Shown here one piece after another: positions 1 through 64,000 of a stretch of DNA of 64,000 nucleotides. Position 1 is the stretch's first letter. Every line of letters starts with the position of its first letter. Location: NCBI RefSeq assembly GCF_055900595.2, contig NZ_CM148325.1; one strand, 5' to 3'. The translations under genes were made by a program, and so were the position numbers. Below the pieces are notes generated by a model. The model was not told where the DNA came from. It saw only the letters and a program-made list of their open reading frames with translations, and did no database searches.

Positions 1-120
1 TTTACCACAGCCGTTTTTACCCACCAGGCCAACTTTCTGCCCGGGGTTGATGGTGGCGGTGGCATTATCCAGCAGGACGCGCACGCCGCGACGAATTTGT
101 AACGAGGAGAAAACAATCAT
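1..120 (-). CDS. yheS: ABC-F ATPase YheS, N-terminal 40 codons only (gene continues past window start)
   Basis: Reverse complement of 1..120 translates MIVFSSLQIRRGVRVLLDNATATINPGQKVGLVGKNGCGK with Walker A motif; matches remembered YheS N-terminus; divergent from kefG as expected. Confidence 0.85.
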   Translation of the reverse strand, partial: MIVFSSLQIRRGVRVLLDNATATINPGQKVGLVGKNGCGK

Positions 121-247
121 AAGGCGCCGTATGTTCAGACTATGTTAACTTATCATTATGATAATGTAATGTATGGGCGAGCTGCCGCACCGGGCGCAAT
201 GGTAGCCCAAAACAGCGACTATACACAAAAACCATACCGGGAGGGGG

Positions 248-801
248 ATGATGTCTCAGCCAGCGAAAGTTTTGCTGCTGTATGCCCATCCGGAATCTCA
301 GGACTCGGTGGCAAACCGGGTACTGCTTAAACCGGCCACGCAGCTCAGCAATGTTACCGTGCACGACCTTTATGCACACTATCCCGATTTTTTTATTGAT
401 ATCCCCCGTGAGCAGGCATTACTGCGCGAGCACGAGGTGATTGTCTTTCAGCACCCTCTTTATACCTATAGCTGCCCGGCGCTACTGAAAGAGTGGCTGG
501 ACCGGGTATTAAGCCGTGGTTTTGCCAGCGGGCCGGGAGGAAACCAACTGGCGGGAAAGTACTGGCGTAGCGTGATTACCACCGGCGAGCCGGAAAGTGC
601 TTACCGTTATGACGCATTGAATCGCTACCCGATGAGCGATGTTCTGCGCCCCTTTGAGCTGGCGGCGGGCATGTGCCGGATGCATTGGTTAAGTCCTATC
701 ATTATTTACTGGGCGAGACGGCAAAGCGCACAGGAGCTGGCGAGTCACGCCAGAGCCTACGGTGACTGGCTGGCAATCCGCTGTCTCCAGGAGGCTGCTG
801 A
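248..801 (+). CDS. kefG: KefG, quinone oxidoreductase-like ancillary subunit of the KefB K+ efflux system; apparent 1-bp frameshift near the 3' end (see findings)
   Basis: ORF 248..952 matches KefG for 176 residues then runs out of frame into kefB; expected TGA overlapping the kefB ATG at 799..801 is in the +1 frame. Confidence 0.85.
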
Positions 802-2606
802 TGGAAGGTTCCGATTTTTTACTCGCAGGAGTGCTGTTTCTCTTCGCGGCGGTGGCTGCGGTGCCGTTGGCATCGCGGCTGGGTATTGGCGCGGTGTTGG
901 GATATTTGCTGGCAGGGATTGCAATTGGCCCGTGGGGGCTAGGGTTTATTAGCGACGTCGATGAGATCCTCCACTTTTCGGAACTCGGCGTGGTATTCCT
1001 GATGTTTATCATCGGCCTTGAGTTGAATCCCTCCAAGCTTTGGCAACTGCGCCGTTCGATTTTTGGCGTAGGCGCGGCACAGGTGCTGTTAAGCGCGGCG
1101 TTGCTGGCGGGATTATTGATGCTGACGGATTTCGCCTGGCAGGCGGCGGTGGTCGGTGGCATTGGCCTTGCGATGTCTTCAACTGCAATGGCGTTGCAAT
1201 TGATGCGTGAGAAAGGGATGAATCGCAGCGAATCCGGCCAGTTAGGTTTCTCGGTACTGCTGTTTCAGGATCTGGCGGTGATCCCGGCACTGGCGTTAGT
1301 ACCGCTGCTGGCGGGATCGGCAGATGAACATTTTGACTGGATGAAGATCGGCATGAAGGTGCTGGCGTTTGTCGGCATGCTGATTGGGGGGCGCTATTTA
1401 CTGCGTCCGGTATTCCGTTTTATTGCTGCTTCTGGCGTGCGGGAAGTGTTCACTGCCGCGACGCTGTTGCTGGTGTTGGGTTCCGCATTGTTTATGGATG
1501 CGCTGGGGTTGTCGATGGCGCTCGGTACGTTTATTGCGGGCGTGCTGCTGGCGGAAAGTGAATATCGCCATGAACTGGAAACGGCTATCGATCCCTTCAA
1601 AGGCTTGCTGCTCGGACTGTTTTTTATCTCTGTCGGCATGTCGCTCAACCTCGGGGTGCTTTATACCCATCTGTTGTGGGTAGTGATAAGCGTGGTTGTG
1701 CTGGTGGCGGTGAAAATTCTCGTGCTGTATTTGCTGGCGCGGCTGTATGGCGTGCGTAGCTCAGAGCGGATGCAGTTTGCTGGCGTGTTGAGTCAGGGCG
1801 GTGAGTTTGCCTTTGTCCTCTTTTCTACCGCTTCTTCACAACGCTTATTCCAGGGCGACCAGATGGCGCTATTGCTGGTGACGGTGACGCTTTCCATGAT
1901 GACCACGCCGCTGCTGATGAAGCTGGTGGATAAATGGCTATCCCGCCAGTTTAACGGACCGGAAGAAGAAGACGAAAAACCGTGGGTCAACGATGATAAA
2001 CCCCAGGTCATAGTCGTGGGCTTCGGACGTTTTGGGCAGGTGATTGGTCGTTTGTTGATGGCCAATAAAATGCGCATTACCGTGCTGGAGCGGGATATCA
2101 GTGCTGTTAACCTGATGCGCAAATATGGCTACAAAGTTTATTACGGCGACGCCACGCAGGTAGATCTTTTACGTTCTGCGGGTGCAGAGGCCGCAGAGTC
2201 AATCGTCATTACCTGTAACGAACCGGAAGACACCATGAAGCTGGTGGAAATATGCCAGCAGCACTTCCCGCATTTGCATATTCTTGCGCGAGCGCGCGGA
2301 CGTGTGGAAGCGCATGAGTTATTACAGGCCGGGGTGACGCAGTTTTCCCGTGAAACATTCTCCAGTGCGTTAGAGCTGGGGCGCAAGACGTTGGTTACGC
2401 TTGGGATGCATCCGCATCAGGCACAGCGGGCGCAACTGCATTTTCGCCGCCTGGATATGCGGATGTTGCGGGAGCTCATACCGATGCATGCCGATACCGT
2501 ACAAATTTCTCGCGCCAGGGAAGCCCGACGCGAACTGGAAGAGATCTTCCAGCGTGAAATGCAACAAGAACGACGCCAGCTGGATGGCTGGGATGAATTT
2601 GAGTAG
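801..2606 (+). CDS. kefB: Glutathione-regulated potassium-efflux system protein KefB (601 aa)
   Basis: ORF 762..2606; start taken at internal ATG 801 ([13 protein letters not shown]...), giving canonical 601 aa; multi-TM CPA2 domain plus C-terminal KTN/Rossmann domain (VVGFGRFG). Confidence 0.95.
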
Positions 2607-2615
2607 AGGATAACG

Positions 2616-2816
2616 ATGGCAATCCGAAAACGTTTTATTGCGGGCGCAAAATGCCCGGCCTGTCAGGCGCAGGATTCAATGGCGATGTGGCGCGAAAATA
2701 ATATTGATATTGTTGAATGTGTTAAGTGCGGACATCAAATGCGAGAAGCAGACAAAGAAGCCCGCGATCACGTTCGCAAAGATGAGCAAGTGATCGGGAT
2801 TTTTCATCCGGACTAG
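2616..2816 (+). CDS. yheV: Small zinc-ribbon protein YheV (66 aa)
   Basis: 66-aa ORF with two CxxC pairs, immediately downstream of kefB as in E. coli. Confidence 0.85.
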   Translation: MAIRKRFIAGAKCPACQAQDSMAMWRENNIDIVECVKCGHQMREADKEARDHVRKDEQVIGIFHPD

Positions 2817-2910
2817 CGATATGCGCCGAGATTTTTTAAGCTAGTGAGTACACGGCTGCAGAATTCCGCTACAATCTGCGCCACTATTCTTCCCATGCTC
2901 AGGAGATATC

Positions 2911-3501
2911 ATGAAAGTAGCAAAAGACCTGGTGGTCAGCCTGGCCTATCAGGTACGTACAGAAGACGGTGTGTTGGTTGATGAGTCTCCGGTGAGTGCG
3001 CCGCTGGACTACCTGCATGGTCACGGTTCCCTGATCTCTGGCCTGGAAACGGCGCTGGAAGGTCACGAAGTTGGCGACAAATTTGATGTCGCTGTTGGCG
3101 CGAACGACGCTTATGGTCAATACGACGAAAACCTGGTGCAGCGCGTTCCTAAAGATGTATTTATGGGCGTTGATGAACTGCAGGTTGGTATGCGTTTCCT
3201 GGCTGAAACCGACCAGGGTCCGGTACCGGTTGAAATCACTGCGGTTGAAGACGATCACGTCGTGGTTGATGGTAACCACATGCTGGCCGGTCAGAACCTG
3301 AAATTCAACGTTGAAGTTGTGGCGATTCGCGAAGCGACTGAAGAAGAGCTGGCTCATGGCCACGTTCACGGTGCGCACGATCATCACCACGATCACGACC
3401 ACGACGGTTGCTGCGGTGGTCATGGCCACGATCACGGTCATGAGCACGGTGGCGAAGGCTGCTGTGGCGGTAAAGGTAACGGCGGTTGCGGTTGCCACTA
3501 A
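2911..3501 (+). CDS. slyD: FKBP-type peptidyl-prolyl isomerase / metallochaperone SlyD (196 aa)
   Basis: N-terminal MKVAKDLVVSLAYQVRTEDG and histidine/cysteine-rich C-terminal tail typical of SlyD. Confidence 0.97.
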   Translation: MKVAKDLVVSLAYQVRTEDGVLVDESPVSAPLDYLHGHGSLISGLETALEGHEVGDKFDVAVGANDAYGQYDENLVQRVPKDVFMGVDELQVGMRFLAETDQGPVPVEITAVEDDHVVVDGNHMLAGQNLKFNVEVVAIREATEEELAHGHVHGAHDHHHDHDHDGCCGGHGHDHGHEHGGEGCCGGKGNGGCGCH

Positions 3502-3520
3502 TACCGAAAAAGTGACAAAA

Positions 3521-3546
3521 AAGCGGGGAATCCCCGCTTTTTTTAC
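3521..3546. terminator. Bidirectional rho-independent terminator between slyD (+) and slyX (-)
   Basis: GC hairpin gcgggg-aatc-cccgc flanked by an A run on one side and a T run on the other. Confidence 0.6.
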
Positions 3547-3549
3547 GCC

Positions 3550-3768
3550 TCAATAATGTGGCGGTGGCGTTTCTTCAGCCTGCGACGCGATGTTCGACGG
3601 CTGGCTGGCTTTTAGCTTCTCGGTCAGCAGACGCAGATGATCGCGCAGTTTCGCCATCTCCATTTCATGAGCGGTCACCGTGACGTTCAGTTCTTCAATG
3701 GTGATTTCCTGAAAAGCCAGTCGGCTCTCCAGCTCTGCCAGGCGTGCTTCCAATGATAAATCCTGCAT
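3550..3768 (-). CDS. slyX: Protein SlyX (72 aa)
   Basis: 72-aa coiled-coil [24 protein letters not shown]..., convergent with slyD. Confidence 0.9.
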
Positions 3769-3988
3769 GATTCACCTCTTTTGTCGAATGGTCGCCGCGG
3801 ATTTTACTTAACTTTGCTGCCCGAGACAGCACTCATTTCGCGGTCATCGAAACTAATTTAAACAAAAAGAGTCTGAAAATAGATGATAATAGGGCGTGTC
3901 TGTATGTAGATTTGTTCGACAACGCTTTATAGTACCCTTCTGATAATAGTTAACCCTGGGGTGAGATGCCCCGATCCTGGAGATATGG

Positions 3989-4801
3989 ATGAAATCACTG
4001 TTTAAAGTAACGCTGCTGGCGACCACAATGGCCGTTGCCCTGCATGCACCGATCACTTTTGCTGCTGAAGCTGCAAAACCTGCTACAACTGCTGACAGCA
4101 AAGCAGCGTTCAAAAATGACGATCAGAAATCAGCTTATGCACTGGGTGCTTCGCTGGGTCGTTACATGGAAAACTCTCTTAAAGAACAAGAAAAACTGGG
4201 CATCAAACTGGATAAAGATCAGCTGATCGCGGGTGTTCAGGATGCATTTGCTGATAAGAGCAAACTCTCCGACCAAGAGATCGAACAGACACTGCAAGCA
4301 TTCGAAGCTCGCGTGAAGTCTTCTGCTCAGGCGAAGATGGAAAAAGACGCGGCAGATAACGAAGCGAAAGGTAAAGAGTACCGCGAGAAATTTGCCAAAG
4401 AGAAAGGTGTGAAAACCTCTTCAACTGGTCTGGTTTATCAGGTAGTAGAAGCCGGTAAAGGCGAAGCACCGAAAGACAGCGATACTGTTGTCGTGAACTA
4501 CAAGGGTACGCTGATCGACGGTAAAGAGTTCGACAACTCTTACACCCGTGGTGAACCGCTCTCTTTCCGTCTGGACGGTGTTATTCCGGGTTGGACAGAA
4601 GGTCTGAAGAACATCAAGAAAGGCGGTAAGATCAAACTGGTTATTCCACCAGAACTGGCTTACGGCAAAGCGGGTGTTCCGGGGATCCCACCGAATTCTA
4701 CCCTGGTGTTTGACGTAGAGCTGCTGGATGTGAAACCAGCGCCGAAGGCTGATGCAAAGCCGGAAGCTGATGCGAAAGCCGCAGATTCTGCTAAAAAATA
4801 A
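3989..4801 (+). CDS. fkpA: Periplasmic FKBP-type peptidyl-prolyl isomerase FkpA (270 aa)
   Basis: Signal peptide MKSLFKVTLLATTMAVALHAPITFA, FKBP domain, lysine/alanine-rich C-terminus. Confidence 0.96.
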   Translation: MKSLFKVTLLATTMAVALHAPITFAAEAAKPATTADSKAAFKNDDQKSAYALGASLGRYMENSLKEQEKLGIKLDKDQLIAGVQDAFADKSKLSDQEIEQTLQAFEARVKSSAQAKMEKDAADNEAKGKEYREKFAKEKGVKTSSTGLVYQVVEAGKGEAPKDSDTVVVNYKGTLIDGKEFDNSYTRGEPLSFRLDGVIPGWTEGLKNIKKGGKIKLVIPPELAYGKAGVPGIPPNSTLVFDVELLDVKPAPKADAKPEADAKAADSAKK

Positions 4802-4810
4802 GCATTAAGA

Positions 4811-4845
4811 ACCGCCGCCTGACCAGGCGGCGGTTTTTTTTATTA
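4811..4845 (+). terminator. Rho-independent terminator after fkpA
   Basis: Hairpin ccgccgcctg-acc-aggcggcgg followed by T8. Confidence 0.7.
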
Positions 4846-4968
4846 CAGGCCGGATATAATTAGTGCTGGAAAGCGGAACCTCCGCTGTATTAATTTAGTT
4901 ACCCGCATCATTAATGAGCCTGCCCTGAAAAGTTAACGACAGGCTCCTGAAAAGGAGTGTTTTTTTTC

Positions 4969-6076
<1,108 letters not shown>

Positions 6077-6077
<1 letters not shown>

Positions 6078-6436
6078 TGAAACGAATTGCGTTTGTTTTT
6101 TCTACTGCGCCTCATGGTACCGCTGCAGGCCGGGAAGGTTTAGATGCTTTACTGGCAACTTCCGCATTAACTGACGATCTGGCTGTCTTCTTTATTGCTG
6201 ATGGCGTTTTTCAGCTGTTGCCAGGACAAAAGCCCGATGCAGTGCTGGCGCGTGATTACATTGCCACTTTTAAATTGTTGGGTCTGTACGACATTGAACA
6301 GTGCTGGGTTTGTGCGGCTTCACTGCGCGAACGCGGGTTAGATCCGCAGACCCCCTTTGTTGTCGAAGCCACGCCGCTCGAAGCAGATGCCTTACGCCGC
6401 GAACTCGCCAACTACGATGTTATTTTGAGGTTTTGA
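6077..6436 (+). CDS. tusC: Sulfurtransferase complex subunit TusC (119 aa)
   Basis: 119-aa DsrF-like ORF directly coupled to tusD. Confidence 0.95.
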
Positions 6437-6443
6437 GGCGTTT

Positions 6444-6731
6444 ATGCTGCACACATTACATCGTTCACCCTGGCTGACGGATTTTGCTGCGCTGTTGCGT
6501 CTACTCAGTGAAGGCGACGAACTGCTATTATTGCAAGATGGTGTAACTGCCGCAGTTGACGGTAACCGCTACCTTGAAAGTCTGCGTAATGCCCCCATTA
6601 AGGTCTATGCCCTGAACGAAGACCTTATTGCCCGCGGTTTGACTGGTCAAATTTCTAACGACATCATTCCCATTGACTATACTGATTTCGTCAGACTTAC
6701 GGTTAAGCACTCCAGCCAGATGGCCTGGTGA
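6444..6731 (+). CDS. tusB: Sulfurtransferase complex subunit TusB (95 aa)
   Basis: 95-aa DsrH-like ORF; completes the tusDCB set upstream of rpsL. Confidence 0.95.
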
Positions 6732-6753
6732 TGGCGGGATCGTTGTATATTTC

Positions 6754-7231
<478 letters not shown>

Positions 7232-7312
7232 TGGTTCTCCGTTAAGTAAGGCCAAACGTTTTAACTTAAATGTCAAACTAAACTCGTAGAGTTTTGGACA
7301 ATCCTGAATTAA

Positions 7313-7798
<486 letters not shown>

Positions 7799-7882
7799 TC
7801 CCTTCGGAGTTTTAGTCACCAGGCGGGCGCTTCCAGTAAGCAGCCCGCTTTGGGCTACTTAAATTGAACGCCTAAAAGATAA

Positions 7883-10009
<2,127 letters not shown>

Positions 10010-10022
10010 GCCTAAGGGTTAA

Positions 10023-11264
<1,242 letters not shown>

Positions 11265-11291
11265 TTACACGTTAATTAGTTTCGAATTAAA

Positions 11292-11316
11292 AAGGGCGCT
11301 TCGGCGCCCTTTTTGC
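11292..11316 (+). terminator. Rho-independent terminator after tufA
   Basis: Hairpin gggcgc-ttcg-gcgccc followed by T run. Confidence 0.75.
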
Positions 11317-11391
11317 TGCCCGTAATTTGAGCTCGAAATATTTAGTCGTAATTTCACTCGCTGAACTATGGCGCAAATTAAACTGTGCTAT

Positions 11392-11413
11392 TGTAATCAT
11401 AACCATTCTCATT
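11392..11413 (+). promoter_or_regulatory. Candidate Fur box upstream of bfd
   Basis: AT-rich element gtaatcataaccattctcatt resembling the Fur consensus GATAATGATAATCATTATC, about 35 bp upstream of bfd. Confidence 0.4.
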
Positions 11414-11446
11414 TACACTTTGCGCAGAATTTGAACGGGAGCAATC

Positions 11447-11641
11447 ATGTACGTTTGTTTGTGTAATGGTGTAAGTGACAAAAAAATTCGCCAGGCAGTC
11501 CGTCAGTTTCATCCGCAATCTTTCCAACAATTGCGTAAGTTTATTCCTGTGGGAAATCAATGCGGTAAGTGCATTCGCGCCGCGCGCGAAGTGATGCAGG
11601 ACGAGTTGATGCAGATGCCAGAATTTAAAGAGATTGCCTGA
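11447..11641 (+). CDS. bfd: Bacterioferritin-associated ferredoxin Bfd (64 aa)
   Basis: MYVCLCNGVSDKKIRQAV...GNQCGKCIRAAREV; [2Fe-2S] cysteine pattern. Confidence 0.95.
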   Translation: MYVCLCNGVSDKKIRQAVRQFHPQSFQQLRKFIPVGNQCGKCIRAAREVMQDELMQMPEFKEIA

Positions 11642-11713
11642 AGCCCACGCTTATTTTTTGACATCCCGCTAGCCCCATCTACGCTCTAATAGTGGAAGCG
11701 GAGGGACTATAAA

Positions 11714-12190
11714 ATGAAAGGTGATGTTAAAATCATAAATTATCTCAATAAACTATTGGGAAATGAGCTTGTCGCAATCAATCAGTATTTTCTCCATGCC
11801 CGGATGTTTAAAAACTGGGGCCTGATGCGTCTCAATGACGTCGAATACCATGAATCTATTGATGAGATGAAACACGCTGATAAATATATCGAGCGTATTT
11901 TGTTTTTAGAAGGAATCCCTAACTTACAGGATTTAGGCAAACTGGGGATTGGTGAAGATGTCGAGGAGATGCTGCAATCCGACCTGCGATTAGAACTGGA
12001 AGGCGCGAAGGATCTCCGTGAGGCTATCGCGTATGCCGACAGCGTTCATGACTATGTTAGCCGTGATATGATGATCGAGATCCTTGCCGATGAAGAAGGT
12101 CATATTGACTGGCTCGAAACTGAGCTGGATCTCATCGGTAAAATCGGTTTACAAAATTACCTGCAATCACAAATAAAAGTTAAAGATTAA
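11714..12190 (+). CDS. bfr: Bacterioferritin (158 aa)
   Basis: [37 protein letters not shown]...; ferritin-like di-iron ligands. Confidence 0.97.
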
Positions 12191-12654
12191 CGGCCTGCCA
12201 GCAAACTATCCCAGCCTACAACGAAACCCGCAGCCGCCAGAAATGGCCCAAACGGCAGCGGGTTTTTTAATGACTCTTTTCCTCTCATGAGCAGACCAAT
12301 AACTACGGCTCCGCAAGCGAATGAGGCAGCAAGGAAAACCAGTCGTGGCAAGAAGGTCCATGTATGCCAGGCACCAAGGGCGGCGAGAAACTTCACATCA
12401 CCATAGCCTAATCCTTCTTTATGACGCAGTATGCGATACCCCCAGTAAATGACAGCGAATGTGCCGTAACCAATAATCGCCCCCCATAACGCATCGGCTA
12501 AACCGTCAGGATTACAAACCTGATAGAACAAAAGACCTGACCAGAGTAACGGGCACGTAAATCTGTCAGGTAACAAGCCATGCTTTGCATCCCAGAAAAA
12601 AAGTAGGGCTGATAAACAAGCGTACAAAATCAGAAAGGGAAGGGTAGCGTCCAT
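12187..12654 (-). CDS. Short (155 aa) prepilin peptidase-family (A24) membrane protein; GspO/HopD-like peptidase domain without the N-terminal cytoplasmic domain
   Basis: Contains [14 protein letters not shown] and [11 protein letters not shown] motifs typical of PilD/GspO peptidases; convergent with bfr, stop codons overlapping. Confidence 0.7.
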
Positions 12655-12827
12655 AAAACATCCTCTGTAATTGGAGTATCACCATCGAATAACTGCGGAT
12701 GCTCAGCAACAGAGAAATCGCTGATTTGTTAACCTGATTCCGGTGAAAAACGCTATCTTCACAACCTTACAAATTTCGTGGAATGCAGCTCGCAATCTGC
12801 GCGTTGCGATTAATTTCTACCCGATGC

Positions 12828-12855
12828 TTGCGTCAGGCTCAGATTTGCGTATAAT
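12828..12855 (+). promoter_or_regulatory. S10 operon promoter (candidate -35 TTGCGT at 12828..12833, -10 TATAAT at 12850..12855)
   Basis: Consensus -10 with 16-bp spacing to a -35-like hexamer, about 180 bp upstream of rpsJ. Confidence 0.6.
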
Positions 12856-12861
12856 GCGCGG

Positions 12862-13344
<483 letters not shown>

Positions 13345-13364
13345 TCAGGTCATTGAGCGATTGA

Positions 13365-15760
<2,396 letters not shown>

Positions 15761-15773
15761 TTTTAGAGGATAA

Positions 15774-16055
<282 letters not shown>

Positions 16056-16060
16056 GGTAG

Positions 16061-17989
<1,929 letters not shown>

Positions 17990-18016
17990 TACAGTACACT
18001 CTCTCGATACGAATAA

Positions 18017-18039
18017 ACGGCTCAGAAATGAGCCGTTTA

Positions 18040-18046
<7 letters not shown>
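18017..18046 (+). terminator. S10 operon rho-independent terminator
   Basis: Hairpin acggctca-gaaa-tgagccgt followed by a T-rich run, directly after rpsQ. Confidence 0.8.
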
Positions 18047-19404
<1,358 letters not shown>

Positions 19405-19415
19405 GGTAGGGTTAC

Positions 19416-19724
<309 letters not shown>

Positions 19725-19751
19725 TTGTCACCAATTGAATCACGGGAGTAA

Positions 19752-21059
<1,308 letters not shown>

Positions 21060-21064
21060 GGTAG

Positions 21065-22198
<1,134 letters not shown>

Positions 22199-22205
22199 GT
22201 AGCAG

Positions 22206-23685
<1,480 letters not shown>

Positions 23686-23689
23686 TTTT

Positions 23690-24188
<499 letters not shown>

Positions 24189-24201
24189 TCGGGGTGATTG
24201 A

Positions 24202-25248
<1,047 letters not shown>

Positions 25249-25273
25249 AGCTTAGTACCAAAGAGAGGACACA

Positions 25274-26263
25274 ATGCAGGGTTCTGTGACAGAGTTTCTA
25301 AAACCGCGCCTGGTTGATATCGAGCAAATGAGTTCGACGCACGCCAAGGTGACCCTTGAGCCTTTAGAGCGTGGCTTTGGCCATACTCTGGGTAACGCAC
25401 TGCGCCGTATTCTGCTCTCATCGATGCCGGGTTGCGCGGTGACCGAGGTTGAGATTGATGGTGTACTACATGAGTACAGCACCAAAGAAGGCGTTCAGGA
25501 AGATATCCTGGAAATCCTGCTCAACCTGAAAGGGCTGGCGGTGAGAGTTCAGGGCAAAGATGAAGTTATTCTTACCTTGAATAAATCTGGCATTGGCCCT
25601 GTGACTGCAGCCGATATCACCCACGACGGTGATGTCGAAATCGTCAAGCCGCAGCACGTGATCTGCCACCTGACCGATGAGAACGCGTCTATTAGCATGC
25701 GTATCAAAGTTCAGCGCGGTCGTGGTTATGTGCCGGCTTCTACCCGAATTCATTCGGAAGAAGATGAGCGCCCAATCGGCCGTCTGCTGGTCGACGCATG
25801 CTACAGCCCTGTGGAGCGTATTGCCTACAATGTTGAAGCAGCGCGTGTAGAACAGCGTACCGACCTGGACAAGCTGGTCATCGAAATGGAAACCAACGGC
25901 ACAATCGATCCTGAAGAGGCGATTCGTCGTGCGGCAACCATTCTGGCTGAACAACTGGAAGCTTTCGTTGACTTACGTGATGTACGTCAGCCTGAAGTGA
26001 AAGAAGAGAAACCAGAGTTCGATCCGATCCTGCTGCGCCCTGTTGACGATCTGGAATTGACTGTCCGCTCTGCTAACTGCCTTAAAGCAGAAGCTATCCA
26101 CTATATCGGTGATCTGGTACAGCGTACCGAGGTTGAGCTCCTTAAAACGCCTAACCTTGGTAAAAAATCTCTTACTGAGATTAAAGACGTGCTGGCTTCC
26201 CGTGGACTGTCTCTGGGCATGCGCCTGGAAAACTGGCCACCGGCAAGCATCGCTGACGAGTAA
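25274..26263 (+). CDS. rpoA: DNA-directed RNA polymerase subunit alpha (329 aa)
   Basis: [69 protein letters not shown]... Confidence 0.98.
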
Positions 26264-26279
26264 CCGGATCACAGGTTAA

Positions 26280-26687
<408 letters not shown>

Positions 26688-26700
26688 TCTGAAGCAACGT

Positions 26701-26730
26701 AAAAAAACCCGCCCCGGCGGGTTTTTTTAT
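26701..26730 (+). terminator. alpha operon rho-independent terminator
   Basis: A run, hairpin acccgcc-cc-ggcgggt, then T7. Confidence 0.8.
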
Positions 26731-26793
26731 ACCCGTAGTATCCCCACTTATCTACAATAGCTGTACTCTTTTTGTTCATCCCCTGGAGTATTT

Positions 26794-27162
26794 ATGTGGT
26801 TACTTGACCAGTGGGCAGAGCGCCATATAGCAGAAGCGCAAGCGAAAGGTGAGTTTGATAACCTAGCTGGTAGCGGCGAACCATTAATCCTGGATGATGA
26901 TTCCCACGTGCCACCAGAATTACGTGCGGGGTATCGCTTGTTGAAGAATGCTGGTTGCTTACCGCCAGAACTTGAGCAACGGAGGGAAGCAATTCATCTT
27001 ATGGATATCCTCGAAGGTATCCGTCACGATGATCCGCAATATCAAGAGATTAGTCGTCGATTGTCATTACTGGAGTTAAAGCTGCGACAAGCAGGATTGA
27101 GTACCGATTTTTTACGCGGCGATTATGCTGACAAGTTGTTGAATAAAATCAACGATAACTAG
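26794..27162 (+). CDS. yhdN: DUF1992-family protein YhdN (122 aa)
   Basis: MWLLDQWAERHIAEAQAKGEFDNLAGSGEPLILDDD...; position between rplQ and zntR as in E. coli. Confidence 0.9.
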   Translation: MWLLDQWAERHIAEAQAKGEFDNLAGSGEPLILDDDSHVPPELRAGYRLLKNAGCLPPELEQRREAIHLMDILEGIRHDDPQYQEISRRLSLLELKLRQAGLSTDFLRGDYADKLLNKINDN

Positions 27163-27172
27163 TGGAGTATGT

Positions 27173-27598
27173 ATGTATCGCATTGGTGAGCTGGCAAAAA
27201 TGGCGGAAGTAACACCCGACACGATTCGTTATTACGAAAAGCAGCAGATGATGGAGCATGAAGTACGTACCGAAGGTGGGTTTCGCCTGTATACCGAAAG
27301 CGATCTCCAGCGATTGAAATTTATCCGCCATGCCAGACAACTTGGTTTCAGTCTGGAGTCGATCCGCGAGTTGCTGTCGATCCGTATCGATCCTGAGCAC
27401 CATACCTGTCAGGAGTCAAAAGGCATTGTGCAGGAAAGATTACAGGAAGTGGAAGCACGGATAGCCGAGTTGCAGAGTATGCAGCGTTCCCTCCAACGCC
27501 TTAACGATGCCTGTTGTGGGACCGCCCATAGCAGTGTTTATTGCTCGATTCTTGAAGCCCTTGAACAAGGGGCGAGTGGCATTAAGAGTGGTTGTTGA
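27173..27598 (+). CDS. zntR: MerR-family Zn(II)-responsive transcriptional regulator ZntR (141 aa)
   Basis: MYRIGELAKMAEVTPDTIRYYEKQQMMEHEVRTEGGFRLYTESDLQRLKFIRHARQLGFSLESIRELL...; MerR HTH and C-terminal cysteine cluster. Confidence 0.95.
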   Translation: MYRIGELAKMAEVTPDTIRYYEKQQMMEHEVRTEGGFRLYTESDLQRLKFIRHARQLGFSLESIRELLSIRIDPEHHTCQESKGIVQERLQEVEARIAELQSMQRSLQRLNDACCGTAHSSVYCSILEALEQGASGIKSGC

Positions 27599-27653
27599 TT
27601 TTTTGCACTGGCGGGATTACACTCGCGCCGTTAAATAACCAACTGGAGTTTTT

Positions 27654-27872
27654 ATGAGCCGATATCAGCATACTAAAGGACAGATAAAAGATAATGCGAT
27701 AGAAGCATTGCTACATGATCCTTTATTCCGACAGCGTGTAGAGAAAAATAAGAAGGGGAAAGGTAGTTACATGCGGAAAGGAAAACATGGCAATCGGGGA
27801 AACTGGGAGGCCAGTGGCAAGAAAGTAAATCACTTTTTTACCACTGGCCTTCTGCTTTCAGGGGCTTTTTAA
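27654..27872 (+). CDS. arfA: Alternative ribosome-rescue factor ArfA (72-aa ORF)
   Basis: [50 protein letters not shown]...; 3' end overlaps the convergent mscL 3' end. Confidence 0.88.
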
Positions 27873-28279
27873 GAGCGGTTATTCTGCTCTTTCAGCAAAT
27901 CACGAATTTCTGTCAGTAATACTTCTTCTTTAGTTGGCGCTGGCGCGGCTGCCGGTTCTTCTTTCTTACGATTCAGTTTGTTGATTAGCTTAATTGCCAT
28001 GAAGATGGCAAAGGCCACAATCAGAAAATCAAAGACGTTTTGAATGAAGACACCGTAATGCATCACAACAGCAGGGATATCCCCCTGCGCATCGCGTAGC
28101 GTGACAGCAAACTGTTTAAAATCGATCCCGCCAATTAATAAGCCCAGAGGAGGCATGATGATATCGGCAACCAGTGAAGAGACAATCTTCCCGAATGCCG
28201 CACCGATAATGACACCCACCGCCAAATCCACTACGTTCCCGCGCATCGCAAATTCGCGAAATTCTTTAATAATGCTCAT
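27869..28279 (-). CDS. mscL: Large-conductance mechanosensitive channel MscL (136 aa)
   Basis: [61 protein letters not shown]... Confidence 0.97.
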
Positions 28280-28408
28280 GTTATTCTCCCTATGAAGCCG
28301 ACAACCATAAGTCTAACAAATGTTAAGCCATTTTCCTGCCAGGAATGAATTTAATTAATCCTTGAGAATCAAAGGGAAATAATAAGGCGTCATAAGACGC
28401 CTTATTAA

Positions 28409-29785
28409 TTACAAAAAGAAAGGACTTGGCTGGAAGAGTCTTTCGACGTCGGTAATAAACTTTTTATCTGTGAGGAACATAATTACATGATCGCCTTGCT
28501 CAATACGCAGATTGTCATTGGCAATCATCACATCATTGCCGCGTACTACAGCACCAATAATCGTTCCTGGCGGTAGCTTGATTTCGTCAATGACTCTGCC
28601 GACAACGCGTGAGGTGCTTTCATCACCGTGAGCAACGGCTTCAATAGCTTCTGCTACGCCGCGGCGCAATGAGGAAACACCAACAATATCTGCTTTTCGC
28701 ACATGGCTAAGCAACGCAGAGATGGTCGCTTGTTGCGGTGAAATTGCAATATCGATCACGCTCCCCTGAACCAGATCCACATAAGCGCGACGCTGGATCA
28801 ATACCATCACCTTTTTCGCGCCCATACGTTTGGCGAGCATGGCGGACATAATATTGGCCTCGTCATCGTTGGTGACGGCAATAAACAGATCAACTTGATC
28901 GATGTGCTCTTCAGCCAGCAGTTCCTGATCCGATGCATCACCAAAAAAGACGATCGTATTCTGCAGCTTTTCCGCCAGCTCGGCAGCGCGCTGTTGATTA
29001 CGCTCGATGAGTTTGACGCTGTAATCTTTTTCCAGACGACGCGCCAGCCCTGCACCGATATTACCGCCGCCAACCAGCATGATCCGCTTATACGGTTTTT
29101 CCAGACGTTGCAATTCACTCATCACCGCGCGGATGTGTTGCGAAGCGGCAATAAAGAACACTTCATCACCAGCTTCAACAATGGTCGAACCTTGCGGACG
29201 AATAGGGCGATCGTGGCGGAAAATGGCTGCCACACGAGTATCGATATGCGGCATATGTTCGCGCATGGTCGAAAGTGCATTACCAATCAGTGGGCCGCCA
29301 TAATAGGCTTTAACCACAGCCAGGCTGACTTTACCCTCAGCGAAGTTCACTACCTGCAGCGCGCCGGGATACTCAATCAGTCGGTAAATATTATCGATAA
29401 CCAGCTGCTCTGGTGCGATCAGATGATCAATCGGTACAGCATCTGAATGAAATAGCTTATCGGCATCGCGCACGTAGTCTGGTGAGCGGATACGAGCGAT
29501 GCGATTAGGGGTGTTGAAAAGTGAGTAGGCTACCTGGCAGGCAACCATATTGGTTTCATCTGAACTGGTTACAGCAACCAGCATATCGGCGTCGTCGGCA
29601 CCTGCCTCCCGCAATACGCGTGGATGAGAGCCATGCCCCTGCACGACTCGCAGGTCAAATTTATCCTGCAAGGTCCGCAGACGCTCACCGTTGGTATCGA
29701 CAACAGTAATATCGTTGTTCTCGCCAACCAGGTTTTCCGCCAGTGTGCCGCCAACCTGGCCGGCACCCAGAATGATAATTTTCAT
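28409..29785 (-). CDS. trkA: Trk potassium uptake system NAD-binding protein TrkA (458 aa)
   Basis: [48 protein letters not shown]...; two tandem Rossmann/KTN domains. Confidence 0.97.
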
Positions 29786-29806
29786 CAGTCGCGACCCGTT
29801 ATCTCA

Positions 29807-31096
29807 TCACTTTTTGATTAGCTTAGCGTAAAAGAAGCCGTCGCCCTCTTCGGCACCAGGCAGATTTTGCTTACCTGGTTGTTCTGGTGTTCCGGTTTCG
29901 CAAAGCATTGCATCTTCTGTGCGTTGCAGAAAGGCTTTAATTTGTTGGCTATTCTCTTCCGGTAACACTGAACAGGTGGCATAGACCAGGGTTCCACCGG
30001 ATTTTAAATGCGGCCAGATGGCGTCGAGAATTTCAGACTGCAACTGCGCGAGTTCAGGGATATCGCGATCGCGACGTAACCATTTAATATCCGGATGGCG
30101 ACGAATCACACCGGTTGCTGAACAAGGCGCATCTAATAAAATGCGATCAAACTGTTGCTCGCCACACCATTGGGAAGGGTAGCGGCCATCACCTTGTTTC
30201 ACGGTCGCCTTCATACCAAGGCGTTTTAAATTGTCGTAAACGCGAGAGAGGCGCTGTTCGTCAATATCAACCGCAACAACCTGCGCTTCTGGTGCCACCT
30301 CAAGGATATGCGTTGTTTTACCGCCGGGGGCAGCGCAAAGATCCAGAATGTGTTCACCGTTTTGTGGCGCAAGCCAGGCCATGCAACCTTGTGCTGATGC
30401 ATCCTGAACGGTAACCCATCCTTCTTCAAAACCTGGTAGCACATGAACAGGTGCAGGTGTTTCCAGCCGTACAGCATCAGGGTAATCCGCATGCGGGAAA
30501 CCTTTCATTCCTGCTTCATCCAGCAATGCAAGCCAGCTGTCGCGGGAATGATGCGTACGATTAACGCGCAGCCACATTGGCGGACGCTGGTTATTGGCTT
30601 CAATGATGGATTGCCATTGCTCTGGATACGCTTTTTGCAGACGCTTCAGCAACCAGGAAGGATGCAGATAACGTGCATCACTGGCATTAAACTCGGCTAA
30701 TAACTCTTCTTGCTGACGCTGGAACTGGCGTAATACGCCGTTAATCAACCCTTTAAGTTGCGGACGCTTAATTGCGACAGCACCTTCAACCGTTTCAGCC
30801 AGCGCAGCATGAGGTGGAATGCGGGTATAAAGCAGTTGATACAAACCAACCATAATCAGGTAATGCACAGTGCGCTGTTTGCCGGTCATCGGACGGGCCA
30901 TTAACTTATTAATCAGCCAGTCTAACTGTGAAAGCGTACGCAGTACGCCAAAGCACAATTCTTGAAGAAGTGCTTTGTCTTTATCGGAAACTTTTTGCTG
31001 GAGCGGTGGCAGAATGTTGCTTAATGATTGCCCTTGCTCGACGACTTGTTCAACGGCCTGTGCCGCCATGCTACGTAAATTACGTTGTTTTTTCAT
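29807..31096 (-). CDS. rsmB: 16S rRNA m5C967 methyltransferase RsmB (429 aa)
   Basis: Start taken at internal ATG giving [25 protein letters not shown]...; NusB-like N-domain plus SAM-dependent MTase domain; ORF track extends 7 codons upstream. Confidence 0.95.
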
Positions 31097-31141
31097 AAGT
31101 ATAAAAATGCCCGGCAAGACCGGGCTTAGAAGAGTGGACTA

Positions 31142-32089
31142 TCAGACCAGACGGTTGCCCGGAACAAACCATTCCCGACGAGAATTCAGGAGGTCTTGCG
31201 CGCTCATCGCTTTCTTACCCGCAGGTTGTAACGAGAGCAGGTTCAGGATGCCACCACCCGTCGCAACCTGAATGCCTTGTTTATTGGCTTCAAGGATCGT
31301 TCCTGGTGCAGCGTTGGTTGCCGTATCAATGACCGACGCTTTCCAGACTTTAACCGGCTGTCCTTCAATTTCCAGCCAGCTCATTGGCCATGGATTGAAA
31401 GCGCGAATGCAGCGTTCAAGCTGCGCTGCCGAAAGCGACCAGTCAATACGCGCTTCTTCTTTACTCAACTTTTCGGCGTAAGTGACAAGAGTTTCGTCCT
31501 GAACTTCTGGTTTCGCCGTGCCGTCTGCCAGTTGTTTCAATGTGGTGATAAGCCCTTGTGGGCCAAGCTCTGCCAGCTTGTCGTACAGCGTACCACTGGT
31601 ATCTTCTGCAGTAATCGGGCAGGAGAGCTTATAGAGCATGTCACCGGTGTCTAAACCAACATCCATTTGCATAATGGTCACACCAGTTTCTGCATCACCC
31701 GCCCATAGTGAGCGTTGGATTGGTGCAGCACCGCGCCAGCGTGGCAGCAGTGAACCATGAACGTTGATACAGCCAAGACGCGGCATCTCCAGCACAGCTT
31801 TCGGCAGAATTAAACCATAGGCGACGACGACCATAACATCAGCCTGCAGGTCGGCGACCAGTTGCTGGTTTTCTTGTGGACGCAGGGAAACAGGTTGAAA
31901 AACGGGCAGACCTTTTTCCTCAGCCAGAACTTTAACCGGGCTGGGCATCAGTTTTTTACCGCGTCCTGCCGGTCGGTCTGGCTGGGTGAACACGCCAACG
32001 ACGTTATGACCAGAAGACAACAGCGCGTCGAGATGACGCGCTGCAAAGTCAGGTGTACCCGCAAAAATAATACGTAGTGATTCTGACAC
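31142..32089 (-). CDS. fmt: Methionyl-tRNA formyltransferase (315 aa)
   Basis: [66 protein letters not shown]... Confidence 0.97.
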
Positions 32090-32103
32090 GTTAATTCTTA
32101 TCC

Positions 32104-32613
32104 TTAAGCCCGGGCTTTCAGACGATCCAGTTTTTCAACTTTCTGACGAATACGTTGTTGTTTCAGCGGTGACAGATAATCCATAAACAGTTTGCCGACC
32201 AGGTGATCCATCTCATGCTGAATACAGATGGCTAACAGACCGTCTGCTTCCAGTTCAAATGGTTTACCGTCGCGGTCCAGGGCGCGAATTTTAACTTTCT
32301 CTGCGCGTGGCACTAAAGCACGTTGTTCAGGGATCGACAGGCAACCTTCTTCAATGCCTGTTTCGCCGCTTTTTTCTAAAAGCTCCGGATTGATTAACAC
32401 CAGCCGTTCGTCACGGTTTTCCGAAACATCAATAACAATGATACGTTGATGGATATCAACTTGGGTTGCCGCCAGGCCAATACCTTCTTCTGCGTACATC
32501 GTCTCGAACATATCATCGACGATACGCTGAATTTCTGCATTCACTTCTTCTACCGGTTTAGCAACTTTGCGAAGCCGCTCGTCCGGAATATGTAACACTT
32601 GCAAAACTGACAT
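32104..32613 (-). CDS. def: Peptide deformylase (169 aa)
   Basis: [64 protein letters not shown]... with HEMDH metal-binding motif. Confidence 0.97.
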
Positions 32614-32742
32614 AAATCTCCAGAGATGTGTTCAGGAGTTAGAAAGATTATTTCTTCTATTCTAGACAAATCCCCCTCTGATTGACAGCATCACTGACCA
32701 ATCGCAAAGATTGCTAAGACTGCTTATGGCAGGGAGATAAGG

Positions 32743-33867
32743 ATGGTCGATACAGAAATTTGGCTGCGTTTAATGAGCGTCAGCAGCTTGTACGGCGATG
32801 ATATGGTCCGTATAGCTCACTGGCTGGCAAAACAGTCGCATATTGATGCGGTTGTATTGCAGCAAACAGGGCTTACATTGCGGCAGGCACAACGCTTTCT
32901 TTCATTTCCGCCAAAGAGTATTGAGAGCTCACTTTGTTGGTTGAATCAACCAAACCATCATTTAATCTCAGCGGATAGTGAATTTTATCCTTCCCAACTT
33001 CTGGCGACAGCAGATTACCCCGGTGCGCTGTTTGTTGCTGGAGAACTGCGCGCATTGCATTCATTTCAGCTTGCTGTAGTGGGGAGTCGGGCGCATTCAT
33101 GGTATGGCGAACGCTGGGGACGATTATTTTGCGAAACTCTGGCGACGCGTGGAGTGACAATTACGAGTGGACTGGCGCGAGGAATCGATGGTGTGGCGCA
33201 TAAAGCGGCCTTGCAGGTGAATGGCGTCAGCATTGCTGTATTGGGGAATGGACTTAATACCATTCATCCCCGCCGCCATGCCCGGCTGGCTACCAGTCTG
33301 CTTGAACATGGCGGAGCTCTCGTCTCGGAATTTCCCCTCGATGTTCCACCTCTTGCTTACAATTTCCCGCGAAGAAATCGCATTATCAGTGGTCTAAGTA
33401 AAGGTGTACTTGTGGTGGAAGCTGCTTTGCGCAGTGGTTCGCTGGTGACAGCGCGTTGTGCGCTTGAACAGGGGCGAGAAGTTTTTGCCTTGCCAGGTCC
33501 AATAGGGAATCCGGGAAGCGAAGGGCCTCACTGGTTAATAAAACAAGGTGCGATTCTTGTGACGGAACCGGAAGAAATTCTGGAAAACTTGCAATTTGGA
33601 TTGCACTGGTTGCCAGACGCGCCTGAAAATTCATTTTATTCACCAGATCAGGAAGACGTGGCATTGCCATTTCCTGAGCTCCTGGCTAACGTAGGAGATG
33701 AGGTAACACCTGTTGACGTCGTCGCTGAACGTGCCGGCCAACCTGTGCCAGAGGTAGTTACTCAACTACTCGAACTGGAGTTAGCAGGATGGATCGCAGC
33801 TGTACCCGGCGGCTATGTCCGATTGAGGAGGGCATGCCATGTTCGACGTACTAATGTATTTGTTTGA
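32743..33867 (+). CDS. dprA: DNA-processing protein DprA/Smf (374 aa)
   Basis: Divergent from def; Rossmann-like DprA domain ([17 protein letters not shown]...[11 protein letters not shown]). Confidence 0.93.
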
Positions 33868-34312
33868 AACCTATATTCACACAGAAGCTGAGTTGCGTGT
33901 GGATCAAGACAAACTTGAACAGGATCTTACCGACGCAGGATTTGATCGAGAAGATATCTACAATGCCCTGCTTTGGCTGGAAAAGCTTGCGGATTATCAG
34001 GAAGGACTGGCAGAACCGATGCAACTGGCCTCTGATCCACTCTCCATGCGTATTTATACCCCTGAAGAGTGTGAAAGACTGGATGCCAGCTGTCGTGGTT
34101 TTCTGCTTTTCCTTGAGCAAATTCAGGTGCTTAACCTTGAAACCCGTGAAATGGTGATAGAGCGAGTGCTCGCGCTGGATACCGCTGAGTTCGACCTGGA
34201 AGACCTGAAATGGGTAATCCTGATGGTGTTGTTCAATATTCCGGGCTGCGAAAATGCGTACCAGCAAATGGAAGAATTACTCTTTGAAGTGAATGAAGGT
34301 ATGCTGCATTAA
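33839..34312 (+). CDS. smg: Protein Smg (157 aa)
   Basis: [50 protein letters not shown]...; overlaps dprA 3' end. Confidence 0.93.
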
Positions 34313-34340
34313 TCATTTCTTTAATTCAGCATAAGTTGTT

Positions 34341-34883
34341 ATGGCGAAATCAGCACTGTTCACGGTGCGTAATAATGAGTCCTGCCCAAAGTGCGGGGCT
34401 GAACTGGTTATTCGATCCGGGAAACACGGTCCGTTTCTTGGATGCTCACAGTATCCGGCGTGTGACTACGTCCGTCCTCTGAAATCTTCAGCGGATGGAC
34501 ATATCGTCAAAGTTCTGGAGGGGCAGATTTGCCCTGCATGCGGCGCAAATCTGGTCTTACGCCAGGGGCGCTTTGGTATGTTTGTTGGTTGCAGTAACTA
34601 TCCTGAATGCGATCATACCGAACTTATCGATAAACCGGACGAAACAGCAATTACCTGTCCTCAATGTCGGACGGGCCATCTGGTCCAGCGCCGCTCCCGT
34701 TATGGCAAAACATTTCATTCCTGTGATCGCTACCCGGAGTGTCAATTTGCCATTAACTTCAAACCTATAGCCGGAGAATGCCCTGAGTGTCATTATCCGC
34801 TACTCATCGAAAAGAAAACCGCGCAGGGTGTAAAACACTTTTGTGCCAGTAAACAATGTGGAAAGCCGGTTTCGGCGGAATAA
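34341..34883 (+). CDS. yrdD: Topoisomerase-type zinc-ribbon protein YrdD (180 aa)
   Basis: Repeated CPxCG...C zinc-ribbon modules ([31 protein letters not shown]) resembling the TopA C-terminal domain. Confidence 0.9.
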
Positions 34884-34887
34884 TAAC

Positions 34888-35460
34888 GTGAATAATAACC
34901 TGCAAGGAGACGCTATCGCAGCTGCGATAGATGTCCTCAATGAAGAACGTGTCATCGCCTATCCCACGGAAGCCGTTTTCGGTGTCGGGTGCGATCCTGA
35001 TAGCGAAACAGCAGTGATGAGACTGTTGGAACTAAAACAGCGTCCGGTTGATAAGGGGCTGATTTTAATCGCGGCAAATTACGAGCAGCTTAAACCCTAT
35101 ATTGATGACTGCATGCTGACTGATGCGCAGCGTGAAACCATTTTTTCTCGCTGGCCAGGTCCCGTCACCTTTGTCTTTCCCGCGCCTGCGACAACACCGC
35201 GCTGGTTGACAGGCCGCTTTGATTCGCTTGCTGTACGAGTCACCGACCATCCGTTGGTGGTTGCTTTGTGCCAGGCTTATGGTAAACCGCTGGTTTCTAC
35301 CAGTGCCAACTTGAGTGGATTGCCGCCTTGTCGAACAGTAGACGAAGTTCGCGCACAATTTGGCGCAGCGTTTCCGGTTGTGCCTGGTGAAACGGGAGGG
35401 CGTTTAAATCCTTCAGAAATCCGCGATGCCCTGACGGGTGAACTGTTTCGACAGGGGTAA
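34888..35460 (+). CDS. tsaC: tRNA threonylcarbamoyladenosine biosynthesis protein TsaC/YrdC (190 aa)
   Basis: GTG start at 34888 giving (M)[39 protein letters not shown]...; ORF track extends upstream in frame. Confidence 0.9.
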
Positions 35461-35464
35461 CATA

Positions 35465-36283
35465 ATGGAAAACTATGCTGTTTTTGGTAATCCAATAGCC
35501 CACAGCAAATCGCCATTCATTCATCAGCAATTTGCTCAGCAATTGAATATTGAACATCCCTATGGGCGCGTGCTGGCACCTATCAATGATTTCATTAACA
35601 CACTGAACGCTTTCTTTAGTGCTGGTGGTAAAGGAGCGAATGTGACGGTGCCTTTTAAAGAAGAGGCCTTTGCCAGAGCTGATGAACTTACTGAACGGGC
35701 AGCGTTGGCTGGTGCTGTTAATACCCTCAAGCGGTTAGAAGATGGACGCCTGCTGGGTGACAATACCGATGGCGTAGGCTTGTTAAGCGATCTGGAACGT
35801 CTGTCTTTTATCCGCCCAGGTTTACGTATTCTACTCATCGGCGCTGGTGGGGCGTCTCGTGGTGTATTACTTCCACTCCTTTCTCTGGACTGCGCGGTGA
35901 CAATCACTAATCGGACGGTATCCCGCGCGGAAGAGTTGGCTAAATTGTTTGCGCACACGGGCAGTATTCAGGCGTTGGGTATGGACGAACTGGAGGGGCA
36001 TGAGTTCGATCTCATTATTAATGCAACATCCAGTGGCATCAGTGGTGATATTCCCGCGATCCCGGCATCGCTCATTCATTCAGGCATGTGTTGCTATGAC
36101 ATGTTCTATCAGAAAGGAAAAACACCTTTTCTGGCATGGTGTGAGCTGCGAGGTTCAAAGCGTAATGCGGATGGATTGGGGATGCTGGTGGCACAGGCGG
36201 CTCATGCCTTTCTTCTCTGGCACGGTGTTCTGCCTGACATAGAACCAGTTATAAAGCAATTGCAGGAGGAGTTGTCCGCGTGA
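35465..36283 (+). CDS. aroE: Shikimate dehydrogenase AroE (272 aa)
   Basis: ATG at 35465 giving [39 protein letters not shown]... Confidence 0.95.
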
Positions 36284-36537
36284 ATCAGGCCATCCAGTTT
36301 CCGGACAGGGAAGAGTGGAACGAGAGTAAAAAATGCGTTTGTTTTCCCGCTCTTGTAAATGGTATGCAGCTCACTTGCGCTATTACTGGAGAGAGTCTGG
36401 CGAACCGCTTTGCAGGAGATACGCCAGAACAGTGGTTAGCGAGTTTTCGTCAGCATCGCTGGGACCTGGAAGAAGAAGCAGAAAGCTTGATTCAGGATCA
36501 AAGCGAAGATGATCAAGGTTGGGTTTGGTTACCCTGA
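36280..36537 (+). CDS. yrdB: Protein YrdB (85 aa, DUF1488)
   Basis: [40 protein letters not shown]...; ATGA-type overlap with aroE. Confidence 0.9.
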
Positions 36538-37067
36538 TCCAGATACTCGTCCTTCCATTTCACGTAGTTATTCGCGGAATAGCGTAACCCGGCCTTCTCT
36601 TCATCACTTAACGGGCGGATCTGTTTGACGGGGCTACCGAGATACAGATATCCGCTCTCCAGCCGTTTATTTTGTGGGACCAGGCTACCCGCACCAATCA
36701 TCACATCATCTTCTACTATTGCACCATCAAGTAAAATTGATGCCATCCCAACCAACACTCGATTGCCAATGGTACAGCCGTGGAGCATCACCTTATGACC
36801 AACAGTGACATCTTCGCCAATGGTTAATGGGTTGCCATCTGGGTTGTATGAGGACTTATGGGTGACATGCAACATACTGCCATCCTGGATATTGGTGCGT
36901 GCTCCAATCTGTACATAATGTACATCACCACGAATCACAACGAGTGGCCAGATCCCCACATCATCAGCCAAACGAACGTCACCGATCACTACACTACTAT
37001 CGTCGATCATTACGCGCTGACCGATTTGTGGAAAAAGATCGCGGTATGGGCGTAAAACATCAGACAT
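36513..37067 (-). CDS. yrdA: Gamma-carbonic-anhydrase-like hexapeptide-repeat protein YrdA (184 aa)
   Basis: MSDVLRPYRDLFPQIGQRVMIDDSSVVIGDVRLADDVGIWPLVVIRGDVHYVQIG...; left-handed beta-helix repeats. Confidence 0.93.
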   Translation of the reverse strand: MSDVLRPYRDLFPQIGQRVMIDDSSVVIGDVRLADDVGIWPLVVIRGDVHYVQIGARTNIQDGSMLHVTHKSSYNPDGNPLTIGEDVTVGHKVMLHGCTIGNRVLVGMASILLDGAIVEDDVMIGAGSLVPQNKRLESGYLYLGSPVKQIRPLSDEEKAGLRYSANNYVKWKDEYLDQGNQTQP

Positions 37068-37219
37068 ACTCACCTCAACAATAAATGATTTCCTAATGAC
37101 TTTGGGTGCATTATTGGCCTAGTGCAAGTCTTTTAGTATGCAAAAAAGCACCGTTTTGTGTGCGAATGCAGCAAAAAGGGTGAAAAAACAACAAACAGAA
37201 AAAAAGATCAAAAAAGTAC

Positions 37220-37248
37220 TTGTGCAAAAAATTGGGATCCCTATAATG
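37220..37248 (+). promoter_or_regulatory. rrn P1 promoter (-35 TTGTGC 37220..37225, -10 TATAAT 37243..37248) with A/T-rich UP/Fis region upstream (about 37100..37219)
   Basis: Canonical rrn P1 architecture: consensus -10, 17-bp spacer, A-tract-rich upstream element. Confidence 0.7.
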
Positions 37249-37327
37249 CGCCTCCGTTGAGACGACAACGTGAAACACTTCACAAGATGGTCGTAACAAC
37301 AAAGAGAAAAAATCCTGAAATTCAGGG

Positions 37328-37355
37328 TTGACTCTGAAAGAGGAAAGCGTAATAT
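37328..37355 (+). promoter_or_regulatory. rrn P2 promoter (-35 TTGACT 37328..37333, -10 TAATAT 37350..37355)
   Basis: Second promoter about 110 bp downstream of P1, as in E. coli rrn operons. Confidence 0.65.
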
Positions 37356-37396
37356 ACGCCACCTCGCGACAGTGAGCTGAAAGCCGCGTCGCAACT

Positions 37397-37408
37397 GCTC
37401 TTTAACAA
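37397..37408 (+). promoter_or_regulatory. rrn leader boxA antitermination element (GCTCTTTAACAA)
   Basis: Exact boxA consensus in the 16S leader. Confidence 0.8.
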
Positions 37409-37539
37409 TTTATCAGACAATCTGTGTGGGCACTCGAAGATACGGATTCTTAACGTCGCAAGACGAAAAATGAATACCAAGTCTCAAGAGTGAACACGTA
37501 ATTCATTACGAAGTTTAATTCTTTGAGCATCAAACTTTT

Positions 37540-39081
<1,542 letters not shown>

Positions 39082-39149
39082 CCTGAAAGAACTGTGCTTT
39101 GCAGTGCTCACACAGATTGTCTGATGAAAATGAGCAGTAAAACCTCTAC

Positions 39150-39226
<77 letters not shown>

Positions 39227-39268
39227 AATTTGCACCGCAAATTTGAAGAGGTTTTAACTACATGTTAT

Positions 39269-39344
39269 GGGGCTATAGCTCAGCTGGGAGAGCGCCTGCT
39301 TTGCACGCAGGAGGTCTGCGGTTCGATCCCGCATAGCTCCACCA
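39269..39344 (+). tRNA. alaU: tRNA-Ala (anticodon TGC), 16S-23S spacer
   Basis: GGGGCTATAGCTCAGCTGGGAGAGCGCCTGCTTTGCACGCAGGAGGTCTGCGGTTCGATCCCGCATAGCTCCACCA; 76 nt. Confidence 0.95.
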
Positions 39345-39527
39345 TCTCTGTAGTGATTAAATAAAAAATACTTCAGAGTGTACCTGCAAAGGTTCACTGC
39401 GAAGTTTTGCTCTTTAAAAATCTGGATCAAGCTGAAAATTGAAACACTGAACAACGAAAGTTGTTCGTGAGTCTCTCAAATTTTCGCAACACGATGATGA
39501 ATCTCAAGAAACATCTTCGGGTTGTGA

Positions 39528-42432
<2,905 letters not shown>

Positions 42433-42525
42433 ACAACGCCGAAGGTGTTTTGGCGGATTGAGAGAAGATTTTCAGCCTGATACAGATTAAATCAGAACGC
42501 AGATGCGGTCTGATGAAACAGAATT

Positions 42526-42645
42526 TGCCTGGCGGCCTTAGCGCGGTGGTCCCACCTGACCCCATGCCGAACTCAGAAGTGAAACGCCGTAGCGCCGATG
42601 GTAGTGTGGGGTCTCCCCATGCGAGAGTAGGGAACTGCCAGGCAT
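42526..42645 (+). rRNA. rrfD: 5S ribosomal RNA (120 nt)
   Basis: TGCCTGGCGGCCTTAGCGCGGTGGTCCCACCTGACCCCATGCCGAACTCAG...GGGAACTGCCAGGCAT. Confidence 0.96.
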
Positions 42646-42796
42646 CAAATTACGAAGAATGGCACTGACCTTTGAGGCAGTTCACTACTCGATAAGAGAG
42701 TAGGACAAAAGCGAAAGCTTTTGAACGTTGCGAAGCAACGGCCCGAAGGGTGAATCGCGAAGTGATTCATAAACTGCCAGGCATCAAATTAAGCGT

Positions 42797-42872
42797 GCTG
42801 ATATGGCTCAGTTGGTAGAGCGCACCCTTGGTAAGGGTGAGGTCCCCAGTTCGACTCTGGGTATCAGCACCA
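42797..42872 (+). tRNA. thrV: tRNA-Thr (anticodon GGT), distal to first 5S
   Basis: GCTGATATGGCTCAGTTGGTAGAGCGCACCCTTGGTAAGGGTGAGGTCCCCAGTTCGACTCTGGGTATCAGCACCA; 76 nt. Confidence 0.95.
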
Positions 42873-42909
42873 CTTTTTAGGTTAAAGTTCGGCAGATTAG
42901 AAAAGAATT

Positions 42910-43029
42910 TGTCTGGCGGCAGTAGCGCGGTGGTCCCACCTGACCCCATGCCGAACTCAGAAGTGAAACGCCGTAGCGCCGATGGTAGTGTGGGGTCTCC
43001 CCATGCGAGAGTAGGGAACTGCCAGACAT
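42910..43029 (+). rRNA. rrfF: Second 5S ribosomal RNA (120 nt)
   Basis: TGTCTGGCGGCAGTAGCGCGGTGGTCCCACCTGACCCCATGCCGAACTCAG...GGGAACTGCCAGACAT; variant of first 5S. Confidence 0.95.
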
Positions 43030-43035
43030 CAAATA

Positions 43036-43076
43036 AAACAAAAGGCTCAGTCGGAAGACTGGGCCTTTTGTTTTAT
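43036..43076 (+). terminator. rrn T1-type rho-independent terminator
   Basis: Long hairpin aaaaggctcagtcggaagactgggcctttt followed by T-rich tract; near-identical to the classical rrnB T1. Confidence 0.85.
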
Positions 43077-43208
43077 CTGTTGTTTGTCGGTGAACACTCT
43101 CCCGAGTAGGACAAATCCGCCGGGAGCGGATTTGAACGTTGCGAAGCAACGGCCCGGAGGGTGGCGGGCAGGACGCCCGCCATAAACTGCCAGACATCAA
43201 ATCAAGCG

Positions 43209-43240
43209 AAAGGCCATCCGAAAGGATGGCCTTTTTGCTT
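43209..43240. terminator. rrn T2-type terminator, also positioned to terminate convergent yhdZ
   Basis: Hairpin aggccatcc-gaaa-ggatggcct flanked by A run upstream and T run downstream; lies between rrfF and the yhdZ stop. Confidence 0.8.
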
Positions 43241-43257
43241 TTCGAACTTACATTCAA

Positions 43258-44016
43258 TTAATGGATCACCTGCGATAAAAATGCCCTCGTACGCTCTGAT
43301 TTAGGATGCGCAAAAAACTCATCCGGTGCAGCTTGTTCCACTATCTCCCCACGATCCATAAAAATCACCCGATCAGCGACGGTTCGCGCAAACCCCATCT
43401 CGTGCGTTACGCACAACATTGTCATACCTGACTGCGCCAGCCCAATCATTGTATCCAGCACTTCTTTCACCATCTCCGGATCGAGCGCAGACGTAGGTTC
43501 GTCAAACAGCATGATCTTTGGTTTCATACAAAGTGAACGTGCTATGGCAACACGTTGCTGCTGACCACCAGAAATCTGTCCCGGAAACTTCTGGGCATGT
43601 TCGGCAATTCTCACCCGCTCAAGGTAATGTATCGCCAGAGCTTCAGCCTCTTTCTTAGGCATCTTGCGTACCCAAATCGGTGCCAGGGTACAGTTCTGTA
43701 GAACGGTCAGATGAGGGAAGAGATTGAAATGCTGAAAGACCATTCCCACTTCCTGCCTGACGCGCTCAATATTGCGGATATCTTCATTAAGTTCGATGCC
43801 ATCCACCACGATCCGTCCCTGTTGATGTTCTTCCAGATGATTAATACAACGAATGGTTGTCGATTTACCGGAACCAGAAGGGCCACACAGAACGATCCGT
43901 TCTCCCGGTTGCACGGTTAAATTTATATTTTTCAAAACATGGAATTGCCCATACCATTTATTGACGTTTTCCAGCGTAATCATCGCGTTAGCAGGTTGCA
44001 GTAAAATTTGGCTCAT
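43258..44016 (-). CDS. yhdZ: Polar amino-acid ABC transporter ATP-binding protein YhdZ (252 aa)
   Basis: Walker [13 protein letters not shown] signature [15 protein letters not shown], Walker [11 protein letters not shown]. Confidence 0.95.
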
Positions 44017-44023
44017 AGTGTCC

Positions 44024-45127
44024 TCAATGCGGTGTACGCCCGGTGTTAAAACGTTTTTCCAGATGTTGGCTATAACGTGACATGCTGAAACAGAAGATCC
44101 AGTAGATCAGCGCGGCGAAAACATACCCTTCCGTCGACATACCCAACCAGGCGGGATCAACGGTTGCCTGCTGAACGCTACTGAAAAGATCGAACAACCC
44201 GATGATGATCACCAGGCTGGTATCTTTGAAGAGTGCGATGATGGTATTTACCAGCCCAGGAATCACCAGCTTCAACGCCTGTGGCAGAATAACCAGCCCC
44301 TGGGTTTTCCAGTAACCCAACGCCAGCGACTCTGCCGCTTCATATTGCCCTTTAGGCAGCGCCTGTAATCCGCCTCGCACGACTTCCGCAACATATGCTG
44401 ACTGAAACAGGATCACGCCAACCAGCGCGCGGATCAATTTGTCGATACTGGTGCCTTCTGCCATAAACAACGGCAGCATGACCGAAGACATAAACAGAAC
44501 GGTAATCAGCGGTACACCGCGCCAGAACTCGATAAAAATGACCGATAAGATACGCACAATCGGCATATGGGAGCGGCGACCTAACGCCAGTAAGATCCCC
44601 CACGGCAGCGCCCCCGCAATCCCAACTGATGCAATAATTAAAGTGAGCGTCAGCCCGCCCCATTGCCTGGTTTCAACCCGTTCAAGACCAAGAAACCCGC
44701 CATACATCAGCCACCAGACAATCAGTGGGTAAATCACCGCCCAGACCGCAATATAGCGACCGCGATGCGGGAGTATTTTCCAGAACATTGGTGCGATAGA
44801 AACAAGGCCAATCAGTAATGCCAGGTTAATTCGCCAGCGTTGGTCGTGTGGGTAAAGCCCATACATAAACTGACCAAATCGTTCGTGGATGAAGACCCAA
44901 CAGGCACCTGCTTTTGTGCAGTCGGCACGCGTTGAGCCAACCCAGTTAGCCTGCAAAAATGCCCAGTTCAGCAATGGTGGGATCAGTTCCCACATCAACC
45001 ATATGCAGCCAATAGTCAGCAGGCTATTGCTCCAGCTGGAGAACAGATTTTTCCGCACCCACACCATCGCGCGGCTTGTGTTATGGCTCGCCGGGCGCGG
45101 GGGATGAGACAGCAATACTTTTGTCAT
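44024..45127 (-). CDS. yhdY: Amino-acid ABC transporter permease YhdY (367 aa)
   Basis: Multi-TM permease; start taken at second Met of the 368-aa ORF ([16 protein letters not shown]...). Confidence 0.92.
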
Positions 45128-45136
45128 CATGACTCC

Positions 45137-46318
45137 TTAGCGTTCAACGATCGCGATGCGGCGGTTATAGATATTCATCAGCAGCGAGATAGTCAGGCTG
45201 ATAATCAGATAGACCGACATGGTCATGGCTATAGTCTCGATGGCTTGCCCCGTCTGGTTTAGTACGGTGCCAGCAAACAGCGAAACCATATCCGGATAGC
45301 CAATAGCGGCGGCAAGAGAGGAGTTTTTGACGATGTTGAGATACTGGCTGGTTAATGGAGGAATAATCACTCGCAGTGCCTGAGGAATAATGACCTGGCG
45401 TAGCGTAACCGGGTTGGGCAATCCCAGTGACCTGGCAGCTTCATGTTGACCATAAGGCACCGCCTGAATCCCGGCGCGGATAATCTCGGCGATAAATGCA
45501 GAGGTATAAACCGAAAGCGCCAGCGTTAAGGCTGCCAGTTCAGGAATTAAAACCATCCCGCCGCGGAAATTAAAACCTTGTAGGGCTGGAACATCCCAGT
45601 GCAGTGCCGCGCCAAAAAGCCATTGCGCCAGTAAAGGCAAGCCAATGATTAATCCAACGGCGAACGGCCAGGTTCGGCGCAGTTGTCCGGTCTTTATCTG
45701 GTGTTTTTTATTAAAGCGATATAGCCCAACAGAAAGGGCTATAGCCATAACAACAGCCAGGATAAATGCAAGGAACCCGTCTCCCAGCTGCGGCGACGGA
45801 ATATAAAGCCCACGATTGCTTAAAAAGGCCAGATCAAACGCACTCACTGCCTGGCGTGGTCCGGGCAAATTGCGCAACACGGCAAAGTACCAGAAGAAGA
45901 TTTGCAGTAGCGGCGGAATATTACGGAAGATCTCAATATAAATTGTGGAAAGCTTTCGTAGCAGCCAGTTATCCGAAAGTCGTGCCAGACCGATAAAGAA
46001 GCCCAGAACAGAAGCGAATACAATACACAATGCAGAAACCAGCAGCGTATTGAGTAAGCCAACAATGAAAACGCGTCCGTAGGTATCACCCTGCTGGTAA
46101 TCGATCAAATGCTGGACAATACCGAAGCCAGCGCCGCGATCCAGAAAGGCAAAACCCGAAGTAATGCCACGATTACTGAGATTCGTCACAGTGTTGTGAA
46201 ATAGCCAACCAACAATGCCGACAACAGCAACAACGGCAAGGATCTGGAATAACCAGGCGCGAACCGTAGGGTTGGCAAAGGAGAGTGAGCCTTTAACGGT
46301 TGAGCGGCGATGAGACAT
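45137..46318 (-). CDS. yhdX: Amino-acid ABC transporter permease YhdX (393 aa)
   Basis: Multi-TM permease; start taken at internal Met (MSHRRSTVKGSLSFANP...), ORF track extends 6 codons upstream. Confidence 0.9.
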   Translation of the reverse strand: MSHRRSTVKGSLSFANPTVRAWLFQILAVVAVVGIVGWLFHNTVTNLSNRGITSGFAFLDRGAGFGIVQHLIDYQQGDTYGRVFIVGLLNTLLVSALCIVFASVLGFFIGLARLSDNWLLRKLSTIYIEIFRNIPPLLQIFFWYFAVLRNLPGPRQAVSAFDLAFLSNRGLYIPSPQLGDGFLAFILAVVMAIALSVGLYRFNKKHQIKTGQLRRTWPFAVGLIIGLPLLAQWLFGAALHWDVPALQGFNFRGGMVLIPELAALTLALSVYTSAFIAEIIRAGIQAVPYGQHEAARSLGLPNPVTLRQVIIPQALRVIIPPLTSQYLNIVKNSSLAAAIGYPDMVSLFAGTVLNQTGQAIETIAMTMSVYLIISLTISLLMNIYNRRIAIVER

Positions 46319-46385
46319 AGAAACCTCGGAAAGCATAACGCTGAAGAGAGCGCCGCCGTAGCGACGCTCGTTACCTCACACCGAC

Positions 46386-47411
46386 TTAACGCACGGGCGG
46401 CGCGTACTGAATACCGCCGTTATTCCAGAGATTATTTTGCCCACGTTTAATCTTCAGGGGGCTTTCTGAACCTACGTTACGCTCAAAAATTTCCGAGTAA
46501 TTACCCACCTGTTTGATGATGTTGTAAGCCCATTTATTATCCAGCTTCAGATCTTTACCGTAATCGCCCTCTTTACCCAGCAGATGCGCCATATCAGGCG
46601 TTGCAGGATTAGCCGCTTTTTCATCAACGTTTTGCGAATTAACGCCCATCTCTTCAGCATTCAGCATGGCGAAAAGCGTCCAGCGCACTATAGAGAACCA
46701 TTCATCATCGCCACGACGAACTACCGGCCCAAGCGGTTCTTTAGAGATAACTTCCGGTAAAACAATCCATTCAGCTGGGTTGCTTAATTTGATGCGCAGG
46801 GCATACAGTTGTGATTGATCCGAGGCCAGCGTATCGCAGCGACCAGATTCCAGTGCCTTCGCGGATTCGTCAGAGCGATCGAAAGTCACTGGTGTGTACT
46901 TCATATTGTTTGCCTTGAAGTAATCGGCGACGTTGAGTTCGGTATCAGTACCCGCCTGAATACAGACTGTTGCGCCATCCAGTTCTTTCGCGCTTTTTAA
47001 TCCCGCTTTATCGTGCGTCAGGAAACCAATGCCGTCATAATAAGTGACGCCAGTAAATGCCATTCCCATACCGGCATCGCGAGAGGAAGTCCAGGTCGTA
47101 TTACGGGAGAGCAAATCCACCTCCCCTGACTGTAAAGCCGTGAAGCGTTCTTTTGCAGTGAGCGGGGTATATTTCACTTTCGTGTCGTCACTAAATACAG
47201 CTGCCGCAACACCACGACAAACATCTACATCAATACCTGAAAACTTACCGTCAGCATCGGCATAAGAGAACCCAGGTAATCCATCACTGATCCCGCATTG
47301 CACAAAACCTTTTTTCTGAACGGCATCAAGCGTCGCGCCAGCATGCGCCTGATTTGCAACGGCAAGCAGCACGCTGGCGGCAGCCAGTGTGGCTATCATC
47401 ATCTTTTTCAT
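46386..47411 (-). CDS. yhdW: Periplasmic amino-acid-binding protein YhdW/AapJ-like (341 aa)
   Basis: Signal peptide MKKMMIATLAAASVLLAVANQAHA followed by type-II substrate-binding fold; first gene of yhdWXYZ. Confidence 0.93.
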   Translation of the reverse strand: MKKMMIATLAAASVLLAVANQAHAGATLDAVQKKGFVQCGISDGLPGFSYADADGKFSGIDVDVCRGVAAAVFSDDTKVKYTPLTAKERFTALQSGEVDLLSRNTTWTSSRDAGMGMAFTGVTYYDGIGFLTHDKAGLKSAKELDGATVCIQAGTDTELNVADYFKANNMKYTPVTFDRSDESAKALESGRCDTLASDQSQLYALRIKLSNPAEWIVLPEVISKEPLGPVVRRGDDEWFSIVRWTLFAMLNAEEMGVNSQNVDEKAANPATPDMAHLLGKEGDYGKDLKLDNKWAYNIIKQVGNYSEIFERNVGSESPLKIKRGQNNLWNNGGIQYAPPVR

Positions 47412-47840
47412 AATGCTTCCTGTGAGGCGAAAATTATCGTTATAGGACGTTTGGGAAACGTCTTTTACCTGTCTGTGGCCATCCTCTTATAAGCAAAAGT
47501 AGTGCCAGCTTTTGCGCACGATTTCGCGTCGCAATAAGCTGAGTGTAGACAGGAAATAATAAAAACAGCGCCCCGCAATGGTGCGAAAATGAAACATGCG
47601 CCACATTTTGGCGCAAAATATTTACGCATTTTTACTAAGCAGAATAATGATTGTTAGCGTGAGTATATTTCTGGTAGGAATTGTGAAAATTAAATTGATG
47701 CGTTATTTCGAAAGCAGCGAAATAACGCGATATAACATGCTAAATCAGCAGGGAATTACCCAGCAGAATATAGCAATATTTTATCTTATGGAGAGATACT
47801 GTATCGTTAAACAGAGCGCGATACTCCGCGCCCTGTTCAG

Positions 47841-48062
47841 TTATTTCGACAGAGCGATGATCCCCATCGTCAGGCCAGCAACAGCTGCTGCCCCGCCAGC
47901 AATAGCCCCAGCCGTTTCCCAGTTATCCTGAGTCGTGCCTTTCATACAGGTATTGGTGTGAACCAGTCGACCCTGATCGTCATAAACCGGAACGCAGGGC
48001 GAATCGTGAGCACAGCCCGCCAGCAATGCGGTGAGCAATGCTACAGGAATTAATCTTTTCAT
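47841..48062 (-). CDS. yhdV: Small lipoprotein YhdV (73 aa)
   Basis: MKRLIPVALLTALLAGCAHD... lipobox LAGC; glycine/alanine-rich C-terminus. Confidence 0.88.
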   Translation of the reverse strand: MKRLIPVALLTALLAGCAHDSPCVPVYDDQGRLVHTNTCMKGTTQDNWETAGAIAGGAAAVAGLTMGIIALSK

Positions 48063-48314
48063 GGTGTTACCTCAGTAATAAACGCTAACGCTTAATAAGT
48101 TAACTCTCTTATTAACGAGCTGAATGCCATTTTATCACTGGAGGTTATAAATCTTGCGGCATGAATAATGACAAATTATGTGAATTGTAAAAATAGTGAA
48201 GGGAGCGGGAACTATAGAAATTTTTTAAAGAGTGAGTAGAAGAATATCTTATTAATTTTTATGGGTTTCACTGAAAATAATAAAGGCACCCGAAAGCGCC
48301 TTTATGTTTCTGAT

Positions 48315-51300
48315 TTATCCTTTAAAGCAACGGCGGATAACCACAAAGAACACCGGCACGAAGAAGATTGCCAGCAACGTTGCAGAGACCATCCCGCCCA
48401 TTACCCCGATACCCACTGCGTTCTGCGCGCCACTGCCGGCACCGTTACTGATAGCTAGCGGTAATACGCCGAGAATAAAGGCGAGAGAGGTCATCAGGAT
48501 AGGACGCAGACGCATACGTACTGCCATCAGTGTTGCTTCGGCAACACCTTTACCCTCTTTCTCCATGAGATCTTTAGCGAACTCAACAATCAAAATAGCG
48601 TTTTTGGCCGACAAGCCAATTGTCGTTAGCAAGCCCACCATAAAGTAGACGTCATTTTTTTGATTAAAGAGTGTCGCCGCCAGTAGCACGCCGACAATCC
48701 CTAACGGCACGACTAACATAACCGAGACAGGAATTGACCAGCTTTCATAGAGTGCAGCAAGGCACAGGAAAACAACCACAAAGGAAATTGCTACCAGAGC
48801 GGGAGCTTGGTTTCCCGATAAGCGTTCCTGATATGACATACCCGTCCAGTCATAACCAATGCCAGCTGGTAATTGTGATGCAAGGTTTTCCATCAACGCC
48901 ATGGCATCGCCGGAACTGGTTCCTGGCGCGGCTTCCCCCTGAATCTCCATTGACGGCAGACCGTTGTAGCGCTCCAGTCGCGGAGAGCCATACACCCAAT
49001 GTGCAGTGGTAAAGGCAGAGAATGGCACCATTTCGCCGTTGGCGCTGCGGACATAAAGTTTATCGACATCTTCTGGCAGCATACGGAATTTGGCATCCGC
49101 CTGAACATACACCTTTTTCACGCGACCACGGTCAATGAAGTCGTTAACGTAAGTCCCACCCAACGCCGTTGAAATGGTCTGATTGATGTCAGAAAGTGAA
49201 ACACCTAATGCCTGCGCCTTTTCCTGGTCAACTTCCAGTTTAAACTGCGCGGTGTCTTCCAGACCATTAGGACGCACGCTGACTAAGCTGGCAGGATGTT
49301 GCGCCGCCATGCCAAGCAACTGGTTACGGGCCTGGGTCAGGGCATCGTGACCCAGCCTAGCCTGATCAATTAACTCAAAGTCGAAACCCGTTGCCGTGCC
49401 CAGTTCAACAATGGCTGGCATATTGAATGGAATGACAAAACCGTCGCGGATCTTGCCCAATTCCATTTTGGCACGATGGATTACCGCTTCCGCACTGTTT
49501 TCGTCACCACTACGCTCTTCCCACGGTTTCAGACTGACGAAAGCCATACCGGCGTTTTGTGCCTGGCCGCTGAAGCTAAAGCCGTTAACCGTAAAGACAC
49601 TTTCTACGTTCGCTTTCTCGTTCTTCAGATAGTAATCCGTCACTTGATCCAACACTTTTTGCGTCCGCTCTTGCGTCGCGCCAGCGGGTAACTGAATCAT
49701 AGTCAGAAAGACACCCTGATCCTCTTCAGGTAAGAAGGAAGACGGAAGACGTAAAAACAACACCACCATTCCAGCAACAATTAGTGCATAGATCAGTAAA
49801 TATCGTCCTGTGGAACCGAGGATTTTGCCGACGCTGTTGGTGTAGTGGTTAACGCTATGATCGAAGGTGGTATTAAACCAGCCGAAGAAACCGCCCTTAT
49901 TTTCGTGATGCTCAGCAGAGACGGGTTTGAGCAGTGTTGCACATAACGCTGGGGTAAGAATCAATGCCACCAGAACAGAAAGCGCCATTGCCGAAACGAT
50001 GGTGATAGAGAACTGGCGGTAAATTGCCCCAGTAGAACCGCCGAAGAATGCCATTGGAATAAATACCGCTGACAGCACCATCGCGATACCCACCAGTGCG
50101 CCCTGGATTTGCGACATTGATTTTTCCGTCGCTTCTTTTGGCGGGAGCTTATCCTCCATCATCACGCGCTCGACGTTCTCCACCACCACTATCGCATCAT
50201 CGACGAGCAGCCCGATGGCAAGCACCATCCCGAACATAGTTAGTGTATTGATGGAGTAACCAAAAGCGGCGAGGATGGCAAACGTCCCTAACAACACCAC
50301 GGGTACCGCAATGGTGGGGATCAGCGTTGCTCGCATATTCTGCAAGAACAGATACATCACCAGGAACACCAGCATAATGGCTTCGAACAGCGTTTTTACC
50401 ACTTCGTGAATAGAAAGCTGGACGAATGGTGTGGTGTCATAAGGGTAGAGAACCTTCATTCCCTGCGGGAAGAATGGCTGTAATTCCGCCAGTTTTGCCT
50501 TAATGGCTTTCGCGGTATTGAGAGCATTCGCGCCGGTTGCCAGCTTAATACCCAGGCCCGCCGCCGGTTTACCGTTGATGCGAGCGATAACGTTATAGTT
50601 TTCACCGCCAAGTTCAACCCGTGCGACATCTTTCAGGCGTACCACCGAGCCGTCACTGTTTACGCGCAGGGTCACTTTGCCGAATTCTTCCGGATTTTTT
50701 AACCGCGTCTGAGCAATAATCGAGGCGTTCAACTGTTGCCCTGGTAACGCTGGCGTTCCGCCCAACTGTCCGGCAGCGATCTGATCGTTCTGTACCTTCA
50801 ACTGGTTAATCACATCAACCGGCGTCAGTTTATATTTGTTTAGCAGATCGGCGTCCAACCAGATACGCATCGCATACTGTGCGCCGAAAAGCTGTACGTC
50901 ACCGACGCCATTCAGACGGCTAAGCGTATCTTTAACGTTAGAGGCCACATAGTCCGAGATATCGTCCTGTGTGGTGCCTGGGTTATCAGAGACAAAGCCC
51001 GCCACCATCAAATAGCTGCTACTGGACTTTTCAACACTGATCCCCTGCTGCTGTACCTCCTGCGGCAGCAACGGCGTGGCGAGCTGGAGTTTGTTCTGCA
51101 CCTGCACTTGCGCGATATCTGGATCGGTCCCGGACTGGAAGGTAAGGGTAATTGTCACGCTACCGGCGGAATCGCTGGTGGAGGACATATACATCAGGTT
51201 ATCGATACCATTCATATTCTGTTCGATAACCTGCGTCACCGTATCCTGCACGGTCTGCGCATCAGCGCCCGGATAGTTTGCCGAAACAGAAACTGCAGGC

Positions 51301-51419
51301 GGCGCAATGGTTGGGTATTGGGCGACGGGCAATTGTAGGATCGCCAGTACACCCGCCATCATCAGAATAATGGCCAGCACCCATGCAAATATCGGTCGTC
51401 GAATAAAAAAGTTTGCCAT
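48315..51419 (-). CDS. acrF: RND multidrug efflux pump inner-membrane transporter AcrF (1034 aa)
   Basis: [71 protein letters not shown]...; AcrB-family 12-TM architecture. Confidence 0.96.
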
Positions 51420-51430
51420 GTCAGATTGCC

Positions 51431-52588
51431 TTACTTCGATGCAGTATCTGCGGGGGTATCGGTAGTGGCTTTAACCTGCTCTCCCGGACGCGCTTTTTGC
51501 AGGCCGCTGACAATGACTTGATCGCCAGATTTCAGCCCTTCGCTAATCAACCATTTATCGCCAATCGCCTGGCTGGCAACGACAGGGCGCGCTTCAACCT
51601 GACTTTTATCGTTAACAATCAGCACGGTTGCATCACCACGCGGTGTGCGGCTAACGCCTTGTTGCGGGATAAGAATGGCATCAGGTTGGACGCCTTCATC
51701 AATCCGTGCGCGCACAAACATACCAGGTAAAAGCGTATGTTGCGGGTTAGGGAAGACGGCACGTAGGGTTATGGAGCCGGTGCTTTCATCAACGGTAACA
51801 TCGGAGAATTGCAGCGTACCTTTCAGGGGATAGGTTTGACCGTTCTCCATGACCAACTCTACGTTGCTGGTGGCGTTCTCCTTATGCAAATTTCCTTGCT
51901 CTACGGATTGCTTCAGCCTCATAAAATCGTTGCTGGATTGGGTCACATCAACGTAGATAGGATCGAGCTGCTGGACAGTCGCCAGTTCAGTCGTTTGCCC
52001 ATTAGTGACAAGAGCGCCTTCGGTCACAGTAGATTTGCCGATACGTCCGCTAATTGGCGCAGTCACTTTGGTATAAGCGAGATTGATGCGAGCGCTTTCG
52101 ACCGTGGCTTTTGCGGCAATCACGGCGGCATCGGCCTGGCGAGCATCAGCAATGGCCTGGTCGTACTCCTGCTGACTGATGTATTTCGTACCCACGAGCG
52201 GAACGTAACGTTTTACCGTCAAATGCGCGATGGCGGCGGCGGCTTCACTTTTCGCCAGTTCGCCTTTCGCGCTGTCATAACTTGCCTGATAGGTCGCGGG
52301 ATCGATCTGGTACAGAGACTGGCCTGCTTGCACATCGCTGCCTTCAGTGAAATTGCGACTCAGTACGATCCCGCTAACCTGTGGGCGAACTTCGGCTATA
52401 CGGTAAGCATTGGTGCGGCCTGGTAATTCAGTCTTAACTTCTAACGGGGCCGTTTTCACAATATGAACGGTAACCTGCGGTTCACCGACGTGAGCTTTCT
52501 CTTCTCCCTTATCGTTACAACCGGCGATTAAAGCCGCGGAGATCAGAATAAAGGAGGGCAGGAGGAAAAAACTGGCATGTTTCGTCAT
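51431..52588 (-). CDS. acrE: RND efflux membrane-fusion lipoprotein AcrE (385 aa)
   Basis: [51 protein letters not shown]...; lipobox and AcrA-like domains. Confidence 0.96.
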
Positions 52589-52986
52589 TACTATTCCTCA
52601 AAAAACCAAAAGCGCGTTATTTACCTAAAAAGGCAACGCGTTAACTCGCAGAAAGAAAAATACAGTTCGCTATCCTACAAATTATCATTCGTCGATGTAA
52701 GGAATAGTTATGAATACTGGCGTCTCAAGGCACATAAACACAAAAAAAGATTAATATTCTACTGTTTTATTTTGACGCGGGTTGAAAGAGGTAGAATCAA
52801 ATTTTCGTAAATTGAAATATATATTGATAGAGTGAATGTATTTTAGGTAAATAATAAATGTTATTTATTTGACGATTTATAGCAACTCAATATTAGCCTC
52901 TCGTATAAATATACATTAGGTGATAGATTAACCTTCGCTATTTTCTCATCCTGTGTCGAATATATTTATTTCCTGAATAATTAATC
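52589..52986. promoter_or_regulatory. Divergent acrEF / acrS promoter-operator region (A/T-rich)
   Basis: 398-bp strongly A/T-rich intergenic region between divergent acrE and acrS; regulatory role from established acrEF biology. Confidence 0.5.
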
Positions 52987-53649
52987 ATGGCAAAAAGAAC
53001 CAAAGCTGAAGCCCTGAAGACCCGGCAAGAACTGATTGAAACTGCCATCGCCCAGTTTGCGCAGCATGGCGTAAGCAAGACGACGCTCAACGACATTGCC
53101 GACGCCGCTAACGTTACGCGTGGCGCTATCTACTGGCACTTCGAGAACAAGACCCAACTGTTTAATGAGATGTGGTTGCAACAGCCTTCATTGCGGGAGT
53201 TAATCCAGGATCACTTGACTGCTGGGTTAGAGCATGACCCGTTTCAGCAATTGCGTGAAAAATTGATTGTTGGCTTGCAATATATTGCCAAAATTCCCCG
53301 CCAGCAGGCGTTGCTGAAAATCTTATATCACAAATGTGAATTTAATGATGAGATGCTGGCAGAGGGAGTGATACGCGAAAAGATGGGCTTTAATCCGCAG
53401 ACTCTCCGCGAAGTATTGCAGGCATGTCAGCAACAAGGTTGTATAGCAAATAATCTCGATTTAGATGTTGTGATGATTATTATTGATGGAGCCTTCAGCG
53501 GTATTGTTCAAAACTGGTTAATGAATATGGCGGGTTATGATCTTTATAAACAAGCACCCGCACTGGTCGATAACGTATTAAGAATGTTCATGCCAGATGA
53601 AAACATAACGAAATTAATTCATCAAACGAATGAATTAAGTGTCATATAA
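52987..53649 (+). CDS. acrS: TetR-family repressor AcrS/EnvR (220 aa)
   Basis: MAKRTKAEALKTRQELIETAIAQFAQHGVSKTTLNDIADAANVTRGAIYWHFENKTQLF...; TetR N-terminal HTH. Confidence 0.95.
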   Translation: MAKRTKAEALKTRQELIETAIAQFAQHGVSKTTLNDIADAANVTRGAIYWHFENKTQLFNEMWLQQPSLRELIQDHLTAGLEHDPFQQLREKLIVGLQYIAKIPRQQALLKILYHKCEFNDEMLAEGVIREKMGFNPQTLREVLQACQQQGCIANNLDLDVVMIIIDGAFSGIVQNWLMNMAGYDLYKQAPALVDNVLRMFMPDENITKLIHQTNELSVI

Positions 53650-53651
53650 AT

Positions 53652-53831
53652 TCACATTCTGTCCTGAAAATTCAGTTCGTCACAGTTAACCAGTTTTAGT
53701 GGATTAACTGAGTTCATATTGCGGCATTTGTCTGTTTCTGTTGCCAGCAGTTCAATCCACTGCATCAGTAAAGTATCAAACAGAAAAACGAAGACAGCGA
53801 AAACGACGAGCCACCAATACTTGCGAATCAT
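53652..53831 (-). CDS. yhdU: Small membrane protein YhdU (59 aa)
   Basis: Start taken at internal Met MIRKYWWLVVFAVFVFLFDTLLMQWIELLATE...; ORF track gives 68-aa extended form. Confidence 0.8.
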   Translation of the reverse strand: MIRKYWWLVVFAVFVFLFDTLLMQWIELLATETDKCRNMNSVNPLKLVNCDELNFQDRM

Positions 53832-53914
53832 TACCTGAGCCTGTGCATGTTTAACCAAGTCTGGCAGGAAATATACACGAAATGAATAATCTGAAAACCA
53901 GGCTTACACTTCCT

Positions 53915-54799
53915 TTACTTTGCAATGAGATCGGGGTCAACTTCGCTTAACCGGCTTCGTTTTGACAGGTTGCCGGTCTTTCTTTTTTTCACTTTCGCCA
54001 GTTCTTCCGCAGAGTAATGCGACGCGACATCCAGCCGTCGAAGCCCCATTTTGATGTACTCGCTGTTGATCTCAATACCAATGAATTTTCGCCCGCTGGC
54101 GGCGGCTACGGCACCGGTAGTAAAGCTACCGGCAAACGGGTCGAGAACGATATCGCCTGGGTTGGAAGAGGCGAGAATAATGCGTTTCAGTAAGGCTTCC
54201 GGTTTTTGCGTCGGGTGATTCTCATATTCATCCATCAAATAACGCACGCGCGGAAAATCCCAGACGTTACCCGGTACTTTTTGATGATTGTAAGGCTGTG
54301 GAGGATTTTTGCGATAATCGATCAACGCGCGCTGCGATCCGGTTTTGGCTTCTACCAGAATAGCATCACCGTTGAACGTGTAGTTCTTTGCGTCTTTCAC
54401 CATCATCAGGATGGGTTCGTACATGGAGCCGTAGTGTTTTTTCGCCTGCACTCCAGAACTGTCATATGACCAGACGATGCGGCTTTTGATGGTAAAAAGC
54501 TTGCGGCACTGGAGATCGATAAAGGGCATGTTTTCCGTGCTGTTCATGATGTACATGCTGCCCTGCTTTTTCAGAACGCGGTGGCACTCTGCAATCACTT
54601 CAAACAGCCAGTCGATAAACAGATCTTCTTTCCAGGCTTCGATCAGACCATCAAAATTTTTACCGATGTTATACGGTGGGTCGGCAAAGATCAGATCTAC
54701 ACTTTCGGCGGGGATCTTTTTAAGTTCGGTTAATGCATCACCCTGGATGATGGTCTTTGCTTCATTACCAAATCGGGTCGGTTCACATCCTGTTCTCAT
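53915..54799 (-). CDS. yhdJ: DNA adenine (N6) methyltransferase YhdJ (294 aa)
   Basis: DPPY motif (LIFADPPYNIG) and SAM-binding region; matches YhdJ; start at third codon of the ORF-track ORF. Confidence 0.93.
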   Translation of the reverse strand: MRTGCEPTRFGNEAKTIIQGDALTELKKIPAESVDLIFADPPYNIGKNFDGLIEAWKEDLFIDWLFEVIAECHRVLKKQGSMYIMNSTENMPFIDLQCRKLFTIKSRIVWSYDSSGVQAKKHYGSMYEPILMMVKDAKNYTFNGDAILVEAKTGSQRALIDYRKNPPQPYNHQKVPGNVWDFPRVRYLMDEYENHPTQKPEALLKRIILASSNPGDIVLDPFAGSFTTGAVAAASGRKFIGIEINSEYIKMGLRRLDVASHYSAEELAKVKKRKTGNLSKRSRLSEVDPDLIAK

Positions 54800-54822
54800 G
54801 GTCACTCCCTTTGTGACACCTA

Positions 54823-54862
54823 TAAAAAAGGCGCTTCCCCATGCCGAGTAGCGCCTTTTTAA
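54823..54862 (-). terminator. Rho-independent terminator downstream of fis
   Basis: Minus-strand hairpin aaggcgct...agcgcctt followed by T run (read on minus strand), between fis stop and yhdJ start. Confidence 0.6.
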
Positions 54863-54884
54863 TCAAGCATTTAGCTAACCTGAA

Positions 54885-55181
54885 TTAGTTCATGCCGTAT
54901 TTTTTCAATTTTTTACGCAGCGTACCACGGTTGATGCCCATCATCAGCGCAGCACGGGTCTGGTTACCACGGGTGTATTGCATCACCATGTCCAACAGGG
55001 GCTGTTCTACTTCAGCCAGTACCAGCTCATAGAGGTCATTCACATCCTGACCGTTCAGTTGAGCAAAATAGTTCTTCAGTGCCTGTTTAACCGAGTCACG
55101 CAGGGGTTTTTGGGTTACCTGATCCTGAGAGTTAACGGTAGAAACGGTCAGTACGTCAGAATTTACGCGTTGTTCGAACAT
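54885..55181 (-). CDS. fis: Nucleoid-associated DNA-binding protein Fis (98 aa)
   Basis: [98 protein letters not shown]. Confidence 0.98.
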
Positions 55182-55206
55182 AGTTCTGTCAGCTCTTTAT
55201 TTCTGT

Positions 55207-56172
55207 TTACGCAAAATTTTCGAAGTATGCCTCCAACGCCTCCAGCTGTTCGCTGGCATCCTCAATGGCGTTGAATGTGCGCCGAAACTGGTCATTTGGA
55301 GCGTGTTCCTGGAGATACCAGGAAACGTGTTTACGTGCAATTCGGTACCCTTTTGCCGGACCATAAAAGTCATGCAGTTCCCGAACGTGCGCGCAAAGCA
55401 AGCGCTTAACCTCTGCCAAAGGCAGCGGGGGCAGCAACTCCCCAGTGTCCAGATAATGCTGGATTTCCCGAAAGATCCAGGGTCTTCCCTGAGCTGCGCG
55501 GCCTATCATCAGGGCATCCGCCCCTGTATAGTCGAGCACAGCTCTGGCTTTAAGCGGGTCAGTAATGTCGCCATTCGCGATAACCGGAATGGAAACTTTC
55601 TGCTTAACTGCCCGAATACTGTCGTACTCAGCTTCTCCATTGAACAAACAGGCGCGTGTTCGGCCATGAATGGTCAGAGCCTGAATGCCACAGTCTTCAG
55701 CCAGTTGGGCAATCTCTTCGCAGTTACGGTGTTCCGGCGCCCAGCCGGTGCGAATCTTCAGGGTAACAGGAACGTCCACTGCATTGACGACCTCGGTAAG
55801 GATCGATTTAACGACATCCGGGTACTGCAAGAGGGCTGAACCTGCGAGCTTGCGATTCACTTTTTTGGCCGGGCAACCCATATTGATATCAATAATCTGG
55901 GCACCGCTTTCCACGTTAATACGTGCTGCATCTGCCATTTCTTTCGGATCGCTACCAGCAATTTGCACGGTGCGAATACCGGGTTCATCAATGTGCACCA
56001 TCCGTAAACGAGATTTGTCGCTTTCCCAAACCTGTGGGTTAGAAGACATCATCTCGGATACTGTCAATCCGGCTCCCATCTCGTAGCACAACGTCCGAAA
56101 AGGTCTGTCTGTAATGCCAGCCATGGGCGCTGCGATCAGGCGATTTCTGAGCTGATATTGTCCGATGCGCAT
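55207..56172 (-). CDS. dusB: tRNA-dihydrouridine synthase B (321 aa)
   Basis: [60 protein letters not shown]...; TIM-barrel Dus family. Confidence 0.96.
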
Positions 56173-56500
56173 GAGTTAAGAAATGACCATACTGTGACTG
56201 CAAGGCGGCGTATATTACGCATTTTTTGCACGAGATGAAAGGCCAAACTTTGACCAATCCTCTGAGATGGATCAAAGAATTGCATTTAAAATGAGCTTGG
56301 CGCGATAATTACTCATAAAAATCATCATATTAGAAAATAGTGACTAAAATTTACACTCCAAGAAATTTGAGTAAGTTCTCAATTTTTCTTTATGAATGAA
56401 AATTTTGGCACGCAAATCTGCGTAAATAATCGGCAAATTAACGTGCCTTTTGTGATATTGCTCGCACTTCGCTCTGCATCACTATACGGTGATGCGAAAG
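56173..56500 (-). promoter_or_regulatory. dusB-fis promoter region (growth-phase regulated, Fis-autoregulated) plus prmA 3' flank
   Basis: 328-bp A/T-rich intergenic region upstream of dusB; role assigned from established fis operon biology. Confidence 0.5.
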
Positions 56501-57382
56501 TTAATTCTTACGACCGGTAATGCGGCACCACTCTTCTTTTTCCACGACCGGGTCCAGAGCGAAGCTGTCGGCATAAGCTTCACAAACGCTCTCTGCCTGG
56601 CTTGCCAGAATACCGGAAAGGCCCAGCAAGCCACCTGAAACCGGCAGGACGCTGATTAACGGTGCCAGTTCACGTAATGGGCCTGCAAGGATGTTAGCGA
56701 CCACCACGTCGGCTTTCATTTCTTCTGGCTGATCTTTAGGTAGGTAGAGTTCCAGACGGTCAGAAACGCCATTACGTTCGGCGTTGTCGCGGCTGGCCTG
56801 AATCGCCTGCGGATCAATATCAATACCAATGGCTTTTGCTGCACCCAGTTTCAGCGCCGCGATAGCCAGAATGCCGGAACCGCAGCCAAAGTCGATGACT
56901 GTTTTACCGGTTAAATCGAGGCTGTCGAGCCATTGCAGGCACAGAGAGGTGGTTGGATGAGTCCCTGTACCAAACGCCAGCCCTGGGTCTAACATCACGT
57001 TAACGGCGTTTTCGTCCGGCACATCACGCCAGCTTGGGCAGATCCACAGTCGTTCACCAAAGCGCATCGGGTGGAAATTATCCATCCATTCGCGCTCCCA
57101 GTCTTTATCTTCCAGTTGTTCGATTTTGTGCGCGAAGCCTGCGCCGAGCAGCGGATGATTCTCCAGAATCGCCACCACGTCGTTCATATCGGTTTCAGCA
57201 TCGAACAGACCAATCACATCGGTGTCGCCCCACAGGCGCGTTTCGCCCGGAAGCGGCTCAAATACAGGCGTATCGTGGGTATCCTGAAAAGTGATAGAAA
57301 CGGCACCCGCTTCCATCAGCGCATCGCTAAGTTCTTCAGCATTCGCGCCGGTAGTGTTCAGTTTCAGTTGGATCCAAGGCAT
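56501..57382 (-). CDS. prmA: Ribosomal protein L11 methyltransferase PrmA (293 aa)
   Basis: [60 protein letters not shown]...; SAM-binding GxGxG ([10 protein letters not shown]). Confidence 0.96.
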
Positions 57383-57393
57383 GGCAAAACTCT

Positions 57394-58845
57394 TTATTTA
57401 TCAGTAGTCAAAACGGTAGCTTGCGGGACGGATGTACCGAAACGGTTTCCGACCAGGAAAGCCAGCAAACTTAGTAGTAACGAGGGCACGATAGGGTGGA
57501 AGCCCAGGTACTGAATATTCAGCGTCGCGAGTACGGCATACAGTACGCCGCCAACGATCATCGCACTTAGCGCGCCTTTGGCGTTGGCGCGTTCCCAGTA
57601 AAGACCCAGCACCAGCGGCCACAGGAAAACGGCTTCCAGCCCACCGAAGGCCAGCAAATTCAGCCAGATGATCATTTCTGGTGGCTTCCAGGCGGCAAGC
57701 AGCAGCAACGCACCGAGAACCAACGTGATCACCGCCGACATCCGCTTCAGACGCGTCTCGTTTTGCATTTGATCCGGACGGATATTCAGATAGAGATCTT
57801 TAATGATCGTAGCGGAACTTTGCAGCAACTGGGCATTGATCGTCGACATGATCGCAGCCATAGGTGCAGCCAGGAAGATCCCGGCAGCAAACGGTGGCAG
57901 CACTTTTACCATCAACGTCGGGATCACCAGGTCCGGTACGGTGAGATCGGGGATCACCGCCCGACCTAACGCTCCGGCCAGGTGCATACCGAACATCAGG
58001 ATTGCGACCACAATCGTACCGATGATGATCCCCCGATGTACGGCTTTGCTGTCTTTATAAGAGATACAGCGCACCGCAGTATGCGGCAGGCCAATCACGC
58101 CAAAACACACCAGCACCCAGAACGACGTCATAAACGCAGGTGACAGAATATCGTCAGCGCCTTGTGGCGTAACCAGTTGCGGATCGATGGTTTGCAGCGT
58201 CTCTACTGCATTGCTTAAGCCGCCAGCAGCATGGACTACGCCAATAAGCAGCACAATGGTGCCAATCAGCATCACCAACCCTTGCATGGTGTCGTTCAGC
58301 ACGCTGGCGCGAAAGCCGCCAAAGGCGGTGTAGAGCGCAATGCTGATGCCAAAAATCAGCAAACCTGTTTCATAAGGGATACCCGCCGCGGTTTCCAGCA
58401 GGCGCGCACCGCCGATAAACTGCACGGTCATCGCACCAACGAACGCAACCAGCAAACTCAAACTCGCCAGCCACACCAGCAGGCGACTCTGGTAGCGGGC
58501 AAACAGCATATCGTTCAGCGTCACCGCATTGTAGCGGCGCGCGAGAATCGCGAACTTCTTGCCGAGAATACCGAGCGAAAGCCAGACCGCAGGTAGCTGA
58601 ATCATTGCCAGCAATACCCAACCCAGGCCGTATTTATAAGCAGCTCCTGGCCCGCCGATAAACGAACTGGCACTGATATAGGTCGCGGTGAGCGTCATCG
58701 CCAGCACAATACCGCCCATAGAGCGGCTACCGAGGAAATACTCATTAAGGAAGGTGCCGGTGCTCCGTTTACGCATCGCATAAACAGAGATACCGAACAC
58801 CACCACCAGATAGGCGACCAGCGGTAGAATCACTTCAAGCTGCAT
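57394..58845 (-). CDS. panF: Sodium/pantothenate symporter PanF (483 aa)
   Basis: Start at third codon of ORF ([23 protein letters not shown]...); SSF-family 13-TM transporter. Confidence 0.95.
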
Positions 58846-59077
58846 CGTCATCCTCCAGCGGGATATCGCGATAGATAAATTTCACCATCGCCCAGCACAG
58901 TCCAATAAACAGCAGCGGCGTCAGGATGCAAGCCATCTCAAACCAGCGTGGAAAGCCGGTAAAACCGGGGGTAACGCCAGGTAAGTAAGCGGCTACTAAC
59001 CATACCGCCAGATAAAAAAGGGTCAGCCCCAGCGCCCAGCGCGCCTCTTTATGGGCCTGAACAAAACGAGTGTCCAC
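58835..59077 (-). CDS. yhdT: Small membrane protein YhdT (80 aa, DUF997)
   Basis: Likely GTG start giving (M)DTRFVQAHKEARWALGLTLFYLAVWLVAAYLPG...; 3' end overlaps panF start. Confidence 0.85.
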   Translation of the reverse strand: MDTRFVQAHKEARWALGLTLFYLAVWLVAAYLPGVTPGFTGFPRWFEMACILTPLLFIGLCWAMVKFIYRDIPLEDDDAA

Positions 59078-59169
59078 GGAAGGGGTCCTCCTCATGGGGG
59101 GATACGAGAAACGGGCAATTCTACGGCAACTCTTCAGGCAGGGAAAATAATCTGACAGAAAATTGCCGT

Positions 59170-60105
59170 TCAGTGCTGCCGCAAAAAGTCTTCAATGTCA
59201 GTCAGTGAGGATACCCCTTCCATCGGACCTTGTCGCATTACGGCGAGCGCGCCGCTGGCATTTGCATATTGCAGCGCCTTGTGTGCCGGGATACCGGATA
59301 AGAAAAGAGTGACAAACGTTGCGCCAAAGCAGTCGCCTGCACCCGTTGGATCGATTATTTCGATATCGTGGCCTGCAACATGCTGGGCGTGTAATGTTCC
59401 GTTTTTAAGCTTGTAATAGCTGGCCCCACGCTGGGCGCGTTTTATCGCCACATGTTTTACGCCGCCGTGGAGAAGATCGCTAACAATCTGTTCTTCTGAC
59501 AGATTTTTGTGACGCGCGAAGAAAGGGAGTTCGCTTTCGCTGGGGATAAAAATATCCGTATATTCAATCAAATAATCGAGAGCCTGCGCCATTTCAGGAA
59601 TACTCAGCATCTCTTTGCGAATATTGGGATCGAAAGAAACGGTGCCGCCAGCCGATTTGATCGTCGTTATTGCTTTACGCATGACATCGATCATGCGAAA
59701 TGAGAACAATGATGAGCCCACAATATGCAGATGGTTACACTGTTTTAGCAGATCCTTATCAATGTGCTCGGCAGTAAACAAACCGCAGGCGCTGTTAGGG
59801 ATATTAAAGACGAAATCCCGCTGCTGGGGATTTTGATAACTCACGAATGCCGTACCTGTTACGGCATTGTTCATAACATGGATCCCATCGGTAATGACAC
59901 CTTCATGACGGAGGCGCTCTATAATGAGTCGGCCAAAATCATCATTACCAACACATCCGAAGAAGATGGCCCGATGGGACAGTTTTGCCACCTGAGCAGC
60001 AAAAATTGCTGGTGCACCGCTGGGAAATGGCCCGATAAACTCCCCAGGCTGAGTGAATTTTTGATGTGGGTTGCGGGACAAAAACTCGGCCAGCAATTCG
60101 CCCAT
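59170..60105 (-). CDS. pfkB-family carbohydrate kinase (ribokinase-like fold); substrate unassigned
   Basis: pfkB signature DPTGAGDCFGATF near C-terminus and N-terminal GG-type sugar-binding region; start chosen at internal Met (MGELLAEF...) because the longest ORF (to 60180) would overlap the upstream regulator by 44 bp. Confidence 0.8.
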   Translation of the reverse strand: MGELLAEFLSRNPHQKFTQPGEFIGPFPSGAPAIFAAQVAKLSHRAIFFGCVGNDDFGRLIIERLRHEGVITDGIHVMNNAVTGTAFVSYQNPQQRDFVFNIPNSACGLFTAEHIDKDLLKQCNHLHIVGSSLFSFRMIDVMRKAITTIKSAGGTVSFDPNIRKEMLSIPEMAQALDYLIEYTDIFIPSESELPFFARHKNLSEEQIVSDLLHGGVKHVAIKRAQRGASYYKLKNGTLHAQHVAGHDIEIIDPTGAGDCFGATFVTLFLSGIPAHKALQYANASGALAVMRQGPMEGVSSLTDIEDFLRQH

Positions 60106-60136
60106 AGCGCAGATAGTTATTGTCACAAAACCCCTC

Positions 60137-60967
60137 TCATTCCTGAAGCCTTTCGCGATTGGACCAGGTAAAGCACTCATTACTGGTATAAAGGATAACG
60201 AAATCAGCCGACTGCAATTGTTGCTGATATTGTTCGTTAATGCTGCGGCTGACGATCACATTTTCTGCCTGATGCAAATGTCCAATGGCAGCCGTTGATG
60301 GCGCAGGATCGGCGGCAACGATAACTGTCTTATTCTGGGCATGATCGAAACAGAGCTGCCAGGCAGCGGCAAGTCTGGGAACGTTGATATTTAAAGTACC
60401 ATCAGCATCCAGATGGCTGATTTCCAGAATGCTGTGTGTAATGGTGAAATGCTGAAGTGCCTGTTCGAGCGGTTTTCCGGCCAGTGCGGTGTCGGGGCGC
60501 AGCATTTCACTGCCAGCCAGTATTATTTCGCCATCAATAAACTGATTTGCCAGCAGCGCATGTTCGGGATCGTTGGTGATCAGACGCAGTTTTTTCACTT
60601 CGCTGAGCAATGGAATGATCTTACGGCAGATTGTCCCATGTCCAAGAAATAGCGTGTCACGATCGCGAATTAACCGTGCGCAATGTCGTGCTATTTCCAT
60701 TTGTTGTGCCAGAGACAATGGCGCGATCGGTTGTATCGCTTCTGGTTCAGAGGAGAGGGGGGTCGCAATAGCACCGCCAAATGATCGCTTTAAATATCCC
60801 TGTTGCTCCAGATAACTGAGATCGCCGCGGATCGTCACGCCAGAGACACCAAGTTGCGCAGATAAGTCATCAACTTTGATTTCACCCTGGGCGGCAACAA
60901 TTTCTGCAATTTTTAATCTGCGTTTCAGTAGGTTAGACGATTTTCTCGGCACGTTAACACTCTTCAT
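60137..60967 (-). CDS. DeoR-family transcriptional regulator (276 aa)
   Basis: N-terminal HTH region (RRLKIAEIVAAQGEIKVDDLSAQLGVSGVTIRGDLSYLEQQGYLKRSFGGA) and C-terminal DeoR sugar-phosphate-binding domain; directly upstream of and co-oriented with the kinase. Confidence 0.85.
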   Translation of the reverse strand: MKSVNVPRKSSNLLKRRLKIAEIVAAQGEIKVDDLSAQLGVSGVTIRGDLSYLEQQGYLKRSFGGAIATPLSSEPEAIQPIAPLSLAQQMEIARHCARLIRDRDTLFLGHGTICRKIIPLLSEVKKLRLITNDPEHALLANQFIDGEIILAGSEMLRPDTALAGKPLEQALQHFTITHSILEISHLDADGTLNINVPRLAAAWQLCFDHAQNKTVIVAADPAPSTAAIGHLHQAENVIVSRSINEQYQQQLQSADFVILYTSNECFTWSNRERLQE

Positions 60968-61136
60968 TGGCCTTTAATGCGTAACACTATAGCCCCTTGT
61001 ATTTTTCTTTGAAAGTTATCCTTCAATAATATCGACAATTCGAAAAGGAAATCATGGGCCAGAAATCGCAACGAAAATAGCTTAATGCATTGAAAAATAG
61101 ATGAATTAATTCATATTTATGCAGAGGTGTTATTGG

Positions 61137-61262
61137 TTTCACTTGCAAAGTGAAAAACAAATTAAGTTATTTTTTGTAAGTTATTTTGATGATATTCGAC
61201 ATGTATCACGCTTTTTACCGCTTTTGCTGTGCTAGTTTGCTTTCAAAATGAAAGTGAAGATT
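61137..61262. promoter_or_regulatory. Candidate operator sites: perfect palindrome TTTCACTTgcaAAGTGAAA (61137..61155), palindrome CTTTCAaaaTGAAAG (61240..61254) and repeated AAAGTGAA(A/G) (61147..61155, 61251..61259)
   Basis: Inverted/direct repeats in the A/T-rich divergent region between the DeoR regulator and the aldolase gene, 50-170 bp upstream of the aldolase start. Confidence 0.45.
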
Positions 61263-61281
61263 CTCTTTCTTCATTTTGTAA

Positions 61282-62163
<882 letters not shown>

Positions 62164-62198
62164 GACGTTGTACCCTACAAAAACAATGAGGATTGTTT

Positions 62199-63089
62199 AT
62201 GAAAAATATTAAATTACTTGGTTCCGCTATGATGGTGAGCCTGGCATTGTTCTCGCAAAGTTCATTGGCAAAAGAGTATAAAATTGGAGCTTCATTATTA
62301 ACACAGCAACACCCTTTTTATATCGACCTCGCAAATGCAATGAAAGAAGAGGCGAAAAAAGACAATGTCAATTTAAGTGTCTCTATTGCCAATCAGGATT
62401 TAAACAAACAGCTTTCTGATGTTGAGGATTTTATTACTAAAAAGGTAGATGCCATTATTATCTCTCCGGTCGATTCGAAAGGTGTCCAGGCAGCGATAAT
62501 TAAAGCCGATAAGGCTGGTATTCCCGTTATCACCGTTGACGTTGCCGCGGAAGGCGTTCCGGTCGTATCGCATGTTGCGACCGATAATTACGCGGGTGGC
62601 GTTGAAGCTGGTAAGTTAATGGGCAAACTTTTGAATGGTAAAGGTACTGTAGCCATTATTTCTTATCCTGCACTACAATCGGTGGTTGCACGCGTTGATG
62701 GCTTTAAGAAAGGATTAAGCGATACGCCGGATATTAAAATTGTTGCTGAACAGCCGGGTATAACGCGGGCTGAAGCGTTAACGACTGCGCAAAACATTAT
62801 GCAGGCCAACGCCAACCTGAATGGTCTGTTTGGCTTTGGTGATGATGCGGCGCTGGCGGCGGTTATAGCGGCGAAATCTGCGCATAACGACAACATCAAA
62901 ATCATTGGTTTTGATGGTATGAAAGAAGCGCGAGATGCCGTTGATAGTGAAAAAACGTTTGCGGCCGTGATTCGGCAATATCCCGATCAAATGGGTGCTA
63001 AAGCCATTGATGCCGCTGTTGATCACCTCAATGGTAAACCGGTAGAGAAAATGATCCCGGTACAACCCGGCGTTTATACAGGTAAATAA
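62199..63089 (+). CDS. Periplasmic sugar-binding protein of an ABC transporter (RbsB-like, Peripla_BP family)
   Basis: Signal peptide MKNIKLLGSAMMVSLALFSQSSLA followed by type-I periplasmic binding fold; start taken at third codon of the ORF-track ORF. Confidence 0.85.
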   Translation: MKNIKLLGSAMMVSLALFSQSSLAKEYKIGASLLTQQHPFYIDLANAMKEEAKKDNVNLSVSIANQDLNKQLSDVEDFITKKVDAIIISPVDSKGVQAAIIKADKAGIPVITVDVAAEGVPVVSHVATDNYAGGVEAGKLMGKLLNGKGTVAIISYPALQSVVARVDGFKKGLSDTPDIKIVAEQPGITRAEALTTAQNIMQANANLNGLFGFGDDAALAAVIAAKSAHNDNIKIIGFDGMKEARDAVDSEKTFAAVIRQYPDQMGAKAIDAAVDHLNGKPVEKMIPVQPGVYTGK

Positions 63090-63149
63090 TAAACATCTTC
63101 ATTTCACAACAAAACGTTATCGACGTTTTGTTGTGACACCGAGGTCATT

Positions 63150-64000
63150 ATGACGGATGTTATTCTTGATGTTTCGCATATTGCGAAGACATTTGGTCAT
63201 GTTCAGGCATTAAAAGATATTACACTCTCTTTACGTAAAGGGCGGGTACATACTTTATTAGGTGAGAATGGTGCCGGTAAATCGACATTAATGAAAATAT
63301 TGGCCGGTGTTTATCCGCCAACCCAGGGAACAATAAAACTACGTGGTGAAACTATCACAATTAATAATCCGCAGCATTCACGTCAGTTAGGGATTGCTAT
63401 TATTTTTCAGGAACTGAGCCTGAGTAATAATATGACAGTGGCGGAAAATATTTATGCCAATAATGAACCGCGACGTTTTGGCATTATTAACGATAAAAAA
63501 ATGCTCGCAGATTGCCAGAATCTCCTCGCGGAACTGGGCATCCCACTGGATCCGCTGGAAATGGTCGGCAATATGTCGATGGCACATAGGCAACTGGTAG
63601 AAATTGCCAAAGCCTTAAGCTATGCAGCAGATGTCGTGATTATGGATGAACCGACATCTTCGCTAAGTGATAATGAAGCAGAGATTCTGTTTAACATTAT
63701 TGAGAAATTAAAGCAGCGAGGTTGTGCGGTTATTTATATCTCTCATCGCATGGATGAAATTATGCGGATTTCAGATGATATTTCGGTGATCCGCGACGGT
63801 GAGTATATCGCTACGCATGAAAAGAAAAACAGTGATATCCAGCATTTGATTGCCCAAATGGTTGGTCGGGAAATGAAAAATATTTGGCCAGCACGTCTTG
63901 GGGAAAAGCCGGATGAAAATGTTCCTGCAAAACTGGAAGTAAAAAACCTTTCCCATCCTTCGCTTTTTAAAGAGGTCAGTTTCGCTGTGCGTCCGGGGGA
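63150..64000 (+). CDS. Sugar ABC transporter ATP-binding protein, tandem-NBD RbsA/MglA type; 3' end beyond window
   Basis: MTDVILDVSHIAKTFGHVQALKDITLSLRKGRVHTLLGENGAGKSTLMKILAGV... Walker A, Walker B (VIMDEPTSSL), second NBD beginning near the window end. Confidence 0.88.
   Translation, partial: MTDVILDVSHIAKTFGHVQALKDITLSLRKGRVHTLLGENGAGKSTLMKILAGVYPPTQGTIKLRGETITINNPQHSRQLGIAIIFQELSLSNNMTVAENIYANNEPRRFGIINDKKMLADCQNLLAELGIPLDPLEMVGNMSMAHRQLVEIAKALSYAADVVIMDEPTSSLSDNEAEILFNIIEKLKQRGCAVIYISHRMDEIMRISDDISVIRDGEYIATHEKKNSDIQHLIAQMVGREMKNIWPARLGEKPDENVPAKLEVKNLSHPSLFKEVSFAVRPG

Follow-up and report, generated by a model that had tools for sequence, protein, structure and literature searches.

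A one-off single-base frameshift, or a one-base assembly error, at the kefG-kefB junction of an Escherichia coli genome

The kefG-kefB junction and the frameshifted product

The 64-kb stretch of Escherichia coli DNA analysed here, referred to throughout as the window, opens with the 5' part of yheS on the minus strand, followed by kefG and kefB on the plus strand (Table 1). Ancillary and transporter genes of kef systems overlap by a few bases, and full Kef activity, but not all activity, depends on KefG and KefF (PMC10224563), which agrees with the statement in a first-pass annotation of this DNA that KefG is needed for full activity of KefB. The kefB gene carries both expected Pfam domains, Na_H_Exchanger and TrkA_N, and public assemblies contain the exact KefB protein in more than 50,000 blocks. 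The kefG gene directly upstream, whose product serves KefB, a glutathione-gated K+/H+ antiporter, as its ancillary subunit, lacks one base close to its 3' end.

Table 1. Features at the kefG-kefB junction, in window coordinates
Feature	Position	Strand	Basis or remark
GGAGG, Shine-Dalgarno-like element 5' of the kefG starts	240..244	+	Sequence reading; putative function
Frameshifted kefG ORF	248..952	+	Includes TAG stop at 950-952; 234 aa from ATG 248, 233 aa from ATG 251
Native part of kefG, codons 1-176 (ending AYGDWLA)	248..775	+	Alignment with relatives
1-bp deletion site	775..776	+	AA in the window, AAA in relatives; ancestral codon 177 is AAT (Asn)
Out-of-frame tail, 58 codons (ending GARVY)	776..949	+	Translation
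Dcm motif CCAGG	787..791	+	11 nt 3' of the deletion; site of the unrelated shift in database protein P0122 (see text), not of the deletion in the window
AGGAGG, putative Shine-Dalgarno of kefB	789..794	+	6 nt 5' of the kefB ATG (801-803); overlaps ancestral Pro-Gly-Gly codons
Ancestral kefG TGA stop, now out of frame	799..801	+	Shares its A with the kefB ATG (TGATG); sequence and RefSeq annotation of relatives
kefB, intact, 601 aa plus stop	801..2606	+	NCBIfam NF002973 (KefB equivalog), 1190 bits; residues 1-601, 602 model positions

When the kefG stretch was aligned with four E. coli relatives, a single gap was found, the window reading GGC-AATCC where all four relatives read GGCAAATCC. The absence of an A at 775..776, proposed in the first-pass annotation from the letters of the window alone, was thereby borne out, with AAA in the relatives and AA in the window only. 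Re-inserting one A gives the repair product that had been foreseen, 184 aa with the C-terminus ANPLSPGGC followed by a stop. Left unrepaired, the ORF claimed to run for 234 aa from position 248 is present in the ORF listing and reads, as described, as 176 native residues followed by 58 new ones in place of the last eight (NPLSPGGC). The ancestral TGA indeed lies out of frame, and the shifted ORF continues to the TAG at 950-952, about 150 nt into kefB (152 nt to the end of the stop codon). One detail required correction: the overlap of the two genes had been given as ATGA, and it is TGATG, with one shared A, such that RefSeq ends kefG on the first base of kefB.

The two adjacent ATG codons of kefG account for two lengths of the intact protein. 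RefSeq starts the gene at the second, position 251, giving 183 aa, and the count of 184 aa runs from the first, position 248. The GGAGG element lies 6 nt before the second ATG and 3 nt before the first, and its better spacing to the second fits the RefSeq preference for the shorter form. Residues 1 to 176 are identical to those of WP_000081823.1, a common KefG protein of E. coli, and kefG differs from the closest complete genome by only two SNPs (535 and 697), both synonymous. As differences from relatives are synonymous only, the gene appears to be otherwise under purifying selection.

By profile, the product is still recognizable as KefG (YheR), the paralogue of KefF. It scores 344.7 bits against the KefG equivalog model NCBIfam NF003430, where the cut-off is 240, with residues 1 to 176 aligned to model positions 1 to 176 of 184, and Pfam Flavodoxin_2 (PF02525) matches residues 7 to 174 at 7e-44, covering profile positions 2 to 197 of 198, as expected of a flavodoxin-like fold. 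Residues 7 to 172 align by sequence with KefF of the KefC-KefF structures (3EYW, 3L9W, and 3L9X), and a further PDB match was 5LVA. With ordinary KefG the product thus shares residues 1 to 176, the Flavodoxin_2 domain, and its position directly 5' of kefB; it differs in having 58 out-of-frame residues in place of the last eight and a stop codon that no longer abuts the kefB start, the in-frame stop now lying at 950-952 rather than within the TGATG at 799-803. At 234 aa it also falls outside the KefG length range of 182 to 188 aa.

How much of functional value was lost with the native C-terminus can be judged from conservation and from structure prediction. In an alignment of 46 Enterobacterales KefG sequences, W174 and L175 are invariant and are retained in the window, and P178 is the only residue of the lost tail that is conserved at 90% or more; its loss breaks the C-terminal W-L-x-x-P motif. 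The codons GGA GGC specify the semiconserved Gly-Gly of the lost tail, and because they supply the AGGAGG of kefB, their conservation may reflect a constraint on nucleotides rather than on the protein. AlphaFold models the core mostly with confidence, with a last helix at residues 161 to 176, and assigns residues 187 to 234 a pLDDT below 50. The prediction is thus of an intact flavodoxin-like core followed by a disordered new tail; this tail is basic, with a pI of 10.7 and a high content of Gly, Arg, and Ala. Since conservation is low over most of the native tail, its loss may leave KefG functional.

Distribution of the shortened run and clonal context of the isolate

The AA allele was found in none of the 5,426 complete E. 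coli genomes when a 41-mer across the deletion was searched by BLAST. As megablast requires an exact 28-mer, a 41-nt query centred on the deletion seeds only genomes that carry AA, and the restored 42-mer, used as a positive control on the same set, matched 4,868 genomes, 4,816 of them exactly. Of the 5,412 complete E. coli genomes in which a 70-mer over the deletion located the locus, none matched it exactly, and the best 12 of these 5,412 matches all cover 71 bases. The gene is single copy, with a median of one place per genome. Beyond complete E. coli genomes, a 31-mer spanning the deletion was absent from the 100,044 species-representative genomes of GTDB and from JGI metagenome contigs, neither the 233-aa nor the 234-aa product had an exact match among about 15 billion proteins, and the junction DWLA/IRCLQ occurred in no cluster member of the closest extended KefG form recovered by homology search and cluster listing. 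A literature search on kefG frameshifts or pseudogenes returned nothing relevant.

No member of the lineage was present among complete RefSeq E. coli genomes, where best identities were 99.3 to 99.9%. Look-up of contigs encoding the exact KefB protein led only to unrelated lineages of about 98% identity. An exact look-up of the intact KefG sequence led to L021 (GCA_037285625.1), which matches positions 1 to 10,801 of the window with no mismatch and one gap, the kefG A. Further draft and GenBank relatives were found by exact look-up of two lineage-marker proteins, RpoA with M19 and AcrF with R688. L007 (ERZ25021421) differs from positions 15,274 to 36,263 by one mismatch, at which the window holds the ancestral base; L028 (GCA_050190815.1) differs from positions 38,315 to 61,419 only by a derived SNP of the window at 61,204; and L029, compared over 42,554 to 61,419, shows the same window SNP plus two SNPs of its own. 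These three comparisons, which add about 44 kb beyond the L021 span, contain no indels and one derived SNP. Across the roughly 55 kb compared with its sisters, the window thus has one private SNP and one private deletion, that in kefG.

To judge by these comparisons, the deletion allele is private to the isolate (or to its assembly), and it is neither a trait of the lineage nor a native form of the gene. The first-pass annotation had held that its reading would fall if a 234-aa form proved to be the conserved native product; such a form appeared in none of the collections above, and the near-clonal relative has an intact kefG.

Several other features of the window concern the lineage rather than kefG. 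In the lineage, RpoA V19M (window position 25,328, rpoA codon 19) and AcrF G688R (acrF codon 688, within window positions 48,315 to 51,419) distinguish these proteins from those of NZ_CP098223.1, the closest complete genome. As the exact RpoA and AcrF variants are present in 333 and 73 index blocks of public assemblies, respectively, they are markers of the lineage and not private changes. The only derived private SNP found, at 61,204, is T in the window and C in L028, L029, and NZ_CP098223.1, and it lies between a gene of the tagatose-bisphosphate-aldolase family and a divergently transcribed DeoR-family regulator. Two patches are dense in SNPs against NZ_CP098223.1, one at 26,000 to 31,100 with 154 SNPs across yhdN-zntR-arfA-mscL-trkA-rsmB-fmt and one at 42,500 to 45,100 with about 70 SNPs over yhdZ-yhdY; elsewhere there are few SNPs per 2 kb. 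L007 and L028, both clonal relatives, have these patches unchanged, which suggests lineage-defining imports by recombination. From about 59,200 to 64,000, beyond yhdT-panF, lies an intact sugar-utilization cluster comprising a sugar kinase, a DeoR/GlpR regulator, a class II aldolase of the tagatose-bisphosphate family, a substrate-binding protein, and an ABC ATPase, which is not known from that position in K-12.

A real mutation weighed against error

The first-pass annotation had offered two readings of the missing base, namely an error, in a homopolymer or in assembly, and a true strain-specific frameshift. That choice of two options stands. A three-base A run is no typical target of homopolymer error, given that the longer T7 and C5 runs of kefG are free of error. 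Our own reading is that, in this isolate, the AAA run at codons 176/177 of kefG was probably shortened by one A in a recent, private mutation. The locus would then resemble an ordinary strain-specific frameshift pseudogene, in which a gene otherwise under purifying selection has, in one genome alone, gained or lost a base of a short mononucleotide run. From such pseudogenes it differs in nothing substantive, its one particular point being that the lesion sits at a translationally coupled gene junction.

The alternative that carries real weight is a sequencing or assembly artefact, in which the isolate has AAA and an intact KefG of 183/184 aa and the consensus lost one A; we hold this to be a plausible explanation, if a tentative one. 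The allele is unique across all collections searched, and L021, nearly clonal with the window, differs by the kefG base alone over 10.8 kb, which is exactly what a lone consensus error would look like. A ratio of one private indel to one private SNP in about 55 kb is also a high share of indels, which speaks against a real mutation. Set against these points is the cleanness of the remaining sequence. No other private indel exists within the 64-kb window, which contains 256 homopolymers of at least 5 bases, 84 of them of at least 6 bases, and 188 CCWGG (Dcm) sites, none with a private indel, and companion private indels in long homopolymers or in Dcm/Dam motifs, the hallmark of such artefacts, are thus absent. 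Had the platform been prone to errors in homopolymers or methylation motifs, further traces would be expected, and the lack of them argues against a noisy assembly. The closest Dcm site lies 11 nt from the deleted base, itself part of a run of three, and GATC is absent within 60 nt of that base; kefG, being single copy, would permit short-read polishing without confounding repeats. In single-copy DNA, short-read or polished assemblies seldom drop one base of an A3 run.

Elsewhere, too, the window gives this impression of quality. Two other small indels separate it from the closest complete genome, a 5-bp indel in the fmt-rsmB spacer (about 31,100) and a 1-bp indel in the rrn leader (37,380), and both are common polymorphisms, the first occurring exactly in 1,690 genomes and the second (+A) in 4,742. 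A divergent patch at 43,247 to 43,257 is intergenic and common to the clonal relatives. All 79 of the 79 coding sequences compared lack an internal stop, length is altered in kefG alone, and the window contains no IS element and no other pseudogene, which, together with a short-read contig of 163 kb in one relative, makes a Shigella origin unlikely. Its rrn operon, at about 37,100 to 42,800, has two 5S genes, a 136-nt near-repeat at 42,515 to 42,650 and 42,900 to 43,034, with a tRNA-Thr between them and tRNA-Ile/tRNA-Ala in the spacer, according to the annotation of the syntenic NZ_CP098223.1.

We favour a real mutation over an assembly error, and it is the cleanness of the window that tilts the choice. 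The argument is weaker than it appears, however, because real slippage also favours long runs, and an event in an A3 run is somewhat unexpected under models of mutation and of error alike.

Public databases do hold extended KefG entries, and these add some weight to the possibility of error, as they probably derive from errors themselves. The best documented, P0122, is a protein of 233 aa (GHK17845.1, GHK36978.1, GHL22439.1, and GHL26291.1) that almost matches the product in the window in length and shares its out-of-frame tail. Its shift is a different one, five codons after that of the window, where loss of the central A of a Dcm motif turns CCAGG into CCGG in the Shine-Dalgarno region of kefB. 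The four source assemblies (L030 to L033; GCA_016586855.1, GCA_016587055.1, GCA_016586535.1, and GCA_016586475.1, with the locus near position 2,540) come from one project with consecutive accessions and have contigs of 2.5 to 5.3 Mb. They belong to a lineage other than that of the window, to which they are 96% identical. Sporadic indels are found nearby, yheS is broken in ways that vary among the assemblies, being either split or fused, and the annotated kefB product lacks 20 aa (581 aa). Dcm sites are linked with nanopore error, and the P0122 proteins are probably systematic long-read errors that were propagated into protein databases. With the loss of a Dcm-motif A confined to one project and accompanied by sporadic indels, we rejected P0122 as a natural precedent for a tolerated C-terminal frameshift in kefG. 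Other extended forms in Logan and ENA, several with multiple shifts per gene, do not contain the junction of the window.

That the 234-aa form is itself native, either conserved or programmed by a recoding site, so that this KefG variant would carry a functional extension over kefB, is very improbable: the ORF is long and open, and database ORFs share its out-of-frame tail, but the allele occurs in none of the 5,426 complete genomes, the clonal relative is in frame, Enterobacterales KefG homologues measure 182 to 188 aa, the tail reads a conserved kefB N-terminus in the -1 frame, with disorder predicted for it, the database look-alikes shift elsewhere and resemble artefacts, and no slippery sequence is present at GGC AAT CCG. 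With every relative in frame, the arrangement is unconserved, and the site lacks a slippery heptamer; on the comparative evidence, the product is not a conserved, programmed, or adaptive alternative.

Possible consequences for KefGB, and annotation

If the base was lost from the chromosome, as we consider probable, its consequences would arise both from the altered protein and from altered translation of the junction. A KefG with a disordered basic tail could be less stable or could bind less strongly to the regulatory (KTN) domain of KefB. In the ancestral arrangement, ribosomes would finish kefG on the kefB start codon, at TGATG, 6 nt past a strong Shine-Dalgarno sequence. In the window, they would instead cross the initiation region of kefB in the -1 frame and stop about 150 nt inside the gene, and, as they would no longer stop at TGATG, coupling by termination and reinitiation would be lost and the kefB start transiently occluded.

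There are also grounds for expecting little effect on KefB. The gene and its AGGAGG are unchanged by the deletion, and around its start the mRNAs of the two alleles are predicted to fold alike, no better than shuffled sequence does (z of -0.1 to -0.35), a result that gives no support to mRNA structure as a cause of obligatory coupling between kefG and kefB. With a strong Shine-Dalgarno of its own and a predicted fold that does not depend on the allele, KefB expression may be unaffected.

The net phenotype, on this analysis, would be that of a hypomorph, in which electrophile-triggered K+ efflux via KefGB is lowered without being abolished and KefFC is unaffected, and our best guess is that KefGB function would at most be lost in part. 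Among efflux systems, KefGB is the main one that S-lactoylglutathione activates in methylglyoxal stress (PMC3412212), for which reason a strain with a real mutation might tolerate methylglyoxal and other electrophiles somewhat less well. Such a strain could also provide a natural experiment on the part played by the KefG C-terminus and by translational coupling of kefG with kefB. The stronger proposal, that the deletion is real, that the variant protein is made, and that its tail, the lost coupling, and ribosome traffic over the kefB ribosome-binding site measurably lower or retune KefGB K+ efflux and cytoplasmic acidification under methylglyoxal or N-ethylmaleimide, strikes us as unlikely. 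Were it true, the isolate would be a natural hypomorph, informative about the dependence of KefB on the KefG C-terminus and on translational coupling.

In either case, the locus is a well-characterized kefG-kefB operon with a one-off frameshift or a one-base assembly error, an ordinary event with little importance beyond the isolate. An error would call for correction of a single base in the assembly. In annotation, the label kefG, frameshifted, is to be preferred to an entry as a 234-aa protein. A practical side result is that the public 233-aa "KefG" entries stem from the deletion in the Dcm motif.

What the first reader, a model, noticed from the sequence alone, without database searches (positions are those of the whole stretch)
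11378..11446. Candidate Fur box upstream of bfd
The bfd upstream region contains gtaatcataaccattctcatt (11392..11413), resembling the Fur consensus and overlapping the likely promoter. This is consistent with known iron-dependent derepression of bfd; in this compact arrangement without chiA it sits only about 80 bp from the tufA terminator.
Basis: partly seen in the sequence, partly recalled or inferred. Interest (0 to 1): 0.15.

Follow-up and report, generated by a model that had tools for sequence, protein, structure and literature searches.

The report
Known Fur operator on bfd promoter
The flagged sequence is a genuine, very strong binding site for the iron-sensing repressor Fur. It sits on the promoter of the bfd gene and has already been shown by published experiments on E. 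coli and Salmonella strains carrying the identical sequence, so it is real but ordinary.

Summary

- **Locus.** The window is E. coli with the compact order tufA-bfd-bfr. This is also the order in Salmonella and Citrobacter, and it occurs in about 2255 of 5426 complete E. coli genomes.
- **Motif score.** I derived a Fur weight matrix de novo from 15 K-12 Fur-regulated promoters, leaving bfd out. It scores 11395-11413 (AATCATAACCATTCTCATT) at 19.9 bits. That is the best site in the 64 kb window (next best 12.9 bits), with about 0.004 expected by chance. Weaker sites lie 6 bp to either side.
- **Promoter overlap.** The operator fills the space between a conserved -35 (TTGTAA, 11391-96) and -10 (TACACT, 11414-19).
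- **Conservation.** A Fur box at about -50 from the bfd start codon is kept in 65 of 76 Enterobacterales species. The flanking DNA is not conserved.
- **Published experiments.** E. coli W has the identical sequence. A published Fur ChIP-exo peak there, seen only under iron-replete conditions, maps to window 11392-11404, and bfd rises about 12-fold in a fur deletion. Salmonella has the identical operator and shows about 95-fold derepression.
- **Verdict.** Already known; low interest.
- **Open side-issue.** The same operator may also control a divergent small RNA resembling Salmonella STnc4000. K-12 lacks the DNA interval where it would lie.

The parts
11288..11315 (+). Intrinsic terminator of tufA. 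The GC stem is gggcgc/gcgccc with loop ttcg. An A-run lies 5' and a T-run 3', so the hairpin could work in both directions.
   Evidence: Sequence. Fold gives -19 kcal/mol, z = -3.7. The hairpin is invariant in E. coli, Salmonella and Citrobacter. The simple scan missed it.
11395..11413 (.). Core Fur box AATCATAACCATTCTCATT, a palindromic 19-mer matching 16 of 19 positions of AATGATAATCATTATCATT.
   Evidence: 19.94 bits with the de novo matrix; top of the window; about 0.004 expected per 64 kb. It overlaps the position equivalent to the E. coli W ChIP-exo peak, window 11392-11404.
11389..11419 (.). Extended Fur operator: three overlapping sites in 6-bp register at 11389 (10.0 bits), 11395 (19.9 bits) and 11401 (4.9 bits). 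It spans the -35 to the -10.
   Evidence: Clusters with 6-bp phasing are typical of Fur sites (PMC2189734).
11391..11396 (+). Inferred bfd -35 hexamer TTGTAA.
   Evidence: Column conservation in 64 species: T64, T64, G61, variable, A64, A60. A 17-nt spacer separates it from the -10. The transcription start has not been mapped.
11414..11419 (+). Inferred bfd -10 hexamer TACACT.
   Evidence: The pattern TAnnnT is kept in 62-63 of 64 species while the three middle positions vary. The start site is inferred to lie near 11426.
11437..11441 (+). Shine-Dalgarno sequence GGGAG of bfd.
   Evidence: Sequence. It is conserved in alignments.
11447..11641 (+). bfd, the bacterioferritin-associated [2Fe-2S] ferredoxin (64 aa). 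This is the gene the operator regulates.
   Evidence: ORF. RefSeq annotation of identical E. coli loci. Pfam Fer2_BFD on the Salmonella orthologue.
11714..12190 (+). bfr, bacterioferritin (158 aa). It lies downstream and is partly co-transcribed with bfd.
   Evidence: ORF and annotation. bfr rises only modestly in fur-deletion strains.
11286..11384 (-). Hypothetical divergent transcript, the positional counterpart of Salmonella STnc4000. It would start from a minus-strand promoter (-10 TACAAT at 11395->11390, -35 GTGTAA at 11418->11413) that shares the Fur operator, and end at the tufA hairpin.
   Evidence: This is inference only. The promoter block is 39 of 39 identical to Salmonella, where a Fur-repressed sRNA divergent from bfd is reported (PMC5001712). 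The body is poorly conserved and has no conserved structure beyond the terminator.

Best explanation
The segment 11389-11419 is the Fe2+-Fur operator of the bfd promoter.

**Repressed state.** When iron is sufficient, Fur dimers occupy the core 19-mer (11395-11413) and its phased flanking half-strength sites. This DNA is exactly the spacer and the inner edges of the -35 (TTGTAA) and -10 (TACACT) elements. Bound Fur therefore excludes RNA polymerase and bfd is silent.

**Derepressed state.** When iron falls, Fur loses its metal and leaves the DNA. bfd is then transcribed from about 11426, with some read-through into bfr. Bfd can then help release iron stored in bacterioferritin.

**What is shown.** The strength of the motif, its conservation, Fur occupancy in vivo on the identical sequence, and Fur-dependent expression.

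**What is inferred.** The exact -35, -10 and start-site assignments, and the occlusion mechanism.
For: **Motif.**
- The site scores 19.94 bits with a matrix learned without bfd. It is the best of 64 kb and exceeds every one of 200 simulated windows.
- The three sites are in 6-bp phase, as in footprinted Fur clusters.

**Conservation.**
- In 76 Enterobacterales species the best Fur site within 150 bp upstream of bfd has a median of 17.2 bits. It reaches at least 12 bits in 65 of 76.
- Most of these sites lie 49-58 bp before the ATG, although the sequence upstream of the box is unalignable.
- Several lineages keep the motif with a different sequence, for example ATTGAGAACAATAATCATT and AATGGTAATCATTATTATT.
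- The only variant seen within E. coli is C to T at the degenerate central position, in O157:H7.
- 1696 of 2254 genomes are identical across 11378-11446, but only 367 of 2255 are identical (at least 99%) across 11316-11446.

**Promoter.** The hexamers flanking the box show the conservation signature of -35 and -10 elements.

**Published experiments.**
- E. coli W, with the identical sequence: ChIP-exo peak 3667868-3667880, binding condition 'R' (iron-replete only), equivalent to window 11392-11404. bfd is up by log2 3.58 in a fur deletion, and by 3.08 in the W derivative KO11FL (PMC10164565).
- O157:H7 Sakai: up by log2 2.27. The one O157:H7 genome I checked, strain F8798, has the compact allele.
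- Salmonella, with the identical operator: bfd goes from 12.9 to 1229 TPM in a fur deletion.
- K-12 and CFT073 homologous site (15.8 bits): ChIP summit at -49, 29.9-fold derepression, and a lacZ fusion repressed by Fur.
Against: - No in vitro footprint or gel shift on this exact fragment was found in the literature I could reach.
- The transcription start site was not mapped here. The generic promoter scan did not call the promoter, which matches 8 of 12 positions against a threshold of 9.
- The MG1655 ChIP-exo sheet lists no bfd peak, although W3110 ChIP-exo and MG1655 ChIP-seq do.
- Part of the block's conservation could come from promoter function, or from a divergent promoter, rather than from Fur.
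Confidence: 0.93

Rival explanations
1. The operator is shared by two back-to-back promoters. Besides bfd, it represses a minus-strand promoter (-10 TACAAT at 11395->11390) that produces a short RNA of roughly 95-100 nt. This RNA would run towards tufA and stop at the bidirectional tufA hairpin, making it the E. coli counterpart of Salmonella STnc4000. This adds to the main explanation rather than excluding it.
For: - Colgan et al. describe STnc4000 as intergenic, divergent from bfd, and carrying a Fur box over its -10. It is 12.6-fold up in a fur deletion (PMC5001712).
- The 39-bp block TGTGCTATTGTAATCATAACCATTCTCATTTACACTTTG is identical in the window and in Salmonella, and the intergenic lengths are 182 and 184 bp.
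- The minus-strand -10, TACAAT, matches the consensus at 5 of 6 positions.
- On the minus strand the hairpin is followed by UUUUUAA.
Against: - There are no E. coli transcript data for this strand.
- The minus-strand -35 is weak (GTGTAA, 3 of 6).
- The RNA body is poorly conserved between genera, and only the terminator hairpin is a conserved structure, with no covariation.
- The spacer between terminator and box shrinks to about 15-30 nt in some relatives, such as Escherichia sp. ESNIH1, Hafnia and Ewingella.
- There is no Rfam family for it. The weak STnc130 hit (22.6 bits against a threshold of 55) comes mainly from the terminator hairpin at its 3' end.
Confidence: 0.45
2. The conserved AT-rich block is simply the sigma-70 promoter of bfd, and its resemblance to a Fur box is incidental.
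For: The box coincides with the -35, spacer and -10. Promoters are AT-rich and conserved.
Against: - Promoter spacers are not normally conserved to the base, nor do they score 19.9 bits on a Fur matrix (P about 6e-8 per position).
- Lineages that changed the spacer sequence kept a Fur-matrix match.
- Fur ChIP-exo and ChIP-seq signal lies on the site, and bfd is derepressed in fur deletions of strains with the identical sequence.
Confidence: 0.03
3. The site is bound by another protein, such as H-NS, Fis, IHF or a Fur paralogue like Zur, rather than by Fur.
For: The sequence is AT-rich. The neighbouring chiA-gsp region in K-12 is known to be H-NS-silenced (from my own knowledge, not tested here).
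Against: - The matrix was learned only from Fur-regulated promoters and matches at 16 of 19 positions.
- The ChIP experiments were Fur-specific, and the binding depended on iron ('R' only).
- Expression changes in fur-deletion strains.
Confidence: 0.02

Closest known systems
Fur site at the bfd promoter of E. coli W and KO11FL (Gao et al. 2023, NAR, PMC10164565)
   Same: The DNA is identical from the box to the ATG. The same compact tuf-bfd-bfr locus encodes the same Bfd and Bfr proteins. The ChIP-exo peak falls on window-equivalent 11392-11404, and bfd is derepressed in a fur deletion.
   Different: Nothing relevant. The window has 3 SNPs further upstream and 2 next to the terminator.
Fur-repressed bfd promoter of E. 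coli K-12 and CFT073 (Beauchene 2015, PMC4676285; Banerjee 2020, PMC7157518)
   Same: The site is homologous and colinear: TTGAAATAAGAACTATTTTCATTTATTTT in K-12 against TTGTAATCATAACCATTCTCATTTACACT in the window. Fur ChIP signal, a repressed lacZ fusion and derepression in a fur deletion are all reported.
   Different: This is a deeply diverged allele. The box scores 15.8 against 19.9 bits; bfd is 76.9% and bfr 80.1% identical at the nucleotide level; and chiA rather than the tufA terminator lies upstream.
Salmonella Typhimurium bfd / STnc4000 divergent Fur-regulated promoter (Colgan 2016, PMC5001712; Troxell 2011, PMC3212961)
   Same: The 39-bp promoter and operator block is identical, and so is the gene order fusA-tufA-bfd-bfr-peptidase A24-rpsJ. 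bfd is strongly Fur-repressed.
   Different: The 70 nt between terminator and operator are only loosely similar. The minus-strand U-tract is better in E. coli. The sRNA has not been shown in E. coli.
Classical Fur operators overlapping promoters (ryhB, fepA-fes, fepB-entC, cirA, sufA)
   Same: Same 19-bp palindromic motif, similar scores (14-22 bits), clustering in 6-bp register, and a position over the -35 and -10.
   Different: The regulated gene mobilises stored iron rather than taking up iron.

Membership tests
Fe2+-Fur operator (Fur box) of a Fur-repressed promoter | Sequence match to the Fur-box motif (19-bp palindrome, 7-1-7, or hexamer array) | tested here: met
   14 of 19 to GATAATGATAATCATTATC. 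16 of 19 and 19.94 bits with the de novo matrix. 11 of 14 to the 7-1-7 core. Rank 1 in 64 kb; 0 of 200 simulations reach it.
Fe2+-Fur operator (Fur box) of a Fur-repressed promoter | Overlapping sites phased by 6 bp (multi-dimer operator) | tested here: met
   Sites at 11389, 11395 and 11401 score 10.0, 19.9 and 4.9 bits. This is the pattern described in PMC2189734.
Fe2+-Fur operator (Fur box) of a Fur-repressed promoter | Overlap with the -35 and -10 of the regulated promoter | tested here: inconclusive
   The -35 TTGTAA and -10 TACACT are inferred from spacing and from conservation across 64 species. The generic scan did not call them, and no start-site data were available.
Fe2+-Fur operator (Fur box) of a Fur-repressed promoter | Conservation of the site upstream of orthologous genes | tested here: met
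   65 of 76 Enterobacterales species have a site of at least 12 bits, mostly 49-58 bp before the ATG. The flanks are not conserved.
Fe2+-Fur operator (Fur box) of a Fur-repressed promoter | Iron-dependent Fur occupancy in vivo | not testable with these tools
   Taken from the literature. An E. coli W ChIP-exo peak, iron-replete only, lies on the identical sequence and maps to window 11392-11404. The CFT073 ChIP-seq summit lies at -49.
Fe2+-Fur operator (Fur box) of a Fur-repressed promoter | Derepression of the downstream gene in a fur mutant or under low iron | not testable with these tools
   Taken from the literature. log2 fold change: 3.58 (W), 3.08 (KO11FL), 2.27 (Sakai), 7.30 (W3110), 5.23 (CFT073). 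Salmonella about 95-fold. K-12 bfd-lacZ is repressed by Fur.
Fe2+-Fur operator (Fur box) of a Fur-repressed promoter | Direct binding in vitro (footprint or gel shift) to this fragment | not tested
   None was found in the papers I could reach. Troxell 2011 lists bfd as having no direct binding evidence.
STnc4000-type divergent Fur-repressed sRNA | Minus-strand promoter under the Fur box, a transcript, and a terminator | tested here: inconclusive
   The promoter block is identical to Salmonella, and the -10 TACAAT and the reverse-direction terminator are present. There are no transcript data, and the body shows no conservation or structure.

The most novel reading that the evidence does not exclude
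About 40% of E. coli genomes carry the ancestral compact tufA-bfd interval. In these strains the Fur operator may be bidirectional and also switch on, under iron limitation, a small RNA of roughly 95-100 nt. This would be the orthologue of Salmonella STnc4000. It would be transcribed away from bfd and end at the tufA hairpin. K-12 and CFT073 have replaced this interval with chiA and would lack the RNA, which would explain why it has never been catalogued in E. coli.
Probability: 0.4. Interest if true: 0.3.

Novelty: already known. Interest (0 to 1): 0.1.

Why it matters
**Biological role.** Fur control of bfd is part of the textbook iron-homeostasis circuit. Under low iron, Bfd is made and helps release iron stored in bacterioferritin.

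**What this analysis adds.** Confirming the site here adds no new biology. It does show that a sequence-only reader identified a real operator that has been validated experimentally. It also refines the register of the box and its place in the promoter.

**Possible new threads.** Two are modest.
- E. coli carries two deeply diverged regulatory alleles of bfd, scoring 19.9 and 15.8 bits.
- The compact allele may encode an iron-regulated divergent small RNA that is absent from K-12.

Tried and rejected
- **Consensus search.** The search allowing up to 3 mismatches found nothing. The site has 5 mismatches to the classical consensus in that register, so I used my own scans instead.
- **Generic promoter and terminator scan.** It found neither the bfd promoter (8 of 12 matches, just under the threshold) nor the obvious tufA terminator, where pairing of the A-run with the T-run absorbs the T tract. 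I replaced it with folding and comparative analysis.
- **Literature that could not be reached.** Panina 2001 and Seo 2014 are not held. The supplements of Beauchene 2015 and Chen 2007 are not held.
- **Rfam.** No family reaches its threshold in 11230-11730. The weak hits (STnc130, Atu_C8, STnc40 and others) all overlap the terminator hairpin region, so I rejected them.
- **Second-best matrix hit.** The hit at 29771-29789 lies on the trkA start codon, which encodes MKIIIL. I judged it a coding coincidence.
- **Structure in the putative divergent RNA.** I looked for a conserved structure and found only the terminator hairpin, with no covariation.
- **fecI promoter region.** The fetch (L095) missed the intergenic region, so it was left out of matrix training.

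Full report
**Locus.** The window around the finding reads fusA, tufA (stop codon at 11262-11264), bfd (11447-11641), bfr (11714-12190), a 155-aa prepilin-peptidase gene on the minus strand, and then rpsJ. It is E. coli. The 521 bp spanning the end of tufA to the start of bfr is 100% identical to many complete E. coli chromosomes, and 2255 of 5426 genomes carry this compact arrangement. K-12 and CFT073 instead have chiA, and further on the gsp cluster, between tufA and bfd.

**Checking the observation.**
- Against the classical 19-mer GATAATGATAATCATTATC, the best register (11392-11410) matches 14 of 19. This ties for the best in 64 kb, and an overlapping 13 of 19 match lies 6 bp away.
- To avoid relying on a remembered consensus, I fetched 15 intergenic regions of K-12 operons that have Fur ChIP-exo peaks: fhuA, fepA-fes, fepD-entS, fepB-entC, fiu, fhuE, yncE, cirA, nrdH, exbB, feoA, ryhB, fhuF-yjjZ, sufA and mntH. 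bfd was not included.
- EM motif discovery on these regions converged on the palindrome AATGATAATCATTATCATT, carrying 15.1 bits.
- With this matrix the window's best site is 11395-11413, AATCATAACCATTCTCATT. It matches 16 of 19 positions and scores 19.94 bits.
- The next best site in the window scores 12.87 bits. Only ryhB (21.9) and sufA (20.8) among the training sites score higher.
- None of 200 Markov-simulated windows reaches this score. The analytic expectation is about 0.004 per 64 kb and about 0.05-0.3 per 5 Mb.
- Weaker sites sit exactly 6 bp to either side, at 11389 (10.0 bits) and 11401 (4.9 bits). This is the phasing described for footprinted Fur clusters (PMC2189734).
- The tufA terminator hairpin (11288-11315, -19 kcal/mol) ends 80 nt before the core box.

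**Anatomy.** The operator lies between TTGTAA (11391-11396) and TACACT (11414-11419), which are separated by 17 nt. GGGAG (11437-11441) follows, and then the ATG at 11447.

**Comparative evidence.**
- A scan of one genome per species with Bfr returned 80 Enterobacterales loci.
- In 76 usable bfd upstream regions, the best Fur-matrix site within 150 bp has a median of 17.2 bits and reaches at least 12 bits in 65 cases.
- In most of these lineages the site lies 49-58 bp before the ATG. In Xenorhabdus it lies about 100-138 bp upstream.
- DNA upstream of the block is not alignable between genera.
- Several lineages keep a high-scoring box with a different sequence.
- The hexamer 4 nt upstream of the box shows T64, T64, G61, variable, A64, A60. 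The hexamer immediately after the box is T63, A62, n, n, n, T63. These are the signatures of -35 and -10 elements.
- The transcription start (about 11426) is inferred, not measured.

**Variation within E. coli.**
- 1696 of 2254 genomes are identical across 11378-11446.
- Only 367 of 2255 are at least 99% identical across 11316-11446. Polymorphism therefore avoids the operator, promoter and leader.
- The one box variant I found, in O157:H7, is C to T at the degenerate central position.

**Published experiments on the identical sequence.**
- E. coli W has the same compact locus, the same Bfd and Bfr protein accessions, and identical DNA from the box to the ATG.
- Dataset 2 of Gao et al. 2023 (PMC10164565) lists Fur ChIP-exo peak P126 for bfd in strain W at 3667868-3667880, with binding condition 'R' (iron-replete only). 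With the bfd ATG at 3667825, this corresponds to window 11392-11404, on the predicted box.
- Dataset 4 of the same paper gives bfd log2 fold change (fur deletion over wild type) of 3.58 in W, 3.08 in KO11FL, 2.27 in O157:H7 Sakai, 7.30 in W3110 and 5.23 in CFT073. The one O157:H7 genome I checked, strain F8798, has the compact allele.
- A Salmonella locus has the same gene order and a 39 of 39 identical block, TGTGCTATTGTAATCATAACCATTCTCATTTACACTTTG.
- In S. Typhimurium, bfd rises from 12.9 to 1229 TPM in a fur deletion (PMC5001712) and 5.9-fold when grown anaerobically (PMC3212961).

**Published experiments on the diverged K-12 and CFT073 allele.**
- The homologous box is AATAAGAACTATTTTCATT, scoring 15.8 bits at -49.
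- The CFT073 ChIP-seq summit lies 49 bp upstream of the ATG, and bfd is 29.9-fold derepressed.
- Beauchene et al. report Fur binding and a bfd-lacZ fusion repressed by Fur in K-12.
- Huja et al. predicted a Fur box for bfd in an ExPEC strain.

**Mechanism.** Fe2+-Fur dimers occupy 11389-11419 and block RNA polymerase from the bfd promoter. Loss of iron releases Fur and bfd is transcribed, with modest read-through into bfr (bfr log2 fold change 1.1 in W). Binding and regulation are shown by the literature. Promoter occlusion is inferred from the geometry. I put confidence at about 0.93.

**Rival explanations.**
- The idea that the block is only a promoter is contradicted by the ChIP and fur-deletion data and by the matrix statistics.
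- The same evidence contradicts binding by some other protein that prefers AT-rich DNA.
- The one alternative worth keeping adds to the main explanation. Colgan et al. describe a Fur-repressed sRNA, STnc4000, divergent from bfd, with the Fur box over its -10. It is 12.6-fold up in a fur deletion.
- In the window the minus strand carries TACAAT (11395->11390) and GTGTAA (11418->11413). Each promoter's -35 therefore overlaps the other's -10, and the palindromic operator lies between them.
- A transcript from about 11383 would reach the tufA hairpin, which on this strand is followed by UUUUUAA.
- The body is poorly conserved, and only the terminator is a conserved structure. Nothing in Rfam matches. 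No E. coli transcript data were available.
- I rate the existence of this RNA at about 0.4-0.45.

**Comparison with what is known, and verdict.** This is the known Fur operator of bfd, in the allele shared by E. coli W, O157:H7 and Salmonella. All sequence-level defining features of a Fur box were tested and met. In vivo occupancy and Fur-dependent expression are documented in the literature for the identical sequence. Only an in vitro footprint and a mapped start site are missing. Novelty: already known. Interest: low, about 0.1.

Noticed in passing
window 11265-12654 versus L002 (K-12) and L083 (CFT073): E. coli has two deeply diverged haplotypes between tufA and rpsJ. The window type is compact and syntenic with Salmonella and Citrobacter; it occurs in about 2255 of 5426 complete genomes. 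The K-12 type carries chiA and gsp. bfd is only 76.9% and bfr only 80.1% identical at the nucleotide level between the two types, although the adjacent tufA is 99.8% identical. This suggests an old replacement by horizontal transfer.
   Followed up: partly
window 11286-11418, minus strand: A possible divergent promoter (-10 TACAAT at 11395->11390, -35 GTGTAA at 11418->11413) shares the Fur operator. It could give an RNA of roughly 95-100 nt ending at the bidirectional tufA hairpin. This would be the positional counterpart of the Salmonella Fur-repressed sRNA STnc4000. The promoter block is identical to Salmonella, but the body is not conserved.
   Followed up: partly
window 11541-11553 (inside the bfd coding sequence): A second E. 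coli W Fur ChIP-exo peak (P125, assigned to bfr and labelled intergenic) in fact maps inside the bfd coding sequence. No Fur-matrix match is there; the best nearby score is 2.5 bits. This is unexplained.
   Followed up: partly
window 29771-29789: The second-best Fur-matrix hit in the window (12.9 bits, AATGATAATTTTCATCAGT) lies on the start codon of trkA on the minus strand (ATGAAAATTATCATTCTG, encoding MKIIIL). It is probably a coding coincidence.
   Followed up: yes
window 11658-11685: The bfd-bfr spacer holds a perfect -35 (TTGACA, 11658-11663), then 16 nt, then TACGCT. This is a candidate separate promoter for bfr, consistent with bfr responding much less than bfd to fur deletion.
   Followed up: no
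L104 (E. coli HS-01), equivalent to window ~11370-11390: This natural variant has a deletion and rearrangement whose right end stops exactly at the TTGTAA -35. The Fur box and the bfd promoter are kept, but the minus-strand -10 is destroyed (TACAAT becomes TACAAC). The bfr gene of this strain is annotated as frameshifted.
   Followed up: no
window 12187-12654, minus strand: A 155-aa prepilin peptidase (peptidase A24) gene overlaps the bfr stop codon by 4 nt. It is shorter than K-12 GspO (225 aa) and only about 61% identical to it over a 208-nt local nucleotide alignment. A gene of the same size is present at this position in Salmonella.
   Followed up: no
window 11288-11315: The simple terminator scan missed the textbook tufA terminator. 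The flanking A-run pairs with the T-run, which extends the stem and consumes the T tract that the scan requires.
   Followed up: yes

Follow-up and report, generated by a model that had tools for sequence, protein, structure and literature searches.

In the 64,000-nucleotide (nt) stretch of DNA analyzed here (the window), arfA and mscL face each other tail to tail, and the last bases of their coding sequences are shared. This arrangement raises the question of whether the shared stop codons matter or whether the working element of the locus lies elsewhere. The arfA open reading frame (ORF; ATG start, 72 codons plus TAA) occupies positions 27654..27872 of the plus strand, and the mscL ORF (ATG start, 136 codons plus TAA) occupies 27869..28279 of the minus strand. 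As the original prediction had stated, the two genes are convergent and overlap at their coding 3' ends: in the ORF list and in the sequence itself, the arfA TAA (27870-27872, plus strand) and the mscL TAA (27871-27869, minus strand) interlock in the tetranucleotide TTAA at 27869..27872, giving a coding sequence (CDS) overlap of exactly 4 bp. Both gene assignments agree with RefSeq annotation (for arfA, that of the homologous locus) and with profile matches. ArfA matched Pfam PF03889 over residues 4-45 with 89.5 bits (curated cut-off, 25.5; E=9e-26) and is thus a member of this family; MscL matched PF01741 over the whole profile (1-123 of 123) with 160.8 bits (curated cut-off, 27.4; E=2e-47) and is a full-length member.

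The gene order around the pair, rplQ-yhdN-zntR-arfA> <mscL-trkA-rsmB, is the Escherichia coli arrangement. By tblastn, MscL is identical to E. coli MscL WP_000022442.1, and ArfA is 97% identical to the common E. coli ArfA cluster. The identical gene pair with the same 4-bp overlap is found in the RefSeq annotation of E. coli 2013C-4282 and of K-12 MG1655, and the arfA-mscL locus (741 bp) was found in 5419 of 5426 complete E. coli genomes. Positions 27600-28340 of the window (741 bp) show 97.0% identity to K-12 and 98.8% to the best-matching complete E. coli genome. The length and register of arfA are those of K-12, and the last ArfA residue is F in the window versus C in K-12. Over 12 kb, the identity of the window to complete E. 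coli genomes peaks at 99.2%. This is within-species divergence, as in an ordinary E. coli lineage, and it has no bearing on the arfA-mscL finding.

A long hairpin was detected entirely within the arfA ORF (codons 49-69), upstream of the stop overlap and without spanning the TTAA. It covers 27799..27859, corresponding to nt 146-206 of the 219-nt ORF (61 nt), folds on both strands, and is supported by an inverted repeat, by folding, by conservation, and by published stem-loop coordinates. The arms of the inverted repeat are 27799-27826 and 27832-27859; they comprise a base helix (27799-27802/27856-27859), a lower stem (27804-27817/27841-27854), an internal C/A mismatch (27818/27840), and an upper stem (27819-27826/27832-27839) closed by a loop (27827-27831). 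Nine nucleotides (27860-27868) lie between the hairpin and the mscL stop codon. A hairpin had been suggested beforehand for 27820..27880; it exists, but this range holds only its 3' arm. On the arfA strand, 27799-27859 folds into a 26-bp interrupted hairpin with -33.1 kcal/mol (z=-8.3); its mirror on the mscL strand reaches -28.9 kcal/mol (z=-6.4). The structure is far beyond chance on both strands, with 0 of 200 shuffles as good in either orientation. We conclude that this is very probably the standard Escherichia arfA-mscL tail-to-tail locus and that its working element is the 61-nt palindromic hairpin, by which arfA mRNA would be made non-stop, the mirror of which would end mscL mRNA, and from which arfA-derived RNA would reduce mscL mRNA. 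The ORFs, the hairpin, its conservation, its strand asymmetry, and the floating arfA stop described here and below were established in the present analysis.

The hairpin is common to both strands but is tuned for arfA. At several positions of the helix, a G·U pair of the arfA strand turns into a C·A mismatch on the mscL strand, and the fold is accordingly stronger on the arfA side; one of these G·U pairs (27807/27851) is invariant in 79 of 79 sequences. The U-tracts are also unequal. On the plus strand, the core stem is followed by the U-rich tract TTCTGCTTTC (27850..27859; 7 of 10 T), which, judging from its sequence and from the T count across 80 species, is likely a premature intrinsic-termination tail. 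The corresponding mscL-strand tail TCCCAGTTTC has 5 of 10 T, and across the 80 species the mean number of T residues in the 10 nt past the core stem is 6.4 on the arfA strand versus 3.0 on the mscL strand. As a bidirectional intrinsic terminator, the locus thus fits the definition in part: a hairpin forms on both strands, but a good U-tract is present on the arfA strand only. The shared 3' structure of the original prediction is therefore real in that the hairpin folds both ways, but it is shared unequally, since the G·U pairs and the U-rich tail belong to the arfA strand.

The same bias is seen in K-12, where the hairpin folds with -29.9 kcal/mol on the arfA strand versus -21.5 kcal/mol on the mscL strand. 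The 61-nt hairpins of the window and of K-12 differ at two positions. At window position 27849, a C forms a G-C pair where the T of K-12 forms G·U, making the stem slightly stronger on both strands in the window. The change at 27849 (considered together with 27799) makes the mscL-strand mirror hairpin about 7 kcal/mol more stable in the window than in K-12 (-28.9 vs. -21.5 kcal/mol). The stronger mirror hairpin could shift the balance of mscL termination or antisense pairing in the lineage of the window.

Other structure searches around the hairpin gave the following results. In an Rfam scan of 27400-28500 at permissive E-values, no family reached its gathering score; the sub-threshold chance matches at 27807-27851 were to miRNA precursor models (19-20 bits vs. 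gathering scores of 72-90). The long hairpin was missed on both strands by a consensus promoter/terminator scan, whose loop and stem rules do not fit this structure. The scan reported a short alternative stem (27849-27864) with CTTTTT as its tail; given the far greater stability of the long hairpin, we attribute this stem to the same U-rich region and rejected it. Another small hairpin, AAGAGCGG-UUAUU-CUGCUCUU (27871-27891, plus strand), lies directly 3' of the arfA stop in the last mscL codons. It folds with about -13 kcal/mol in context, with a z of only -2.8, and it might be a back-stop for arfA read-through or a product of chance.

The K-12 counterpart of this locus has the same gene, ORF length, and synteny (zntR-arfA><mscL-trkA), and its hairpin agrees with that of the window in ORF position (nt 146-206), loop, and internal mismatch. 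The two loci differ by point differences only (C at 27849 and F for C as the last ArfA residue), which leave the mechanism untouched. The 3' stem-loop of K-12 arfA (yhdL) was reportedly worked out by Garza-Sanchez (2011), Chadani (2011), and Schaub (2012), as summarized in PMC3989581 and PMC8012679.

According to two reviews from the groups that discovered the system (PMC3989581, PMC8012679), the arfA stem is cut by RNase III, and arfA mRNA increases upon rnc mutation or upon synonymous mutations that break the stem. Without RNase III, truncated arfA mRNA still ends just downstream of the repeat, indicating premature termination. The same reviews describe that the non-stop arfA mRNA is handled by tmRNA, that full-length ArfA is unstable, and that the stop codon of arfA is seldom reached. 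Morra et al. (2023; PMC10070815) place the regulatory stem-loop at arfA nt 146-206, to which the coordinates of the window hairpin are equal. They also showed that the arfA transcript is cleaved by RNase III in vitro by itself, with nt 166-189 and nt 190 to the stop as the RNase III products of K-12 arfA. The RNase III-dependent, non-stop arfA system invoked by the original prediction is thus well documented (PMC3989581, PMC8012679, PMC10070815).

Homology to the K-12 cleavage products predicts two RNase III cuts on the plus strand of the window, one in the 5' arm at 27818/27819, generating the non-stop 3' end, and one in the 3' arm at 27842/27843. The two predicted cuts have a 2-nt 3' stagger across the internal C/A mismatch, as expected of RNase III. 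With an mRNA end at nt 165, active truncated ArfA (residues 1-55, ...WEASG) is predicted to be encoded by 27654..27818 (plus strand). Applied to the window, the published mechanism reads as follows. RNase III would cut the arfA hairpin at 27818/19 and 27842/43, and the hairpin would double as a premature intrinsic terminator with the U-rich tail 27850-27859. Nearly all arfA mRNA would be devoid of the annotated stop, so that translation would stall at the 3' end. Normally, tmRNA would tag the ArfA product for degradation, and active ArfA(1-55) would build up once tmRNA is saturated. For the strain analyzed here, RNase III cleavage, premature termination, and regulation by tmRNA are expected by transfer from the nearly identical K-12 locus.

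Conservation was analyzed in a comparative set of 80 Enterobacteriaceae loci with one genome per species. Counts of overlaps, spacers, and U-tracts refer to 80 sequences (the window and 79 species loci), and pairing was analyzed in 79 distinct sequences with slid partners as controls. The two genes are convergent in every informative locus of the 80; locus L030, a 383-bp contig, was uninformative. In the 79 distinct sequences, 91.4% of the hairpin cells are pairing, compared with 42-64% in the slid controls. Never varying are 11 of the 26 hairpin pairs, and 5 of the 26 change on both sides; one pair is clearly compensatory (CG in 47, UA in 27, and UG in 5 sequences). The counts of both-sides-changed pairs and of pair types were not beyond those of shuffles (79 sequences). 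The stem is almost invariant in Enterobacteriaceae, which makes covariation a weak proof of structure, and a codon-position conservation test was used instead. With covariation this thin, the structural case rests mainly on frozen synonymous sites and folding energy.

In the codon-position test, the codons of the functional peptide (2-45) had a third-position identity of 0.63, and 0 of 44 third positions were invariant. In the hairpin codons 51-67, third-position identity was 0.90, and 8 of 17 third positions were invariant. At the very end of the ORF (codons 70-72), identity was about 0.5 at all three positions, with 0 of 3 third positions invariant. This pattern indicates that the hairpin is under selection at the level of its nucleotide sequence, whereas the C-terminal tail and the stop codon are not under selection. 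Further, three distant arfA genes with a 3' neighbor that is not a recognized mscL keep an internal hairpin and U-tract before the stop, from which we conclude that the hairpin belongs to arfA and that mscL came to use its reverse complement.

How mscL uses the reverse complement can be read from K-12 data. By Term-seq, an mscL-strand 3' end was mapped to 3438498 (+), described as 'antisense to arfA', in 3/3 growth conditions (Adams et al., 2021; PMC7815308, supplementary file 1). The Term-seq 61-mer of this 3' end maps to window positions 27795..27855 (minus strand) with 2 mismatches. By this alignment, the K-12-equivalent mscL 3' end would be window position 27795, located 74 nt into arfA and past the mirror hairpin. 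The putative mscL 3' UTR, delimited by K-12 Term-seq and by folding, is 27795..27868 (minus strand; 74 nt); it includes the mirror hairpin, is antisense to arfA codons 48-72, and folds with -29.7 kcal/mol (z=-5.9). From SEnd-seq, an mscL 3' UTR of +1 to +64 has been reported, as quoted by Morra et al. (PMC10070815). Independent, nonoverlapping 3' ends had been named as the outcome that would speak against antisense transcripts; in K-12, the Term-seq end of the mscL strand lies inside arfA (PMC7815308), and the ends are not independent. Antisense transcripts, as originally predicted, are thus supported, but they are not forced by the CDS overlap, which ranges from 0 to 65 nt in the 80 species, and most of the arfA mRNA has its end at the hairpin or shortly past it, short of the stop codon.

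In K-12, Rho-dependent regions were reported at 3438536 (+; score, 5.8) and, inside arfA, at 3438487 (-; score, 2.5) (PMC7815308). In window terms, these are located at roughly 27757 (minus strand) and roughly 27806 (plus strand), respectively. The region with the score of 5.8 is situated approximately 38 nt beyond the mscL-strand 3' end, and the poor average U-tract of the mscL strand (3 of 10 T) fits such an extra Rho-dependent region past the hairpin. Because of the poor U-tract and the Rho-dependent region further on, the end at 27795 may be a processed end instead of a true intrinsic-termination end. Rho may limit the read-through of arfA and mscL into each other; in the arfA/mscL literature, we found no discussion of Rho at this locus.

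The consequences of the overlapping transcripts for mscL were addressed in K-12 by Morra et al. (PMC10070815). The hairpin portion of arfA, or RNA released from it, lowers mscL mRNA approximately 2-fold, which is a modest effect. The in vivo evidence consists of a shortened half-life of mscL mRNA and of sRNA complementation, and the hairpin alters MscL-dependent protein excretion. In vitro, RNase III also cleaves the mscL 3' UTR itself, and mscL levels are affected by rnc. Moreover, mscL-arfA is named in the text of an E. coli excludon table based on RNA-seq coverage (ExcludonFinder; PMC12288877), and judging from this literature, the locus appears to behave as a convergent excludon. Under this mechanism, mscL transcription would pass the mscL stop (27869-27871) and the mirror hairpin and would end near 27795. 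The resulting mscL 3' UTR would show perfect complementarity both with the 3' region of arfA and with the small RNAs that RNase III releases from it, and these small RNAs would lower the stability of mscL mRNA. For the window, the 3' end of mscL and an antisense effect upon it are thus both predicted by transfer from K-12 experiments.

The complementarity suggests another reading, namely that the key RNase III substrate is an intermolecular arfA:mscL duplex, as in a classical convergent excludon, rather than the hairpin formed within arfA RNA. Perfect complementarity of the two RNAs spans at least 27795-27818 and reaches as far as about 27860, which would favor pairing in trans, as would the mention of mscL-arfA in the text of the excludon table (PMC12288877), the lowered mscL mRNA in the presence of arfA hairpin RNA, and the rnc effect on mscL levels (PMC10070815). 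However, RNase III cuts the arfA transcript alone in vitro (PMC10070815), and synonymous mutations that break the stem raise arfA mRNA. In addition, the G·U pairs of the hairpin exist only within the arfA strand, and an internal hairpin is kept by the three arfA genes without a recognized mscL as 3' neighbor. We therefore consider it quite improbable that the duplex is the key substrate. It is best seen as an added regulatory layer and not as the primary mechanism, which we assign to the intramolecular arfA hairpin.

Even less probable is a function of the TTAA overlap itself, for example in coupling termination or in fixing the relative reading frames. The overlap is exact and forms a tidy palindrome, and 22 of 80 sequences, including E. 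coli and many Citrobacter species, carry the 4-nt version. However, in 34 of 80 sequences the stops only abut (0 nt), and in 24 others the overlap varies from 6 to 65 nt: 6 nt in 1/80, 26-27 nt in 9/80, 33 nt in 2/80, 47 nt in 5/80, and 65 nt in 7/80 sequences. No constraint is seen at any of the three codon positions in arfA codons 70-72 and the stop, and the annotated ArfA length varies between 68 and 93 aa across species, with the end always past the hairpin. Direct coupling is also precluded because ribosomes on opposite strands translate different RNA molecules. Finally, the stop codon of arfA is seldom reached, and the full-length protein is unstable (PMC3989581, PMC8012679). Since the arfA stop is essentially never used, the 4-bp overlap appears to be an incidental, lineage-specific by-product. 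This calls for caution in annotation: 'full-length' ArfA ORFs of 68-93 aa, with overlaps of varying size into mscL, do not correspond to a normally made protein.

We give almost no credence to the view that the hairpin is primarily the intrinsic terminator of mscL, with arfA merely overlapping it and conservation reflecting mscL termination: this view would account for the strong mscL-strand Term-seq 3' end right past the hairpin in three growth conditions (PMC7815308) and for the 19- to 21-nt spacer between the mscL stop and the core stem in 69/80 sequences, but the mscL-strand fold is the weaker one (-28.9 vs. -33.1 kcal/mol in the window, -21.5 vs. -29.9 kcal/mol in K-12), the U-tract is on the arfA side (6.4 vs. 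3.0 T of 10), Rho-dependent read-through control is located just past the hairpin on the mscL strand (PMC7815308), and distant arfA genes that lack a recognized adjacent mscL carry internal terminator hairpins of their own.

With the hairpin assigned primarily to arfA, the spacer on the mscL side still deserves attention. The 19- to 21-nt distance is that from the core 3' arm (CCACTGGCC) to the mscL stop, and its conservation, as opposed to the free-floating arfA stop, is the reason to consider a translation-coupled layer on mscL. A ribosome terminating on mscL would be placed to modulate folding of the mirror hairpin, and mscL translation would thereby tune its own 3' end formation, the access of RNase III, and the pairing with arfA-derived RNAs. 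We regard this as unlikely, if somewhat less so than the alternatives above; the spacer could simply be inherited or reflect a generic terminator-to-stop distance. If true, translation coupling would constitute an extra layer above the published antisense cross-talk.

For E. coli, the hairpin in arfA, its RNase III cleavage, the non-stop logic, the overlap of arfA with the 3' UTR of mscL, and the antisense effect are already known from published work. The additions made here are comparative: the stop overlap as an accident of an unselected stop, the conservation of the hairpin and of its distance to the mscL stop, and the bias toward the arfA strand. The arrangement described by Morra et al. 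(2023, Life Sci Alliance; PMC10070815), in which the mscL 3' UTR is complementary to the arfA 3' CDS and the hairpin forms on both strands, is that of the window, with no structural difference. The paper places E. coli in its 'proximal' class, whereas the genes of K-12 overlap by 4 bp in RefSeq; this placement may stem from a distance measured from last nucleotide to last nucleotide, and the 'overlap' class (N=25) of that paper may be an undercount.

Two further systems are comparable. Excludons of the convergent type and bidirectional terminators lying between convergent genes (PMC12288877; Ju et al., 2019, cited in PMC10070815) share with the locus the convergence, the overlapping transcripts, a terminator embedded in the neighboring transcription unit, and the involvement of RNase III. 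Unlike in those cases, the arfA-mscL hairpin lies within a CDS and destroys the stop-codon context, and a good U-tract is present on one strand only. BrfA of Bacillus subtilis follows the same logic, with a rho-independent terminator inside the ORF of the rescue factor before its stop; it is likewise made from non-stop mRNA and kept low by trans-translation (PMC8012679). BrfA differs in being an unrelated protein, for which neither an RNase III step nor a convergent neighbor sharing the hairpin is described.

Several minor observations were made near the locus and in the genome sets. Just past the stop codon of trkA (28409), positions 28380-28407 (minus strand) hold a hairpin that resembles a terminator and has a T-rich tail. 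It overlaps a promoter-like site in the 129-bp trkA-mscL spacer, and together these two elements suggest that mscL is transcribed separately from trkA. Locus L087 (GCA_901420665.1, 2994156-2997371) has the same synteny with a frameshifted arfA, a fragmented trkA, and an uncalled mscL; this looks like an error-rich assembly and not like biology. The contig L030 (NZ_CACSJJ010000125.1, 383 bp), labeled Arthrobacter sp. 18067, encodes an enterobacterial-type ArfA (87% identical), which is almost certainly contamination of an actinobacterial assembly.

In E. coli MLI023K2 (L004:386-1083) and also in strain ET5, an IS1A element is inserted at the very 5' end of arfA, between zntR and arfA. For the IS1A-bearing loci, RefSeq annotates a shortened, 62-aa 'alternative ribosome-rescue factor A'. 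These loci are probably natural arfA knock-outs or promoter replacements. If arfA is knocked out by IS1A, tmRNA would be essential in those strains; tmRNA essentiality of this kind has been reported for Shigella flexneri (PMC3581467). Lastly, 1 of 5435 matching places in the E. coli genome set was on a plasmid, and one ArfA cluster (P0073) is labeled plasmid-borne in Enterobacter hormaechei. These cases point to occasional mobilized copies of the arfA-mscL locus.

What the first reader, a model, noticed from the sequence alone, without database searches (positions are those of the whole stretch)
42646..43257. Duplicated structured modules downstream of both 5S genes with compensatory hairpin changes
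After each 5S gene there is a paralogous module of about 100 bp (42698..42794 and 43105..43206): GAGTAGGACAAA - hairpin A - TTGAACGTTGCGAAGCAACGGCCCG(A/G)AGGGTG - hairpin B - CATAAACTGCCAG(G/A)CATCAAAT. The flanks and the palindromic core CGTTGC-GAA-GCAACG are conserved. Hairpins A and B differ completely in sequence between copies yet both still pair (copy 1 AAAGC/GCTTT and GAATC/GATTC; copy 2 ATCCGC/GCGGAT and GGCGGG/CCCGCC). Each module ends with a copy of the 5S 3' terminus. This covariation suggests selection on RNA structure (processing or termination) and documents the duplication that created the second 5S. The second copy corresponds to the classical rrnB T1-T2 region; the first is a diverged paralog.
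Basis: seen in the sequence. Interest (0 to 1): 0.3.

Follow-up and report, generated by a model that had tools for sequence, protein, structure and literature searches.

The report
tRNA-linked repeat modules after 5S
The two structured ~100-base modules after the 5S rRNA genes are real, but they belong to the long-known "tRNA-linked repeat" family: the second is the published small-RNA gene rrF, and the first is an extra, unannotated copy that most E. coli strains lack.

Summary
Two colinear modules (42698-42791 and 43104-43202) follow the two 5S genes of an rrnD-type operon. They share a near-identical core. Their two flanking hairpins differ in sequence but both still pair.

They are not a new kind of element. 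Both are tRNA-linked repeats (TLRs; Egan & Landy 1978, Rudd 1999). The TLR hallmark, present here, is a 3' end that copies the 3' end of the upstream stable-RNA gene.

Module 2 is 100% identical to E. coli K-12 rrF. That sRNA was mapped and shown to bind Hfq and CsrA in vitro (Stenum et al. 2021).

Module 1 is a TLR that K-12 lacks. It occurs in rrnD of about 9 of 5426 complete E. coli genomes, and after some 5S gene in 568 of them. The same 5S-TLR-tRNA-Thr-5S order occurs in Superficieibacter and Budvicia.

Covariation across 30 family members supports a conserved sense-strand structure.

The claim that the pair documents the 5S duplication is not supported. The two modules belong to old, distinct subtypes: module 2 has GGA loops, module 1 has GAA(A) loops.

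One result may be new. The ~75-nt four-hairpin core also occurs free-standing in Pseudomonas, Stenotrophomonas, Brenneria and Salinicola.

The parts
42526..42645 (+). 5S rRNA gene no. 1 (rrfD position)
   Evidence: Rfam 5S_rRNA, 93.2 bits, at 42528-42643. Mature ends placed by comparison with the K-12 rrfD annotation.
42633..42652 (+). Direct repeat, left copy: the last 13 nt of 5S plus 7 nt of trailer (AACTGCCAGGCATCAAATTA). It contains the 5S-type RNase E site.
   Evidence: family D2. RNase E site position taken from the literature cited in PMC8144298; not tested here.
42676..42690 (+). Segment complementary to the 5S 3' region (GGCAGTTCACTACTC). It can pair with the real 5S end or with the split copy inside module 1, closing the module.
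   Evidence: inverted repeats I3/I4 (93% complementary); fold.
42696..42704 (+). Left half of the split 5S 3' segment (GAGAGTAGG)
   Evidence: Read directly from the sequence. In 5S the run is GAGAGTAGGGAACTGCC.
42706..42768 (+). Module 1 four-hairpin core: hairpin A 42706-42723, central hairpin 42726-42740, mini-hairpin 42741-42751, hairpin B 42752-42768
   Evidence: covariance model R1, 65.8 bits; Rfam RtT 29.9 bits, E=0.001, below the gathering score of 45.
42772..42791 (+). Direct repeat, right copy: right half of the split 5S 3' segment plus trailer (AACTGCCAGGCATCAAATTA). This is the TLR hallmark.
   Evidence: D2. The 139-nt spacing equals the indel relative to K-12 rrnD.
42797..42872 (+). 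tRNA-Thr(GGU) gene (thrV position), 5 nt after the repeat
   Evidence: ARAGORN; Rfam tRNA.
42910..43029 (+). 5S rRNA gene no. 2 (rrfF position)
   Evidence: Rfam 5S_rRNA, 90.2 bits; identical to K-12.
43033..43076 (+). Terminator T1 hairpin. It forms the 5' part of the long RrF transcript.
   Evidence: Terminator scan; fold. T1 read-through of about 13% is reported in PMC8144298, citing Orosz 1991.
43077..43091 (+). Segment complementary to the 5S 3' end/trailer copy at 43186-43200. It forms the closing helix of module 2.
   Evidence: I1/I2; minimum-free-energy fold.
43104..43110 (+). Left half of the split 5S 3' segment (GAGTAGG)
   Evidence: D9.
43112..43181 (+). Module 2 (rrF) four-hairpin core: hairpin A 43112-43134 (loop CGGGA), central hairpin 43137-43151, mini-hairpin 43152-43162, hairpin B 43163-43181 (loop AGGAC)
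   Evidence: model R1, 84.0 bits; identical to K-12 rrF. GGA loops are the CsrA sites of RrB (PMC8144298).
43185..43202 (+). 18-nt copy of the 5S 3' end plus trailer (AACTGCCAGACATCAAAT): the TLR hallmark. By homology with RrB, the 3' end of the 173-nt RrF lies about 3 nt downstream.
   Evidence: D2. End mapping is taken from PMC8144298 for rrB, not measured here.
43208..43235 (+). Terminator T2
   Evidence: Terminator scan.

Best explanation
Both modules are tRNA-linked repeats (TLRs). TLRs are structured RNA modules embedded in stable-RNA operons. Each consists of a conserved four-hairpin core of about 65-75 nt. The core sits inside a split copy of the last ~25 nt of the upstream stable-RNA gene, here 5S: GAGTAGG | core | AACTGCCAGRCAT + trailer. 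An upstream segment complementary to that copy precedes it.

The modules are transcribed as part of the rrn primary transcript. No promoter-like site is found in 42400-43500. No terminator-like site is found upstream of T1, so none lies between the first 5S gene and tRNA-Thr. The closing helix and the repeated 5S end recreate the context of the 5S 3' RNase E site. The module is therefore cut out of the precursor by the same enzymes that mature 5S and tRNA.

Module 2 is the published sRNA gene rrF. It is reached by read-through of T1 and yields RNAs of ~173 and ~115 nt. These are short-lived and bind Hfq and CsrA in vitro through GGA motifs in the hairpin loops.

Module 1 is an additional TLR between the first 5S gene and tRNA-Thr. 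It would be released as a ~139-nt RNA (about 42649-42787). It has only 1 GGA against 6 in module 2, and its loops are of the GAAA/GAA type seen in tRNA-operon TLRs such as RtT. It is probably not a CsrA binder, and it is dispensable in most E. coli.

What is shown: family identity, architecture, structure conservation and the presence/absence pattern. What is inferred: excision by RNase E and RNase P, and the functional difference between the two modules.
For: Identity of module 2:
- Window 42796-43240 is an exact substring of K-12 rrnD.
- Stenum et al. 2021 (PMC8144298) define the T1-T2 spacers of rrnA, rrnB and rrnD as the TLR-family genes rrA, rrB and rrF. They map the transcript ends and show Hfq and CsrA binding.

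Family link:
- Rfam RtT (RF00391) hits both modules below threshold, at 29.9 and 18.8 bits.
- Module 1 is 79/118 identical to the K-12 tyrT-tyrV spacer TLR.
- One covariance model built from 5S-linked and free-standing copies also retrieves tRNA-Tyr-, Lys-, Arg-, Pro- and Gln-linked TLRs at E<=0.004.

Hallmark:
- The 18-20-nt 3' repeat of the upstream gene is present in both modules.
- The same split-gene architecture occurs in tRNA-linked copies. There, 8-11 nt of host sequence 5' of the T-loop break lie 63-70 nt upstream of an 18-19-nt 3' repeat.

Structure:
- Fold z-scores are -7.3 and -8.3.
- Covariation on 30 sequences: 16 pairs with double-sided changes, score 0.364 against 0.151 in shuffles (0 of 500 reach it) and 0.07-0.11 in slid controls.
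- Hairpin B forms directly after the anchor in 27 of 30 members, with 25 distinct sequences.
- G.U pairs are conserved, so the structure is specific to the sense strand.

Co-transcription: no promoter-like site in 42400-43500, and no terminator-like site upstream of T1.

Presence/absence:
- K-12 rrnD lacks module 1, with the junction exactly at the repeat.
- Module 1 is in rrnD of about 9 of 5426 genomes.
- It lies after some 5S gene in 568 of 5426. The two cases inspected are rrnH.
- The same gene order occurs in Superficieibacter and Budvicia.

GGA counts: 1 in module 1, 6 in module 2.
Against: - No expression or end-mapping data exist for module 1. Its excision and stability are inferred from rrB.
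- Rfam's curated RtT model does not reach its gathering score (45 bits) on either module. By that criterion alone they are not RtT members.
- The published phenotypes of rrA, rrB and rrF are weak and partly paradoxical: deletion and overexpression give similar effects. The biological role even of module 2 is therefore unsettled.
- Module 1 is absent from about 90% of E. coli genomes, which argues against an important function in that species.
- Free-standing copies of the core lie outside stable-RNA operons, and their orientation relative to neighbouring genes is not uniform. Processing mimicry cannot be the function of the core itself.
Confidence: 0.82

Rival explanations
1. The conserved ~75-nt four-hairpin core is, or once was, a small portable insertion module. 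It lands inside pre-existing hairpin-forming sequences such as a tRNA T-loop, the 5S 3' region or REP-like palindromes. On this reading the repeated 3' end of the host gene is the displaced half of an interrupted gene copy, not an evolved processing signal, and the structure is conserved because mobility or capture needs it.
For: - The same core sits between GGTTCGA and ATCC...CCA, which are the two halves of a tRNA T-loop, in Tyr-, Lys- and Pro-linked copies. Insert lengths are 63-82 nt.
- In Citrobacter L011 the copy follows an almost full-length tRNA-Tyr pseudogene.
- It sits between GAGTAGG and AACTGCC of 5S.
- It sits between the two halves of a SMAG-like palindrome, GTAGAGCCGA[..]CCATGCTCGGCT, at two different Stenotrophomonas loci. 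A canonical uninterrupted copy lies nearby.
- Free-standing and tandem copies occur in Pseudomonas, Brenneria, Salinicola and Stenotrophomonas.
- Presence/absence polymorphisms are bounded exactly by the repeats.
Against: - No associated transposase or recombinase was identified, and no terminal inverted repeats or target duplications were seen.
- No enrichment on plasmids or phages.
- The indels bounded by 18-20-nt direct repeats are equally well explained by deletion between the repeats or by gene conversion among rrn operons.
- An upstream segment complementary to the host 3' end is not expected from simple insertion.
- The sampled copy numbers per genome are low.
Confidence: 0.25
2. The modules are purely cis-acting spacer elements for processing or termination of the rrn transcript. 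They would have no function as free RNAs.
For: - Each module recreates the 5S 3' end and its RNase E context.
- The mapped ends of RrB coincide with or adjoin such sites.
- The RNAs are short-lived, with a half-life of about 2.5 min.
- The deletion phenotypes are weak.
Against: - K-12 processes rrfD-thrV with a 12-nt spacer and no module, so the module is not needed for processing.
- Termination is carried out by the separate T1 and T2 hairpins.
- The core, including its loop sequences, is conserved outside stable-RNA operons.
- The GGA loops bind CsrA specifically in vitro.
Confidence: 0.3
3. The modules are decayed 5S pseudogenes: remnants of extra tandem 5S copies whose middle has degenerated.
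For: - The flanks are 5S-derived (GAGAGTAGG ... AACTGCCAGGCAT).
- The unit is closed by a helix resembling 5S helix I.
- Its length, about 115-140 nt, is close to that of 5S.
Against: - The core has no 5S similarity. Even at E<=10, the Rfam 5S model hits only the true gene in the stretch searched.
- The core is shared with tRNA-linked and free-standing copies that have no 5S flanks.
Confidence: 0.04
4. The hairpin differences are neutral drift after a recent duplication, and the pairing is coincidental.
For: With only the two window copies, covariation cannot be distinguished from replacement of whole segments.
Against: - Across 30 members, pairing and double-sided changes exceed all 500 shuffles and all slid controls.
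- Each hairpin type is conserved with its own compensatory changes across genera (alignment A2).
Confidence: 0.02

Closest known systems
RrA/RrB/RrF sRNAs (genes rrA, rrB, rrF; TLRs between terminators T1 and T2 of E. coli rrnA, rrnB, rrnD; Stenum et al. 2021, PMC8144298)
   Same: Module 2 is rrF itself, identical in sequence to K-12. Position, T1/T2 flanks, the 18-nt 5S 3' repeat, the hairpins and the GGA loops all match.
   Different: Module 1 shares the architecture and core. It differs in lying before a tRNA gene with no terminators around it. Its hairpins A and B are unrelated in sequence to rrF's, and it has GAAA/GAA loops instead of GGA loops (1 GGA against 6). It is absent from K-12 and so from the published set.
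tRNA-linked repeats / RtT RNA (rttR, tyrT operon 178-bp repeats; Egan & Landy 1978; Rudd 1999; Rfam RF00391)
   Same: The core is shared: AGCGAAAGC..GAACGTTGC-loop-GCAACGGCCCGAAGGGTGA..GCGAAG..ATAA. The architecture is also shared: an upstream complement, a split host 3' segment, and an 18-20-nt copy of the host gene's 3' end.
   Different: The host gene is 5S, not a tRNA, so the flanks differ. The Rfam RtT model scores only 29.9 and 18.8 bits against a gathering score of 45. The split point is the junction of 5S helix V and helix I rather than a T-loop.
CsrB/CsrC and RsmX/Y/Z protein-sponge RNAs
   Same: This is a works-like comparison for module 2 and the free-standing GGA-type units. They carry several hairpins presenting (A)NGGA in their loops. 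The Pseudomonas and Stenotrophomonas hairpin B loops read CAUGGAUG or CAGGGAUG. CsrA binding by RrB is shown in vitro.
   Different: They are much smaller, with 2 loop sites per unit. Affinity is lower than that of CsrB. They are not independently transcribed. Rfam RsmY similarity is insignificant (13.2 bits). Module 1 lacks the GGA loops.
Short intergenic repeats of proteobacteria (REP/BIME, ERIC/IRU, SMAG)
   Same: The free-standing copies of the core are short, structured, intergenic, and sometimes tandem. They often lie between a stop codon and a terminator.
   Different: The core is not a single palindrome. It is four consecutive hairpins with a conserved unpaired or mini-hairpin centre. 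Its structure is strand-specific, with conserved G.U pairs. No RAYT-type transposase association was examined.

Membership tests
tRNA-linked repeats (TLR) | Lies inside a tRNA or rRNA operon, immediately downstream of a stable-RNA gene | tested here: met
   Module 1 starts about 50 nt after 5S no. 1 and ends 5 nt before tRNA-Thr. Module 2 lies between T1 and T2 after 5S no. 2.
tRNA-linked repeats (TLR) | The last 18-19 bp are identical to the 3' end of the upstream tRNA or rRNA gene | tested here: met
   Module 1 has 20 nt (AACTGCCAGGCATCAAATTA, 42772 = 42633). Module 2 has 18 nt (AACTGCCAGACATCAAAT, 43185 = 43017). In each, 13 nt lie within mature 5S and the rest is trailer (D2).
tRNA-linked repeats (TLR) | Sequence homology to other TLRs (conserved core) | tested here: met
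   79/118 and 76/118 identity to the K-12 tyrT-tyrV TLR. Model R1 links 5S-linked and tRNA-linked copies.
Rfam RtT RNA (RF00391) | Score at or above the curated gathering threshold (45 bits) | tested here: not met
   29.9 bits (E=0.001) and 18.8 bits (E=0.54). tRNA-linked copies from other genomes reach 58-94 bits. The modules are therefore relatives outside the curated family boundary.
RrA/B/F sRNA | Sequence more than 98% identical to K-12 rrA, rrB or rrF, located between T1 and T2 | tested here: met
   Module 2 only: exact match to K-12 rrnD over 42796-43240, with T1 and T2 present. Module 1 does not meet this.
RrA/B/F sRNA | Discrete processed transcripts (~173 and ~115 nt) that bind Hfq and CsrA | not testable with these tools
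   Shown for rrB in PMC8144298. By sequence identity it should hold for module 2. Unknown for module 1.
CsrA/RsmA-binding RNA | Several GGA motifs exposed in hairpin loops | tested here: met
   Module 2 has 6 GGA, including the loops of hairpin A (CGGGA) and hairpin B (AGGAC). For module 1 this is tested and not met: a single GGA at 42703, and not in a hairpin loop.
5S rRNA (pseudo)gene | Similarity to the 5S covariance model beyond the 3' terminal segment | tested here: not met
   No 5S_rRNA hit on either module, even at E<=10.

The most novel reading that the evidence does not exclude
The TLR core may not be specific to stable-RNA operons or to Enterobacterales. It may be a portable ~75-nt four-hairpin module spread across Gammaproteobacteria. 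The loci sampled include Pseudomonas, Stenotrophomonas, Salinicola, Brenneria and Zophobihabitans.

It has been captured repeatedly inside hairpin-forming contexts: a tRNA T-loop, the 5S 3' end and SMAG palindromes. It also occurs free-standing or in tandem in intergenic regions, often between a stop codon and a terminator.

In its commonest form both outer loops present Csr/Rsm-type GGA motifs. The module would then be a dispersed, cis-embedded CsrA/RsmA-binding unit. The classical TLRs, module 1 included, would be a derived GGA-less form.
Probability: 0.3. Interest if true: 0.55.

Novelty: new member of a known kind. Interest (0 to 1): 0.27.

Why it matters
For the finding as written, the value is mainly housekeeping. 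It attaches a name (TLR, rrF) and a literature to a sequence that neither the RefSeq annotations inspected here nor Rfam at gathering threshold label. That same sequence sits in thousands of cloning vectors as "rrnB T1T2".

It also adds a strain-variable, GGA-less TLR in rrnD and rrnH to the K-12-based catalogue of 22 TLRs. That gives a natural presence/absence experiment within E. coli for asking what TLRs do.

The wider observation is that the same core exists free-standing, with Csr/Rsm-like loops, in distant gammaproteobacteria. If it holds, it could move the 45-year-old question of what TLRs are away from tRNA processing. It would point instead to a portable protein-binding RNA module.

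Tried and rejected
- Rfam at gathering threshold on the operon finds only rRNA, tRNA and StyR-44. Nothing is found for the modules.
- The Rfam E-value scan gives only sub-threshold RtT hits; the remaining hits are noise.
About half of the 146 pattern matches were chance hits in high-GC genomes, so it gives no census.
- Using those chance hits as a negative control for hairpin energy was uninformative because of their GC content. Shuffles were used instead.
- MAFFT and the first covariance-model alignment put hairpin B in the wrong register because loop lengths differ. The helix-4 figure of 63.6% paired is therefore an underestimate. Per-sequence folds were used for hairpin B.
- The plasmid and phage collections returned only misfiled chromosomal contigs and vector rrnB terminators. 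There is no evidence of carriage on mobile elements.
- The Rfam E-value scan of the Pseudomonas tandem array gave only an insignificant RsmY hit.
- Bosl & Kersten 1991 (PMC329039) is not held in the library. Whether the rrn-tyrT homology was noted there could not be checked.
- The 5S-pseudogene and neutral-drift readings were considered and rejected (see rival explanations).

Full report
**Context.** The finding lies at the distal end of an rrnD-type ribosomal operon. The order is 16S, tRNA-Ile, tRNA-Ala, 23S, 5S (42526-42645), tRNA-Thr(GGU) (42797-42872) and a second 5S (42910-43029). Two intrinsic-terminator hairpins follow, at 43033-43076 (T1) and 43208-43235 (T2). The convergent yhdZ gene comes next. 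The flanking yhd genes are 99.8% identical to one E. coli genome and only 95-99% identical to most others. The window therefore comes from a divergent Escherichia lineage.

**Observation.**
- GAGTAGGACAAA lies at 42698 and 43104.
- A 33-nt core, 97% identical between copies, lies at 42720 and 43131.
- Copies of the 5S 3' end plus trailer lie at 42772 and 43185.
- Between these conserved blocks, hairpins A and B are unrelated in sequence but each pairs.
- There is also a conserved mini-hairpin, GCCC-GRA-GGGU.

The predicted excised RNAs fold far better than shuffles, with z = -7.3 and -8.3. A family covariance model finds only these two sites in the 64 kb, at 65.8 and 84.0 bits.

**What it is.** A permissive Rfam scan gave sub-threshold RtT RNA hits on both modules, at 29.9 and 18.8 bits against a gathering score of 45. 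RtT is the repeat of the tyrT operon. The K-12 tyrT units share the blocks AGCGAAAGC, GAACGTTGC-loop-GCAACGGCCCGAAGGGTGA, GCGAAG and ATAA with module 1 (79/118 identity). They end in the 3' end of tRNA-Tyr, just as the modules end in the 3' end of 5S.

The literature names this family tRNA-linked repeats (TLRs). K-12 has 22 copies at ten loci. The hallmark is that the last 18-19 bp equal the 3' end of the upstream tRNA or rRNA gene (Egan & Landy 1978 and Rudd 1999, as summarised in PMC8144298).

The same paper shows that the T1-T2 spacers of rrnA, rrnB and rrnD are the TLR genes rrA, rrB and rrF.
- They are transcribed by read-through of T1.
- They are processed to ~173-nt and ~115-nt RNAs.
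- The 5' end lies at the RNase E site 3 nt after 5S.
- The RNAs have a half-life of about 2.5 min.
- They bind Hfq and CsrA in vitro through GGA motifs.
- A LocARNA consensus was built on 30 enterobacterial homologues.

Window 42796-43240 is an exact substring of K-12 rrnD, so module 2 is rrF.

**Module 1 is an extra TLR.** K-12 rrnD goes from rrfD to thrV in 12 nt. Relative to K-12, the window has 139 extra nt bounded by 20-nt direct repeats.
- Only about 9 of 5426 complete E. coli genomes have it in rrnD.
- 568 of 5426 have this module after some 5S gene.
- In the two cases inspected it lies in rrnH, between 5S and tRNA-Asp, upstream of dkgB.
- No feature is annotated there in any inspected record.

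The same module type, with compensatory changes, follows 5S in Superficieibacter, Siccibacter, Budvicia and Salmonella houtenae. The whole order 5S-TLR-tRNA-Thr-5S is present in Superficieibacter and Budvicia. Budvicia also has T1, a diverged second TLR and T2. The window's arrangement is therefore old, and K-12 most simply lost module 1 by deletion between the repeats. Superficieibacter likewise lacks T1 plus TLR2, with the junction exactly at the repeat.

**Structure and covariation.** I collected family members with a pattern scan and built model R1 from 25 of them. The 30 best hits were aligned to the model.
- 85.9% of cells pair, against 72.7% in shuffles.
- 16 of 26 pairs show double-sided changes.
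- The covariation score is 0.364, against 0.151 in shuffles (0 of 500 reach it) and 0.07-0.11 for slid partners.
- Hairpin A has 7 of 9 pairs with compensatory changes, and the central hairpin 4 of 6.
- Hairpin B suffers from register problems in that alignment. Folded sequence by sequence, it forms right after the anchor in 27 of 30 members, with 25 distinct sequences and 4-6 pair types at positions 2-6.
- Conserved G.U pairs make the structure specific to the sense strand.

**Two subtypes.** Module 2 and most of the wider family carry GGA in the loops of hairpins A and B (CGGGA; AGGAC, AGGGAU, AUGGAU). GGA occurs in the hairpin B segment of 22 of the 30 members. Module 1 and its orthologues have GAAA and GAA-type loops, as do the tRNA-linked TLRs. 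Module 1 has one GGA against six in module 2. The two modules are long-separated subtypes, not products of the event that duplicated 5S. The 5S genes themselves are 96% identical, presumably kept alike by gene conversion (inference).

**Mechanism.** No promoter-like site is found in 42400-43500. No terminator-like site is found upstream of T1, so none lies between 5S no. 1 and tRNA-Thr. Module 1 must therefore be co-transcribed.

Each module is a closed multibranch fold. Its closing helix uses the repeated 5S end and an upstream complementary segment:
- 42676-42690 pairs with the split copy in module 1.
- 43077-43091 pairs with about 43186-43200 in module 2.

This recreates the 5S 3' context that RNase E uses, as Stenum et al. 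proposed for rrB. Inference: module 1 is released as a ~139-nt RNA by RNase E at both repeats, and RNase P trims the remaining 9-nt tRNA-Thr leader.

**Architecture beyond the finding.** In tRNA-Tyr-, Lys- and Pro-linked TLRs, 8-11 nt of host sequence just 5' of the T-loop break lie 63-70 nt upstream of the 18-19-nt 3' repeat. A Citrobacter copy follows a nearly full-length tRNA-Tyr pseudogene. In the 5S modules the core sits between GAGTAGG and AACTGCC, which are contiguous in 5S.

The same core also occurs without any RNA-gene flanks:
- in Pseudomonas, including a three-unit tandem array with a 75-nt period;
- in Brenneria and Salinicola;
- in Stenotrophomonas, where at two loci it sits between the halves of a SMAG-like palindrome.

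It is intergenic and often lies between a stop codon and a terminator, but its orientation is not uniform. These copies are not recognised by Rfam and are not enriched on plasmids or phages. This suggests a portable module, but no mobilising gene or clean filled/empty sites were found. I rate that reading at about 0.25-0.3.

**Verdict.** The feature is real and the structural inference is correct, but the kind is known. Module 2 is already published. Module 1 is a new, strain-variable member. The duplication story is not supported.

Noticed in passing
L002 1352-1495 (E. coli MFDS1022581, rrnD): The 23S-5S spacer is about 188 nt instead of about 92 nt, with an extra ~100-nt segment of unknown origin. 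This strain also carries module 1.
   Followed up: no
window 43240-47000 versus 42796-43240: The yhdZ-yhdW flank is only 95-99% identical to most E. coli (99.8% to strain 2020CK-00188). The adjacent thrV-5S-T1-rrF-T2 stretch is 100% identical to K-12. This fits concerted evolution or gene conversion of rrn ends in a divergent Escherichia lineage.
   Followed up: partly
L030 461-510 (Superficieibacter electus): After the second 5S gene the T2-like terminator follows directly. T1 plus the second TLR are missing, with the junction exactly at the 5S 3' repeat. This mirrors the absence of module 1 in K-12.
   Followed up: partly
L109 14509-14606 (-) (Brenneria roseae): A GGA-type core unit abuts the 5' end of a 5S gene, so it lies upstream rather than downstream of the stable-RNA gene.
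   Followed up: no
L112 6818-7065 versus L122 604-701 (Pseudomonas spp.): Downstream of what appears to be the same ~390-aa ORF (identical sequence upstream of the units), one genome has three tandem 75-nt core units and the other has one. This is copy-number variation of the free-standing form. The hairpin B loops read CAGGGAUG, which is like an RsmA/CsrA site.
   Followed up: partly
L062 783-877 (-) and L070 6086-6181 (+) (Stenotrophomonas): The core is embedded between GTAGAGCCGA and CCATGCTCGGCT, the two halves of a SMAG-like palindrome, at two different loci. The stems covary between the two copies.
   Followed up: partly
L018 14700-14904 (-) and L081 2100-2302 (-): In tRNA-Lys operons a GGA-type unit and a classical TLR unit lie back to back. 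Each is flanked by tRNA-Lys T-loop halves (..GATTCGA | core | ATCCCTGC..GGCAGGTTCGA | core | ATCCTGCACGACCCACCA).
   Followed up: no
window 42732-42734, 42713-42716, 42759-42761: The loops of module 1 sit in GCGAAGC, GCGAAAGC and CGCGAAGUG contexts. From my own knowledge (Hirao et al.), the first two are the sequences known as exceptionally stable DNA mini-hairpins. Whether a single-stranded DNA form matters was not examined.
   Followed up: no
window 39412-39520: Rfam StyR-44 hit (124.9 bits) just upstream of 23S. This is the usual enterobacterial rrn spacer element and is unrelated to the finding.
   Followed up: no

Follow-up and report, generated by a model that had tools for sequence, protein, structure and literature searches.

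Two tagatose-bisphosphate systems of Escherichia coli K-12, gat and aga/kba, end in a class II tagatose-1,6-bisphosphate aldolase, use a PTS (with GatYZ and KbaYZ, respectively) and are governed by DeoR-family repressors. A further system, the tag locus (tagK, tagR and tagYABCDE), has been described in E. coli Nissle 1917 together with its substrate, D-tagatose, its pathway and its distribution in phylogroup B2 (Ha et al., 2022; PMC9720028), and its regulation by TagR and CRP has been reported separately (Park et al., 2025; PMC12226905). The tag system shares the aldolase step and the repressor family with the two K-12 systems, and the layout of its control region resembles that of AgaR. In contrast to gat and aga/kba, it uses an ABC importer, by which the sugar would enter unphosphorylated, and a dedicated kinase, TagD; the second phosphorylation appears to be borrowed from glycolytic PfkA, and the island is without a GatZ/KbaZ-like subunit. 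The published identity of its aldolase, TagY, is 63.7% to GatY and 56.3% to KbaY (PMC9720028).

ABC-dependent tagatose modules that PMC9720028 cites from Sinorhizobium meliloti and from Agrobacterium tumefaciens C58 have in common with tag a binding protein, an ATPase, a permease and a pfkB-type tagatose kinase, often with a DeoR-type regulator. In these rhizobial modules tagatose-6-phosphate is epimerised to fructose-6-phosphate by a tagatose-6-phosphate 4-epimerase, whereas in E. coli tag it would be phosphorylated again and cleaved by TagY (PMC9720028). The DUF4432 protein TagE occupies the position of the S. meliloti epimerase gene, without similarity to the epimerase. Klebsiella oxytoca and Salmonella enterica possess a D-tagatose pathway with the same substrate and end products, also via tagatose-1,6-bisphosphate, but as described it depends on a PTS rather than ABC uptake and is encoded by other genes at another locus (PMC9720028).

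The window analysed here is a 64,000-nucleotide stretch of DNA, in which positions 59170–64000 are almost certainly the left 4.8 kb of the ∼8.5–8.6-kb E. coli tag locus, an accessory chromosomal island that stands in place of the yhdT-accC spacer and gives growth on D-tagatose. The core order yhdJ-fis-dusB-prmA-panF-yhdT, listed from fis onwards by an earlier reading made from the DNA alone (the sequence-only reading), leads up to the island, and beyond yhdT the gene order departs from that of K-12. In K-12, accC lies 108 bp from yhdT, so the backbone order that this reading expected was correct. Inside the window, the minus strand encodes a pfkB kinase and a DeoR regulator; across a 341-bp AT-rich spacer, the plus strand encodes an aldolase, then a sugar-binding protein, then an ABC ATPase of which the 5′ part is present. 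All five of these open reading frames lie where they had been claimed, and their families are borne out by NCBIfam and Pfam searches, with which we made the assignments. The genes and spacers are as follows.

58835..59077, minus strand: yhdT, last core gene ahead of the island (NCBIfam NF007918, 164 bits against a cut-off of 107; RefSeq annotation of a near-identical strain)
59078..59169, no strand: left junction, the 92-bp yhdT-tagK spacer, without similarity to the 108-bp K-12 yhdT-accC spacer
59170..60105 (longest ORF to 60180), minus strand: tagK, pfkB-family sugar kinase, 311 aa (PF00294, E 1e-44), second gene of the tagR-tagK "reg" operon
60137..60967, minus strand: tagR, 276-aa DeoR/GlpR-family protein that represses the tag operon (best NCBIfam match AgaR, 105.6 bits, below cut-off)
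60968..61308, no strand: divergent tagR-tagY control region, AT-rich, 341 bp, equal in length to the published one
61309..62163, plus strand: tagY, predicted from its family to be a class II D-tagatose-1,6-bisphosphate aldolase, 284 aa, first gene of tagYABCDE
62199..63089, plus strand: tagA, putative periplasmic substrate-binding protein of the D-tagatose ABC importer, RbsB-like, CUT2 type, 296 aa (best NCBIfam match RbsB, 161.9 bits, below cut-off)
63150..64000, plus strand: tagB, tandem-NBD ABC ATPase, first 851 of 1500 nt, cut by the window end

The right half of the island was read from strain Z0117EC0005 (NZ_CP098223.1, with its RefSeq annotation), which over 16.9 kb shows 6 differences from the window. 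There, tagB is followed by tagC (permease), tagD (tagatose kinase, the second of the pfkB family) and tagE (a DUF4432, "aldose-1-epimerase-family" gene), and then by accC; tagC supplies the rest of the transporter, which the sequence-only reading had left unnamed. Window and near-identical strain together thus contain eight genes, with tagK-tagR divergent from tagYABCDE across 341 bp.

TagY passes both TIGR01858 (472.7 bits against a cut-off of 443.55) and the GatY subfamily model NF009374 (521.2 against 383), fails the KbaY equivalog NF009375 (376.4 against 542), and matches PDB 1gvf (AgaY) over its full length (E 4e-104). A duplicate of gat or aga/kba was rejected: TagY is below the KbaY equivalog cut-off and the island carries neither PTS genes nor GatZ/KbaZ. 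A GatZ-like partner had been left as an unknown; the island annotation contains no gene for a GatZ/KbaZ-type partner subunit. ABC rather than PTS uptake was correctly anticipated, as was the distinctness of the locus from gat, aga/kba, ydj, als, lsr, frl and yih. TagA matches ribose- and allose-binding proteins in the PDB (E 1e-48 to 1e-21), and the best family matches of TagB are AraG, XylG and RbsA. We rejected a ribose, allose, arabinose or xylose transporter, since these best models are matched far under their curated cut-offs and indicate family resemblance only. TagR aligns over its full length, N-terminal HTH and C-terminal sugar-phosphate-binding domain, to the AgaR, GlpR, SrlR and DeoR models, and is a DeoR/GlpR-family protein; because it falls under the equivalog cut-off of each, it is an ortholog of none of them.

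The published control elements, Preg, Ptag, the CRP site and both operators, are all found between tagR and tagY, with two single-base differences from Nissle 1917, in the Ptag -35 and in tagO1.

60986..61013, minus strand: Preg promoter, -35 TTCAAA, 16-bp spacer, -10 TATAGT, recovered by an independent consensus scan, identical in Nissle and as published (PMC12226905)
61195..61210, plus strand: predicted CRP site TTCGA-N6-TCACG, directly upstream of the Ptag -35, both half-sites matching exactly
61212..61238, plus strand: Ptag promoter, -35 TTTTTA (Nissle TTTTTG), 15-bp spacer, -10 TAGTTT
61240..61258, plus strand: tagO1, predicted TagR operator over the tag TSS, differing from the published 19-mer at one position, a single match with none expected by chance
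61264..61282, minus strand: tagO2, the other predicted TagR operator, in inverted orientation to tagO1 and identical to the published 19-mer, a single match with none expected by chance

The published tagR TSS, 11 nt upstream of the ATG, corresponds to ∼60978 in the window, and the tag TSS mapped by dRNA-seq, 64 nt upstream of tagY, to ∼61245 (PMC12226905). The repressor role of TagR was demonstrated with reporter plasmids, and the CRP site is a published prediction, glucose repression having been put to use as auto-induction (PMC12226905). Regulation would proceed as follows. tagR and tagK would be transcribed from Preg at a low, nearly constant level, and TagR would repress the divergent Ptag through the inverted tagO1 and tagO2 around the tag TSS, a scheme in which repression comes from the reporters and operator binding is predicted. 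Tagatose would lift this repression, with tagYAB rising >1000-fold, and glucose repression would be imposed through the predicted CRP site.

The Nissle 1917 locus (ECOLIN_RS18670-18705; HW372_RS02435-02470) occupies the same yhdT/accC site and has the same eight genes in equal order, orientation and length; its control region is likewise 341 bp long, with matching promoters, CRP site and operators. The island is colinear with it, free of indels and stop codons, at 93.6–98.3% nucleotide identity per segment, and all eight proteins are orthologs of equal length with 96.8–99.3% amino acid identity (TagK 98.1%, against HW372_RS02435; TagR 99.3%; TagY 97.2%; TagA 99.0%). The two copies differ by ∼3% of nucleotides overall and by 5–6.5% in tagY, tagA and the control region, which carries 22 substitutions and no indels; the changes include 8 amino acids in TagY besides the single bases in the Ptag -35 and tagO1. 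That the most diverged segments are these three, that both single-base changes fall in control elements, that tagE has 11 amino acid changes for 22 nucleotide changes and that tagE or tagK is pseudogenised in a few strains (PMC9720028) might suggest a decaying or non-functional allele in a lineage no longer selecting for the tag locus. This is very improbable given that all eight genes are full length, without stops or indels, and that neither the two operators, the CRP half-sites nor the two -10 boxes have been lost. The divergence of tagY and tagA is mainly synonymous, ∼20% at 4-fold sites with 8 and 3 amino acid changes, respectively, which indicates purifying selection. As an intact allele ∼3% from that of Nissle 1917, the window's copy is expected to have the same function. 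None of the observations speaks against its identification as tag.

For the Nissle allele, deletion of the cluster, or of tagD alone, abolishes growth on tagatose and complementation restores it; transfer of a six-gene cluster confers growth on four laboratory strains, among them K-12, B (BL21) and W; and D-tagatose induces tagYAB >1000-fold (PMC9720028). We extend these growth and induction results to the window's allele by inference. K-12 lacking pfkA did not grow on tagatose with the cluster, an observation made only in K-12 with the six-gene construct, which is without tagRK (PMC9720028). In the resulting scheme, TagABC (TagA binding protein, TagB ATPase, TagC permease) would import free D-tagatose, as homology and the whole-cluster phenotype suggest. 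TagD would convert it to tagatose-6-phosphate, as judged from the single tagD deletion, and host PfkA would add the second phosphate to give tagatose-1,6-bisphosphate, as judged from the pfkA-less K-12 strain with the cluster. TagY, by family membership, would cleave this to DHAP and glyceraldehyde-3-phosphate.

These results bear directly on the sequence-only reading, whose observation is confirmed and whose interpretation is partly supported. Its ketose-phosphate logic stands; its simple order of phosphorylation followed by cleavage does not, as a second phosphorylation by host PfkA is needed (PMC9720028). It had taken the kinase in the window for that of the pathway, but the kinase in the window is tagK and the required one, tagD, sits past the window end. 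It had also regarded the locus as uncharacterised and its substrate as unknown, whereas D-tagatose had been identified by deleting and complementing the locus and by moving it into K-12, B and W strains (PMC9720028). The Nissle tag locus is the near-identical match to a characterised operon of known substrate that this reading had itself named beforehand as counting against it.

Free D-tagatose is rare in nature, and the growth tests on tagatose assign no role to tagK or tagE, two of the eight genes. The substrate in the gut could accordingly be a related compound, for example a different rare ketose, or galactitol, D-altritol or a similar polyol after oxidation to tagatose, with tagatose growth a side activity and TagK and TagE handling the true substrate or an anomer. 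Homologous ABC-plus-kinase modules of Agrobacterium and Sinorhizobium do serve altritol and galactitol catabolism via tagatose (cited in PMC9720028), and growth of Nissle on tagatose is slow, the cultures having been followed for 120 h (PMC9720028). We consider such a substrate unlikely, however, because D-tagatose itself elicits the >1000-fold induction, the six-gene cluster suffices for tagatose growth in all four laboratory strains, and the island annotation includes no dehydrogenase or isomerase gene that would feed another substrate in. D-tagatose is retained as the substrate.

TagK is a paralog of TagD, ∼48% identical to it, and was named in PMC12226905. The best NCBIfam match of both is the "tagatose kinase" model NF049991, to which TagK scores 346.6 bits and TagD 412.6, each under the equivalog cut-off of 420. 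The assignment of tagD as the kinase required for the tagatose pathway comes from genetics (PMC9720028). The structures deposited as "putative ribokinase II" under PDB 3iq0 and 3k9e are those of TagD, the tagatose kinase of the pathway. TagK may be something other than a spare tagatose kinase, a doubtful proposal that nonetheless has two forms. DeoR-family repressors usually sense phosphorylated sugars, as DeoR, GlpR, UlaR, FucR and LacR do, and tagK is co-transcribed with the repressor gene at a low, near-constitutive level; TagK might thus make the inducer, tagatose-6-phosphate, from the first incoming tagatose. Alternatively, since the PfkA requirement was seen only with a construct without tagRK, TagK might perform the tagatose-6-phosphate 1-kinase step in native strains. 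If TagK did make tagatose-6-phosphate as the true inducer, the published model of free tagatose binding to TagR would need correction.

Of 5426 complete E. coli genomes, 1422 contain the island, nearly always on the chromosome and at 95–99% identity, which bears out the suggestion of an accessory, strain-variable sugar-catabolic island at yhdT/accC. Roughly one E. coli strain in four, mainly of phylogroup B2 (e.g., Nissle 1917), carries it, and this distribution is consistent with the published figures of 93% of B2 and 73% of F strains (PMC9720028). The window's allele, at ≥99% identity, is present in only 8 of the 1422 island-bearing genomes. The tag island is already published rather than new, and it is real and rightly described; the contribution of the present analysis is limited to small points, namely a minority intact allele, the exact boundaries and PDB entries 3iq0 and 3k9e. 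The locus is a marker trait of phylogroup B2, including ExPEC, AIEC and Nissle 1917, is relevant to how safe D-tagatose is as a food sweetener, and already serves as an expression switch induced by tagatose.

Homology to K-12 breaks off on the left at the yhdT start codon and on the right at the accC stop codon, such that ∼8.6 kb stand in for the 108-bp spacer. The A/T-richness noted from the sequence holds for both the island, at 46.0% G+C (45.1% within the window) against 52–53% in the flanking core, and the divergent control region, at 37–39%; GC3 is 40–50% from tagK to tagD and 53.6% in tagE, against 53–65% in the core. As had been noted for the yhdT-side junction, mobility genes and direct repeats are missing: the island annotation has no integrase or IS, and searches at the island found no tRNA gene and no flanking direct or inverted repeats. 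A mobile genomic island (integrative element) was rejected on the lack of an integrase or transposase, a tRNA target and flanking direct repeats. The sole long inverted pair at the island reflects the paralogy of the two kinase genes, tagK and tagD.

We do not favour a recent independent acquisition in the window's lineage. At 4-fold sites, the island has diverged from Nissle by 9.7% and the flanking core by 7.6%, values that suit a long residence or an exchange of island and flanks together through homologous recombination; the similarity of the two values agrees with the guess of an old strain-variable locus. The yhdT start codon is GTG in the window and ATG in K-12. A scan of 59078..59169 found no promoter-like or terminator-like sites. 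The island has replaced the whole region upstream of yhdT-panF-prmA, so these core genes may now be read through from Preg.

The accessory locus that runs from yhdT past the window end is the tag locus, the published D-tagatose utilisation genes of Escherichia coli Nissle 1917; it is real, was accurately observed in the sequence-only reading, and is already known. The kinase, regulator, aldolase, binding protein and ATPase which that reading placed after yhdT are all present in an ORF list of 54000–64000, and NCBIfam and Pfam searches confirm their families.

Genes at the yhdT side of the tag island (window coordinates, strand, description)
last one ends at 59077, minus: yhdJ, fis, dusB, prmA, panF and yhdT, core genes
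59170–60105, minus: tagK, pfkB-type kinase
60137–60967, minus: tagR, DeoR-type regulator
60968 to the tagY start, 341 bp: tagR-tagY spacer (control region) between the divergent units
61309–62163, plus: tagY, class II aldolase
62199–63089, plus: tagA, periplasmic binding protein
from 63150, past the window end, plus: tagB, ABC ATPase

In Nissle 1917, an 8.5-kb, eight-gene region missing in K-12 lies between accC and yhdT, arranged as two divergent units 341 bp apart, with annotations exactly as found here (PMC9720028); the names tagK, tagR and tagYABCDE were given in a 2025 paper (PMC12226905). The two loci are colinear, with equal gene lengths and no indels, at 93.6–98.3% nucleotide identity per segment and 96.8–99.3% protein identity across all eight genes. 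A near-identical match to a characterised operon of known substrate, named in advance by the sequence-only reading as its refutation, has thus been found. A 2026 paper comparing APEC BEN2908 and other ExPEC lists the same island as “GR 23 accC..yhdT” (PMC12928451), and a 2018 study had already described the additional tagatose-bisphosphate aldolase gene as B2-enriched (PMC5996543).

The expectation that accC-accB should follow yhdT was right for K-12, where 108 bp separate yhdT from accC. Alignment of the empty and occupied sites shows that this 108-bp spacer is wholly absent from the occupied site: K-12 similarity runs out at the start codon of yhdT and, at the far end, at the stop codon of accC. 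The whole island is visible in the best match, NZ_CP098223.1 (strain Z0117EC0005), where 16.9 kb contain 6 differences from the window. Here the ATPase gene is followed by genes for a permease and another pfkB kinase and by tagE, whose product is annotated as “aldose 1-epimerase family” and falls in Pfam DUF4432; accC and accB come next. This fills in the part beyond the window, whose remaining transporter genes the earlier reading had listed as unknown. As it had reported for the junction, a search of the island for a tRNA gene, integrase, IS element or flanking repeat found none.

The island reaches exactly to base 1 of the yhdT start codon (window 59075–59095), which is ATG in K-12 and GTG in island-bearing strains; the latter have an ATG in the same frame six codons further upstream, within the DNA on the island side. 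The native upstream region of yhdT-panF-prmA is fully replaced by a 92-bp spacer (59078–59169), where scanning revealed neither promoter-like nor terminator-like sites. Since tagR-tagK lie on the same strand, yhdT-panF-prmA may be read through from Preg, the tagRK promoter.

The locus is indeed more A/T-rich than the core, at 45–46% G+C against 52–53% in the flanks, falling to 37–39% in the tagR-tagY spacer; GC3 is 40–50% from tagK to tagD versus 53–65% in the core. A further marked AT-rich dip at 52500–53750 (33–39% G+C) corresponds, by the near-identical strain's annotation, to the acrE-acrS (envR) spacer, acrS and yhdU, and is ordinary core sequence with no insertion.

Accessory, strain-variable status was borne out by a megablast with 59096–64000: of 5,426 complete E. 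coli genomes, 1,422 carry the stretch, nearly always as a single chromosomal copy. Identity is 95–99% in 1,413 of these and at least 99% in only 8, so that the window carries a minority allele. Of the 1,423 matching places, two lie on plasmids, perhaps through mobilisation, and one record, at just 80–90% identity, may be a distant tag allele.

The substrate, left open by the sequence-only reading, had been published as D-tagatose for the Nissle locus. Nissle no longer grows on D-tagatose once the six genes tagYABCDE, or just tagD, have been deleted; a six-gene plasmid restores growth and also confers it on K-12, BL21(DE3) and W. With this plasmid, a K-12 pfkA mutant fails to grow and a pfkB mutant grows; tagatose induces tagYAB more than 1000-fold and tagRK just about two-fold (PMC9720028). 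These published results, obtained with the Nissle allele and its plasmid, give a route in which the putative tag ABC transporter would import free tagatose, TagD phosphorylates it to tagatose-6-P, PfkA converts this to tagatose-1,6-bisphosphate, and TagY is predicted to cleave the product to DHAP and glyceraldehyde-3-P. The proposed ketose-phosphate logic holds, as do uptake by an ABC importer instead of a PTS and the view that this locus is none of gat, aga, ydj, als, lsr, frl and yih. A single phosphorylation before cleavage does not: two are needed, the second by a host enzyme. Nor is tagK, the kinase seen in the window, the required one, and the island has no GatZ-like partner.

Checks on TagY, the kinases, TagA and TagB agree with the published assignments. 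TagY exceeds the curated cut-off for tagatose-bisphosphate aldolases, and its alignment with AgaY (PDB 1gvf) spans the full length. “Tagatose kinase” is the best NCBIfam family for both kinases, at 412.6 for TagD and 346.6 for TagK, below the cut-off of 420. TagA and TagB resemble ribose, allose, arabinose and xylose systems at the family level only. Two PDB entries labelled “putative ribokinase II”, 3iq0 and 3k9e, are TagD of this island (723 bits, ∼4 of 320 residues differing; tagD lies at 18566–19528 in the segment L001, beyond the window end), so a crystal structure of the pathway kinase exists under a generic name; TagK is only a paralog of it (339 bits). The nearest solved relative of tagE (L001 19525–20571) is 3ty1, a “hypothetical aldose 1-epimerase”. 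Relative to Nissle, tagE has 22 base changes giving 11 amino acid changes, with 4 of 156 4-fold sites differing, a pattern that suggests relaxed constraint. One or more strains are reported to carry it as a pseudogene (PMC9720028).

The published control elements, including Ptag, the tagYABCDE promoter, were all recovered at the expected window positions.

Control elements between tagR and tagY (window coordinates, strand where assigned, description)
61013–60986, minus: Preg, TTCAAA-16-TATAGT, identical to Nissle and also found by a blind consensus scan
61195–61210: predicted CRP site, TTCGA-N6-TCACG, both half-sites exact against Nissle/published
61212–61217: Ptag −35, TTTTTA in the window versus TTTTTG in Nissle
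61233–61238: Ptag −10, TAGTTT, identical to Nissle
61240–61258: tagO1, predicted TagR operator, one mismatch to the published sequence
61264–61282, minus: tagO2, predicted TagR operator, exact match to the published sequence

Two transcription starts have been mapped by dRNA-seq, and in reporter assays TagR acts as a tagatose-responsive repressor, with the system repressed by glucose (PMC12226905).

Divergence from Nissle is 2.9% for the island (9.7% at 4-fold sites) and 2.3% for the flanking core genes (7.6%). Values this similar agree with an island that has been resident for long, or was exchanged along with its flanks, better than with one gained separately and recently. Within the island, 60968–63089 (control region, tagY and tagA) differs by 5.3–6.5% in nucleotides and ∼20% at 4-fold sites, where the remaining tag genes show 2.6–10%. 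This strong divergence, accompanied by few amino acid changes, suggests that the patch came in by recombination with a more distantly related allele and is under purifying selection. Divergence is also uneven around the insertion site: panF (57394–58845), prmA (56501–57382) and accC (L001 20663–22012) lie 2.7–4.1% from both K-12 and Nissle, versus 0.2–1.1% for fis, dusB and accB, which suggests recombination tracts taking in the flanks of the island.
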